Assembly (NCBI GenBank): GCA_937625935.1
Contig: OW569380.1
Coordinates: forward strand, 310,001 to 374,000
Source of the DNA: Tetramitus jugosus
Lineage: Eukaryota; Protista; Heterolobosea
Length of the DNA stretch: 64,000 nucleotides
Direction: 5' to 3'
Shown here: piece after piece, positions 1 to 64,000 of the stretch
How the letters are laid out: every line of letters starts with the position of its first letter
Position numbering within the stretch: the first letter of the stretch is position 1
The notes under the pieces: generated by a model
Databases searched by the model: none
Seen by the model: the letters and a program-made list of their open reading frames with translations, nothing else
What the model was told of the DNA's origin: nothing
Position numbers and translations under genes: made by a program

Positions 1-493
1 CAACAGCATAACTTCCCTGCACTCCACTAATGCCAAACTGTGGAAAATTACCTGTACAGTTGGGAAACACAACAATTAAGCTCTGATTATCACACGCTGG
101 TAATAAAAAGGGAATATAGGATTGTGCTCCAGAATCGATACCAATAGCCCATTCATATCCCTTTGTTGTTTGTGATACGACATTCTTTGTCAGGACAGTT
201 CTTCCAGCGGAGGAGACAGCAACGGAACCAAAGGAATTGGAGAGGATAGTAGCACTTGGGGTATCAGTCTTGAATGATCCATAGGTTATGAGAGAGTTGA
301 GTACCTTGATACCAGTGAGTTTATGTGTCTCAGAGTCGTCCACAGCAGATATCGTACCAAAGGAAGTGCTTTCACTGTTCACTAAACCGAGTAGTGTGAC
401 AAGAAAGCAGAGAGCTGTCCAACACAACAATGCTCGACAATAGGAAGAAGAAGAGGAATTCAACAACAACAAAACTCTGTTGTTGGAGGACAT
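1..493 (-). CDS. Partial gene running off the window start; secreted or membrane protein with N-terminal signal peptide
   Basis: Hand translation from ATG at 493 stays open to base 1 (MSSNNRVLLLLNSSSSSYCRALLCWTALCFLVTLLGLVNSESTSFGTISAV...). Hydrophobic signal-like segment. Missing from the ORF track because there is no stop in the window. Confidence 0.7.
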   Translation of the reverse strand, partial: MSSNNRVLLLLNSSSSSYCRALLCWTALCFLVTLLGLVNSESTSFGTISAVDDSETHKLTGIKVLNSLITYGSFKTDTPSATILSNSFGSVAVSSAGRTVLTKNVVSQTTKGYEWAIGIDSGAQSYIPFLLPACDNQSLIVVFPNCTGNFPQFGISGVQGSYAV

Positions 494-767
494 TTTGTGG
501 TTTTTCTTGTAGCGATGTTCGTTTTGCTGATGACGGAACCAAAAGACACCTGAAACTTTCTCTTGGGGCTATCGTTATCTGTCAAGTGATCGCGTCAATA
601 ACAAGAAGGAGGTGACTCGTTTTGGGCCATCACGGACGGCGAGATAGGATAGGTGAGTTTTTGTGAACTCGCTCCGACTCATCCTTTTCCTCATGTGAGT
701 TAACTTCCACCGACAAGCTGTCAACTGTAATCCTCCGAATATCTCCGTCTTGAATGCTTGTGGTTAA

Positions 768-1583
768 TCATTTATTCAAGGCAGAAGCTTCTTCTGTGTT
801 CCAGAGCACTCTTCCTTCCATGCCACCAGAAACTGTCAGAACATGTCCAGATATGTGAGACGCAAGTTTGTCACTTGCCAAAAACAAGATACTGTTCGAA
901 ACATCTTCGGTAGAGGCTACCTTTCGAAGAGGGATTGTTTGATAGACGCGTGTTGTCACTTGGATATCATTCATAGCATGCTCGGCCATTGGTGTCAAAG
1001 TCCATCCAGGTGCCACTGTGTTCACTCTTCCTCTTGCAGCGATTCTCACAATCTCATTCTTCAACGAGAGCATAAATCCATACTGTGCAGCAGACTTACT
1101 TGAGGCGTAATCTGCATGACCTGCCTCACCAAACACTGCAGCAGTCGAACCAACCATGACAATGTTGCCATGTGAGCTCTGAGCCTCCTTTAATTGCTTG
1201 AGGAACTCCCGGGCAAACAAAAAGAAACCTGTCAGATTTACTTTCAAAGTATTTTCCCATTGATCCAGAGTCATATCGCACAAGGGAACATCCTTGGCAG
1301 GGAACACTCCATGATTCAAGATCAAAACATCAATTTTTGAGAAGTGATCAATGCATTTGCGAACGCACTGAACAACTTGTTCTTCCTGACAGGCGTCTGC
1401 CTGCACCAAAAAAGCTTGATCAGCATAAGCTTCCTGCAAGTTTTTCAACTCATCAGAGAGTGTTCTGTTGTAGTGCAGAGAAACGTTGGCACCCTGCTCA
1501 AGGAATTTGCGAGCAGTTTCTAGTCCAATGCCGCCAGAGGCACCAGTGACCAATACGTGTTGATTCTTGAAACCGAAATCCAT
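768..1583 (-). CDS. Classical short-chain dehydrogenase/reductase (FabG-like SDR)
   Basis: TGASGGIG Rossmann motif, NHG (NAG-like), catalytic Ser and YASSK (YxxxK), VAPG motif; 271 aa, intronless. Confidence 0.95.
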   Translation of the reverse strand: MDFGFKNQHVLVTGASGGIGLETARKFLEQGANVSLHYNRTLSDELKNLQEAYADQAFLVQADACQEEQVVQCVRKCIDHFSKIDVLILNHGVFPAKDVPLCDMTLDQWENTLKVNLTGFFLFAREFLKQLKEAQSSHGNIVMVGSTAAVFGEAGHADYASSKSAAQYGFMLSLKNEIVRIAARGRVNTVAPGWTLTPMAEHAMNDIQVTTRVYQTIPLRKVASTEDVSNSILFLASDKLASHISGHVLTVSGGMEGRVLWNTEEASALNK

Positions 1584-1676
1584 GACTATTGTTTGTTTGC
1601 TTTTTTCTTGTTGGCACGGAAATGCATCGTTTGGGACAGTTTTTTTATGAATAAATTCAATATTAATTTTACAACC

Positions 1677-3509
1677 TTAGACATTGATGCCTCTTCTTTT
1701 TTGATACTCAGCCAGCGAAAGAACCTTATGGCCAGTGTATTCGCTCTTAATCTCCGGTGCCGGGACAGATCGAGCAGGAATCGTTGGTTGGGTTGCCTTG
1801 GATACTTCTAAAGAAAATTGTTAGTAAAGAAATCAAGTAGTTAACAAAATTGAACTCATATTAAATGAGCAACCATACCATTCAAATCAATATCAATGTC
1901 CAATTCGAATTGGTGTGACTCAACAAGACTTGCTCCTGGACTCTTCAACAATGCGAATTGATCCTCCTGCTTCTTCTCAACATCAGCAGGTGATTTCTTT
2001 GGTGTTTGAGGACTTGGATCACTGGAAAATGAAAAGAAGCTCGAAACAGTCGATCGTCTTGCAAAAGGATCAAGACCACTTGTCTTCTTCTCATTTGCCT
2101 TCTTGGCGATCAAGTTCAATCTTTGAGTTTCTCTCTTGGCTCTCTCGTGCAGCTCCTCAGCATCTATTCTACGCTTGAAAGCATTTTCAGTGTTCTTTCT
2201 CTGATTGTCCCAAGTCTGATTCAATTTGTCCAACTCTTCTTGGTATTGTTGTTTCAGATCGTCACTGTTACTTTCGTCAATCATAGCCTCCAATCGATAC
2301 TTTTCAGTATAATACTTGTTAGGATTCAACACTTTCATTCGATCTGCCAATTCCTTGTCAGTATACTTGTAATCGGACGTCTTTTTGATATCCTTCTGTT
2401 TTTGTTCCATAAATTCAATAGTTGGGAAATGTTCCTGGCATTTGATCATTTCTTCCTTCCATTTCACGAATTCAGTGTCACCAATAGAAGGTTGATTGGA
2501 CACGAGCTCCATTTGGAACTTTCGCTTCGAAACACCATGTTTGAGCATCAAGTATGTACTAATCTTTTTGCCCTCAAAAGAGTATTCTCTTCCTGTGACG
2601 AGGTCATAAATTTCAGCCAAACGATAAGTTCTCTCTCCACGATCATTCTCACCCAACAACACTCGAACATAACATCCCTTGACCGTGGACTCAAAGTATG
2701 GTTCGTTAAACCATTGATGAAGCTGTGATCTAGTGATCAAAATCTTTTGCAATTCAGGAAGTTTCACATCTTCGTGAACATAGTCATCATCTGCACCATA
2801 GGGACTAGAAGATCTCCTTCTATCATCTTCCTCGTCTTCATCATCGAAAAAGTCATCACTTCGCTTGTGATGGCTCTTCTTCTTCTCCTTGATGGCCTTT
2901 CTTCTGGCACCGATATCAGCAATTGCACTCTTCTTGTCCATTTTGGATCGATCCTTGTGGACTTCACTGCCACCACTACTGGTCGATGATGATGATGATG
3001 ACTTGGATGTGGCAGCCTTTTTGCCTGTTGACTTTTTCTTGTCTGCTGCTGATCCACCTCTAGGAATAATTCTGCCTTCCTTCATCAATCTTTCCTTCTT
3101 CTTCTTCAACTGTTCTCTGCTCTCCCATCTTGCAAAAATAATTTGTTCTTTTTCAACGTTGGATAAGGAATCAAGTCTATCATGTTCATGTGTTAATTCA
3201 TTGATCTATTGTTGATTTCCAACGAAAAGTGAACAAAGTTTAAAAAAAAGAATCAAGGACAAACCTTCTGCGATCATCTTCATCTCCTACAAGTGACTCA
3301 TCGTATCCATCATCAAACTCCTCTTCTCTATACATTTTTTCATCTTCATCCTCATCACTGTAGTTTGTTCTCTTGTTGTTGGTTGAGACATAGTCATCCT
3401 CATCATCAAAATCATCATCATAAGAAGTTTTTCTCTTCTTTTGTGTTGATGTGAGAGCCAATAGATCTCTGTCAATGTTGGTCAATTGAGAACTGTCGCG
3501 CTTACCCAT
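1677..3509 (-). CDS. RTF1: RNA polymerase-associated Paf1C subunit RTF1 (Plus3 domain), 3 exons
   Basis: Exons 3509-3265, 3176-1879, 1807-1677; introns 3177-3264 (GTTTGT..AG) and 1808-1878 (GTATGG..TACTAAC..AG). N-terminal EFDDGYDESLVGDEDDR motif, Plus3 core (ITRSQLHQWFNEPYFE...GCYVRV...YRLAEI...VSNQ). The spliced C-terminus LSLAEYQKRRGINV* matches the conserved RTF1 tail. Confidence 0.93.
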
Positions 3510-3659
3510 GTTCTTTTGTTTTTTTCTTTCTTGATTTTTTTTCTTCGATTCGCGAAAATCAAATTTTGCTTTTATCCGCCAAACGAGATTCATAACTCCG
3601 GATGTACAATACAACCAAAAATGAATGTGGACGGAACTCAATGGCATTACGATGTATGA

Positions 3660-4506
3660 CTAGTTTATATAGGGCATGAACCTCGTCTTGTTTTGATCCT
3701 GAAGACCAAAACGATTGATCAAAAAATTTAGCTCATCACCATACTCAAATCCTTCGTCTTCTTCTTCCATCATCATTGCACCCGTTTCATTGTCCGTCAC
3801 ATCACTGCTACCATTGTCATAGTTATTATTGTTATTATTTATATTCTCGTCATCTTCATTGTCGCTGTAATGATATTGTGGAACAAAAGCTTCTGCATAT
3901 GGATTACAGTGTTGATCTGCAACAGATGGTTTCTTTTTGATTCTCCGCTGTTGTTGTGGTGACGATGACAATGTATTACCACTACCACTGCTATTACTAT
4001 TCGTTGTAGAGCTCGTCACTTGACTAATAAAGTGACACATTATGAAAAATCATGTTTCAAGGTTAAACAACCAGAAATACAACCATTACAAAAGCAATAG
4101 CATGATAAAACACATACGTTTGCATGAACAAGAATTGCGATGTTGCAGGTGAATGAAAGAGAGTAGGTGATGATAGGGGTGATGATGTAGCAACAGCGAC
4201 ACCTCTTGTTGTTGGAGTGAGTGGTGATTGTGGTGTACTGTTGCCACTACTCGATGACAGTGATGAAATTTTCCATTGTTCAAACTGAATATTCATTTCT
4301 TCACATTTCATACAAAGTAATGTTCGTTTTTCAACAAACTGTTGTTGTTGCTGTTGTGGTGATGTTGTTGTTGATGATGTTGTGTTGATCATGTATGATG
4401 ATGATGCTAATGGTTGTTGTTGTTGTTGACAAGTTGTGCCACAGTTGGAGCACACGAAAACAATCATGGTGGTGGAGATTGGACTTTGATGATGAGTCGG
4501 ATTCAT
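3660..4506 (-). CDS. Small low-complexity protein with CxxC..CxxC pair and PAM2-like motif, 2 exons
   Basis: Intron 4024-4117 (GTATGT..TTAG) joins the 147-aa and 126-aa ORFs in frame. CSNC...CMKC pair; CNPYAEAFVP resembles the PAM2 consensus LNPNAxEFVP. Confidence 0.65.
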
Positions 4507-4915
4507 GGTAGTTGTTAAAAGCTATTATGTGTGTGTAAGTTGTCGTCGTTTTGGTATATTTGGTGATTTTTGTGCCGAGGTTTGGTTGTGGTGTGTTGCG
4601 CACAGTACTGTAAAGTAGTCTCTCTCAGATTGGTAGGTTGAAATTTCTCTCTTGTGTAACTATTTCAAGATTTTCGTGTCTTTATATGATGTGCACACTC
4701 CAAAAAAAAACGATATGCAACGTGTTGGTGATTTATCTACACTGACTCAATTTGAGATTTTGTGTGAATCAGGTTGTTGTTGTATGGATTTGATTTTTGT
4801 TATTCCTGTGTGTTTTTTACCTGATCCCTTCTTCGAAACAAAGCTAAATTCCTACTTCACACAAAAACTCGACCTAAAACAAAAATATTTTCTTTCCGCT
4901 CACATCAGAAGTGGA

Positions 4916-6676
4916 ATGAAGCGACCATGGCACCTTTTTCTTGGGCAATTACGGGTACCAATTGTTGACCATGAAAGTGACACGAATGATAATGATGATG
5001 GAGAAGAAGATGCACTTGTTGCTGCCTTCAAAAAGTATCGTTTTTCTTCTTCAGATCCTAATACTCCTCCTACTACTGCTCCTACGACTGCCACAACTCC
5101 TGTGATGGGTGAAGAACAATTCGTTGTTGATACGCCAACAACGATCGCTGTTCTCAAAGTAGGTGAACAATTGGAAGCTTTCACTGTTTCATCACCTGGA
5201 ACTTCTCTGTTGTCAATGACACCTTCCACTTTGCTTGAATCAACGACAATGGACGATGAAGAAGCAACAACGTTGAATGGTGATGATGATGATGAAAGTG
5301 AGAACAACAATGACGAAGATGATTTGAATAGAAGGAGAGACAAGGAAGAAGCTTTCTCAGAGAAGATGTGTGAAAACAGTCAGAGTACTCTCATGGACAC
5401 GATTGTTGTCATTGAAACGGATCACCACATTACGACAGTGAACGAGAAGAAATTGTTTAATGTGGATTTTCAAGTCGAGTTGATGCAAAGAACGCAATGT
5501 GGAGCTGTTGCTATGCAAGAGGAGGACAGTTGGATGCGAACCCAAGATGCCATACAGTTGATGACGTATAAAATGGCAAAGAGATTTGTTTTGGAGAAGA
5601 TTGATTTTGATGTTTCAAGTGGATACTTTCATTTGAGTGTCAAGACAATATCTGGTATTGTTGATTGTATTACACCGAAAACAGAGAAACTAGTTGCAGT
5701 GTTTTCAGAGTTGTTTGATCCGTTCAAGAACCGAAGCATAACTGTGCCTCTGCAGTATAGAATGTCCGATTCAGGTCCAGTGTTGCGAGGACCGCTGAGG
5801 CCTCTGTGTGACTCGTTTCAACCTGGAAAGCTAAAGATCACTGTGGAGCAGTGGATAGAGCAAGAGAAGAACACGACATGTGATACGATAGAGATATTAC
5901 TTCCTCAATTCACGAATGAACTATCACTGGTGGAATTAGTGAACTTTACACCGTTCAGTGCCTATGTACAGTTCATGCAAGAAGCGACAGTGGAAAACTT
6001 TGAACAATTAGCATTGCACCATTTACGAAACAATGTGTGTGACTTTGGAGGCTTCACTATTCTCACTCACTTTGCATGCAGGAACGACACTGAGACCACA
6101 ATTAAGTTATTGAGACTTGGATTTGATCTTTACCAGCCAGATCGAATGGGTTACAACACCATGTATTGGTGCCATCAATTTGCTGCTTTTGATGTCATGA
6201 GATTGTTTGCAGAATTGGGTCAGTTTGACTCAAGACCATCATTCCTGCTCAAGATACAAGTGGACGATCCATCTCGCTTACAACTAGACGAGTATAGCTG
6301 GAGACACTTCTATCTTTCAAATTATAATTCTGTCTGTGTCATAAAATGTAAGCATATAGTGCAGCATCGGCAAGAACTCCGAGTGAGGATGGGATCTGCA
6401 TATGATGGTGTTGTGAACATACTGCCCGATAACAAAGAGTTCGACAAGTTTAATTTGCGGTTTTCTAGTCCAAATTACAGGGGCACTTTAACCCTACAGC
6501 TCTTTGATCGGCTGTTAGGCAAAGTGATCGCTGAGAGTGACAATATCACTGTTTTTGACACATCATCCATTCATACTTTAATGTGTAATGATCATCAGGC
6601 TAGGCGTGTAGGCTCACAAAAGCAAAGCAACATTCAAAAGTACTTTTTGAATCGTTTGGGAAGCAAAAGCTCTTAG
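4916..6676 (+). CDS. Ankyrin-repeat-containing protein of unknown function
   Basis: Long ORF; likely start MKRPW at 4916 (ORF track begins at TTG 4652). Acidic low-complexity N-terminal region and two ankyrin-like units (DFGGFTILTHFACRNDTETTIKLLRLG; DRMGYNTMYWCHQFAAFDVMRLFAELG). Confidence 0.7.
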   Translation: MKRPWHLFLGQLRVPIVDHESDTNDNDDGEEDALVAAFKKYRFSSSDPNTPPTTAPTTATTPVMGEEQFVVDTPTTIAVLKVGEQLEAFTVSSPGTSLLSMTPSTLLESTTMDDEEATTLNGDDDDESENNNDEDDLNRRRDKEEAFSEKMCENSQSTLMDTIVVIETDHHITTVNEKKLFNVDFQVELMQRTQCGAVAMQEEDSWMRTQDAIQLMTYKMAKRFVLEKIDFDVSSGYFHLSVKTISGIVDCITPKTEKLVAVFSELFDPFKNRSITVPLQYRMSDSGPVLRGPLRPLCDSFQPGKLKITVEQWIEQEKNTTCDTIEILLPQFTNELSLVELVNFTPFSAYVQFMQEATVENFEQLALHHLRNNVCDFGGFTILTHFACRNDTETTIKLLRLGFDLYQPDRMGYNTMYWCHQFAAFDVMRLFAELGQFDSRPSFLLKIQVDDPSRLQLDEYSWRHFYLSNYNSVCVIKCKHIVQHRQELRVRMGSAYDGVVNILPDNKEFDKFNLRFSSPNYRGTLTLQLFDRLLGKVIAESDNITVFDTSSIHTLMCNDHQARRVGSQKQSNIQKYFLNRLGSKSS

Positions 6677-7971
6677 CTCCTCCGAATTAGAGCACTAAGG
6701 TTCGCAGCTGCGTACTTTTGGAGATATTTTTTGGTTTCATCAAAGTTCACGATAGTTCTTTGATCTTTCTTCCATACTCTATAGAACTCGGAGAAGATGG
6801 CAATATATGCGTTATTAACTGCGTCTATGAGATTCTTTGACACGATCCTGGCGAACTTCCCATCTTTTACTAATCGGAGAACAATACCTGTCATGTTCAC
6901 TGAGGTTACAGCGAATGGGAACGTTTGATAATCATTTAATGACAGCAAATAAATGTCAGTAAATAGTTTTTGATTCACGCTGATAAAATATAACATTTGC
7001 AAAATCGCAAGCATTCCTGCTGCTCGTAAATCTGTTTTAGGGTCTCCTCCTTGAAACCCAATGACATCCCAATGAGCTCCAACAGAAGGACAAGCAACAC
7101 TATCTCCTGTCAAACTTCGATACACTGTAGCTATCATTCTCTCCAATTCTTCATTGGCGTGGTCCAACGGCGTTTTTGCAATACACAATAGCTTCTCCAT
7201 CTCGTCATGGAGCTCTTTTGTTTTTGGGATAGGTTGTCCGCATGAAAAACAGCAGAGAGATTGAGAAAGCACTTGAATTTTCGTTAAGAATCCGTACGAA
7301 GGACGACGAAGCTCATTCCTGACTAGTTTCAACTGATTTGAGCTATCATTATGCAAGAAATATGCGAGTGCATCCTTAAACGAGATAAGCATATCCCTTC
7401 GAGTCTTCTCAGGTAGTTTTCCTGTGTTTTGTCCATAACTTTGCTCTTCTCTCAATGCAATAACAGCATCCCATTGTGATTGAGTTTGCCGGAGATCTTG
7501 TAAGTCTTTCTCACTCAAACTCTGTGAATCTGTCGCCACAACAGAGTATTCATTGACCAATTGCATTGTAGGTGAGATCATTGACACTACCTCAATACTT
7601 TTTGTTAAATCTTGGTCCAATACTTCGGGATGTTGTAGCAAGTTATCTTTAGAGCTAGATTTCGAGCAGGCTTCAACCATTGAAGTATCCTGTCCATCAT
7701 GTTTACTTTGCTCTTCACTCAGCAAACGACGCTCTACACTTTCATTAATTTCATGAGCTAGATTAATATCCAGCAAAGGAATTTCAGTGTCGTTGATTTC
7801 CAGAGAGCAATGTGCAGATTTTGGCTCGTGGATTGGGTGTTGCACCTCCGCAGAGTCTTCCATGTGGTCGCTGGTATCTTCTCGAGGAATGATACGAGTG
7901 GTTACATCGACTAACTCTTGCTCATCGTGTAGTTCCACAGTGAAATCAAAGTCAATCTCATTCAATTCCAT
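6673..7971 (-). CDS. ELMO/CED-12 domain protein (ELMOD-like Arf/Arl GAP)
   Basis: HWDVIGFQGGDPKTDLRAAGMLAILQMLYF and FPFAVTSVNMT are ELMO-domain hallmarks; the GAP arginine is present (TDLR). Confidence 0.92.
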   Translation of the reverse strand: MELNEIDFDFTVELHDEQELVDVTTRIIPREDTSDHMEDSAEVQHPIHEPKSAHCSLEINDTEIPLLDINLAHEINESVERRLLSEEQSKHDGQDTSMVEACSKSSSKDNLLQHPEVLDQDLTKSIEVVSMISPTMQLVNEYSVVATDSQSLSEKDLQDLRQTQSQWDAVIALREEQSYGQNTGKLPEKTRRDMLISFKDALAYFLHNDSSNQLKLVRNELRRPSYGFLTKIQVLSQSLCCFSCGQPIPKTKELHDEMEKLLCIAKTPLDHANEELERMIATVYRSLTGDSVACPSVGAHWDVIGFQGGDPKTDLRAAGMLAILQMLYFISVNQKLFTDIYLLSLNDYQTFPFAVTSVNMTGIVLRLVKDGKFARIVSKNLIDAVNNAYIAIFSEFYRVWKKDQRTIVNFDETKKYLQKYAAANLSALIRRS

Positions 7972-8234
7972 TTCTGTTGCTAGAGGAACAGCCCTGTTCT
8001 TTGTTTTGACTACCGTATGTTTTTCTCCTGAATCGGAGAAAAGTCAAACTTGAAGCTTGGGAGTTCGAACAACATCGCCATCCTCTTTGCTATTGTGGTA
8101 TTGAGGTATTAACGAATACACTGTCCTGTTACTTTCTCTTAAATCCAAGCTTCAATCTGGTTCAGTACCGATGCACGACTAAAACTCCGAGAAGAAATCC
8201 ATTTCACTTTGATCGAAGAAAACAAAGAAAAAAA

Positions 8235-11200
8235 ATGAGCGGAGAAGCATACTGGCATGAAATTGCTGATCGACGATCACAACAGCAGACATCAGGCACC
8301 AGTGAGGCCACACTTGTCTCCAAACTATACAATGCTATGCTCCACGATCACTCGCTAGTTTCACAACTCGAATCCAAATACTATTTAGAGACGTTTTTGT
8401 CGTCATCCGTTCATCTTGAAAACAATGATGACAAAAGTAGTGAAAGTGTGAATGATACAAAAGAGTATTTCATGTCTATATTGATCCTGTGGAATGAAAA
8501 GCTTCGAGTTTGTTCATCATCATCTGCTTCACTGTTGCTATCACAATTGAATCAATATCATCGTATGTACATTCTTTGTTTCAGCATAAAAATTGAAATT
8601 CAACATGTCAAACTCACAATTGTGTGAAAAAATAATAACAACAACAACAGTTGAAAACATGTTGGATCACTTGTTACAATGGTTGTCGAATCATTGTTCA
8701 AAGTTGTTGTTGATGGTTTCTAGTGAGGAAAACAAGTCTTTTACAGCATTTGAAAATGTTCAAATTGCTCAATTTTTGATCAATTGTTTCCAGAGCTTGG
8801 ATGTTCCAGTGATTCGAACTCATTGCTTGAAAATGGTTGGATTATCACTGTGGAATCACTTGAAGAATGAAAATCGATTGCAAGTAGAATTGCAGAAGAA
8901 CAATGCAAAATTAATGAAACAGTGGAAGCGGATGAAGAGGAAGGAATCGGCAAGTGGTGATCAATATTCTTGTGTTTTGCCCCATCTCATCAATACTCTC
9001 TTTCATGGTTTGTCTGCGCAAGGCATGAGTAGCTCGACTGAGGATTTGACTATTATTATTTATTGTGAGCGCGTCGTAGAGCTGTTGATTGATCTTCTCT
9101 CACAGATTTCAACAAGAAAGTACTTGTTGGTGTTGTTGGAGGATTGGCACATGTATGCAAAGTGTATTTTATCGAAATTGTATACAGAGAGTGGAGATAA
9201 AGCGTTTGACCGATTCAGAAAATTGTTGCAGGTACTAGATTGTTATCTAGGATTCGAAGTCGATGAACAGAGTGGAGTGTTCATGTCTGAAAGTGATTTG
9301 TTGGATGTGCATTTGAAGAATATTAAGCAGTTGCAAATGATTTGCTTCCAACACTATCCAAAGATGAAACTCTTTTCGGTCAGTAATATTGCGAGTATCG
9401 AGACGAGAGACGCACTTGAATCTCATTTGAAGCAATTGGAAGTTGAGGAGTTGAGAGACTTATGTGAACGAGCAAATTTAATTGGACCAAAGAACCAGGC
9501 AGGGGAAACGGAATCGAAAGAGTTATTGATAGCGGTCATTGTTGTCAAGTATGCCAAAAAATCGGAAGGTAATACCTTCTCCATTTCCCATTCGCCTATC
9601 TCACCGACTGAAGAACTCATTTGGAGCGTAAAACCTACTGACCATCCCCTGTTGTGTGCACCGAAAGTCAACCTTCAATTCTTACATATGAGCGACTACT
9701 TATCAAGATACTTCGAGTTGTATCGCATGGATCTTGCTCTCTATATTAGAAAGCAATTAGAGCCAGTGCTCTTGTCGATCAAAGAATCCAATGACGATAA
9801 AAAGCAATCGAACCACACCGCACACTATCTATGGCTCGAGCAATGTACTATGAAGAAGGTTTTCCCACCTATCGTCGGTGATTTGTATCCACAAACTGTA
9901 GAAGCGACACTCCTGGCAACTGGCAATTCTAATAGAAGCGGTTGGTCTTCATGGAAAAGTGTCAACTCTGGAGATATACTAGTTCTCGTGAATCTTGATT
10001 TCTCTTCAAAATATGGAGTGAAGAACTTGAGAGTTTGTGAGCTAGTGAAGCGAGATTACTTCGCAAAGAACAGTCAGTACAAACTCACTGTTCAATTAGA
10101 TCCTATCCAACACGCCTTCGACAAGGAAACGAAGGTCGACTATAGTGATTTCAATCTGCTTATTCGTATTCCATCAAATGAGTACTACTCTTCACTGCTA
10201 GACTCCATCAAACACATCCAAAAGAACCTGAAAGCACCAAGCTGGGTAAGAGAGTTAATACTAGGTTACGGTGACAACTTTAATTATCCTGTGACTTCTC
10301 AACTAGATACGCATTATGTGATCCATAGCTCCCAACAGCTGGAAGAACTGTATCCAGAGTATAGCATTGAGTACGATAAACCTGATGCGACACTGAGAAC
10401 ACCTCCCTTCCGTTTGCAGTTCCCTACTGATGGAGCACCTGACGAAGATGAAGCTATGGAAGTCAGTCCCACACTTCGAGTCTCATGTTATGATCCAAGT
10501 TATAAGGATAAGCTCCTATTTTCTAACACCTCTCTAACAAATCAACAGTGCAATGCTATTTTGTCTGCCTTGCGAAACTCTGTCACGCTTGTTGATGGAC
10601 CAAGCCGAACAGGTAAAAAGGAAGTGACAGCACAAATTGCAACTCATCTGCATTCGAATGATGAGAAACAAAAAGTACTTATTGTGACTAAAAGTGAGAA
10701 GGTGTTGAATGCAATTATGGATCGTATTGTTGACTTGGGTACCAATCCGAGCTATGTTTTGAACTTGGGATACCAAACAACAGACAAGTATGACTTACAT
10801 CAATTGGGTCGTGTCAACTTTTTACTTCAACTGAGATTGGATCTACTGCGACAGCTCGATTATTTGGCTACCTCGCTCAACATGGCTCACTTCAACGTCA
10901 GCACTTCTTGCCAAACTGCCATTCACTTTTTCTCCTCAAAGGTTCTTCCACTCTGGAATACTTTCAAAAAGGAATACGCAACATCTCAGGATGATGAGTT
11001 CGTCAAGAATAAGTTCCCATTTTCCTCCTTTTTCAATCCGACATTTGAAGGAAAGAGAGAGAACGACATGCGAACTGCTACGGAGCTTTTCCAATATCTG
11101 ACCACTATCTATGAGGCACTACCTGAATGTCGTGCATTTGAAGTAATTCGATCTCATCAGGAAAGAATCGTACATCTGATTAGATCCCATTCAAAAGTCA

Positions 11201-12420
11201 TTGGTGTTACTATCGAGCAACTAACGAAAAGGAGACAAGAATTATCGAATGCAGGGCTGAAATATGATAATATTATAATAGGAGATGCAGATCTACTCAT
11301 GGATGTTGAAACCACAATTCCTTCTCTCCTGAGTATGTCTAGTAGTCTGAAGAGAATGATTATAGTAGGCGATTCAACACGAAACGTTCCAACGAACCAT
11401 TTCCGGTCCTATAGTCATATCAGTCAGAGTCTATTCGCTCGTCTTTTGCGCCTTGGTTCTCTCGATCCAATACGACTGGATGTTCAATTCGATACTAATC
11501 CAGATATTACAACAATTTTATCACGAGAGGATAGACCTCTACAAAACATCTCCTCAGAAATCACCCATAACCCAGGTATTAAATACCCGTATCAGTTTAT
11601 TCAGGTGGACGAATTTAGAGGAGTGGGAGATTCACAAGTCCGGCCAGGAATATATCAAAATTTGGGTGAAGCCGAGTATATTGTTGCAATGTACATGTAC
11701 ATGAGGTTGATTGGACATCCAAAGGATAGCATAACGATTCTTGCCACGACACAAGCTCAAGTTCATCTGATCAATGACGTATTGAACTATCGGTGTAAGA
11801 CTATTCCTATCTTTGGTTTACCTCGTGAAGTCAGGACCACTTTCAGTTGGACAAGCACGAATGACTTTGTGCTTCTATCTCTCGTTCGAACAGATATCGA
11901 CAGCAACACTCAATTCATTCGAAACCAAAATCACATTCTCTATGCCATATCATCAAGCAAGCGTGGTTTTTACATGTTTGGAAACGAACACTTCCTCAGC
12001 AAATGTCTCGAACTGGCTCCAATATATCGTATGCTGACATCCAGTGGTGAGAGATCCTCCAAGTTGCATCTGATACCGAGCGAAAAGACTGGAACTACCC
12101 GCACAGATGACTCTGAAGTGAAACAGATTACTTCTGTTGAAGAATTGGGTCAACTCGTTCATCAAATGACTCAAACTGCAATCGTTGAGTTGTCAAAGCA
12201 ATATCTAACAGGTGAAACATTGCCAGCAGATGATCAAACCAAAGAAGAAGCAGAAACGACAAGCATGAGCGACGATGAGGACGATGACAATGACAGTGTT
12301 CATGACTCTGACTCTGACAAAGAGCACGATACTTTTGACAGCAATGTTGTTACCACACAGATCCCACCAGAAGAAGAAACCAACACTGACAACGTCATGC
12401 AAGATGTTGAGTTTGAATAA
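8235..12420 (+). CDS. AQR: Intron-binding spliceosomal helicase Aquarius, divergent, 2 exons
   Basis: Intron 8563-8650 (GTATGT..CAG) joins the ORFs in frame. AQR motifs: LESKYYLE, FLINCFQSL, YCERVVELLIDLLSQISTRKY, PKVNLQFL..SDYLSRYFELYR, LGRVNFLL, YQNLGEAEYIVAMYMYMRLIGHP. Confidence 0.93.
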
Positions 12421-12536
12421 AACTACCTCTCCCAAATGACTTGCCTCTGCCTCTGACGCAATTGAGAAGGAATTCCAAAAAAAGATTCGGTTCTCTTTCC
12501 AAAACAAAAGGCCAGAACAAAAACACAACAGCAACC

Positions 12537-13007
12537 ATGGCAAAAAAAAATAAATCATCTCGTGACCGGTTATTCGGCAACATCAACAATGACAAGACAC
12601 GATACTCGCCATTGACTCAATTCGATGAAGACGATGACAACAATACGAATAACAATGGCACTTATCATCATGCAAACAACAACAACAACGATCCTGACCA
12701 TATTCAGATACAGATTGATAGACAAGATGCAGCACTTGCACAACAAGATCAAGCACTTGATCAGTTGAGTGATTCATTGATGAGGATCAAATCGATTGCT
12801 GCATCGATTGGAGACGAGTTGGACACGCAGAAACCAATTCTCGAGGGAATGGAGTATGATGTGGAGCGGACACAGACGAATTTGAATCGAATGACACGGA
12901 GGTTGGACAAGTTGTTGAACAGTGGAGGGAATGGCGGTAAAATATGTATCATCATTGTGTTGGTGATTGTGTTGGCATTCCTGTTGTTTGGTGTTGTGAA
13001 TTTGTGA
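12537..13007 (+). CDS. Qc-type SNARE (syntaxin-6/8-like) with C-terminal TM anchor
   Basis: SNARE heptads QQDQALDQLSDSLMRIKSIAASIGDELDTQKPILEGM with zero-layer Q; C-terminal hydrophobic anchor; likely ATG at 12537. Confidence 0.88.
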   Translation: MAKKNKSSRDRLFGNINNDKTRYSPLTQFDEDDDNNTNNNGTYHHANNNNNDPDHIQIQIDRQDAALAQQDQALDQLSDSLMRIKSIAASIGDELDTQKPILEGMEYDVERTQTNLNRMTRRLDKLLNSGGNGGKICIIIVLVIVLAFLLFGVVNL

Positions 13008-13222
13008 GAGCACACCACATTTCTCTCTGGTGTGATAAAATTCTCATTGTACAAAATGTAAAAAATACTTGTGTGTGTGGTGTTTGAATAAACATGCATC
13101 AATTGATTAATGATAGGAGCAGAGATAGTGTTTTAATAATATTAAGTTATTTCGAATGAGTTGTTGGTAGTGGTACAATTGAACTTTGTTATTCCTGGGT
13201 TGTATTGATTCCTTGTCTGTCA

Positions 13223-14914
13223 TTACACTTCAAGAGTCGAATCCAAGACTTCGCTAATCATGTCATTGACCAATGTCTTATCGGGCAAACTGACAGCAAG
13301 ACCATACATGGGTGCCATTCCTGATTCTGACTGGATCAATTTGTTCTTCACTTCATGCACTGATTCCTTCAGATCCTTGATGAATTGTTCGGCCATTCCA
13401 GAGTTGTTTGGTGTGACACAGAGATGCACACTGACTGGATACTGGAGACAATTGAGTGACCATCCACGATGAGACATGCGATCATTCACTTGGAAAACAT
13501 TGACCGTCTTGGACGCAAAAGCAATGACCATTGCCTTTGGTTCTCCACAGACTTCCAATTCAGGAATTTGCTCGCTAATGGCCTTCTTGATAGTCTGTAG
13601 GGAATTAATAATCTTTCTGGTGCTTTCGAGGTACCCTCTCTCACCCATGTGAATCATACTTGCCCAACATGTGGCAATCTGAGCACCAGAGCGACTTCCA
13701 GCCATGGATGGTGATGCATAAATACCTCCGGTCCATGCTGGACACAGGAAATACATGTGCTTTCTGAGATCCTTGTTGTGGAACATGACAACAGAACTAC
13801 CCTTGGTTGCTAATCCATACTTGTGAGTATCGGCAGAGATACTTGTCACTCCCTTGACTGAAAAATCAAAATTTGGAATATCGAAACCTAACTTTTTAGC
13901 AAATGGAAGAACGAAACCACCGAGACAGCAATCGACATGCAGTCCAACCTTGTGCTTGAGTGCCAACTCTGCCAATTGCTCTACAGGATCGATTGTTCCC
14001 TGAGGGAAATTAGGAGCGCTCGCAATGATTGCAATCGTGTTCTTGTTGATCAATTTCTGAACGTGTGATGGTTCCACTTGGAAAGTTGTCTGATTTACAT
14101 CAACGTGCACAAGTTTGATACCAAAGTAGTGACAACCCTTATCAAATGCTGCATGCGCAGTCTTTGGAGCAATAATCTCAGGATATTTGATCCATGGCTT
14201 CAACGCACGTGCCTCATCTCTATACGCCTTCAATGCCATGAGAATACTCTCTGTTCCACCACTGGTCATTGCACCACAAACTTCCTCTGATCCATTCAAC
14301 ATTGCAATGGTCATCTGAACGACTTCAGCCTCAAACTTCTTTGTAGACAAAAACACGTCATAATGCAACGGATTCGTGTGCATAAACATTGCATAGGTTC
14401 TTGCCAACAAATCACCATGTTTCTCTTCTTCGTTCTCTCCCACCAGCACCGAAGTAGACAATTCTCCACTGCTTGACACTGCATGCATATACACTGTTCC
14501 CGACAATTTATCCGACACTCTGTCCTGATCCTTAATTTTTTGTAAACGAGACAAAAGTTCTTGTGCTGGAGTGCCGTCCAATGGCAAACACAACACTCTT
14601 TCATCATCCTGAATCTTTGGCAATGAATCCTTGACCTTTCTCTTCATCTCTTCCTTTTGTTCGTTCAACTTTGAACCAATGCCAGGAGCCTTCTCCAACA
14701 ATTTCATCATATTCTTGAACAACAATCCCTTGAGACCTTGAGGATGCTCTCTTGATGCTTCCATGAGCTTATTGGCACCATAGAACAGAATGAGTGAACT
14801 GGTGGCACTGGTCAAGATGAGTGTCAATGGCTTGGTGCCACTGTCAGATACACGATCATTGATTGAATCAATCAAACTTTGAACTGTCGTTTGAATGGAC
14901 GACGATGATGACAT
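13223..14914 (-). CDS. SGPL1: Sphingosine-1-phosphate lyase (PLP-dependent)
   Basis: SGTVY, NPLH.DVF, TSGGTESI, LHVDCCLGGF, SISADTHKYG (PLP lysine), GSRSG, YG motif; N-terminal TM segment; likely ATG at 14914. Confidence 0.96.
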   Translation of the reverse strand: MSSSSSIQTTVQSLIDSINDRVSDSGTKPLTLILTSATSSLILFYGANKLMEASREHPQGLKGLLFKNMMKLLEKAPGIGSKLNEQKEEMKRKVKDSLPKIQDDERVLCLPLDGTPAQELLSRLQKIKDQDRVSDKLSGTVYMHAVSSSGELSTSVLVGENEEEKHGDLLARTYAMFMHTNPLHYDVFLSTKKFEAEVVQMTIAMLNGSEEVCGAMTSGGTESILMALKAYRDEARALKPWIKYPEIIAPKTAHAAFDKGCHYFGIKLVHVDVNQTTFQVEPSHVQKLINKNTIAIIASAPNFPQGTIDPVEQLAELALKHKVGLHVDCCLGGFVLPFAKKLGFDIPNFDFSVKGVTSISADTHKYGLATKGSSVVMFHNKDLRKHMYFLCPAWTGGIYASPSMAGSRSGAQIATCWASMIHMGERGYLESTRKIINSLQTIKKAISEQIPELEVCGEPKAMVIAFASKTVNVFQVNDRMSHRGWSLNCLQYPVSVHLCVTPNNSGMAEQFIKDLKESVHEVKNKLIQSESGMAPMYGLAVSLPDKTLVNDMISEVLDSTLEV

Positions 14915-15376
14915 GTTATGTATGATATTGTTATTGTTGTTTTTGGTTGTCTTGATAATTTGTTGTGGTGATTGGAAAACAGCTGTTCCCGCATCAGGCA
15001 TTTGGGGATTTTTCACAGCGGACGATCCAACTCCCCCTGAATAAACCGGAACAATGAATCGACGATCCAGGTATGATGGAATTCCACCTGGTGGAATGCA
15101 AAAATAAAGAATAGATCAACCTGCAGCTGTCTGATGACACATGAGCTCTTTCAAGTAACTGGTGTTTAATGAGAATTGGATAATAATTATGTAGGATGTG
15201 ATGGATTGTTGTTGTTGTTGTGTGCTTCTGAATCTGTGACTTTAGACGACCAGATTGATTCACAACTGTTGCAATCTCACCAAATAGACAATCAATATAT
15301 GCATGTGTTCATATGTGCGATATTCGTGGTGAATGGATGGTGTTGAATGAACCAATATATACATCTTGCCATCTTC

Positions 15377-16502
15377 TTATTGATTCTTCAACAACAGAGC
15401 AAACAAGTCGGTCAATGAGATGACACCCACCATTTGCATTTCATCGTCCATGATAAATATTCTGTGTACATGGGTCTTATCAATTCGATCAACAACATCT
15501 TCCAGTGTAGTGCTGAGCTTACAGAACACAACAGAGTCAATATCATTGGACTGTTGCTTCTTTTCCTTTGCAAAATTCTTGAATTGCAACACTGTCAATC
15601 CCAACACATGGAAATCCTCTCCCAAAAATCCCTGTAGATCCGATGCGCTCAAAACTCCGACCAATCGACTGGCATTCGAGTCAAGAATACCGACTGCGCT
15701 GACACCATTGTCTGCAATGTGCTTGAATGCGTCAATGGCCAATTCGTCTTCCTTGACTGCAAACATGGAATTCACATTGCCTCTGACTCCCAAATTGAGC
15801 TCTTCGACAGTCTTCTTCTTGAGTGGTTCGTACAAGGTGGTTTCATTCTTGAAAAAGTGACGGAACATGAACATTTGAGAGAGGATAAAGATGACGTGAC
15901 CATTGTTGTCAACAATTGGAATTCTGTGCAATCCAGTACCAAACTTTTCCAAAACTTGTCTCTTGGAGGCAGATGTTGGCATTGGGACATATGGGTTCTT
16001 GGTTGACAAATCTAATCAAATCATCATCAGATAATGGATCACACACACACATATGTAATTATCATTAGTGAGTGAATGGAAGAGTGAGTATATGATGATC
16101 CAACACACGTACACGTCATGAAACAACAAATGAAATTTTCACCACCAACAACAACAAAAAACAACAACAACTCGGCCACCGAGAGAAGACATGTAGATCA
16201 AATACTAGTGAGTACATACCCATAACAGATTCAACCTTTTGGACATCAAATGAAAATTGAAGCACATAATTCTTGAATTGAGATTCTTGTTTGGTAGCAA
16301 AGTATGTCTCTCTTGCAAAAGTAGCCATATCCAAGACATCAATCAAACCAATACACTTTTCAGTATTGTTCACTTGCTTGTACACTGGTGCGGAGAGAAT
16401 GTTGTGAGTGGCGAGGAATTGAAGTGCAGTTTTCAAGGAATCTTCACTCTTCAAGGAGTGAATTTCAGTTGGTGTAATGACAGATTGAATAGATGTGTCC
16501 AT
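15377..16502 (-). CDS. Tandem CBS-domain protein (AMPK-gamma/SDS23-like), 2 exons
   Basis: Intron 16012-16219 (GTATGT..TTAG) restores the frame. CBS motifs NILSAPV..GLIDVLD, LHRIPIV..ILSQ, VSAVGIL..GVLSASDL, VHRIFIM..GVISLTDL. Confidence 0.88.
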
Positions 16503-16696
16503 TATTTGTTGGTCTTTGTTTGATATTGTTGTTGTTTGTTTGGAGGGATCAAATCGTGTTTGCTTTTTTTATTTTGGCTTTTGGCGGGTGCTACTTTTTG
16601 CCGATGTCTCTCCAGCTGCGGGTGTGTGATCAATCCCTGTGAATTTCACAGGAAGAAGATACTTTGCAGAGTTTTTGTGCATCTCGTGTGCAGAAA

Positions 16697-17548
16697 TCAT
16701 TTTTGGGTAGATGGGTTGCCAGTTCGAAAGAGAGACAATGGGAGATCAATAATGATAGGTTCCTGATCCTCGTATGGCATGGCACCATTGCTGTACAGTA
16801 TTCCATCTTGTCTCATGGTTCCATGGTACTCGTGCACATGACCAAAGCAATGTAGCTTCAAGTTGCACTTGCCCAGGGATTTGGTCTTATTTAGTAGAAC
16901 TTCATCTCCCCAGTGCCTTCCATTGTGAACTTGTCCACATTTTCGGCAATTATACTTTTCCATTTGATCCTTACAATACGCGATGTCCATGATGCATCGC
17001 GGTGGCATATGACTGATCAGAATCTGGGTACTATCTGGAATTCGGTTGAATCGATCAGCAATGTATTCACTACTGCCGGCAGAGAAACCCATATTCCTAC
17101 TTGAGGTCCATGGAGTACCATAAAATTGAATATCTACGCCAGAGCCCAATGCATTGCGCAAGGTGTAGCCAGAGTCTTGCAAGTAAGTGGCATTTGTAAG
17201 GTATTTGGATTGAATATCAGATGCAGAAACATTGTGCAGATTCAACTCATGATTACCAGCAATCACAAGCTTTGTTGGTATGTGGTCCCATGTCTTCAAC
17301 AGTTGATTGAATCGCAACATGGAGTTGGGAACTTGGTCCTTTGGTAAATCGTACCAATCTCTCTTGTGTGTAAAGTCACCTGAATGGATGAGAACATCAC
17401 CGTATGGCATCCCTTCAACCTTGGAACACTTTTGAACAAAGTGTTCATTGTGGGTGTCGCTCATGTGAAGAATTCGAATGAAGTCTCTTGGGTGGTTCTT
17501 GATATCTTTGAGTTGGCTGTCTGTCCAGCTCTTGTCATGTGATGGCAT
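16697..17548 (-). CDS. Calcineurin-like metallophosphoesterase (MPPED/239FB-like)
   Basis: All five motifs present: SDTH, HSGDF, AGNHE, SHMPP, FGHVHE. Confidence 0.92.
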   Translation of the reverse strand: MPSHDKSWTDSQLKDIKNHPRDFIRILHMSDTHNEHFVQKCSKVEGMPYGDVLIHSGDFTHKRDWYDLPKDQVPNSMLRFNQLLKTWDHIPTKLVIAGNHELNLHNVSASDIQSKYLTNATYLQDSGYTLRNALGSGVDIQFYGTPWTSSRNMGFSAGSSEYIADRFNRIPDSTQILISHMPPRCIMDIAYCKDQMEKYNCRKCGQVHNGRHWGDEVLLNKTKSLGKCNLKLHCFGHVHEYHGTMRQDGILYSNGAMPYEDQEPIIIDLPLSLFRTGNPSTQK

Positions 17549-17812
17549 TTATCTTTAGTATACTACAGGTTATCTCGCTTTTTGTTTTTCTTGTTTCATG
17601 CACAGAACTTTCTCAAGGAGGCTTTTCCCTTCGGAACGTTTCCCTCCAAGTTCCAAGTCACACGGGGTAATTCATTCCAAGGCTAAAAACACTTTTTCGC
17701 GAGGACCAAAAAACGCTAGTCGAAAATTGTCATCTTCGGAGGATAAGCGCACTCAAAAGAAGAGAGCGCTTAACAATCATTCAAACACAACCAAACAATC
17801 AATCAAATCATC

Positions 17813-18571
17813 ATGAACACATATTCATTTATTAAACCAGTGGAATCACTGCAAACAATCAATCAACAATTGTACACAAAAGACCTCAAAAAAGTCATTC
17901 AAGATCAAATTCTTCCACTCAGCAACAACAACAACACCAATGATACATCATCATCATTTCAACTCGTCTCTCAATCCGATCAACAAAATGCAAAATTAGA
18001 AATGATACAATCGAACGACTCTGTCAACACTTATCGAGTCACCGGAGAATTATATCGCACATCCATTGAACAAGTGTTTGATTTGTTGTGGAAGTTGGAG
18101 AATTCGATTCCGTTGAGTGGATCATTGGAGCAGTGTGATTTGTTGAATGAGTTTGTAATGAATTTTGGTGGTCAATTGTTGACTGGTTGTGATAGTGATC
18201 AATCGTGCGTGATTCAACTGCTGTATCATGCGCATAAATCACCTGGATTCATGATCTCTGCGAGAGATTTTCTATTGATTCGAACAAATGTGGATCTCGT
18301 GTTGTCAAACGGACAAAAAGCAAAGTGCATTGCAAGTACGAGTGTGACACATGGTATGGCAGGTGAAAGACCAAAGTTTGTTCGAGGTTCACTGCACTTT
18401 TCCGGTTACATTCTGAAACAAAGTGAGGATAAGCCTGGCACCGTAGAAGTCACGTATGTCATCAAGTCGGATCCACGTGGTTCATTGCCATCATGGGTGT
18501 TGAGCATGGCCAACAAGACATTGATTGGCAAGTTTGTTGAACTGCAGGCACATATTGATCGAATGAATTAA
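17813..18571 (+). CDS. START-domain lipid-binding/transfer protein
   Basis: ISARDFLLIR, FVRG....SGYIL, VTYVIKSDPRGSLPSWVL are START signatures. Confidence 0.9.
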   Translation: MNTYSFIKPVESLQTINQQLYTKDLKKVIQDQILPLSNNNNTNDTSSSFQLVSQSDQQNAKLEMIQSNDSVNTYRVTGELYRTSIEQVFDLLWKLENSIPLSGSLEQCDLLNEFVMNFGGQLLTGCDSDQSCVIQLLYHAHKSPGFMISARDFLLIRTNVDLVLSNGQKAKCIASTSVTHGMAGERPKFVRGSLHFSGYILKQSEDKPGTVEVTYVIKSDPRGSLPSWVLSMANKTLIGKFVELQAHIDRMN

Positions 18572-18640
18572 CAATAGTTCAGAGAATAAAAAGTTTATCA
18601 CTGTAGTTTTTTATATAATGCAGAATACAATTCAATTTGC

Positions 18641-20412
18641 TTAAGCAGCAAAGGCAGATGACTTACCGTCAATGCCGTTGAATATCCAGGTGTTGTTCAA
18701 GACGATACGTTGCTTGGTGCACAACTTGATCAACTCTTGACCACCAACACCACCAATCAGAGATGAAATATTGTGCAATTCAGCAGCACCAAATCTCACA
18801 GTTTCCTTTGTGTACTTTTCCCAGTCTAATTCAATATCAGTCACCTCCAATTCCTTGACAAGATCCTTGACGATCACAAAGAGCTTCTCAACTTCATCAT
18901 CAACTTCAACACTACCGGATTGACCTGGATAGGATCCATACTTTTCAAAGAATGTATCAACAGCACGCAACATAATATACCATGGCACAGTGGAGTCAGG
19001 GTTCCACAATTGAGATTGAATCTCTTCCTTGTTAGGCTCCTCTAGTTCCTGATCTAGTGATCTCAAGTGGAACACACGCAAATAGTTGGCATTCTTGCAG
19101 AATTCCTTGACATCCATTTCACTGATGCTGTTCTCCTTTCTGCCTGTTTCCTTCAACTTCTCATCCAAATACTTCTTCACACATGTCATATCACTTCTTG
19201 ACTTTTTTCTGTAAATGCTCTGCAACTTGATGTATCTGTCAGTGTCAGAGTGCAAATCAGGCAATCTTCCCTGGATTGGCAGTGTTCCTTGTCCTTCATT
19301 CTCTACGAATTGCTTGACAGCATTGGCCAAGAACCAAAAATCAGAGGAATCAGCAGTCAAGTTGTTGCACAATGGATCGTCAAACACTTGTTGCACCTCA
19401 GATGGAATCTCTGGTAAAATACATGCCTGGAAGTACTTGTTTGATGCTTCCTGGAAGTTCTCGCTCAACAAGAGTGTACCAGCTCTAGTATCTACCATAT
19501 TCTTAAAGTCCATCTTGTCTTCTCTGCTCGTTGGCAATCTTCCATTCTTCATCTTCCATTCGCGAACCAAGCGAATCAAGATAACAGGATAAGGAGTGTG
19601 AGATCGAGTCTTCTCATCCATGGCGTCCAAGTCTTGGCTCTCACAGAACTTGAGTAGTTCGGGCCATGGATTGGACAATCTCAAATCTTCAATCTCCTGA
19701 TCCAGCTTTGCCTCAACAACCTCGTGTGACTTTGCAATGATTCTAATATAGCCAATCATGCCATACGATCTCACCACAACCAACACCTTGTTCTTCTCTT
19801 GGCAATACTTTGAAAATTTCTTCAACGTTGGCAAGTCCATGTTGCTAGCCACAATCATATTGAACGGTTCAAAGAACTCTGGCTTGTTTTCGAGTACTTC
19901 AGCAGGATCCTTCTCACAGAACGTACCAGTCACCTCAGGATTCATCTCAGCCAACGTTGTTGTCACGTTCTCTGCTCTGCTCTTGCCATATCCTTCACTT
20001 GTTACAAAAAAGTTGACACCCAAATCTCTGGCATCAACTTTTCTGCCATCGACAACTGAAAACTTGCTGAATCCAGGTAGAATAATGTTCTTGAGTACTT
20101 CTGAACCGACAGATGATGCATTCAGGAGACATACGTTGGCATTATCGATGCGATCTTGTCCATGAACACCCCATAGACTATATGGACATGACAACCGACG
20201 TGTATATAAACAATTTGGAGAAAAATGAACATTTTTCATCAAGGAAAAAAAAATGGAGAGAGTGAGTATTGCCCGGCTGTCTCATCAAAAGACACAAAAA
20301 AATAATGATGAGATACGTACCGCAATTGACGATCATTTCTTTCCTTCCATTTGGATCCTACGTCAGGAAAGTCGTTTATTGCAGGAGAAACTGGAGATAA
20401 TAGATAGGACAT
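18641..20412 (-). CDS. NAE1: NEDD8-activating enzyme E1 regulatory subunit (APPBP1/AXR1/Ula1), 2 exons
   Basis: Exon 1 (20412-20321) plus intron 20178-20320 (GTACGT..TAG) gives NDRQLR|LWG. Also EVLKNIILPG, DLRLSNPWPEL, HTPY, LPDLHSDT..YIKLQ.IY, ELHNISS..GG..QELIKL. Confidence 0.96.
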
Positions 20413-20766
20413 GATATTCTATACAATATGTCGTTTGTTTGTTGTTGGTTGTTTTTTGATGATTGTTTTTTTTTGAGGTGAAAAAGAGCTTTGGAACTTG
20501 CAAAAACAATTACAATTTCACGCCAAAATGTTCACAAAACAAAGTTCCTACACGGAAAACTTTTTCATGACACTTCAAAGATGAACTTGTCTTGATCTTT
20601 GATTTGGTTGTGAAAAAATGTCTTCGTTAACAGCATTTATAATCATATTGTGCTTTCATGAATGCTTTGGATAAAAGGTTCCTTTTTTTACGGTTTTTAA
20701 TATTGTACTATGATAGGTTACAAAAAGTGTGCAAATGCATGAGAGAGAGTTGCTCTAGCTGCAAAA

Positions 20767-21501
20767 TTACTCTTGCTTCTCTTGCAATTTGGCTTGCAAT
20801 TGCTTCTTGACATTGGCTGGGAGACCAGTCTTCTTCTTTTGCTTCTTGATTTGACCAGTGGTGAGAGAAGCATTTCCCTTTCTCATGGATTGAACTTGAT
20901 CAATCAATTCCTTACCCTCGTTCAAATACCAGAAATAAGAGTATTGGATTGCGTAGGCCAACAAGAACAAGAGATATGGTGTGTTAATGTAGGATGCAAA
21001 CTTGAGTACTCCGTTGAATTGAGTAGAGGTGAACATGGCAACACCAATCAAGGTAAACAAGTTCAACAATGCCAATGACAAGTCCTTGACCCAGTAGAAG
21101 CTGACAGAGAACAAAACATTGACCAACATGTGAAGTGCGTAGACAGTCAATGCACGATTCCATTCCTTTCCACCATGGACATATACGAGCCATGAGGAAA
21201 GACCGAGTGGAATGTACAGGGCCAACCATGCCTGAACAGTCAAAATCTCTGGAATGTTCAATTTTCCACCTCTCTTTAGCTTTCTGTACCAGTCAGATTT
21301 AATGCCTTGGTTTCTTGCGAATAAGAAGATGAGGGCGGCCAAAAATACAGCACCAAATGCAGCAGCAAATGACAAATAATTCTCTGCAAGTACGCTTGGA
21401 GTCACGTACCACTCGGATGGTTGGAACAAGTACTCCCAACTGACGTCAGGTTGTTCAAAGTGAGACAATTGTGGATCAAAGATTGGTGCGTCGTCTGCCA
21501 T
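20767..21501 (-). CDS. TSPO: TspO/MBR family translocator protein, divergent
   Basis: Five hydrophobic helices; WYRKLK, W.ALY...GLSSWLVY, L.VY..HMLVN..FS..F, PYL; likely ATG at 21501. Confidence 0.78.
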   Translation of the reverse strand: MADDAPIFDPQLSHFEQPDVSWEYLFQPSEWYVTPSVLAENYLSFAAAFGAVFLAALIFLFARNQGIKSDWYRKLKRGGKLNIPEILTVQAWLALYIPLGLSSWLVYVHGGKEWNRALTVYALHMLVNVLFSVSFYWVKDLSLALLNLFTLIGVAMFTSTQFNGVLKFASYINTPYLLFLLAYAIQYSYFWYLNEGKELIDQVQSMRKGNASLTTGQIKKQKKKTGLPANVKKQLQAKLQEKQE

Positions 21502-21848
21502 TTTGTTTTTTTCAATGGTTGTTGTTGGTTGTTGTCGAAATCGATTGTTGATCTTGTTGTTTTTTCTCGGTGTTCGTGTGAGTTGCAGCAGTTTCCACTC
21601 GAATTGGAGCGCTCTCGCATTTTTTTCATGCTGTGGTGGCATGCTTACAATGGAAATATTTGTTGTAACCACCTTCGGAGATTAAACATGGTGTGACGTG
21701 TACCGCTGGTGCCAAAAACAAAGGTATGGATGATCGATCAGCAAATCAGATAGGACTTGTTGAGTGATGAGTGATGATTGAACTGGTATTCATAGACTTG
21801 TGATCCAGTTCTATTTCACATGATCATGTGATCTAGATGAAATCGTGA

Positions 21849-22616
21849 ATGGTATCAACCAATGAACAAATCCCTGCAGTATATTTTCGCGCCCATTTCC
21901 GTGGCTACGAAACGGTTGAATGCTTGAAATACTGGGCAGCTTCATCACATCCACAGCAAATGTCATCTCCACTTCGTGATCGGATGTCAGCGGTAACAAT
22001 TGATGATCCATGTGAGGATACAACCTATGAGCACTTCGATGAAGAAAACGAAGCTCCATCTCATGTGATCTACCAGTCCTCAGCGCCCAGATCTCATGTT
22101 CAAGTCATAAATTCATTGCAGAACAACATTATGATCTTGGATGCTGAATTGATGCAGATTGAGCAAGATCTGTTGATTCAGCAACGCATGATCAAGAAGT
22201 ACGGTGCTGCCGAAGGGCATGAAAAAGGAGAGAAGAGACTCCTGTTTCTCAAGCATCAAAAAGAGAACTCAAGGGTTCAATTGTTTAATCAATTGGAGAG
22301 AGTAGAAAAAGCTATTCGAGGATCTCACAAGTTAGCAAGAGACTTGGAAGAGTCACAGATGAAAGAAGAGCTGAGAAATGCCAGACGACAACAAGAAAGA
22401 CAAAAACGACTCGGTGCTGTTGGTGTTCAACTCGGTCAACTTCGCTCTGATCCAACTGCTCGGTTGTTCGAAGTGTCACAGAATGAAGAAGGATCACCTA
22501 CGCGGACATCTCTCTCACAAATGGACCTTAGTACTTCGGATCCAACGAGCTTGGAGGATCGACTGAAGGCAGCTTCACCAATATTGTCTCACAGAGCAAA
22601 GAAAAAGATTCGATAA
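21849..22616 (+). CDS. Coiled-coil protein of unknown function
   Basis: 255-aa ORF rich in E/Q/K/R heptads; no recognisable domain; start uncertain. Confidence 0.6.
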   Translation: MVSTNEQIPAVYFRAHFRGYETVECLKYWAASSHPQQMSSPLRDRMSAVTIDDPCEDTTYEHFDEENEAPSHVIYQSSAPRSHVQVINSLQNNIMILDAELMQIEQDLLIQQRMIKKYGAAEGHEKGEKRLLFLKHQKENSRVQLFNQLERVEKAIRGSHKLARDLEESQMKEELRNARRQQERQKRLGAVGVQLGQLRSDPTARLFEVSQNEEGSPTRTSLSQMDLSTSDPTSLEDRLKAASPILSHRAKKKIR

Positions 22617-22666
22617 GGATTTGTTGGACAATGTGTCTGCACGACATAAACAAGTGTATTATTTTG

Positions 22667-25600
22667 TTACATGATGTTGCAGGAGCTTCTGTCTGCTTCG
22701 TCATTCTGATTCTCTCCATCCACTTCGTCATAGGTAAATATGGATCCAGACATGTTGTACTCATTGTCATCGTTATTTTGTTCACTATGCTTCTCATGGT
22801 CAATCAGGAACTCTACACAACTCTCAAGAAGCAGTGCTAAGTGCTTGCATGAGACAAACTCTTTGTACGAGTTCATTCTCATGTACTTTTGGATCAGTGA
22901 TTGCTTTTGTGCATCGTCCAAACCTAGAACGCCCTGTGTAATCAGATCGCTAATTCTTTCTTTTGTCTGCTTGATTATGATATCCTCCATTCTTTGTCGA
23001 ACAGTTGGATAATAAGTAAAGTTGTCATTGCTATAATAATATTCTGATATAGCAATCAACTCCTTCTCACATTGGTCCGATAGGACAATGTTAACTTTGT
23101 GCTGCACGTTTTGACAACACAGAGCCAGCAAGAGATGAGAATTGAATCCATTGGACTCGATTTGAATGTCCAGAGTGTGAATAGAAGGAGCAAACATGTA
23201 CAACTTTGGAATAAAAACCATATCTTGCATCATGTCTTGCCCAACAGGTGACTTGAAGGTAATCTTCAGCGTAAGTCCATTATGTTTCTCAACATGACCC
23301 AAGCACCTAGACAACCAACAAATAATCTCCCATTTGCCAATATTACGAAAATCCAGTAGATCCAGCGTTGGTGAATAGAGAATCAATCGACCAATTTCAG
23401 AGACATCATTGATGGAAGTGCTCAACGATTCATCTATCCCTACAAGGGAGTACAGAGAATCGAACCACAACTTTTGAATGTTTGTCACCTGAGGACGATA
23501 GGCCAATGGGGCATCCGATACGGAGTGGTGTTTCTCCTGCGTCTGCGATGGAGGTGCTAGGGAAGCACGCTGTGGTCGCGTGGTGTCTTGCTGCTTTTGA
23601 GACTTGACATGGACTCTACACACTGATAGCTGTCTTAAGTTGGGCAAATTGTAAGAGATGATATTGAACCAGTCACTGTTCTCAAAGGAGCAATCAGACA
23701 AACTCAGCCGTTTCACACTCTTGGCCACTGTTGTAAACAAAGTAAGACCTTTGTTGAAGAAGGTGCCATAGGACATGCTCAAATGTGTTACATGCGCACA
23801 GCAAGCATGCAATAAATTAGTGACAAATGAAGGATGCAACGAACTCATATGAATGTCCAATTCCTTCAATCCCAACAATCCATAGTACTTTTCCTTTTGG
23901 ATCAGGAATGGTTTTTGAGAAGAGGAGCCAGCAGCACTGCTGTCCGCTGTTACATTACCACCATTCACTCTGTTGCCTGTTGCAGAGACTGTACCTTGAA
24001 CAGTAGATGCATTGGTTGACAGTTTCAGAGTATGCAGCTGTCCCTTGGTCATACCGTGAACAATCCGATTGAGAGCAATGTTTGTGAACTGATCATTGCA
24101 GTTATGCAGAATCAAGTGTTTCAAGCGACAAAAGATGGACACTGGAGTGTTCTTGTCTGTTGTGACTGCTTGCTGAACCATTTGTTGCATGATTTGATTG
24201 TGTTCAGACAAGATGGAAGAGGAGGGCAGCGTTTGAGGTTGATTCAATTGTTGTGCATCACCATCACTGTTCACCACAGACGATGATGATGATGACGACG
24301 ACGACGATAGCAAGGCCAATTGCCTTCGATGATAATCAAAACCAATCAATTGCAAATGTTGCAGAGAATTGGTCAATCCCTCATCAATCAAACACTCCAT
24401 CAACTTCCACTCTGATATCCAATGACATCCCTCAATAGACAATTGCTTCAACTGCTTGCACAGTCTCAATAGACAACACAGTGCCTCATGAGTCACATAA
24501 CTCAAGTTTTTCAAATGAATGAGCTCTACATTGTTCACACCGAGCACTGTCGATTGATTGTTGGTACTGTTATTGTTGGATGACAGGAGAAGAATTAGAG
24601 AATCGATCGTGTCGTTCGTAATGCACGTAGAGTCCTTGAATTGCAACTCTTTCAATCGTTCAACGGAACAACACTTGACAATCAAATCATCAACCACACT
24701 CGTAGGTAAATCATTGCAACAATCAATCGTAAGACTCTCTAGTTGCATACGATTATCATTTGATTCTATTCCATTACTACTATTCTTATCCACATCAATA
24801 TCATTGTTCCTACTAATCACTTGATTTGAATAATGAGGATGATTGGATAGTGATGATGCCGACGCTGCTGTTGTTGACATTAATTTGACTCTAAAGAGTG
24901 TTAATGAACGAACACACTTGCCATGTTGCATCAAATTCAACAGTGTAGAATGAGACAATGACACATCACACAAATCAATTCGACTCATCCCATGAAACAA
25001 AATCAATTGATCAACAGGTGTTCTCAATTGTCGTGTACCGTACCATCCATAACAGAATGATCGTTCTCCACTGGACCATAAACCATAGTTTGTTGTTGTT
25101 TCACTTTGTTTCTCTAGTATGCACTTGGCAAATGTTTTACAAATTTGACTGCATGTGAACAAAACATGTCTCTGATCTGGAATGTACAACAGTATATGAT
25201 TCAATAGAGAACAATTGAGATCTTTTAACGTTATTATTGATGTTGTTATTGTTTGTTGAACTTCTTCTTGAGATTCCATCAGCGTAGGCAAGTCATTATT
25301 ACTCTTGAATCTCTTGATTAGAGGATATTGTTGTTGCTGTTGATGATGACGATGTGAGGATGATGGTGTTGAAGAGAGGATAATGTGTGGAGATGTTGTT
25401 GTTGTTGTTATTGTACTGCTGGTGGTGTTGGTCCTTCTTGTACATGAAGATGATGATGATGATGTCTTCATAGTAGTACTAGTGGTACTCATACTTGTGG
25501 ATGTTGAGGAAGTCATAGATGACAAGAGTGGAACAGTATGACCACTACTCGTATGATGATGTTGTTGTTGTTGTTGTTGATCAACTACTTGTTGATGTGG

Positions 25601-25702
25601 AGTGATGATGTTTATGACATCTTCATCATCAACATTACTGTTATTGTTGTTATTGTTGTTATGATGAATTCCTAGGTGAATGTCACTCAACCTTCTCTTC
25701 AT
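22667..25702 (-). CDS. F-box/leucine-rich-repeat protein
   Basis: F-box LKDLNCSLLNHILLYIP...CSQICKTF followed by Cys-containing LRRs (LESLTIDCC, LKELQFKDS, LKQLSIEGC, LKHLILHNC, LRQLSVCRV). Likely ATG at 25702; low-complexity N-terminus. Confidence 0.85.
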   Translation of the reverse strand: MKRRLSDIHLGIHHNNNNNNNSNVDDEDVINIITPHQQVVDQQQQQQHHHTSSGHTVPLLSSMTSSTSTSMSTTSTTMKTSSSSSSCTRRTNTTSSTITTTTTSPHIILSSTPSSSHRHHQQQQQYPLIKRFKSNNDLPTLMESQEEVQQTITTSIITLKDLNCSLLNHILLYIPDQRHVLFTCSQICKTFAKCILEKQSETTTNYGLWSSGERSFCYGWYGTRQLRTPVDQLILFHGMSRIDLCDVSLSHSTLLNLMQHGKCVRSLTLFRVKLMSTTAASASSLSNHPHYSNQVISRNNDIDVDKNSSNGIESNDNRMQLESLTIDCCNDLPTSVVDDLIVKCCSVERLKELQFKDSTCITNDTIDSLILLLSSNNNSTNNQSTVLGVNNVELIHLKNLSYVTHEALCCLLRLCKQLKQLSIEGCHWISEWKLMECLIDEGLTNSLQHLQLIGFDYHRRQLALLSSSSSSSSSSVVNSDGDAQQLNQPQTLPSSSILSEHNQIMQQMVQQAVTTDKNTPVSIFCRLKHLILHNCNDQFTNIALNRIVHGMTKGQLHTLKLSTNASTVQGTVSATGNRVNGGNVTADSSAAGSSSQKPFLIQKEKYYGLLGLKELDIHMSSLHPSFVTNLLHACCAHVTHLSMSYGTFFNKGLTLFTTVAKSVKRLSLSDCSFENSDWFNIISYNLPNLRQLSVCRVHVKSQKQQDTTRPQRASLAPPSQTQEKHHSVSDAPLAYRPQVTNIQKLWFDSLYSLVGIDESLSTSINDVSEIGRLILYSPTLDLLDFRNIGKWEIICWLSRCLGHVEKHNGLTLKITFKSPVGQDMMQDMVFIPKLYMFAPSIHTLDIQIESNGFNSHLLLALCCQNVQHKVNIVLSDQCEKELIAISEYYYSNDNFTYYPTVRQRMEDIIIKQTKERISDLITQGVLGLDDAQKQSLIQKYMRMNSYKEFVSCKHLALLLESCVEFLIDHEKHSEQNNDDNEYNMSGSIFTYDEVDGENQNDEADRSSCNIM

Positions 25703-26401
25703 AATTTTGTGTTTCTTGATTGTTTTTGATGGGGAAAAATTGGAAAAGGAATAACACGGAGCGGACAATAGGAGTGCTATGGTTCTATTGCAACAGTACT
25801 TTTTTCTCTCAATGGAAGCTTTAAAGCCAATAGTGTGTAGCACGAGGTGTGGGTGGTAATACTCGAGTTGAGTGAGTTGTTGTAGTTACCAAGTCGTATT
25901 AGTTTACGTGGGTGTGATAGTGTTTTTGTGTATTGAATTTGACCAAGGCACAAACCATGGAAAATTCTTCCGTTCTATTCGCGCAGGCCAATCAATAGCT
26001 GGCGGAAATGTTCCAGAGATGGATGTTTGGCAGCATCGCTCGTCAAAAAAAAACCTCCATTGCTTTTGTTAGGAAAGCTCGTCGGAAATTTTCAGATGGT
26101 GGAAAAATGGAAGATTGTTGTGGCAGCGAGGCAATACAACTACTGTGTATCGCAAAAAGGATCCTTCTGGTAACGCGATACAGCCATGATCAACATGATG
26201 GTTAGACCAACACTCAGAGAAGCTTTGTTGTCTATTTCCCTCACTGATTACTGTTTCGTTAACCCATGTGTTATCCTCCGTGAGAATGCATGGCTCGAAC
26301 AATCAATTCACAGGAAATTAAAAGTGTGTCGTAGAGACTCTCCGAGCTTGGCCCATGCAAGAAATTCTCCACGTCATTGAAGCCAACTTGGACTTTACCC
26401 A

Positions 26402-26767
26402 ATGAAGCATTTCAAGTTTTGTTGCACCGATGGCAAAAAAACTGGAACTTTGGCAACAATGTTCAAAACCATAACGAACAAGAAAATCACTCAAAAAAAA
26501 ACTACGACGTCTACCGAGACAAGACACATCAAACCCAGAAAAAAAATGACCAAGACAGCAAACAAGAAGGAAAATATCGAATACACGACAATGGGTACTC
26601 TGCTACCACCAATGACATTTGATACATCGACACCAATGCTCCAACTGTGGAATCAATTGAATCACACGGAGCAATTGATTGTTATTGAGAGATTGGCCAA
26701 AACCAATCCTGAACTGGCAGAAAAGATTCAACAGCACGCAAAACAAGTTGTAGAATCGAGGAAGTGA
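26402..26767 (+). CDS. Possible small helical protein (likely start 26591, MGTLLPP...)
   Basis: The C-terminal ~58 aa look like an amphipathic helical protein. The 5' part of the ORF is A-rich and UTR-like. Confidence 0.4.
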   Translation: MKHFKFCCTDGKKTGTLATMFKTITNKKITQKKTTTSTETRHIKPRKKMTKTANKKENIEYTTMGTLLPPMTFDTSTPMLQLWNQLNHTEQLIVIERLAKTNPELAEKIQQHAKQVVESRK

Positions 26768-26939
26768 ACACAATCATTTTTTACCACCGAGTATTTCACA
26801 AACAACATCGCCTGTACTTTTTTTGTCCAATCAATCAACAACTGGAACACATATTATCTTCATGAAGGTGAAGAAAACAAAAATCACATGATGATTCACA
26901 TTAAAAAACGAACTGTTTGAATTGTATCCCACTTGTTGT

Positions 26940-27591
26940 TTATTTACTGTCACTGTCCTTGATATCGACAATGTCTCTTCTCTTGGCAAACTTTGGCTTA
27001 GATTCACCCACTTTGACCAGATCCTTTAACACACCATCAATCTGCTCTACACTCAAATTGGTCAATGAACGTTCTTCAATTTCAGCAAAGTCATAGGAAC
27101 CGATAATGTATGGTTCAGGCACTGGAGCCTCGCGCACTAGAATTCTAGTAGATGGATTCAATACTTTGAGATCAGTGTAATGTGTGTTAATGTATTGACT
27201 ACAAGTTGTTCATCATTATTCCACAATGTATGATTATTATTATTATTATTGATTCATGTTGTTTGTCAATCAAATATTCCATTTTGTCACGTGTGTTTTT
27301 TGTTTTTTCGTCATCCATCGTACAAAAATCATTCACATTCAATCCATCAAAATATCAACCAATTGAAAAATTAAAATGTGAGTATTGTGTGTATGGAGAA
27401 TGCACAAGTGAGCCTTGTGTTTTTACATTGCCAACAAAAAATGTTGTCTCTCATTTCATTGGTGACAGAAAAAAAATGATAGATGATGTGTGTGAGAAAA
27501 CATACACAACGTTCTGTGAATTTGGAAGTTCAGGGTTAAAGAAGAATCCAATAGCCCTGACATTGTGGCTCAACTTTGCTCTCCACGACAT
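26940..27591 (-). CDS. NDUFA2: Mitochondrial complex I subunit NDUFA2/B8 (L51_S25_CI-B8 domain), 2 exons
   Basis: Exon 1 MSWRAKLSHNVRAIGFFFNPELPNSQNV, intron 27199-27505 (GTATGT..TAG), exon 2 QYINTHYTDLKVLNPSTRILVREA...YDF.E.EERSLTNLSVEQIDGVLKDLV. This aligns with the B8 pattern. Confidence 0.85.
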
Positions 27592-27793
27592 CTTTGATGA
27601 TATGCAATTGTGTTTTTTTTTTGCGTGCGTTGTAATAAAAAATTCATGAACATGCAATGAAAGCTTCGCGCGTTTATTCCCGGAGTTTTGTTCTTATCTG
27701 ACAGTTACGAAGTTTAGCTCAACTGTCTTAGCGTCGTTCCAGAACTCTGAAATGAAGCCGCACAAGAAAAAGAAAGAGCTTTATTTATTTGAG

Positions 27794-28776
27794 ATGACTC
27801 ATAAGCTTCCCAATGCAGAATCTTTTATCAAGCAGTACTTTGATCAACATGTGATGAAATTGCAAGTCATGGGTTCAGCCTGTTCTAGCTACTTGGTGTT
27901 CGTCAAGGTAAGAGGAAGGTAAATCTATGATTGATGGATGAACGTTTCATTGACACTGAAGTAATTTAGAGCCTTAGGTGTTGTCCCTTTGAATTACATG
28001 CCAAGCATGTCTCATATCGGTGGTTAGAGCTGGTATCTGAATGGGGTATGGTCAGAGAGGAACACGAACGAGTATTAGTCAATCTTTCTGAGACGATCAA
28101 CCTCATTCATTCGGATTCCAGGACTTTCACATTTCTCAGTTCGTATCTGCGCACTTCTAAACGAAGATTGATCAATGGATTGGACTACGCTTGGTATCAT
28201 TACAAGACATTGCATCAGTGGATATCCAACTTTACTCATAAGCTCAAATACTTGCGAAAGATGGATCTATGCGATTGGCCAGATGAATTCTATTGTCCTG
28301 ATCGACACACCATTGCTCATCACCGTGAAACATCCATACACCATCGGAATTGTCCACCATCCATCGTAGATGTACGAATCGGTAGTTCCTCAAGGGTACC
28401 TGCCAAGCAAGCCCAACACCACGACTCTTATCTAGCCAAGCTAAATCAACTTGCTCAGATGGGATTCCCTTCAAACAGGAAGAAATCACAAAAAGACCTC
28501 AAGAAATGGCAGGAGTCGACCAAAGATTCGATCGAATATGAAGTTCTTTCGGACACATCGACTCAACCATCGCCACTCCAGATTGCAATGACCAAACCTC
28601 AGTATCATATTACCTACAACCAACAATATGAGAGACCCCACATTTTACACTCGATTGGAAGTTCAACTCTAATACCGATTCGCTTCGGTTTTCACTCGGC
28701 CAATGTGTCTCGTCGCAAGAACTTATCGACGTTTGAGGGAAAAAAAGACCAGATGTTCAATGACCTGCTGGAATGA
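27794..28776 (+). CDS. Hypothetical protein, 2 exons
   Basis: Exon 1 (27794-27907) and intron 27908-27969 (GTAAGA..TTAG) join in frame to the 242-aa ORF; no recognisable domain. Confidence 0.6.
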
Positions 28777-29120
28777 AAAAAAGTTCGAACCAAATATTTT
28801 TGTACAGTTCCCGATCGGTCGATGACAAAGCATACCCAATTCAATGTGGAAGGCTGCCACCCCAACGAATAAAATCCCGGCCGTACACAACAGAAAGAAC
28901 CACCCTCACTTTTTAACACACACAATTCCCTCTCAGCGAACAACGCACAAACAAAGAACAACAACCAACAACCAACCAACCAACCAACCAACCTACTACT
29001 AAGACCCAACCTTTCTGACAAGGAGTGAATTTGAACCCAAAACACAATCATCATAACAATCATTACCATTGTACTTTCTAAACAACAACAACTCGAATCA
29101 TCATCATCAAAAATAATAAC

Positions 29121-30264
29121 ATGTCCACAACAACAACAACAACATCACTGCTCCCATTGAGCATGTCTTCAGTGACATCCATTGATGGATTGACTCAATT
29201 CTACAATGAATTCATCTCATTTAACGCAACAAGTCATTTCACTTGTTATCAAGGAAGAAGTATGCCTCAATATTTGGCCAATTGCTCCACATTGCACGAG
29301 ACTGGAGTGTATTGGCCAGTTGTCATTGTCAGTTTTATCATTTGTCACATGTTTGAATATGTGGTGAGACAATTGTCCTATAGAACAAGTGTTTGGAAGT
29401 CGATGGACCCTGTTGAATCTGTTCGTTGGCACAACAAGTATGTTAAAGCATGCTTTTGTTTTTTCGTTTGTTTGTTTGTTGTGTCGAGATTTTTGTTTCT
29501 AACACTCTTTATTATTTGATATCAAATACAATAATAACAATCATAATCATACGAATCATAACAACAAATCATAACGAATCATAACAACAAATCATACGAA
29601 TAGAGTGGTGAGTTATGTGCATGCATGGATCAGTACTATACTCGTTGTTCATGCTCTGCTCATGGAACCACACACATGGAGAGATGCATGCCACGCCTAT
29701 GCCCCTCGTTATGAACTCGTTCTCGCAATCTCTGTTGGTTACTTTTTATTTGACTTGTTCTTCTTTTTGAGGAACAGAAAAGTGTTTGGAGACAATACGA
29801 GCATGGTTGTTCATCACTTGGTGTGCATCATTGCCATCACCTATTGTGTCGCCTATCGTGTCGGTCTCTTTTACAACATGTGCTTGTTGTTTACGGAAGT
29901 GACCACCATTTTCTTCCATCAACAATGGTTCTTGAGTGCGATTGGATACAAGAATGGAAAGCTCTATCAGTTGAATGGTCTGCTGTTTTGGATATTGTTC
30001 TTCTTTTGTAGAGTTGTGTGGTGCTTTTTGCAAAATGTTCACTTGTATGTGTTCTCGTATCAATTTGCATTCGCACCCTACATTTTCAGAGCACCTATCG
30101 TCACGCCTAGTATTCTCTTCTTTTTGAACCTGTACTGGTTCATCATCATTACCAAGAGAGTGGTTCAACATGGTGGTAAATCACCAAACAATGACAACAA
30201 GTCTGCTGGTGACATGAAGAAGCAGAGGCAGCAACAAGAGGAAGAATCAAAGAAGGATCAATAA
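29121..30264 (+). CDS. TLC-domain (TRAM/LAG1/CLN8) membrane protein, TMEM56/TLCD4-like, 2 exons
   Basis: Intron 29438-29603 (GTATGT..TAG). Motifs VSYVHA, SVGYFLFDL, MVVHH, LFTEVTTIF, NGLLFWILFFFCR, LNLYWF..I. Confidence 0.9.
29530..29602 (+). repeat. Short imperfect tandem repeat inside the TLC-gene intron
   Basis: About 2.5 copies of a ~23-24 nt unit, acgaatcataacaacaaatcat(a), directly before the 3' splice site. Confidence 0.7.
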
Positions 30265-30327
30265 TAAACACTTGTTGTATCTCTTTCAATCACCATGGTC
30301 GTTTTAGGTTGTTAAATGTTAGTACTT

Positions 30328-32813
30328 TTATGTTCTGTGTTGTAAGAAGGTGTGACCGCCGCCATGTCGTTGTTCATACAGTGGTGTAGCTGCTCGAGGA
30401 CTACTCTTGAATGCAGTATTAGTTGCCCTTAGTGTTGTTGTTGTTGTTGGTGCTGGAGTGAATGAGGATGTGGGTGATTGATAGGCCAGAGCAAACAGAT
30501 CCAATGGTTGACCGTCTTCTCCTCTGTACTTGTCTGGATTCTTCTTAGCAGCTGTGCTGAGACTTGTATAATGAGAAGAGAAGTGATTCGAAGTTGACTG
30601 TTGTACAGGAGTGGAGGAGCTGAGATCTGCAGTTGGAGAGCGGAGGCGAGAAGAGGCAAGTGGTTGAGGCCTAGCAGAGTTCGAGTAAGGGGCATCGGAT
30701 CGCTGAAGGGATGATCTGAATTCAGTAGAGTACGACCTATTTCTTGACATAGATTCCATTCCCACGGTAGAGTTCGACTCGCCAAGTTTCATTGCTTCCG
30801 TCTCGGGATCACTTGTTCGCACAAGGTTCTTTCCAGTGCTTTGCACTGTGGGTTGATATTGTCGGTCGTTGACAGGAGTATGGACAACACTTTCAGTGGG
30901 AGATCCTATCCGCCACTGATTTGATTCTCCATACTTAGTATATCTTTGTTGGGGTGTAGAAGGACGATTATCTGATATCGTTTGTCCAGTGGGAGATTGA
31001 ATTGGCTTGGGAGATTCCTCAGTGTCCTTAAACTCATTTGTTATCCGCTGTTTAATCACCTGGGCATTGTGAATGGCAAGTGTTTCCTTGCTCTTCTGTT
31101 GTGCTTTTGTTAATATTTGCATGCGATTATTGTCTGCCTCGACCCTAGCAACGACATTCTTCATTCGAGCAATCTCTCTTTCCAATTCTCTTACTCTTTC
31201 TCTTTCTTTCGTCAATTGATCGACTAATGTTTTCTGCATTAGTTGTTTGGACTCATCTAGTCTGTTAAACTTCGATTCTAATTCTCCAAGTTTCGTATCC
31301 ACCTTTTCTTTGAGTGAAACAAGATCAGAATATTTCTTCTGGAGTTCTTCACATTTCGTTTTAACCTTCTTCCTATCATTTTTCGCTTCAGTTATCTCCT
31401 TCTCCAAGTCTATTTCCTTGACTTTATACTTTTTAAGTTCGTCCTTCTTCTCTTCATCCAGTTCCGATATTCTCTGAAGTAGTATCTCGTTCTTTGTTTG
31501 AAGAGCTTCAATTGCTTCTTTCAATTTCATCGTATTCGAAGATGATTCACTGATCATTTGTTGATTCTCATAGTTCATCTTGGAGAATGTATCCAATTGG
31601 TCGGCAATGCTATTATTCTCAGATGATAGAATTCCTACTTGCTGTCTCAATTCATGTTCTCTGTGTTGATAAAAGTTGCATTTTTGACTCAATTCATCAA
31701 TTAACGATTCCCTGTTTTGATGAATTAAGGTTAATTCATTATTCTTCTCTCTAATCACTATCAACTCTTGGCCACATATCCTCAAGTCTCTTTCCACTGT
31801 TGATAATCGCTCTCTCAATACATGGTTCTCCCTCGAGGATTCTCCTTCGACATGTTTAACATCGCCTAACTCTACAACTTTTTCGTTGATTCCCTTCATG
31901 AGAGTTGTTTTATCCTCTTCAAGATCGCTGATCTCTCGTTGAGCATCGGAATACAGCTTATTGAGTTGTTGAACCTGTAAGAAGACATGGGATGAGTAAT
32001 GGATCTTTCTCCAGCCAAAGAAGGAAAAACATACTCGTGTGTTCATTTCGTTGTAATTAATCTGATACTCTGAAAGTTGTTCCTCTAACCGACGTGTATG
32101 TTCGGTTAAATCATTCACGGTCCCCTGCAAATCGTTAATCATACTGTGACATTGTTCGTTTTCAGTGATCAAGTTAGTGTTATCCACCTTAGTCGATGAA
32201 AGTTCATATAAGAGCCTCTCTGCACTTTCATCCTTTAATTCGGAATCTATTGCGCCATTTAGTACATCGATTTCTCTCGCTTGGGTCCTCGTCAGGTCAT
32301 TTAGCCGAACAACTTCGTTCTCCAATTGATCAATCTTTTCTTTCAGCCTGGAGTTTGATGATTCCACTTTTGAAACTTGACTCTTCAATCCTGTATTCAC
32401 TTTTGTTTCCATCTTCTTATTCTGTTCCTTCACTTGTTTCCAGTTCTTCTCTATATCTTGATTTTCTTTTTGGAGTTGATTGTTCTAATGTTGTGTTAAA
32501 GAAATGAGAACATGCAAGAATTTACAGTGTGAGTGTTTTGAGAAATTCTTAGGATGAAAACAGCAGATCTTCATACCGAGTGCTGGAGAACTCCAATTTC
32601 CTTGACCAATGTTTCATTCTTTACTCTTAATTTTCTATTTCCTTTGGAGTACTCTTCCAGCTTGGAGTAAACAATGAAAGTGTGAGTAGAAAAATATTCC
32701 ATACTTGTGGTTCATACTCAGGGAAAACATACTCTTGTTCGAAGTTCAATGTTCTCCTTCTCTAATTTCTGTATCTTTTTCATATTACCGTCTACATCTT
32801 TCTTGTGATTCAT
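30328..32813 (-). CDS. Long coiled-coil protein with Ser/Thr/Pro-rich tail, at least 4 exons
   Basis: Introns 32661-32732, 32485-32576 and 31975-32034 all keep the frame. Continuous heptad pattern. The 5' end is uncertain. Confidence 0.75.
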
Positions 32814-33115
32814 TGTTCCAATTCCTAATAATTAATACGTTTAATACTATGTAAGGGAATAAATAGCCTTGCAGTGTGGAATCAATTTTCAACTGTTGAA
32901 AATTTGAGAAGTTTGGCGCTTGCTGCAGCCTAAGAAACGTTCGGTTTGGGCGCCATTTTTTATTCGAACCAGGAACGAGATCTCGAATCGATATTTGAAG
33001 ATCAAAGTTGACCTCATATTTTTATGAAGGCACTAGCGTATTACCCATTGGTTTTTTATCTGAACCAACATTTTCATAACAAAGAAGACATTAGACTAAA
33101 GACTCCAATCAACAA

Positions 33116-33334
33116 ATGGCCGATAGACCTTACAAAAGCACATTTTCACCCAATAGTTCCTTCATCAATTGGGTTCATATATTGGGTGTAGCTCCAGCTC
33201 TTGCAGTCCTGAAATACAGACCAGAATATGTCAAGTACACTCCAGTTGCAGCATTGGCTGTCGTCCTATTCCATGGTTGGGAAGTAAGGAAGAAATCAAT
33301 GATCCCAACAACCAGAAAACAGAAAACTTTGTAA
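33116..33334 (+). CDS. 72-aa two-TM membrane peptide with one His per helix
   Basis: ATG in A-rich context, sitting in an otherwise empty gap. Hydrophobic segments INWVHILGVAPALAVL and VAALAVVLFHGW. Confidence 0.65.
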   Translation: MADRPYKSTFSPNSSFINWVHILGVAPALAVLKYRPEYVKYTPVAALAVVLFHGWEVRKKSMIPTTRKQKTL

Positions 33335-33391
33335 AGGAGAAAATCTTGACTCATCCCAAGTAAATCTGATTTTGTCTGAAAAATACACCTT

Positions 33392-35888
33392 CTATCTCTG
33401 CAACACCAACTCCAACAACTTTGAAGCGACTGTTGTGATGGGAGGTGTTGATTCTTCTCTCGTTTCTCTTTCCTTGATCGTGTCCCGAACTTCATTATGA
33501 GCCGACAGATGATCCAACAACTCTGGGAGGGTCATTCTAAGTTCTCGGATTTGTTTTGATGAAAACAGGAGTGGTTCTTCAGTATCAAACAAAATTAGAT
33601 TGTGCATGAGTTGCAGCAATATTTCCATGAGCTCTAAATCAGAGTCTTCAATGATCTGCATGAGTTTACTTGCGATGGACTGAGCGTTTAACCTGAGTTT
33701 CACCCTCTGGAAATATCGGTATTGATTCGAAAGATTGATGAGAACTCCACAGCACGATTGAGCAATGTCAATATCATTGTGACCCAATAACTGAATCATC
33801 GTGTTGTCAATGGAATGATCAATCATCCAATCTTTGACAGAATCGTTTTGAGAAATATTGCCAAAACATCTAACAGTTTCATAAACAACATCCAGTTGCT
33901 CGTGTGTCAACAAAGAAGCGATAGATGTAGCTATTCTAATCATGTGCCCAATGAGAATAGAGTTTGGTTCCTGTGAGTGAAATGAGAAGTAACTGAGGTT
34001 GGTCAAACAACGAACAATGTTGAGCAGGAGTTCTTCGTTCTTTTTCGCATCCAACATTTCCAATATATCTACAAATAATACTACTTGCTGGTGTTGCGAG
34101 ATTAACTCAGCTTGGGCCAGGGCAATATTAGCGATCAATCTTGCAAGCTTCAACAATAAGTCGGCAGTTTCTGAGGGAGAGTTAGGTGATAAACTCCTAT
34201 GAGGTGCAACGACGGAATCATTCTTCTCATTCAGAGTCTGCACAATGAACGTTCTTGCATGAACATTTAGCAAATCCATTAATTGAACTACATATTCTTT
34301 TCTACCCATAATCCTCCTTGATTCGGGATGACTGTAGCTAATGTTGCCCAGAACAAACACTATCCGAATAATGATGGGTAAATGAGTTTTGTATCTTGAC
34401 AAGAGTTTAATCATTGAAAGAATCCCATTCTCTCCCAAGGACACAATGTTCTCTCTGCATGACTTATCCAAGGAGATTTTACTCAGAAATCGAAATGAGT
34501 TATGGATGACTTCGGTGTGTTTTTTCATCAATGGAATCAACTTCAATAGACTGTGGATAATATCTTCTTGTGCTATCAATTGAAAAACTGAAGTGGAGTT
34601 TGCCAAATTTCGAAGTGTTCCCATGATTTGGACGAGAATTTGTCCTTGTTTGTCAAAATCAAGAATCGATTCACTACTGTTGGAACTGTTCTTACTTTGT
34701 TCGATAGATTGTCTCAACATACTTGAGAATAGATAAAGAATGTTACCTCTTATTAGTACTTCTTGATTCTCAGACGAAGCAGAAGTAACATTCTTGAGGG
34801 TTGCCACAGTATATATTAGAATTTCATTCGATAGTTTGATCGACTGTTGGATGTTAAGAATCAGTAAGTCAACCAATAGAGTCAATACGTTTTCTGTATT
34901 GAAGAAACAATCGTTGCATTCAGATTTACTCAGCTTGTACAATAACTTCGTCGTACTGAGAAGGAACAACCCTTCAGGTTTTAACTGAAGAAGAAAACTG
35001 GTGTTAGAAAAATGATGAAAAATTGTTCCAAGTGATCCAATGCCATTTGCTTACCTTTAGTATAATAGAGCAAAGTTTGAAAACGAGTTCTGCTTGAGAA
35101 TGATCCATTAATTTACTAACTGACTGAAGAATGAGCCTTCTTCTACTCTCGTATTTACCAATAGAGCCCGAAGAGTCAATCGTAGTCGTGTTTAACAGTT
35201 TGTTAGGAGAAGATTGCAGTATCCAATCGTCCAACAGATTGAAAATAGAGTTAGCTGATTGCAATAGGTTCTCAACATTTCCATTCTGATTATTCATCGC
35301 TAAAGCGCCGAGATAACACGATATCTGATCCCATATTCTATCGCTTCCGTCTAGGTGATGAGTATTGTTGTGATTGAATAGGTCTCCAAGAACCCCTGTA
35401 GTCCTCTCGGATAACTCGAGCTCGTGGCCAGGAGAAGTTCCATTAATTTGTTTGGCGTCATCAATCATGGCCAATAAACGATTGGAACGAGCAGACATGG
35501 GCTGAATGTTTCGCCAACGAAGGTGTTAATCTGTGCTCGAACAAAGAAATCCCACAAGTCAGAATCACCCCAACTCGTGAATCAAGAAACATACCTTGTT
35601 GTACAGAGGTGCCAATTTCGCATCAAAATGAATACTATTGATAGAGTATGCACTCTGAGGTCTATTGATATACTCATTCTCCACAAACAATTTTCTATTG
35701 TCATCTCTGGGAGTAAATGGACGAGATGGATTTTGGATAGTGGCTCTTCTTGCTTCTTCGAGAATTGATTTAATAGACGAACTCTTCCTCTTGAGAGAGG
35801 TATACACATTCTCTTGATCCCCATTCGAAGTATCGTTCAGCTCTCTCGTTCCACAGGAAGTGAGTCTTCTGGTCTGAATCGTAGACAT
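33392..35888 (-). CDS. ARMC2: Armadillo repeat-containing protein 2 (ciliary radial-spoke transport adapter), 3 exons
   Basis: Introns 35502-35594 and 34985-35054 join three ORFs in frame. N-terminal PSRPFTPRD..RKLF...RPQSAYS motif; LLYKLSKSECND..F; LVQIMGTLRNLA; IRIVFVLGN; LLLKLARLIANIA; ETVRCFGNISQ; CGVLINL. Confidence 0.85.
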
Positions 35889-36070
35889 CTCAGCGTTTTT
35901 GCGTCGGATGAAAATTTGTTGTCCGATTAAGCTTGGCGCCTTTTCTAAATGCAATATTTGACTTCCATCAAATAATCGAACAGCCTTCTTCTTCAGTGGT
36001 GTAAAGATCTCTCTCTCTACCCGTACGAGTTGTTGTTTGAGGTGATCGCTCATTCAAACAGCATTGCCAA

Positions 36071-39000
36071 ATGAAGCGACTGAGAAGAAACAACGAGCAC
36101 AAAAAGAAGCAACAACCACTGCTCAACCACCACCATGGTGAGAACAACAATACAACAACAACAACAACACCACTCACAACACCAACGAACCGAAATAATC
36201 AAAAGACACAGTCACCACCAACAGTCTCTCAATCATTGTCATCTTTGTCATCTTTCATTGTAGAGATATCAGACGATGATGAACCACAACAACAACAACA
36301 AGAAAAGATGGACCATAATGACAGTGACAGTGACAGTAATGATGATGATATGGAGATGATGAGTGCCAGTACAAGTAGTATCATTGATCATGATGATGAC
36401 AAGAATGCAAGTAGTAGTGTAGATACAATCAGCAGCACTCAGTATAGTAGTAGTAGTAGTAGTGGTGGTAGTGACATTAGTAGTTTTGGTCATGGCAACA
36501 ACTTCAATCATCATCATCATCATATTCAGCATCATAAGAATCCATTTCTCCCAAAGAACAACAAGGCACCTCAAAAATCACTCATTTTCAAAAAGTTACC
36601 ATTGACTCTATCATCCTCTTCCACTAGCAAGACCAACAAGAGCAGTAATACTAATAGTACTGTGAATATGAGTAGTATACAATCATTTGGAAAAACAAGA
36701 ATGAAAACAACGAGACTCATTATTAAGAAACCGACTCATCAGAAACAACCACCACCACAACAACAAATACAACCACCACCACCACCACTAACAACAACAA
36801 CAACAACAATGACCACCATTACAAGAGTACCACTTCAACAACCTACTGCTGCATTATTCCTTTCACCACCACAACCACAACCACAGTTGCAACAACAACA
36901 ACAACCATTGCTACCACCACCACCACCAACAGCAGCAGCATCAGCAGTACAATATCCTTCCAAAACAGTACCACTAGCACCACTCTCTACGACAACAAAC
37001 AGAAGAATCCATCCTGGAATCATCCCATCAACAACAACAACAACAACAACAACCACTCACAATGACATTGAAAATGACAAAAACAATACAAATATAGGTC
37101 ATCATGTTTCTCATACTAAGTATACGAGCAAGAGTTTAGTCAACAAGAGTACTCATAGTAGTACTCATAGTAGTAATCATAGTAGTAATTATAGTAGTAC
37201 TGTTAGAGATGATGAACAAAACAAGAATCATTCAAGTACAACAAAGAAGCTGACTAATACAACCAACATCAACATGGATGACAATGATGACAATGATGAT
37301 GATGATGATGTTCATGTGATGAGAGCATCAAAGAAACAAAAAACAGAACAACATGATGTACATGCATCATTTATGAATGAATATCCATTTCATCACATTC
37401 AACAAAAGTATCACAGATTCAGAGTACAGTCCATTGAATCCTATTCACATGTCAAAGTATTGCACGTAGTTCATCCATTGGACTTTTCTACTAGCACTAC
37501 TACTGCTGCTAATACTACCACTACCACTACTACTGCTACTACGGCTACATCGAGTGATGGTGATGCATTACTACTATTACATGAACAACAACCATCACCA
37601 TCACCACCACCACCACCACCACCACCAGTGATAGTAGTGAAGCAAGTTCATTTAAAGAGAGAATGGAGAGATACAATTGTCAATATTGGTGATTATATTC
37701 ATGTCGTTGGATCATTTTCAACAACAACAGTCGTCAATCCAATCAATAATCCAATCCCTAATCCAATCAATACTACCAATATTACTCATAATAATAATAA
37801 TATTAATACTAATAATAAGAATAGTGAGATTATGATGATTGATTCAGTTCAATTTCCACATCACATGATTATTGTGAATCCTGATTACTTGTTGTCTGCT
37901 ACAACGATATCAGAGTCTAGCAAATGTTTGCGTGTTGCATTCTTTAGAGAATTGTACATGAATCAATACATGGGTCACTCTATTCTCATACCATCCACTA
38001 TCAATCATCATCACAATACCAACAATATTAACAATAATAATAGTAATAATAATAGTAGTGTTAGAGTAGTTGAGAAGCAACAACAAGAACAACAATTATT
38101 TACAAGTACCAATTATGCAGCATTGTTAGGTACGTTGAGTCATCAAGTGTTTCAAACCGCTGTTCACCAATACATGAATCTAGGCAATGAACAAGCATTC
38201 TCCAATGCTCATCTCACACAGTACAGCATGAGTGCAATCAGAGAACACTTGTTGCTTGTTCATTCATTGCACAGGAACGAGTATGATGTATTGATTGATC
38301 TCAAGCACTATTTTGCTAGCTTCAAGCAATTCAAGGACATGTTTATTGGTCTTGTTCCACAATCTGTGGGCACAACGACTGCTGCTGCTGCAGTTTCTGA
38401 TGCTTCTTCTTCTTCCAGTCTAGTCTCATGGAACAATCATCAGACATCACGAGTCAAAATGATGCATTGTCATGATTTGGAAGAAGTGATATGGAGTCCA
38501 ATGAACGGTCTCAAGGGAATCATTGACATGACTGTTCAAATACGCAACACAGCTGTTTCGAGTCACCACAATCCTCCATCCTCCATCTTTTACCAAAATT
38601 ATCATTATCAGAAGAATCATCAAACAAGTCCTAATAACAACAACAACGCTGCGAATCAATCCGAGTCTGTTGTAGACATGTGCATACCAATCGAGTTGAA
38701 ATCAGGAAGAATGAAACGATTGGATCACGAGGCTCAATTGCTTCTCTATCTTCAAATGTTGAGTGACAAGTATGGTATCAGCAATAACAGCACAGATGGT
38801 CGTACACAGTTGTTGTTCGATCGAGGTATGCTCTATTATTTTAAGAGCTCAAAACCATCTCAATCCAACAATAAGAACAATGCAGCGGCTGTTTCTACTA
38901 CGACTGTCAACCAAACAACAAATAGAAAGTATATGCCACGCACTCATTTCCATTTGAATGTCAATAACAACAACAACAATAGTAATAACAATAATAGTGA

Positions 39001-42000
39001 TGGAATCAGTGGGACAAACAACAGAGAACATGGGACAGTATTGGGAATAATGAGAAAACAAGAGCTTTTAAGACAATTAATTCGTAATAGAAACATGGTT
39101 GCTAGTTCATTGATGAATACTGTTGTGTTTGATTATAATCGAATGCAGAAGGAGTTGCACATTGAACAACAAAATGAAAAGAAGTTGTATCAAACATCTC
39201 TTCAGACACAAAGAGAAGGCTCTGGTGGTACCAAGAACCATGACACGAGTAGCATTGAGCTGTTCAGTAATAATGCATTTTCTTCTCAAAAACATAAACC
39301 ACAATTGTTGGTGAATCATGATGGTGATGATAGGGAAATGGAGAACTTGTATGGAGTGAGTCCTTTGAATGAGACTGCGAATGTCAATGATATTGAAGAG
39401 ACTCAGGATTTGTATTTTGATTTGATTCCGAAACCTCCTCCAATGAAAAGAGATGCCTATACTTGCAACTATTGCTATGAAAAGAGAAACTGTTTACTGT
39501 ATCATGCAGCTGTGGAGAGAGGCAATGAAGAGAGTTCTGGTATTCCAGCAATATTCAGATCAACTGTTGCAATGGATATGACTGATCGTCACAAGTCTTT
39601 CCTAGACAAATGGTTGAAGTTGTTAGATTTAGAGTCATTGGAAATGAATCACTTTCGAAAGGAAATTTGGACAATGACGGGTCCAGAGAGAGAATTACAT
39701 GGAAGGTGTGCCAGTTGTATGGTGCTTGTTTCATCTCCCAATGGTCACCAAGTAGAAATACATGCTCAATCATCAAAGCAACAACAACAAGATCAGAGTA
39801 GTTGTAGTAGTAGCAACGATCCAATGATTTATACATTTGAAAAGTATAAGCATGCTCCAGAATATGACCTCGAGCAATTACATATGACTGTGGGTGATTA
39901 TGTTACAATCAGTAGTGAAGAGGGTCATTTATCTCTGAGCAGTGGAACTATTATGGAAATCAACAGTCGTCGCATCGTAATTCGTGCAAAACGCATGGTT
40001 CGTATTCCTCGGCTCTCCAATCATCAAAGCTCTCACCCCATTGCTGCCAAGTATCCTGATCTCTATCGGATTGATATGGACGAATACGGTGGTCGTATGA
40101 ATCAACAAAGAGGATATTTGATGAGTTTATTCTCCAGTGTTATTCTCGATCACAATGAAGGAGGCGATACAAACAATAACCAATTGGGTCGACCAGTTTT
40201 GGCTCACAGGAGAATTGTGGAATTGATTGTGGATCTAAAGGAACCATTGTTCGATCGGATTGAGCCTCGACAATCATTTATCGATTCTCAACCTGCGTTT
40301 GAATCATTTACTCGCGCCCCATGGTGGGGAGATCGGTTAAATTCTGATCAACAGAATGCTATTCTTAATGTTCTAAGGGCCAATGATTATAGTCTAATAC
40401 TGGGAATGCCAGGTACGGGCAAGGTTTGTATGCGTGGCACTTGTTTTTATCTCCTTTACTTGTAAGCTCATGAGTGTACTGACTCTCACATCTATGCTCC
40501 ACACAATTCATTGAATGCAAAAGACTTCGACAATTGTTTACTTGTTGATGGTTCTAATCTCATTAGGGAAGACTGTGTTGTTAACATCTTATACGCACAC
40601 GGCTGTGGACAATATTCTGCTCAAGTGTGTCGAGATGGGACTGGGAAGTGAAATTGTGAGATTAGGAAAGAGTTCTTCTGTGAACACTCAACTCCATCCC
40701 TACGTGCTCAACAACATGGTATCGCCCACTCGTCACACACCAATCAACTCTGACACAATCGAATATGGGTCACGAGTCGATGAGTTGATTCTCAAGTTGG
40801 CAAACAAGAGGATTGTTGCTTGTACTTGTTTAGGAGTCAGTGAGATTGCACTACTCGGAGCTCAGTTCAATACAAAGAGATTTGATTATTGTATAATTGA
40901 CGAGGCGGGTCAAGTGACACAAACTGTGGCTCTCGGTCCCATTCTAGCCAGTGATAAGTTTGTTCTTGTTGGAGATCATCATCAATTAGAACCGTTGGTT
41001 GTGAATCATAAGGCACGAGCCATGGGAATGGGTGTATCTCTGTTTCAAAGACTATATCGAGTAGTTCAGAGCAGTGAATTGTGTAGGCCTTACATGAGTT
41101 ATCTGAGATACCAATATCGTATGAACAAACAAGTGTTGCAATTGTGCAACAAGATTGTGTATGATAACAAGCTCATGTGTGGAAATCAATTTGTGGCCAA
41201 TGCAGTTATGGATTATCCCAATTGGTCACGTACGGAAGCTCTGTACAGCAACAAAACATCAAACAATTGGTTGTTAAATCATGTTATCCATGCACAGAAG
41301 AGTGTTGTGTTTGTGAACACAGATCCACATGGTCAAGAGGACACTGTTGGATTCAAACTGGTGAACAAATTTGAACAAATTCTCATTGGTAGAATTGTGC
41401 AATTAATGATTAGTGAACTGGGTACAGATCCGTCGTCCATTGGTATTGTGACACCCTATCGTCTTCAGGTTTATCACCTAAAGAATATGTTGCAAGGAGT
41501 GGTCGGTTCATCCATTGCCAAACAGATTGAGGTCTACACAGTTGATCGATTTCAGGGCAAGGACAAGGAATGCATGATTATGAGCTTCGTGAGAAGTAAT
41601 AACGACAGGTTGGTTGATGATCTCGTCACAGACAAAAAGAGAATGAATGTTGCAATGACGAGAGCCAAAACGAAGTTCATCTGTGTGGGTAGTTACCGAA
41701 CACACAAAAAGTATGAGAATATTGGTCACTTTTTGCAGATCATGAAGCGCAAGCAATGGGTGATTGATATAGATGAATCCTTAGCGCTTGAAATTCGTGC
41801 AATGCATCCACTTCAACAACAGAAACCACAGAAGGACACGAATGATCACTGTGGTAATGATAATGAAGAACCAAAGCAAGAGATGAAAGAAGGACCAAGA
41901 ATGGTTTCAAAATCAGCGAAGAATGAGAGCAGCACAGTTCCATCCAATTTATCTAAGCTTGGGAGTAACTCTCCTGTTATTATCTCCACTCCTCCTCCAT

Positions 42001-42308
42001 CACAATCTATCCCGAATGAACAACAACAAGTGAAACAGCAAGGCAATAATGACACATGTACGGGATCAGCTGATATGATAACAGTCAAGCCATCAGCATC
42101 CAAGATTTTACAGCGCATGAACAAGAGAAACAGGGGAGAGTCGAGTACCACTGCAAACATTCCTTTCACGAATCATCAGCCATTGATTGTGAATCGACAT
42201 TCCAACAATCCATTTGCAAGATCTATCAACAACAGCAAATCCAATATTGTTCATACAGATGACACCAATAAGGATCACAAGAAGGACTTGTTTGACATCT
42301 TTAGTTAG
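36071..42308 (+). CDS. DNA2: DNA replication ATP-dependent helicase/nuclease DNA2, 2 exons
   Basis: Intron 40424-40523 (GTTTGT..AAG) reconstitutes Walker A GMPGTGK|TS. Nuclease motifs PDYLLSAT...CLR, LEEVIWSPMNGLKGIID, ELKSGR, HEAQLLLY; Fe-S Cys CNYC..C. Helicase motifs DEAGQ, VGDHHQL, QYRMN, TVDRFQGKDK, RMNVAMTRAK. Confidence 0.96.
36120..38060 (+). repeat. Dense in-frame trinucleotide microsatellites (ACA/CAA/CCA/AGT/AAT/GAT) in the DNA2 5' region
   Basis: Visible runs encoding poly-T, Q, P, S, N, D and H. Confidence 0.9.
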
Positions 42309-42472
42309 AACGACAGCCGTAAAGCAACATGTCACACCTCTCAGTCTCTTTCACAATATGGAACACTTCTTCGAAAAGTCCATCCCCAAATTATCCGCAA
42401 GGAATTTTTTGTGTGGTCACAAAAACCATTATCTTTCCAAACAACAATTGTATGTCACATGCTTTTCCCATC

Positions 42473-44062
42473 ATGAGCTCTTATTTCTCGCCATTTTTTT
42501 TGAGTGTCATCTTGTTTGCATCCATCTTGTTCTTGTCATTGGCTGTCCATGCTGTGCAATGTGACTCTCTTCTGACAAGTACTACTACTACTACTGCCAC
42601 CACTACTGCCACTATTTCCACTGCCACCACCAACAGTGACAATGATTACTTTTTGTGGAGTGATGAGAATGGACAGAGTTGGGTCTTCTTCTCTGGTGGT
42701 ACAAGTAAACCAGTGGATCTCTACTGGGTGTGCTACGCGGCAGAGGACAACATTGAACGTGTCGTCCAATGGATCACCAACTCTACAGCACACAACAGAG
42801 TGCCCTACATTCATTCCTATTGTTTCGGAGACAATGGATTGAGAGCACCGACTGCTACTTCCAACAGTTATGCATTGGCTGTGCAGTTTGACGAGTCGAT
42901 TGCAAAGGCCATTGGCAACAACTCGGATGCATTTGTCAATCTGGATACAGAGTGGGACGTGGATGAAGTACTGGGTCTCATGAGCAGCGCAGATGGTATT
43001 CAGTGCTTCAAGGATCGTATCCAACGATATCGTACGTATGCACGTCGAACCAGAGTTCTATCCTCGCCTGGTCTCTGGAAAACCGATTCACAGTACACAT
43101 TCTTCTCACAGATTGATCAATTGTTGGATCTGAGAGCCAACTTGTACCACGCCATTAGCAACAATGACACATGTACGTTGCGTACCGTAGATAACACCAA
43201 TTGGCCCAATGCTTACTCTCTGTCACAAGTGCTGTCACTGTGTCAGACCATTATTGGTGATCGACAGAGAATGAACTACTTGTGGAATGATTCCAACAAG
43301 CATTTCATTACGGGTGATATGGCATTGACCAAGTGTGGCTGGGGTGCACAGTATCAAGCCAAAATGATGAATCTATTGGTTGATAACATGCACTGTCTCT
43401 ATCACAACAAGTGGAGAGGAGCCATGTTCCGCAACTCTGCACCACCTAATCCCGATGAGAGAGCAGCTGGCAATTGGAACGAACTGGGATTCGTGTACAG
43501 TGACAACAATTATGCACGTGAAGCCATGAAGAAGGGTATGGAGAAGGCGTTGAACATGATGAAGAATGGAGTCAATTGTTCAGCGTCCAACGATCCATTC
43601 ACAGTCAAGTTCTCCATTGATCAATCCTCTTGCTCCAACACGTGGGCTCAATTGGCCATTACACCTGCGTATGAAGTGACTGGTGTGACGCTGTCGTACA
43701 AGACGATTACTCGACAAGTGTTGGAAAGAGCGTCCTGGGGTCCAGAGTACACTGGAGTTGTCAGCAGCATTGACACCAACAGTTTTGTTGTGGCCAATAT
43801 TACCAAATATTCAGGAGGATACTCTGTGATTCGCATCCAATGGTTGAACAGCACAGCCACTCAAGTATTGCTCGAGGATGTGGGCACACCTGCTGAGGAG
43901 GAGAATGTTGTTGCCACTTCTTCTTCTTCTGGGAGTGGTGGAGAATCCAGTTATCCAAACGGAGGGGACTCCAGTCAACCAAGTTCTGCTTCTTCCGTAC
44001 TCGGATCCTTGATGTCGATCCTGATGTTGGTTGTCATCGCAATTGCTTTTGGAACTGCATAA
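42473..44062 (+). CDS. Secreted, probably GPI-anchored putative glycoside hydrolase (TIM-barrel-like) with C-terminal beta-sandwich
   Basis: Signal peptide from ATG 42473 (MSSYFSPFFLSVILFASILFLSLAVHA), Thr-rich linker, alternating beta/alpha core with VNLDTEWD, KHFITGDMAL and WRGAMFR. Then a Trp-containing ~90-aa beta domain, a Ser/Gly spacer and a terminal hydrophobic tail. Confidence 0.7.
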   Translation: MSSYFSPFFLSVILFASILFLSLAVHAVQCDSLLTSTTTTTATTTATISTATTNSDNDYFLWSDENGQSWVFFSGGTSKPVDLYWVCYAAEDNIERVVQWITNSTAHNRVPYIHSYCFGDNGLRAPTATSNSYALAVQFDESIAKAIGNNSDAFVNLDTEWDVDEVLGLMSSADGIQCFKDRIQRYRTYARRTRVLSSPGLWKTDSQYTFFSQIDQLLDLRANLYHAISNNDTCTLRTVDNTNWPNAYSLSQVLSLCQTIIGDRQRMNYLWNDSNKHFITGDMALTKCGWGAQYQAKMMNLLVDNMHCLYHNKWRGAMFRNSAPPNPDERAAGNWNELGFVYSDNNYAREAMKKGMEKALNMMKNGVNCSASNDPFTVKFSIDQSSCSNTWAQLAITPAYEVTGVTLSYKTITRQVLERASWGPEYTGVVSSIDTNSFVVANITKYSGGYSVIRIQWLNSTATQVLLEDVGTPAEEENVVATSSSSGSGGESSYPNGGDSSQPSSASSVLGSLMSILMLVVIAIAFGTA

Positions 44063-44148
44063 TAAAGCACCCAATAGTTCAGAACGGAATACGGTGGTGA
44101 GACCACAGGGTTCTAATGGTGGCGAATATCGTCAATGGAGAGACAGGA

Positions 44149-45017
44149 CAGTATTGTTGATCCGGTAAATCCATGTCGGTTTTTTCCGAAACTTTCACTG
44201 AAAAAACTTTTCGAAGTGCCCTAAAAGTTTTCTGATGTTCCGATTGAGCCAAAAAGTTTTTCTCGAAAGTTTCATTCAACAAACACCCATCGCCAACAAG
44301 AGATGACCAGTCAAGACGAATTGGAGAAGCTCGCAGACTAGTTGAGAGAGCAACACGAGAACATGACAGATGAAAAACTGAGCGACAGAATGTAAAGGCG
44401 TATTTCATGAAGAAACTAAAGAGTACCACTGAAGGGGAGTACAAAGTTGCGTCAGTGCATGCCAAAGCAAATGATGAATATGTCAAAAGCCAGCAAGAGA
44501 TTCTCAAAAACTGGAACCATTGGAGAATTGGAAAGAAACTAAATTCTTGGAAGAGCTCATGCAGTATTCGTAATGGCTTTTGCCTGTCATGCCAATATCG
44601 ACATGTTTTTTGCAGGGAGCTCATGGCGCACCAAGGTGGGTGAAGCCAACATAGAACTTACCAAACCTAGCAAGCAATTATTTTGTGACATCATGATGAA
44701 TCACCTAATCGACCAAACACCCATACACACTGAGAAAAATAATATCCAATTTTGAATATAGTTGTTGTGTTTCGGTCTTCCAAGCTTCTTGAGGGAGGCA
44801 CCATCACATGCGACCTTACTGAATGAACGTAACAATGAATATTGTTGTATGATGTTGATATCATTCGTTGATTTATTCGTGCACCATTTTCATAAATTCT
44901 TCCCTTGGATGAAAGTCTTAGGATTTTTTGTTGGTAACTTTCATTGAAAGTTTGAACGAATTTTTGGAAAGTTTAGCGCCAAGCGATCGACATGGATTTA
45001 CCGGATCAACAATATTG
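44149..45017. repeat. ~870-bp segment bounded by 30-bp inverted repeats (possible non-autonomous element or inversion relic)
   Basis: 44149-44178 cagtattgttgatccggtaaatccatgtcg is the reverse complement of 44988-45017 with 1 mismatch. A second inner pair, 44189-44203 and 44939-44953, also has 1 mismatch. Confidence 0.75.
44303..44643 (+). pseudogene. Decayed coding-like fragment inside the inverted repeats
   Basis: Reads MTSQDELEKLAD*LREQHENMTDEKLSDRM* and continues in another frame (MKKLKSTTEGEYKVA...). Protein-like composition broken by stops and a frameshift. Confidence 0.35.
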
Positions 45018-45340
45018 AAAAAATTTCATCCAACTGTCGCATGTGCAGTTGTCTCGTGATGCACAAAAATATGGTGATTTGTCCGATTGATTTTTTATTG
45101 TAACCCCTCGAAAAGGAGTTGGTTGTATGTGATGGGAGCAAAATATGGTAGTAAAACATCTGGGAATAATAGGAGCTTGATATTTGTGACAAGATCTATG
45201 TCATTGGGCTGAATGATGTTGATGATGTTTCACTTCAATTGGACATGTTATACTCGTCAAGGAATACCAATCAAGATGTATTCTCGGTCCTAGAACGTTG
45301 GGTCTGAACTGAAGTTAGCTTTCGTCTACCAGTGCAGCAC

Positions 45341-45347
45341 TATAAAA
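45341..45347 (+). promoter_or_regulatory. Candidate TATA box
   Basis: TATAAAA about 105 nt upstream of the ATG at 45448; the gene also has AATAAA at ~46303. Confidence 0.4.
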
Positions 45348-45447
45348 TGTGGAGCCTTTAGCCCTGATTCCCATCCCAAACCAACCCAAACCATAATCCA
45401 TACTACATACCATAATAACTGATTTCTAGTAACGAATACCAAGTAAC

Positions 45448-46266
45448 ATGAAACTGTTCATTGTTTTGTTTTGTCTCCTTGCCTGGGCTACTCTATTGCA
45501 TGGTAAGTCTATTAGACGTGTTAGAAATATCAAGCTCCAGTGTGGTACGTTCACTTGCGTCACTGGAGAAGTGTGTTGCTCCAACAACTTGATTGGCCCA
45601 TCTTCCGTGTGCTACAATCCCAATGTGCTCACTTGTCCGGCCGATCAATTCCAATCAGGAAAGAATTGCTTGTGTGGAAAGAATACTGGATGCTGTAAGG
45701 GCAATTGCTTCAACACCAATGATGCATTCTGTGATACTACTACAGGACAAATCAAGATAAAGCCACTGGGTATCCAGTGTGGTCCTCTCAATTGTATCAT
45801 TGGAGACAAGTGCTGCTCCAACAATGTTGTCGGAGGAACCTTTAGATGCTACAACTCTGCTACTGCTACGTGCTTACCTGACGTGTTCATTCCCAGTCAG
45901 AATTGTCTCTGTGGTATCAATGATCGATGCTGCAAGGGAGTGTGTTACGATGCTCGTACGTTCAAGTGTTCTTCTACTGGTCAAGTCGTACTGATCAACC
46001 CTCCTCCTAATCCACCTCCATCTGGTCAGCAATGTGGTCCTTCTCTTCGCTGCACCGGAACAGATCAGTGTTGCTCCAGTAACGTAGTAGGAAATGCATT
46101 TTCATGCTTCAATCCCAATAATCTCTCGTGTAACGCTGATCAATTCAAACCAGCTCAAAACTGTCTCTGTGGCAAAGGAGCTGGATGTTGCAACGGAGTT
46201 TGTTTCAATCCTTCAGATGCTACCTGCAACACATCTACCGGACAACTAGTGTTCATCCCCCATTAA
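45448..46266 (+). CDS. Secreted cysteine-rich protein with three tandem ~75-80-aa repeats (CBM52-like)
   Basis: Signal peptide MKLFIVLFCLLAWATLLHG. Three units of QCG..C....CCSNN..G...C(Y/F)N.....C..D.F....NCLCG....CC.G.C(F/Y)......C...TGQ, with a Pro-rich linker before unit 3. Confidence 0.85.
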   Translation: MKLFIVLFCLLAWATLLHGKSIRRVRNIKLQCGTFTCVTGEVCCSNNLIGPSSVCYNPNVLTCPADQFQSGKNCLCGKNTGCCKGNCFNTNDAFCDTTTGQIKIKPLGIQCGPLNCIIGDKCCSNNVVGGTFRCYNSATATCLPDVFIPSQNCLCGINDRCCKGVCYDARTFKCSSTGQVVLINPPPNPPPSGQQCGPSLRCTGTDQCCSSNVVGNAFSCFNPNNLSCNADQFKPAQNCLCGKGAGCCNGVCFNPSDATCNTSTGQLVFIPH

Positions 46267-46943
46267 GAACTAAAGTCCCTAATTCATTTGTAAATATCAC
46301 TCAATAAATGGTCTCGAGTTTTTGGATTGAACCTAAAAAGTTTGTTGAACTCTTCTGAACATCATTCAATTCCATTTCAAAATAAGCATTTTTGACTGGA
46401 TGGATGGCCATCATAAAACATATCGAATTTTAAACATATGCACGGAGAGGAAGACATAAGTCCTGGACTTTAAGTGTATGTTCGTTAAGAGGAAAGAGAA
46501 GAAAACGCACATGCAGTTCAAATTAAATTACATTTATATTAAAAGAAATTATTGTTAAAATCAGATGTATTCTTATACTACGCAAATTGCGTAAATGAAT
46601 TTATGTAGGCTGTTACTGGTAATACGATTTGATGGAACAGGTGACTCAAAACAATCGCTTGAAATCTTGGGTTTCTCTTTCGTCTTCCATTTCATTTCGG
46701 CTGAAAAAAGTTTGCGTGGGCAAAACAGATCAGACAAGGTTTGGTAAGATGAAGTTATCTTCAATGAACATCAGAAGAACAAGCAATTGTTAAAATCATA
46801 TCCAAACCATCCGGTTTCGTTCTGCGCCCCAAAAAATGGCGGGGCAAAATCAATTATTTTCGATGTGGGATAGAATTTCTCTTTAACGGAAGCAGTTTCT
46901 GAGATTTACGAACGTCTCCCAACACTCACTCATTTATCGAAAA

Positions 46944-49900
46944 ATGATTGTGCACTTGAGTAATGGTTCTTCCATCGATTTGTCAAATCGGTATTCTACC
47001 ATAAGTAACTATTGAGTTCAATCCGATAACTTGTGTTGGACACGGACATTCGCTGACTCCCAGGTTTCTTGACACTACACAGAGCATGAATTGACAGACC
47101 AGGATTATGAATCGATCAAGAATGTGATTCGTTCTTCTGCTTCTCATGAGAGAAGGACTGGCCATGTTCAAGTGGATAGCAGTGAGGAGGATGGTGACGA
47201 CACATCTACTACTAGGAACGACAGCAAGGATGAACAACAACAAAGGATTCTGATGATCCAAATGGAGTTCAATGGTCCTGTTCTCACCAGTCGAGGAATG
47301 AAGAAAATTGCTAGAGGGCTCAAGAAGAATAAAACGATTGAAGAATTGACAATTTGTAGTAAGTAAGAACATTCTGTTTCTACTCATTCATTCATCCTCT
47401 CTAGAGGGGAATATAGCTCTGACATACATTTTCTCAATTGTCTCTCTGTCCTACCTCAACGTGTGTATGTAAAGCCAATAATTATGAGTCTGGTAGTTGG
47501 ATCAAGTACTTGATAGAAGCTCTGATGTCCAACAAGACAATCAAACGTCTCTATTTGTATGATTCACTTTTCCCAAGTGATGCAATCGACTACTGGACGA
47601 TTCTTCTTGAAGAAAAGAGCGTGTTGCAATTGTTGGACATTATGAATATGAAACAGTTCACAAGAGAGCAGCTGAAGGGATTTTTCGGCGCAGTTCAACA
47701 TCACACGAATCTTCGAACATTGCATCTAAGAGGTAAGTACTAGAATCCTGTTCGGTTTAACACCATTTGGTTGTAACTTATTGTTGACAATATTTTACGG
47801 ATGGGATTTGAATCAACGAACTAGGGATGAACAATGAAGCACTGGTGTTTTTGGGTAAAGCTCTGTGTGGAAATTCCGTTCTTACGGATGTATTGATCTT
47901 GGACGTTGATGCAAGTATCACTAGAGAAGGAATTGTAAGCTTTTGTGATGAATTCTTAATCTTGGATAACAACAGTAGAGATGTGGGGCAAGACAACGTA
48001 GTTCAACATATCATGTGTCACTTACAAACATTGACCTTTCAAAGTGCGTCACTTAGTGATGACACTGGTGGAAAAGATCTATATAGAGCATTGAGATCTC
48101 ACAAAGGAAACGTGTTGAGTAAGTTGAACACTGTGAACTTGAGCGCTACGATGATCACTCGACCAATCCAATCAAAAATTAATGAGATTTTGAAAGAGAA
48201 GGTGAGGGAAGCACAAAAAACAACGAAAGACAACAATCCTGACCTTACGGTGACAAACGAGGTTATTCAGTCCGTCAATAATCAACCTTCGACCAGCCTC
48301 GAAGTTGTAAGTAAGAGCGCTCAAGCGACCGAGGAAGTTCTCTTAACAACTCCTACTGCAACAACCATTTCTTCAACGAATAATTGTTCCAATCTGGCAA
48401 TGTCCACAAGTCAGATGGTAGAAGATTCTCGCAAATTATTGCGTCAGAATTCGATGAAACAAGAGTTACTCTTATGTAGGCATGATATTACTTCAGTTCG
48501 AGAAGAAACAAACACCTTAATGAGAACGATAATCTCTGAAAAAGATGTGTGGAAACGCGAATTGAAAGTGTTGACCGAGAAGGTCTCAGATTTGAAAACT
48601 CTTGTCAATAATGAACTAAATGAATCAAGAGAGTCAATTGATGAAGATATCGCTGGTATCATGTCCCAGTTCAGAGAATTGAAAACCAAGTTCGAATCAC
48701 TAGACACAGAATTTCGACATCAAATTGAATATCTAACAGAAAAAGTACTGACTACCGAATCCCTTTCTTCCTCCATTGGAGATATTGTTGATGAACAAAT
48801 TAGTCAGGATCGGCATGATAAACTATCAAACCTCGAGGATCAATTGACTAGTCTGGGGAAAACGATGAACAGAGTGAGGGCAGATATTGATCAAATGATA
48901 ACATTGAAAGTGAACAATCAAGCAACCGATGAAAACACTAAGTTAATTGAACAGATAGTAAACGAACGAATAACTAACCTGAAAACTCAATCGAACGAGG
49001 GTATGTTGTTATTGACAGCAAAACAGGACCAATTGTCGGATCAAGTGATTCAACAACAGAATGACATGAAGAAACGAGCTTATCAAGAAAATCGGAATGA
49101 TAATTACCCTCATCGAGAACTGGCTGATATCATGGTCAAAAAGGATCAACTTCCCTTCTTGATCGAAGCACATATGGATAAGTCCTATAAGCTTAGCAAT
49201 ATTGTAAGGACAATGAAACAAGAGAGAGAAAAATGGGAGACAGAATTGGAACAGTGGAAAAGAGAAAGAGTCAAGGATGATCATCAAACAATTCTCTCTA
49301 GATATGATCGTTCAATTCATGACTTAACATTTCAATTGCAGGAATTAAATGATAACTGGGTACGTAGTCAGAATCAAATTCGAATGAATAGTGAAATCTC
49401 TACGATGAGCCCATACCAGGACAAAGTCCATCTGTGGCAGGAGAGAATGAACAATGAACTGGTACTGAAACTGGACAAAGAAGAATATCAGAACAGTGTC
49501 CAGAAGATCGTTGATAGTGTTCAAGAAGAAATTAGAGGAATAAGGGATGACTCAAGACACTCGGTTTCGACAGCCCATTTCATAGAGGCAATGCAAGAAC
49601 TCAAGGAATCATTCACACTCAAAGTATCGTTGGTTGAAGAGGAGTTACTAGGAATCCTTGAGACAAAGTTGGACACTGAAAAATTTAACAGATATGTGAC
49701 AGAGAATGAAAAACCAGACTCCCCCAAGAGTGTTTTGTCCACCTTCTCCGTTGGATCGGGAAAGAAGTCGATACTATCGACAACCAAAGGAACTCCTTCT
49801 CAACAGAAACAATCTTTGACGATGAAGAACCAGATGAAGACCATTCTCTTGGATAATGTTCAAATGAAGATACACATGAACGAGGTGAAGAAAGATATTG

Positions 49901-50391
49901 CCCGGATGGAAGAGAGAACAAACCTTCATCAGTTCTCTCAGTTGTTAGCAGAGAAGTTGTCCGCTGATGATGTGAAACAATTGTTGACTACTAAAATTTC
50001 GAAGATCGAAGCACTGATTAAAACTGAGTTGTCTCAGAGTATGCAGTCAGTTAGGGAACAATTTGCCACACAAGAACTCCTGAACAGTCGAATGAACCAA
50101 ATTGAAGGGAACGTAAGTGAGAAAATCCAACTGGCACAACTCGTGGAGGATTTGAACCAAAGGTTGAACAACCAAAGAGAACACAATGCTCAACTTGAAT
50201 CAGAACTGCACTCAATTGAGAAGAAGCAACACAACCAATGGAATCACGAACTCAATTTGTTGAAACAACAGAATGAACAATTGCAAAAGGACATGGAAAA
50301 AATCCGAACAACTGTCATCGCCAACTCGAGGGAGCCTTCATTCTTCGCCAAGATTCTCTCTTGTTTCGGTGTGTGTTCATGTTTGGGATGA
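46944..50391 (+). CDS. RNI-like leucine-rich-repeat plus long coiled-coil protein, 4 exons
   Basis: Introns 47005-47082, 47359-47474 and 47733-47824 are phase-compatible. Repeats IARGLKKNKTIEELTI, LIEALMSNKTIKRLYL, VQHHTNLRTLHL, LGKALCGNSVLTDV; C-terminal coiled coil; Cys-rich end. Confidence 0.8.
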
Positions 50392-50430
50392 GTAACTTAT
50401 CAATATTCTTAATTTTATTTAGCTTGTTTT

Positions 50431-53400
50431 TTAGTTTTGGGGAGGTGATCCAAGGACAACTTGAACTTGGTGAGCATTACCATCATCAACCAATAAAATT
50501 CTATCGGCATCAGAGGTCTGTAGACCGTCCAATGTGGCTCTGATAGGAACAACATTTTCTTCATCAGTATTCTTAACAAAGTTGATGTGATACTTGCTCT
50601 TTCCAAATCTGTAGTGTACCTTGAACTCCTTCCATTCCTTGCGAGGGCAAGGACTGAACACCAAGTAGTCGCCAGATCTGTTTACACCAATCATTTGTTC
50701 GATGATTAGTCTGTACATCCAACCTGCACTACCAGTGTACCAAGTCCATCCACCACGACCTTCGTGTCCCTTCAGTGTGTACACATCAGCTGAAACAACA
50801 TAGGGTTCAACTCTGTACTGATCCAATTCTTGCTTTGTTCTTGTGTGGTTGATTGGATTCAACATGTCAAACAAGTACCAAGACTTGTTCGCATCTCGGA
50901 GCTTAGTGTACGCCCAAACCATCCAGATGGCAGCATGAGTGTATTGACCACCGTTCTCTCTAACACCAGGTGCATAGCCCTTAATGTATCCAGGGTTCAA
51001 ATGAGACTTTTCAAAGGGAGGATCAAAGAGTTGAATGAGCTTCAAGTCAGGACGAACCAGTCTATTGAACGCATTCTCCATTCCCTGTAGCGATCTGTCT
51101 TTTCTTGTTGCACCAGAGATGACTGACCAACTCTGCGGCAATGAATCAATCTGGCACTCATCGCACTCCTTGGATCCCAATGGTTCTCCATTGTCAAAGT
51201 ATGCTCTTCGGTACCATGAGCCATCCCAGGCATTTTCTTCAATGTTTTCACTGAGACGAGTCTTTTGTTCATGAGACAATTGAATGAATTCTTCATCATG
51301 CTTCAACTCGGCAACCGTTTCAAATCTCTCCATCACATGATAGAGGAAGTACGCCAACCAAACTGATTCACCCTTTCCGTGAATACCAACCAGGTTCATA
51401 CCGTCATTCCAATCACCACAACCCATCAATGGCAAGCCATGAGAGCCAAACTTGAGACCATAACGAATACTTCTCAAACAGTGCTCGTACACAGAGGCAG
51501 AAACATCGCTGATACGAACAACATCATAGTGACTCTCTTCTCCAACGCTCAATTCATGACCAGTCACAAATCTGCACTCAACATCCAGAATGCTCAAATC
51601 ATTGGTCGTCTCAATATAGTATGCCACAGCCAATGGCAGCCACAGATAATCGTCAGAGAACGTTGTACGCACACCTCTGTTTGAAATTGGATGCCACCAA
51701 TGGCACACATCACCCTTCTCATACTGATGTTCACAACATGTGATAATTTGTTGCTTGAGAATGCTTGGGATGCTACCGCAAACAGCAATAGAGTCTTGGA
51801 GCTGATCTCTGAAACCGAATGCACCACTGGATTGATAGAATCCGGATCGACCCCAAATTCTAGCGGACAACACCTGGTACAACAACCATGAGTTGGCCAA
51901 GACATCAACAGAATCATCTGGTGTCTCAATCTGAATTGTGCTCAGTGTTCTCGTCCAGAATGACTTGACTCCCTTCAACAATTGTCTCACAATCAAATTG
52001 GATCTGATGCGCTCAATGAGGTCCATGGCTTGATGCTTGGATCGGTGAGCACCTAAAACAAATGCAACTTCAATGGTTTGACCACTCTCTACGGTAATTG
52101 GCACCATGATTGCACCGCAAGGGTCAAGCGCAGCACCCACAGTTCCACTCAAATGAGTTCTCTCCATGGCAGCAGGCTTGGACAAAGTTCTATTGAATCC
52201 GATAAACTCGGATCTATCACCAGTGATAGTGCACTTGTGACCTACAACGGTGAAGAAACTGACATAGTTGCCAAAGTCGCAATGATAGGCGTTTCTAGCA
52301 AGGATAGCATTGGTGTTGGCAGTCAATTCAACATCCGTAACAATATTTGGAGAGGTTCTGTCTCTCAATTCACCCAATGTCCACTCAACGAATCCACTGA
52401 CAGACAAGTTTCTTGTCCTTCCACTGTCGTTTCTCACCTTGATCAGAATAATCTTGATAGGTTCGTTCTGAGGAACAAATACACGAGTATCAGTGTGAAT
52501 ACCATGATCCTGGTGCTCCCACACGGAATAGCCCATACCATGTCTCACAATGTATGGACTGTTGCTGCTCACTGGCTGAGGCTGAGGAGACCAATACTTG
52601 CCACTGACTTCATCACGAATATAGAAGGCTTCTCCACTACCATCCACAACAATATCATTGTTCCAAGGTGTCAATCTGTACTCATGCGCATTGTCCAACC
52701 AAGTGTAAGCAGAGCCCTTCTCAGAAATGACACTACCAAATTGTTCGTTGGCCAGAATGTTGCACCATGGTTGTGGTGTTGGCTTATTCTTTCCAAGGAG
52801 CATGACATACTCTTGATTCTGCTTGTCGAATCCACCAAACTCATTGCGCATCACAAGACCTCTATCTTCGAGGCTCAATGAAGGTTGAACAATCTTTGTT
52901 GGGGTTACAACATCGTTTGGATTGGCTGTGGTGGTTTCATCTGGTCTCTGAACAAGAGCAGGCACATTGTGGTCCTTTCTGTATTGTCTATTGATTTGAT
53001 CTGTCAATCGACCACCATTATCCGACAAGACAACTCTTGCAACAGAGTACAACAAGATACTCTCAGCTTCATTCAAGTGTTCACCTCTGATTGGGAAGAT
53101 ACCTCCGGACTTTTGAAGCATTTGATGTGTTTCGGCGGATCCACTAATGAGAGACATGATTGCATTCTGCAACTCATCTCTGTAACTCACAGTTTCGTCG
53201 TTCCAAATCACGAAATCACAAATCAATCCCTTGTATCTCATGTAAGTGTGTGCTTGCAACACTTGAGCAATGAGACTAATGTTTTGAACATCACCTATTC
53301 TGACGAGGAGAATTGGCAAGTCACCAGAGATGCCCAATCTCCACAAACCAGTCTGATTCATACGATTCTTTGTAATCAATCCCAATGACGCTCTAAAGTT

Positions 53401-56400
53401 GGCAGAAGAGTACAAGAGGCAACCAGCGAGCTTGGCAAACAATTGTGCCTCAATTTCAGTGATGCCCAACTTGAAGCACAACTTCTCAGAGAACAACCAA
53501 GAATATTCAACCACTCTGTTCGTGCATCTCTTCTTTTGATACTTGGTAATCATCTTCAGAGCTTCTTCACGAGTAAAGGCAACACCAGTCACCAAATCAG
53601 CATGCACAGTCTCTCCTGCTTGCAACTTCAATTGTTGTCTAATGGAAACAACTGGATCCAATGGGAATCCAGAAGAGTTGCTCAATGGACCAATCTCTCC
53701 AGAGAGAGCCAATGGTTGTTGCATGCTGTGACCTCTACCAATAAACTTGAATCGATCTGTTTCGAAACTCATGTCACCCTCTGCGCATCTTGGCTCGTGC
53801 AACAAGAGAATTTGGAAAGCATAGACAACCTGCTCTTTCTCGTCTCTAGGTTGTCTAGAGCACAAAACAGCATTGTAGTCTTCGAGAATCTCACTCTTGA
53901 CAAACAAGTTGCTAAAGGCACGATGAGCAGCATCGACTCTCGAGTGACCCAACACAATCTCACCATATGAGGTCAATTCGAGTCTTCTTGGCTTGGTGCC
54001 TCTGTTGGTCAAGTTGATACGTCTTACTTCGACATCGTCATAAGGAGAAACAGTGACAATGGTTTCAGACAGAATACCGTTCTCATATCTCTTGAATTCA
54101 GCCTTGGCCTGAGAGAACATGGCAGTGTAATTGGACTCTGGAGGAGCCAAGATTGGTGTTGATGTCGTACTCCAAATCTTGTCCTTTTGATCAACATCTC
54201 TCACATAGCAACTGATTCCATAACCGTCGAGTGTAACATCTTCTCTCCATCTAGTGACGGACAGCTCCTTCCATTTGATTTGACCACCACCGTGCACTGA
54301 GACCATGACATGCAATCGACCATTGCTCAACAAGTGAACTTCTGGTGCAGCATACATTTGCAGTCCTTGGTATCTTCGATTTGGAGATGGAAGTTTGTAC
54401 TTTCTATTCATCCATCTCGATGTTTCCTTGGCATTTGGATTGCTGACATAGGGAACCTTTGGAATCTTCTCCTGGAGCAACAGTTCATTGGCGTGCAACT
54501 CTGGAGTGGCGCTGAAACGCTTTTGCATTGGCTTGTCCAACAATGTGTAAGCCAATGCCAACAAACTCATACCTTCGTGATGAGCAAAATAACTTCTAAT
54601 TGGTTGACATGAGACATCGCCTCTCAATCTATGAGGAGTAAAGTCAATCGATTCAATCATACCGTAACCGCCCATGAATCCCATGCTGTTCAACTTTTGC
54701 AAGTTTTGACATGAAGGAACAGGAAGAACCATGAGTGCCAAGGCACTGGCATATGGAGCAATCACCAGATCGTTACTCAAACCTCGCTTGAGACCCAATC
54801 CAGGGACACCAAATGGTCCATATTGATAGACAAGAGTGGCATCCATCATGTTGAATGCACTCTCAGAGATACCCCACGGAACCTTCTTTTGTTCACCGTA
54901 TTCGATTTGACGCTTCACTACAGAGTAGTATGTCTGATCCAACAAGGTGCCAGGCACAGTTGGCATCACCAACAGAGGCATCAAATATTCAAACATACTG
55001 CCGGACCATGACAACAGAGCGTGCTTGTTTGGAGCAACAGATGTCAACAATCTGCTCATGCTGAACCAGTGCTTCACAGGGAATTGACCCTTGGCAATAC
55101 CGACATAACTGCACAGTCTAGCCTCAGAGCAGAACACATCATAATAGGATTGATCGAGATAATTGTGATCCACATTGTAACCAATAGCAATCAAGTTTCT
55201 GGACTGGTTGTACATGAATGTGAAATCTTGTTCAGAGAAATCGTTGGAAATGGATGCCAAGTTGTTAATTGTCTCCAAGCGTTCACGTGAAATGGCAGCT
55301 GCTCTGTTGGCAGCCTTCTCCAACTCACTGTACCACGATGATGGATCAGCTGACTTGCCCTTCTTGGACGCCAAAACAGATGGAAGTTGAGACAAGAGTC
55401 TATAGGATGCAACAGTGACGTTATTAATCTTGTTCAATGCTTCCTTGAGCTCGGAATCAACATCGGATGGCACTTGGTCCAACAGAGAACCAAATGGCAA
55501 CACAGTAGCAATCTCATCGACAAAGTTCTTCAAATGTTGTTCAAACAATTGAGCAAACACCAAGAGTTGTTGTTCTCGAGATCCCTCCACATTTTCAATC
55601 AAATCATCGTCCTCATCAACCATAATTTCTTCTTCATTTTCGTCTGATGACCTCTGCTCTTCCACAGCATTCATCAACTTCTTGGACAATTGAGCAGCAC
55701 TTGATTGCAATCTATTCAACCATTCGACAACATTCTTAATCTTTGCATCAGATGGCATGGAAGCAATCTCCTTCAACATGGATTGGATAGTAGAGGTAAT
55801 GTCTTCTGCATTGTAGTACACGACATCATCGTCGCTCTTCAATGGCTTCTTCATGATTTCCAAGATGCACAGCAAACTGTCCTTCAAACCAACCTTGACT
55901 TGCTCAGCGACAATTGGTCGATCAGCAAACTCCAAGAGACCAGTCTTCAACAGAACCAACAGACCTACCAAATTACCAGAGTCGACTGCAGAGACATACT
56001 TTGGCAACAATGGCTTCAGATTCGAAGTATCATACCAATTGTAAAAGTGACCCTTGTATCGTTCCATCTTGCCCATGGTTTCCAACGTCTTTGCAATTCG
56101 TGCAATGGCTTGACCACTTGTAATATAGCCAAAGTCCCATGCGGAAATGTTGGCCACGAGAGCGAAACCAATGTTGGTTGGTGATGTTCTTCTGGCGTAC
56201 ATTGGCTTAGGGAACTCTTGATAATTGTCCAATGGCAACCAATTGTCTTCATCTCTGACAAATGTCTCAAAGAATCTCCATGTTCTTCTGGAGAGTACAC
56301 GCAAAAAGTCATGTTGCTCCTCAGTGAGCTCCTCTGCTCTCTCTGTCTCTGTTGTTGTACTTGTAACTTGCAATGGCTTGCTCAACCACCAGGCAATCAA

Positions 56401-59400
56401 TGGAGAAGCGGCCCAAACAGGCACCAACAACAAGACAATAGACAAGTTGACAAACAATAGATACCAGGAGAAGGAAGCTGCAGCAGCAGAAGACTTTCCA
56501 AACAAGGTATTAAACACCAGGGACAAGGCAACAAATACGGCGACCATGACACCAGACCACATGGAACGAGCAAACTTGGCCATTTGCCCTGTAAATTGAG
56601 TGGCAGCTGCGGTACTGGTTGTCCACTCGAGCAATTGAGTTCTGGTCACAAACAGACGCATCAACACGCGAATAATGGCATCCACATTGTTGAATGCTTC
56701 GAATGGCAGGAAACACATGGTCAAACCAAAGTCCATCATTCTTCTCATCACACTATATCTCACATTCTCCAAGTGTGTCTCCAGAGTAATATCTTCTGAT
56801 TTATGAGTCAACTGATTGAACAAGTCGATAATCAATGGCAAGATCCAGTTACTGGTCACAGCAAGAGTCGTAATGAGTGGAACGCGTGTTCCAAATGAAG
56901 CACCACTCAACCAACCATACATGAGCACGAGGACCATTGCCAACGGAACGAGAGATCGTCTCAAATTGTCAAAAATCTTCCACTTGGATAGAGTGGTCAA
57001 CGGATTGCGCACCAGTCCCTTGGACAAGCTAGGCACATAGGGCATGACCCATGAAGAAATTTGCCAATCACCTCTGACCCATCTGTGCTTTCTAGAAATG
57101 TCAGTTGCATACGATGAAGGATACTCTTCAATCAACTCGACATCACTCACCAGACCAGATCTCACATAGCAGCCTTCCAACAGATCGTGAGACAAGATTC
57201 TATTCTCTGGGAACTTGTCGCCCAACACTTGCTCAAACACATCGACATGATAGAGACCCTTGCCAATAAAACTTCCTTCACCAAACGCGTCTTGATACAC
57301 GTCACTGACTTCCTTGGTGTACGGATCGAGTCCACTGTCCATGGAATGAATCAGAGCAAACAATGACTTGTGTGCACCAGTGAGACCAACACTGACTCTT
57401 GGTTGCAATAGACCATAACCAGTCACGACACGATCCTTGGATGGATCATACACTGGCACGTTCAATGGATGAGAAGCTGTTTCAATCAATCGTCTAGCTG
57501 CGTCCGATGGCAACAATGTGTCCGTGTCCAACGTAATGACATACTGGATGCTTCTGAGAATAGAAACATCACCGACAATGCACGAGAATGGATCAGGTGA
57601 TCCACCACGCAACAAATTGTTAAAGTTGAGTAATTTTCCTCTCTTACGCTCCCAGCCCATCCATACGCCTTCGGATGGATTGAAGATGCGAGGTCGATGG
57701 AACAGGAAAAAGGTCGAAGCACTACCACTGCTGTTTGGATACATGGTGTTCAATTCTTCGATTCCTCTCTTGGCAGCAGCCAACAAGATGTCATCCTTGT
57801 CGGTTGTCTCTGTCTTTGCGTCCATAAAGTCCGTAATCAAACCAAAGAAAATATTTCGATCTCTGTTAACCAAGTATCTTCTCTGCAAATCGGCAATCAA
57901 CTCTTCGACACCTTCGACACTGGTGAGCATCGTAGGAACAACGACCATGGTTCGATGATCGTCTGATATGCCCTGCTTGTGATAATCCATCTTTGGCATG
58001 GCTCTTGGTCCAACGAGATGAACAATAGCAATGTTGGTGAGTGAGACAGCCAATTGACTGCCCACGAGAAACAGTGCAGGCAGGAACAAGAAGGGAGAGA
58101 ACAGTACTCGAGTGATCAAGTTGCTACTACTATTGTTGCCACCAAAGAGAGACACTCCTGATCTCATGAGCAAAATCAACACTGTCAACACATAAATGAC
58201 CATAATCATCAGAATACTGAACAAGAAGCCAGTGACGGGCACGTTGGTAAAGTGTTGAGTGTGACCAAACATGCGACCCACACGGATGGACCATGGCAAC
58301 TTGTAGTCTTCTCTCTCGTGCAACATGAGAGAACCACGCTCATCCAACAACCAATAACCAATGTGACACTGTCTCTTGAGCATTTGCAACTCGAATTCCT
58401 CTTGTTGCTCTTCAGCGGAAGACTCGTGAGATGTCTTGGATGAGGATGACGACTGTTGTGTCTTTTGCTCCTTTTGCTTCTTGTTGTTGTTGTTGTTGTT
58501 GCCCTTGTTCTGTTCATCATACTCTTTTTGAGCACGAATGGCACACTTGAGTGCAGCCTGAGCCACATCCTTTTCATTCATCTTGTTGCGATGAGCAATT
58601 CTCTCAATTGCATGCCTACAACTGTCTCTGCTGTCAAAGTCTTGCAGCACGTAGACACCACTCGGATCTCTTCTCAGAATGGATTCAGTCAATGACAAAT
58701 TCTCCACAAAGTCCTTCCAGCTGAACACATTGACAAATCGGAGGGATTGAATCGAGTTTCGAATCGTAATCTGATCCACGTGATTCGAATGTCTCTGCGT
58801 ACGACAAATGTTGTCCACATCGAGTCCCTTGGTGCTCAACTGTTGTTCGAGCCAAGTGTTAATGACGGACAATAGAGGATCACTGCCCTGTAATCGCTGA
58901 CTGATTTGCAACACAAAAGAGTTGGAGATTTTGGGATCGGACTGAGACATTTGAAACAGTGTTTGAATCACGTCCTTGCTGCTCTTGTCTGCTGCGACCA
59001 ACAACTTGTCTGCCCAGGCATCTGCCAGATTGCAGTCCTTTCGACGATTGATAATCTCATCGGCCACTCGTCTAATATTCTCCAGTAGGCCCAATCGAAG
59101 CATAATGGGAATACCCCACAGTTCACCAATGTTCAACGGTGCAACCGTCTGATATGCCTTGACAAACTGGTAGACATTGTCCTGTGAGATTTGACCATTG
59201 ACCAGTGAGATGAGCTCCAGAACGAGTCCATAGATTCTAGGAAGGCCAGCCGACTCTGTGTTCAACAGTTTGGGCATCTCCTTGGCAAACCCTGGTGGCA
59301 AATGCTTCTTGGCCATGTGAATATGCTCATTGATCATCCAAAAGTTGTCCACGAGCCATTCATCAGTCGATGTGATTCTTCTGTTGGTCATGATGGCCTC

Positions 59401-60030
59401 AGAGATGATATCGTAGGCTTGATTGAGCACTTGGACATTTTCATTGAGTCGTTCAATCAACAGTGGAGTGGTTGATTGGAGAGAACGAGTGACACGTTTC
59501 CACATGAGACCCAGGACATCACTTGTGATGGATGATTGTTTTTCACTACTTGGTGTAGTTGTTGTTGAGGTTGTAGAGATGGACGATGATGATGATGATG
59601 GTGTTGTTGTTGTTGTGCCTCTCTCTCTTAAAAATTGTTCATAAATGTTGTTGCTAGCAATGTTGCTATTGATGGGTGCAGTAGTAGAGTTTCTTGTTGT
59701 TGCAGTTGTAGAACGAGTAGACTGCTGCTGCTGCTGTTGTTCATCACGATGATCCACCAACTCTGGATACATGACTGTTTGATGCAAATTGGCCAATGTC
59801 AGAGCATAGTGAGACAATTGAGCCAAACTGACTTCATTGGCATTGGGCACTGGTTGATTGATACCACCACCACTTGCACCACCTGAACTGCTACTGCTGT
59901 CAATGCCCAACAGTTCATCCATTTCGACACTAATGGACTTTGCTCTTCTCATGCTACTGGTGTTGGGAGTCATGGGAGTACCAGTGCTAGTCATTGAATT
60001 TAGATTACCACTACTGTTTACTGTTAACAT
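50431..60030 (-). CDS. cgs: Cyclic beta-1,2-glucan synthase homolog (GT84 + GH189-type cyclase + GH94 phosphorylase), 3199 aa, intronless
   Basis: N-terminal EWLVDNF, LPRIY, ELWGIPIMLRLGLLEN, D..SRD.CRHAIE. GT core WERKRGKL, VITLDTDT, SHDLLEG, RKHRWVRGDWQ; six TM segments. Cyclase region RTSPTNIG, DSGNL, SEARL, SWSGSMFEYLMP, WGISES, FGVPGLGLKRG. GH94 GFYQSSGAFGFRDQLQD, GDWNDGMN, RENGGQYTHAA, GWTWYTGSAGW. Confidence 0.96.
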   Translation of the reverse strand: MLTVNSSGNLNSMTSTGTPMTPNTSSMRRAKSISVEMDELLGIDSSSSSGGASGGGINQPVPNANEVSLAQLSHYALTLANLHQTVMYPELVDHRDEQQQQQQSTRSTTATTRNSTTAPINSNIASNNIYEQFLRERGTTTTTPSSSSSSISTTSTTTTPSSEKQSSITSDVLGLMWKRVTRSLQSTTPLLIERLNENVQVLNQAYDIISEAIMTNRRITSTDEWLVDNFWMINEHIHMAKKHLPPGFAKEMPKLLNTESAGLPRIYGLVLELISLVNGQISQDNVYQFVKAYQTVAPLNIGELWGIPIMLRLGLLENIRRVADEIINRRKDCNLADAWADKLLVAADKSSKDVIQTLFQMSQSDPKISNSFVLQISQRLQGSDPLLSVINTWLEQQLSTKGLDVDNICRTQRHSNHVDQITIRNSIQSLRFVNVFSWKDFVENLSLTESILRRDPSGVYVLQDFDSRDSCRHAIERIAHRNKMNEKDVAQAALKCAIRAQKEYDEQNKGNNNNNNKKQKEQKTQQSSSSSKTSHESSAEEQQEEFELQMLKRQCHIGYWLLDERGSLMLHEREDYKLPWSIRVGRMFGHTQHFTNVPVTGFLFSILMIMVIYVLTVLILLMRSGVSLFGGNNSSSNLITRVLFSPFLFLPALFLVGSQLAVSLTNIAIVHLVGPRAMPKMDYHKQGISDDHRTMVVVPTMLTSVEGVEELIADLQRRYLVNRDRNIFFGLITDFMDAKTETTDKDDILLAAAKRGIEELNTMYPNSSGSASTFFLFHRPRIFNPSEGVWMGWERKRGKLLNFNNLLRGGSPDPFSCIVGDVSILRSIQYVITLDTDTLLPSDAARRLIETASHPLNVPVYDPSKDRVVTGYGLLQPRVSVGLTGAHKSLFALIHSMDSGLDPYTKEVSDVYQDAFGEGSFIGKGLYHVDVFEQVLGDKFPENRILSHDLLEGCYVRSGLVSDVELIEEYPSSYATDISRKHRWVRGDWQISSWVMPYVPSLSKGLVRNPLTTLSKWKIFDNLRRSLVPLAMVLVLMYGWLSGASFGTRVPLITTLAVTSNWILPLIIDLFNQLTHKSEDITLETHLENVRYSVMRRMMDFGLTMCFLPFEAFNNVDAIIRVLMRLFVTRTQLLEWTTSTAAATQFTGQMAKFARSMWSGVMVAVFVALSLVFNTLFGKSSAAAASFSWYLLFVNLSIVLLLVPVWAASPLIAWWLSKPLQVTSTTTETERAEELTEEQHDFLRVLSRRTWRFFETFVRDEDNWLPLDNYQEFPKPMYARRTSPTNIGFALVANISAWDFGYITSGQAIARIAKTLETMGKMERYKGHFYNWYDTSNLKPLLPKYVSAVDSGNLVGLLVLLKTGLLEFADRPIVAEQVKVGLKDSLLCILEIMKKPLKSDDDVVYYNAEDITSTIQSMLKEIASMPSDAKIKNVVEWLNRLQSSAAQLSKKLMNAVEEQRSSDENEEEIMVDEDDDLIENVEGSREQQLLVFAQLFEQHLKNFVDEIATVLPFGSLLDQVPSDVDSELKEALNKINNVTVASYRLLSQLPSVLASKKGKSADPSSWYSELEKAANRAAAISRERLETINNLASISNDFSEQDFTFMYNQSRNLIAIGYNVDHNYLDQSYYDVFCSEARLCSYVGIAKGQFPVKHWFSMSRLLTSVAPNKHALLSWSGSMFEYLMPLLVMPTVPGTLLDQTYYSVVKRQIEYGEQKKVPWGISESAFNMMDATLVYQYGPFGVPGLGLKRGLSNDLVIAPYASALALMVLPVPSCQNLQKLNSMGFMGGYGMIESIDFTPHRLRGDVSCQPIRSYFAHHEGMSLLALAYTLLDKPMQKRFSATPELHANELLLQEKIPKVPYVSNPNAKETSRWMNRKYKLPSPNRRYQGLQMYAAPEVHLLSNGRLHVMVSVHGGGQIKWKELSVTRWREDVTLDGYGISCYVRDVDQKDKIWSTTSTPILAPPESNYTAMFSQAKAEFKRYENGILSETIVTVSPYDDVEVRRINLTNRGTKPRRLELTSYGEIVLGHSRVDAAHRAFSNLFVKSEILEDYNAVLCSRQPRDEKEQVVYAFQILLLHEPRCAEGDMSFETDRFKFIGRGHSMQQPLALSGEIGPLSNSSGFPLDPVVSIRQQLKLQAGETVHADLVTGVAFTREEALKMITKYQKKRCTNRVVEYSWLFSEKLCFKLGITEIEAQLFAKLAGCLLYSSANFRASLGLITKNRMNQTGLWRLGISGDLPILLVRIGDVQNISLIAQVLQAHTYMRYKGLICDFVIWNDETVSYRDELQNAIMSLISGSAETHQMLQKSGGIFPIRGEHLNEAESILLYSVARVVLSDNGGRLTDQINRQYRKDHNVPALVQRPDETTTANPNDVVTPTKIVQPSLSLEDRGLVMRNEFGGFDKQNQEYVMLLGKNKPTPQPWCNILANEQFGSVISEKGSAYTWLDNAHEYRLTPWNNDIVVDGSGEAFYIRDEVSGKYWSPQPQPVSSNSPYIVRHGMGYSVWEHQDHGIHTDTRVFVPQNEPIKIILIKVRNDSGRTRNLSVSGFVEWTLGELRDRTSPNIVTDVELTANTNAILARNAYHCDFGNYVSFFTVVGHKCTITGDRSEFIGFNRTLSKPAAMERTHLSGTVGAALDPCGAIMVPITVESGQTIEVAFVLGAHRSKHQAMDLIERIRSNLIVRQLLKGVKSFWTRTLSTIQIETPDDSVDVLANSWLLYQVLSARIWGRSGFYQSSGAFGFRDQLQDSIAVCGSIPSILKQQIITCCEHQYEKGDVCHWWHPISNRGVRTTFSDDYLWLPLAVAYYIETTNDLSILDVECRFVTGHELSVGEESHYDVVRISDVSASVYEHCLRSIRYGLKFGSHGLPLMGCGDWNDGMNLVGIHGKGESVWLAYFLYHVMERFETVAELKHDEEFIQLSHEQKTRLSENIEENAWDGSWYRRAYFDNGEPLGSKECDECQIDSLPQSWSVISGATRKDRSLQGMENAFNRLVRPDLKLIQLFDPPFEKSHLNPGYIKGYAPGVRENGGQYTHAAIWMVWAYTKLRDANKSWYLFDMLNPINHTRTKQELDQYRVEPYVVSADVYTLKGHEGRGGWTWYTGSAGWMYRLIIEQMIGVNRSGDYLVFSPCPRKEWKEFKVHYRFGKSKYHINFVKNTDEENVVPIRATLDGLQTSDADRILLVDDGNAHQVQVVLGSPPQN

Positions 60031-60930
60031 GATGTTGTGATATTCTTCGACTTCTTCTTCTTATTGTATATTTTATTATTGTTGTTGTTGATTTGGTTGT
60101 TGTATATTTTTGTGTGTGATGTGATGTATAGATGGAGAAAGAGATCTAAAGAGTGTAGTGTGTGTGTAATACAATAAACAACAAACAAGTATCTTCTGTT
60201 TTTTGAAACTTTGTAAAGAATCAAAAAGTTGTAGTAGTTTTGTGAGTTGTTATTGTGTATGGGGAGGTATGGATTGTGTTGTTGTTGTTGTTTTAAGGTT
60301 GGTTTTTCGCGAAGGGTAAAAAAACAAAAAGGACTCGTGGACGATCTCTGCAGGTGCTCTCACAGCGGTGTTTTCACTACACGTGCTTTCAGCGATGTGC
60401 AATCTTCAATCAAGCTCTGTGTTTTATTTACACAATGGTAAGGGTGCAGCAGACAAGAGAGAATCGATAAAAATAGTGTTTGGCGACTGTGATCAGTGGG
60501 ATTACAATTTTTCACGATGAATTTTTTGTTGCTCCGGATAGGATCATGCGAAATTCCCAGGATCATTCCGACCCCTGAACGAAATTTTTTGGTATAAAGA
60601 AGCGTTGTGTGATCTGTTTTGGATGCTGGAAGAGCGCCATCTACAACTCTTTTCAAGAAATGGTGAGAGGAACTGTACACCATGCAATGAATTGAGACAT
60701 CGGGTCTACCTCATGAATGGTTTTCAGAGAGGTAAATTCGTGTTTTGGCAATCTATCCGTCGCCAATCTAGAATTGGATATCGTGATGTCTCGTTCCAAT
60801 CACCTCTTCACACTACGTAATTGAACTCTTGAAACTCACACAACAACTTAAAACTTGTGTGGAAGTCCAAAAAAACAGCTGAATGGAAGAAAAATACATT
60901 TTCTCAGAGATAGAACAACACTTCTCAAAT

Positions 60931-61818
60931 TTATTGAAACAAGGATCGTATCTTGAAAAACAAATACAATAAACAAAAAACAACCAACGCCACAATAATC
61001 AATATCAAACATGACTTTTGTATCCAATTCCTCCACTCCATTCGACTCAATACTCGACCACCTTGATGCAACTCATCATTTGTCAAATCAATATTGCCAC
61101 GTATTCTCTCCAGTATGCCTCTCTGATCCACCAACGTTCCCATAATGTTCATTCCTGTTTGTTCAATGTGATTGGCCACTTGTATCGTATGATGCAATGT
61201 TTCATTAGAGTTTTTAATCAATCGTTTTGTTTCTTTTGACGCTTTTTGTTTCTTGTTATTGCTATTGTTGCTTGTATGATAGTCCAATAAATCATCATCA
61301 CTATCATCACTATCATCACTATCACTATTATAACGATAACGATTATTATTATTGTGATCATGTTCTGAATCATCATAGTGAGTGTGGTGGTGGTGATCGT
61401 GCATGAGAATGGATTGTAATGTGTTTTGATATTCAGTCTTCAATGATTGTAACCGTCTCTTGTGTTGATCATTGATTCTTTGTTTCCAATACTTTAACAT
61501 GTCATTATTGTTACTATTATTATTATTGTTATTGTTATTGTTGTTACTATTGAGTCGAATGGTTGATAATTGAGTTTCCATGTTTTGAATCGTGCCATCC
61601 AATGAATCAAATTGTCTCTTTATTTTACGTTGCAGTGTTTCAAATGTGTCATTGTTACTACTACTACTACTACTACTATTGTCATTGTTGAGAGACACTT
61701 TTTTCAATTGTTGGATACAATCGGAGACTGATGTACCAATTTCTTCAAATTCCATGTCATAGGCCTCCAACATGTCATGTATGGCACTTGAATAATTAGC
61801 GGTCGTTGATGATGACAT
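60931..61818 (-). CDS. VTI1: Qb-type SNARE, Vti1-like
   Basis: N-terminal helical bundle (EAYDMEFEEI...) and SNARE motif SNETLHHTIQVANHIEQTGMNIMGTLVDQRGILER...GGRVLSRM; C-terminal TM; poly-N/D insertions. Confidence 0.85.
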   Translation of the reverse strand: MSSSTTANYSSAIHDMLEAYDMEFEEIGTSVSDCIQQLKKVSLNNDNSSSSSSSNNDTFETLQRKIKRQFDSLDGTIQNMETQLSTIRLNSNNNNNNNNNNSNNNDMLKYWKQRINDQHKRRLQSLKTEYQNTLQSILMHDHHHHTHYDDSEHDHNNNNRYRYNSDSDDSDDSDDDLLDYHTSNNSNNKKQKASKETKRLIKNSNETLHHTIQVANHIEQTGMNIMGTLVDQRGILERIRGNIDLTNDELHQGGRVLSRMEWRNWIQKSCLILIIVALVVFCLLYLFFKIRSLFQ

Positions 61819-62084
61819 TGTTCAATCTCCTGTTGGGTTATGACTTGGGTGAGACTATATTGTGTTTGGTTTTTTCTTGTTGCTGTTTTCTGTGTCCAAG
61901 ACCCCAAGACGAATTTGTTCCATGTCGGGGGAAGAATCCTCAACCATAAGGAACATGTCAACAAAATTAGATTATTTCTCCCGAACATTGCTGCCCCAAC
62001 AACACACGAAAGCTCTCAACAAACAACACATCGAGAACCAATTGAGGTCACAAAGACGGCTGGTGTGGAGATAGCTAGAGAGAG

Positions 62085-64000
62085 ATGGACAATGAACAAC
62101 CACCATTTTCATCATCATCGATCGGTGATCACTTCAACAACCATGACAACTCCATGATGAACACCATCAATCAACACGATACCACTAATCATACCTACAA
62201 TAACAACAACATTAATGATGATGATGATGATGACAACAATGAAGATAATGATACGAATCATGACAATGTCATTCTCCACATTCCACTCTTACAATCTACC
62301 ACTAGCACTACATCCACTACTCACACCACCAATCATCATCAACAACAACAACAACAACAACAACCATCTCAACCACACAATACAATAACATTACCATCAA
62401 TATCAACAACAACCAATAGAACAACCAATAGAACAATGACATCATACAAACAAATGATATCATCTGCACACAAACAATTCAGTTATCAATCCTCTCGTTT
62501 CTATTTCCTATCTGATTTCTTTGTGATACAATATCGAATGCATCACATGTCTCTCATTCTCTCTCTATTACTCCTACTGGCTCATCACATTTTTATTCGC
62601 ATCATTCTCAGCCATACTACTACTACTACTACTACTACTGCTACTCCTGATGATCACAATAACAATACAAAAAATAACAATCAAGCGAGAGATCAAATGA
62701 TTCACATGGTACCTCAATGGTTACTTCACTATTCTATCCTGTGGATACCATTGTACACTTGTGTATTCATTCATCAATTTCACATTTGTCACTGGTTCAT
62801 TCGTCAATATTTCAAATACTTGAAACGACATTTGCGCAACAGAGTCATGTCTCATCGACGTCGACGTAGAAAACTACAACAAATGTACATGTCCATTTGT
62901 TCATTTGTCTTTCACTTGTGTGCACTCGTGTTCTTCATTGTCTTGTCTGTTCGATTACAACAATCATTACTCGCACCACTCTTTTATGAGAATGACAACA
63001 ATAGTAGTAGTAGTAGTAATAATGGTAGTAATAATGGTGGTAGTAATGGTAGTAGTAGAAAGAGTTGGTTTTGGGTAATGATGCCCATGATTATTTATCT
63101 AGTGTTTCAATGGATTGCCACATGTGTGTATCACGTGTACATTCTATGGTGGTACAAGTGGTGGTATCATCACAACAATAATAACAATAACAACAATAAC
63201 AATAACAATAACAATAGTAACAATAGTATTGATAATAATGATAGTATTGATAATAGTGGTGGTAGACAAGAGATGAAAATGAAATCATTTGAATTTATGG
63301 CTCGATTTGTCATTATAGTCAACTACTTGTTATTTGTTTGTTTATTGTGGTTACGATTAGATGGTATTCTATTGTTTCAGAATTCAAGTAGTAATGATAG
63401 TGATAGTAGTATTAGTAGTGACAAGATTAGTAATGACATGAATAATCCATATGCAGCTGCCAACAATGACTCATTTATTGATTTCTATGTTGCGTGTCCC
63501 CTCATGTTCAACTGTGTCATGTACTGCTGTTTCCATGTCAAACAGTATTTACAATCGTTGAAGCAAGGAGTGTTGTTGAAACAGACGATTGAGTCATCTA
63601 TTGTGAGATTTCAGCGCAATCATCGTCGTCTTCGTCACAGTCGCTACTATCGTCATTTTTATAATCAACTTACCAATCAAGCGAATAACAATAATAATCA
63701 TCATCATACAAATGAGATGACTACTGCAACTACGACTACTACGACTGCTGCTGCTGCTGCGATGAATAATAATGATCATGAAAGTGAACAATCGAGAAGG
63801 GAAACAAGTGCTGTTGCTGTTGCTGTTGAACCACATGTTATTCTCACATCGACCATTATTCGACAAGTGTACACTTGTGTTCTCAGTCGATTCGATTGCC
63901 TATTCCAGTTCACAATCTCCTCATTTCTCATGTTTCTATTGCTGTTTGGAAGCTTGTTCTTTGGAGGTGAACTGGTTCATGTTCTCATGATTGATGGTAA
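62085..64000 (+). CDS. Partial multi-pass membrane protein, TMEM185/TMEM60 (FAM11)-like repeats, runs off the window end
   Basis: Hand translation from ATG 62085 (MDNEQPPFSSSS...) appears open to 64000. Repeated units SILWIPLY; FFIVLSVRL...SWFWVMMPM; LFVCLLWLRLDG...FYVACPL, separated by poly-N/S/T tracts. Not in the ORF track because there is no stop. Confidence 0.7.
   Translation, partial: MDNEQPPFSSSSIGDHFNNHDNSMMNTINQHDTTNHTYNNNNINDDDDDDNNEDNDTNHDNVILHIPLLQSTTSTTSTTHTTNHHQQQQQQQQPSQPHNTITLPSISTTTNRTTNRTMTSYKQMISSAHKQFSYQSSRFYFLSDFFVIQYRMHHMSLILSLLLLLAHHIFIRIILSHTTTTTTTTATPDDHNNNTKNNNQARDQMIHMVPQWLLHYSILWIPLYTCVFIHQFHICHWFIRQYFKYLKRHLRNRVMSHRRRRRKLQQMYMSICSFVFHLCALVFFIVLSVRLQQSLLAPLFYENDNNSSSSSNNGSNNGGSNGSSRKSWFWVMMPMIIYLVFQWIATCVYHVYILWWYKWWYHHNNNNNNNNNNNNNNSNNSIDNNDSIDNSGGRQEMKMKSFEFMARFVIIVNYLLFVCLLWLRLDGILLFQNSSSNDSDSSISSDKISNDMNNPYAAANNDSFIDFYVACPLMFNCVMYCCFHVKQYLQSLKQGVLLKQTIESSIVRFQRNHRRLRHSRYYRHFYNQLTNQANNNNNHHHTNEMTTATTTTTTAAAAAMNNNDHESEQSRRETSAVAVAVEPHVILTSTIIRQVYTCVLSRFDCLFQFTISSFLMFLLLFGSLFFGGELVHVLMIDG

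Follow-up and report, generated by a model that had tools for sequence, protein, structure and literature searches.

Cyclic beta-1,2-glucan synthases (Cgs) have so far been treated as bacterial enzymes that serve the production of periplasmic glucans. In Cgs/ChvB of Agrobacterium tumefaciens (8RF0/8RF9; PMC10901819), in Cgs of Brucella and in rhizobial NdvB, one polypeptide carries, in this order, an N-terminal domain (NTD), transmembrane (TM) helices 1–2, a GT84 glycosyltransferase, TM helices 3–6, a cyclase and a GH94 phosphorylase. The purified bacterial enzyme makes rings from UDP-glucose on its own. In A. tumefaciens Cgs the primer is bound by the NTD and Y694 is the autoglucosylated primer tyrosine; phosphate shortens the product, every soluble domain is cytoplasmic, and the rings leave the cell by a separate ABC transporter (PMC10901819). 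The cyclisation domain of T. italicus CGS (8WY1; PMC10834661) is the founder of family GH189, and a 2025 survey describes the clan, GH162 apart, as widely spread in bacteria (PMC12102758).

The literature that we searched, which took in few subscription journals and in which a passing mention may exist, contained no report of a eukaryotic Cgs and, as the original prediction had supposed, no characterised eukaryotic enzyme of this kind. Searches for Naegleria together with 1,2-glucan, or for Acrasis kona together with glucan, found nothing, and heterolobosean genome papers (their text and part of their supplements) do not mention Cgs. For the product, we found a single report from a eukaryote, on a cyclic beta-1,2-glucan of Chlorella pyrenoidosa (Suarez 2008, cited in PMC11842490), for which the citing passage names no enzyme; no green-algal Cgs was among the matches listed in our searches. 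What is new here is that a known bacterial enzyme is kept as an old, selected gene in several protists, where it is probably regulated.

Domain organization of the T. jugosus protein

The window analysed here is a stretch of 64,000 nucleotides from the heterolobosean Tetramitus jugosus (contig OW569380.1). Its minus strand, on which all features of the gene lie, carries at 50431..60030 a single uninterrupted, intronless ORF of 3199 aa, for which a complete Cgs/NdvB/ChvB architecture had been predicted from the letters. ORF, Pfam and phmmer analyses bear this out. Against the PDB, phmmer aligned the protein colinearly with A. tumefaciens Cgs 8RF0/8RF9 in three stretches (E=0, 1803 bits) and with the T. 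italicus cyclase 8WY1 at 4.5e-120; Pfam placed a Glycoamylase domain at residues 1630–1836 and, for GH94, two supersandwich stretches and a catalytic domain at 2691–3115, while an NCBIfam scan matched no model. All 10 motifs named beforehand were recovered to within ~20 nt.

Residues 1–188 (59467..60030) form a eukaryotic low-complexity extension with Ser, Gln and Thr runs around the start of the conserved NTD, which itself spans residues about 189–600 (58231..59466; E 3.8e-33 to 8RF0 60–358). By hydropathy, two hydrophobic segments (603–621 and 638–656; TM helices 1–2, 58063..58224) precede the GT84 glycosyltransferase (56971..57960, placed by residue mapping to A. tumefaciens Cgs) and four follow it (1026–1044, 1050–1068, 1160–1178 and 1191–1209; TM helices 3–6, 56404..56955). 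This agrees with the six TM helices that had been predicted and with the two-before, four-after layout in the cryo-EM structure of A. tumefaciens Cgs (PMC10901819). A weak seventh hydrophobic segment (1755–1773) falls within the cyclase barrel. The GH189 cyclase, a transglycosylase, was delimited by residue mapping at 54436..56310. It has an insertion of ~200 aa, the putative counterpart of the long four-helix insertion of T. italicus, and its sequence match to 8WY1 would fit an (alpha/alpha)6 barrel. The remainder, 50434..54435, is the 1,2-beta-glucan phosphorylase region (GP1, a Rossmann-like insert, GP2 and GP3), supported by Pfam and residue mapping.

The NTD, GT84, cyclase and GH94 thus stand on one polypeptide in the order of the bacterial enzymes, and on every feature testable in the sequence the gene belongs to the Cgs family. 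It differs from A. tumefaciens Cgs in being nuclear-encoded and ~380 aa longer, with the low-complexity N-terminal extension, its kinase-type motif and other inserts. The setting differs as well: T. jugosus has no periplasm, no glucan-modifying gene lies nearby, and no ABC exporter of the NdvA/ChvA/Cgt kind was found among the window ORFs scanned or beside four eukaryotic copies.

Conservation of catalytic residues and selection

Residue numbers from PMC10901819 and PMC10834661 were transferred to the T. jugosus protein via the PDB alignments. In GT84, D734, R795, D835, D837, D949, R983, W984 and R986 correspond to A. tumefaciens D527, R586, D624, D626, D739, R773, W774 and R776. Y904 (57319..57321), in the IF1-homology loop, keeps the position of the primer tyrosine Y694, and its glucosylation would follow by homology. 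The cyclase retains S1347, D1350, the acid/base E1636, W1675, E1681, the nucleophile E1723, Y1735, H1817 and H1818. Among these, E1636, E1723, E1681, H1817 and H1818 are the equivalents of T. italicus E1356, E1442, E1400, H1536 and H1537; T. italicus W1394 and Y1456 are also matched identically, and the activity demonstrated for the T. italicus domain would extend to the T. jugosus protein. In the phosphorylase, D2742 and the catalytic D2876 correspond to A. tumefaciens D2393 and D2528. Hence 20/20 mapped catalytic, primer and pocket residues are kept and, together with E3025 of the ENGGQYTH motif, they are invariant across this protein and nine eukaryote-type homologues.

The four Cgs domains are under strong purifying selection: in two species pairs, a simple Nei–Gojobori count gave dN of 0.09–0.20 for all of them, with dS of 1.9 or saturated. 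The cyclase core and the phosphorylase are among the best-conserved parts across the eukaryotic copies.

Genomic context

The gene lies in a eukaryotic nuclear setting, as had been proposed, and the flanks, codon use, orthologues in other eukaryotic genomes and an intron in one homologue all concur on this point. The flanking genes had been called an intron-containing LRR gene and a SNARE gene. The former (47181..50391, plus strand, 5' end approximate), the convergent downstream neighbour with a coiled coil, does have GT–AG introns (donors at 47359/47363 and 47733, by eye) and LRR-like repeats; the LRR call was made by eye, and Pfam gave no match. The upstream gene (60931..61818, minus strand) has a C-terminal TM segment and a V-SNARE_C match at E=8.5e-5, under the gathering cut-off, so that it is best termed SNARE-like. 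The 39 nt that separate the Cgs gene from its convergent neighbour (50392..50430) hold, on the Cgs strand (minus), an AATAAA poly(A)-type signal ~10 nt past the stop codon. The rest of the window encodes aquarius, Dna2, ELMO, Plus-3, SNAREs and a eukaryote-type sphingosine-1-phosphate lyase.

The gene's codon use tracks that of neighbouring host genes (correlation r 0.85), whereas 79 bacterial Cgs loci average 0.08 and reach 0.61 at most. Host-style homopolymer runs of Ser, Gln, Thr and Asn interrupt the protein. The T. jugosus assembly comprises 55 scaffolds, 26.3 Mb, at 41% GC. Contamination is all but ruled out by the eukaryotic flanks, the host-like codon use and the poly(A) signal. That a bacterial gene was misjoined into a eukaryotic assembly, as the missing intron and a GC content of 44.7% against 40.6% for the window might suggest, is practically untenable, since the closest relatives sit in independent eukaryotic genomes, GC3 falls inside the range of the neighbouring genes, no ribosome-binding site was seen by eye ahead of the ORF, codon use, homopolymer inserts and AATAAA are those of a host gene, and an assembly built from HiFi and Hi-C data makes a chimera unlikely. 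We regard the locus as almost certainly a genuine old eukaryotic gene.

Near-identical sequence is present in 20 public runs from 14 studies, groundwater DNA included. In eight soil metatranscriptome runs, 73–77% of sampled words of 52000–60500 were found, and public RNA runs contain the gene as contigs only; several homologues come as contigs whose length is that of a transcript. The metatranscriptome matches suggest that the gene is expressed, with the proviso that RNA runs can contain DNA.

Eukaryotic relatives and phylogeny

Homology searches were run on parts of the protein, and four protein searches were read from their best 120–150 matches, limited by length. Among the matches listed, the closest relatives are not bacterial. 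Over the full alignment, identity is 65% to Acrasis kona (AKO1_015066), 56% to Naegleria fowleri (FDP41_002565) and N. lovaniensis (C9374_012379), and 55% to both Willaertia magna (ABK040_003749) and the CRuMs flagellate Diphylleia rotans (EukProt EP00002 P003193), compared with at most 47% for the bacterial copies tested. The database labels of these orthologues read 'hypothetical protein', 'chitobiose phosphorylase' or '6 TM protein'. Four further eukaryote-type sequences (P0001, P0003, P0006 and P0007) are 55–74% identical; datasets with such copies include SRR29541317, SRR29605814, SRR8654739, SRR32315873/890 and JGI 3300043818. The four protein searches listed no further named eukaryote. 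The Naegleria and Willaertia genes are intronless and stand amid eukaryotic neighbours, and a 44-nt GT–AG intron is seen near the start of one homologue (L006, 255–298; by eye against a spliced relative). The orthologues share the clade and architecture of the T. jugosus protein; their gene neighbourhoods do not. Enkurin, Exo70, Rrp40 or CCDC24-like genes (the last a weak match, E=1.5e-4) adjoin some of the other eukaryotic copies, and the idea of a conserved glucan gene cluster was dropped, because the neighbours differ in Naegleria, Willaertia and Acrasis.

In the phylogeny with bacterial Cgs that had been proposed as a check, the ten eukaryotic sequences are set apart together by a long branch of ~0.5 changes per site, with an SH-aLRT of 100, in both the 77-row and the 40-row tree. 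The single eukaryotic clade was recovered both with LG+G4 and with a mixture model. With the mixture model, a tree of 16 rows that was rooted on seven bacterial sequences splits the clade three ways: P0006 stands by itself, P0003 and P0007 join Diphylleia (99), and the T. jugosus protein groups with the named heteroloboseans (88). Joining P0003 and P0007 to the heteroloboseans with Diphylleia excluded was rejected by the AU test (p=0.0014), the group having been picked after the first tree. The trees were quick searches without bootstrap, and in them, with bacterial rows selected by similarity to the query, no bacterial sister of the eukaryotic clade was resolved and the rooting is provisional. 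A bacterial genome scan gave five loci, none of them sister to the clade, so that no donor can be named. With the patterns used, no Cgs homologue turned up in viral contigs, and there is therefore no sign of a viral vector.

The original prediction had this protist acquire the gene horizontally. As worded, this is not supported. The bacterial affinity of the family is upheld, and its much greater diversity among bacteria makes a single ancient transfer to eukaryotes the simplest reading. A recent, species-specific transfer can be rejected: the single old clade common to Acrasis, Naegleria, Willaertia and Diphylleia, together with synonymous sites at or near saturation, implies that any transfer long predates T. 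jugosus. The Diphylleia copy may reflect deep ancestry, eukaryote-to-eukaryote transfer or a contaminated transcriptome, and it bears on whether the gene was transferred, or was already present, deep among eukaryotes.

A kinase-type motif in the N-terminal extension

A hydrophobic-R-R-x-x-S-hydrophobic motif lies in the variable extension ahead of the conserved NTD (M27 to I33, 59932..59952, minus strand), with S32 as the candidate site of a basophilic kinase. The full motif recurs in P0001, Acrasis, Willaertia and both species of Naegleria. In Diphylleia, P0003 and P0007 it is replaced by looser R-x-x-S variants, and in P0006 it is missing. The motif was found in 0/139 full-length bacterial copies, searched over their first 110 aa, for which the chance expectation is ~0.002 per 110 aa. 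We take the site to fit a CaMK/AMPK-type consensus, similar presumably to that at the N terminus of glycogen synthase. To judge from this short motif, S32 may be phosphorylated.

Product and proposed mechanism

Because every tested residue is kept, the chemistry is likely to be that of bacterial Cgs, and the eukaryotic enzyme very likely makes cyclic beta-1,2-glucan, in the cytosol. Amoebae of this clade would then probably make a sugar polymer so far undescribed in them. By homology with the bacterial enzyme, the six-helix anchor would hold every soluble domain to the cytosolic side of the membrane; GT84 would glucosylate Y904 as primer and extend the chain from UDP-glucose; GH94 would use phosphate to trim the non-reducing end, releasing glucose-1-phosphate; and GH189 would cut the chain and close the ring via E1723 and E1636. 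Further steps are more conjectural. With no periplasm to receive them, the rings may stay cytosolic and form a soluble store without reducing ends, to be reopened by an endo-beta-1,2-glucanase, or the store may be drawn down as linear primer chains, followed in either case by phosphorolysis. Through the added N-terminal serine motif, kinases that respond to nutrients or stress could regulate the enzyme, much as in the case of glycogen synthase.

It is conceivable that the eukaryotic clade instead makes a linear beta-1,2-glucan, or that it mainly degrades glucan derived from prey. The long stem branch of ~0.5 changes per site leaves room for such a change, and ring closure hinges on domain geometry. 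We nevertheless consider this quite improbable: GT84 and the primer tyrosine do not vary, nor do the supporting histidines or the retaining nucleophile E1723, and the constraint on GT84 equals that on the other domains.

Biological role

Several non-periplasmic roles had been listed for the enzyme with no choice among them. The evidence leans, tentatively and somewhat short of an even chance, towards a glucose reserve, cytosolic and regulated, as the main role in amoeboflagellates. A tyrosine primer, a UDP-glucose donor and phosphorolysis to glucose-1-phosphate follow the logic of a store, and the added kinase-type site fits metabolic control. The likeness is to glycogenin, glycogen synthase and glycogen phosphorylase, which share these three features and a probable N-terminal phospho-control; the two systems are nonetheless non-homologous, one building branched alpha-1,4/1,6 chains and the other beta-1,2 rings on a single membrane-bound polypeptide. 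A reserve is also favoured by the report that N. gruberi has no glycogen, for which PMC6205838 cites Pittam (1963). Against it, lipid is given in that paper as the principal store of Naegleria (PMC6205838). Mobilisation would moreover call for a ring-opening glucanase, since the bacterial GH94 module is confined to setting the length of the chain and a closed ring is out of its reach. The characterised GH162 glucanase is secreted. In eukaryotes that also carry GH162 glucanases, a Cgs would be a biosynthetic source of beta-1,2-glucan.

The hypo-osmotic function of the bacterial glucans might alternatively have been retained, with cytosolic rings transported to the lumen of the contractile vacuole or of some other compartment, or serving as a compatible solute. 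The function tested in Rhizobiales is adaptation to hypo-osmotic conditions (PMC10901819, PMC11842490), and the hosts and samples come from soil and from fresh or ground water. We find this reading distinctly unlikely: no ABC exporter appears among the larger window ORFs scanned or beside the Naegleria, Willaertia and Acrasis copies, and an osmolyte left in the cytosol would aggravate hypo-osmotic swelling.

A further possibility is that the glucan is made at encystment, as a desiccation protectant or as a component of the cyst wall or plug. The other named heterolobosean hosts form cysts or spores, and Tetramitus itself forms cysts (PMC11106597). A weak GH-A-like candidate also lies within 18 kb; the scores (0.79), however, are at chance level, and the neighbouring genes do not recur beside the copies of Naegleria, Willaertia or Acrasis. 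Delivery to a wall would also have to reckon with a Cgs TM domain that has no export channel (PMC10901819), and a role in encystment appears improbable. That the rings act as cyclodextrin-like binders of sterol, lipid or iron in phagosome handling is very doubtful, for although the hosts are phagotrophs and bacterial cyclic glucans have been tied to raft remodelling, phagosome–lysosome fusion and iron storage, no sequence feature indicates it and the known effects come from exported, often substituted, bacterial glucans.

Should the glucose reserve be the correct reading, a further kind of eukaryotic storage polysaccharide would have come to light, run by one polypeptide. It is tempting to go further and suppose that Heterolobosea, including N. 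fowleri, keep their glucose in reserve as cyclic beta-1,2-glucan under kinase control, and that the gene entered eukaryotes a single time, so early that Heterolobosea, a CRuMs flagellate and a third lineage of flagellates all have it; taken as a whole, this proposal is rather unlikely to hold. The conserved eukaryotic clade implies beta-1,2-glucan production by common soil amoebae, and it allows a direct test of which glucose store, if any, glycogen-less Naegleria keeps. We know of no human counterpart of the Cgs family, and the N. fowleri enzyme would be a candidate drug target if it is important for survival or encystment.

A partial parallel exists within the discobans. Leishmania, which is not known to make glycogen, stores a beta-1,2-mannan by means of transferase/phosphorylases that were acquired horizontally and are of bacterial origin. 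This mannogen system differs from Cgs in that its polymer is built of mannose and its GT108 enzymes are small, soluble and unrelated in sequence.

Gene structure and neighbours of the Cgs homologues

On L006, a JGI contig, a GT-AG intron of 44 nt (positions 255–298, read by eye), which contains a branch-like motif, lies close to the start of the Cgs homologue. The first exon of this gene was overlooked by the gene caller, and the start of the resulting eukaryote-type protein, P0003, is therefore wrong. The Cgs copy of the Naegleria-like metagenome contig L087 (2–9462) is annotated as two ORFs of 1715 and 1438 aa that overlap by 4 nt, a division probably owing to an assembly frameshift. Enkurin is arranged tail-to-tail with Cgs both on this contig (9618–9977) and in N. 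fowleri (L001, 17614–18599), while the neighbours of Cgs in Willaertia, Acrasis and the window are other genes. Two further protein matches, P0465 and P0477, are Cgs-like fragments from assembled metagenomes, archaeal by database label only (Methanospirillum and Methanotrichaceae).

Other features of the window

Inverted repeats of 30 nt (97% identical, 809 nt apart) flank a short ORF at 44149–45017; this element looks like a non-autonomous DNA transposon. A Cys-rich protein with three internal repeats (45448–46266) had no Pfam match and appears to be secreted. The ORF at 42473–44062 likewise had no Pfam match; its ESM Atlas features tend towards clan GH-A hydrolases (GH26/GH17) with a score, 0.79, that is at chance level, so that membership of this clan is a lead only. 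The Dna2 helicase/nuclease (36071–42308), which carries a long N-terminal extension, is encoded by one ORF of 1464 aa and another of 597 aa, with 50 nt between them; a short intron probably divides the gene.

Several lipid-handling genes are clustered at 13223–21672, namely those for sphingosine-1-phosphate lyase, a START domain (17813–18571) and TspO (20767–21672); a TLC domain (29605–30264) is additional to this group. The CBS-domain protein at 15377–16009, in which three CBS repeats were seen, is possibly an AMPK gamma-like subunit or a portion thereof. The exact sequence of the metallophosphoesterase at 16697–17548 was found in JGI contigs, and the same organism is therefore present in public environmental assemblies.
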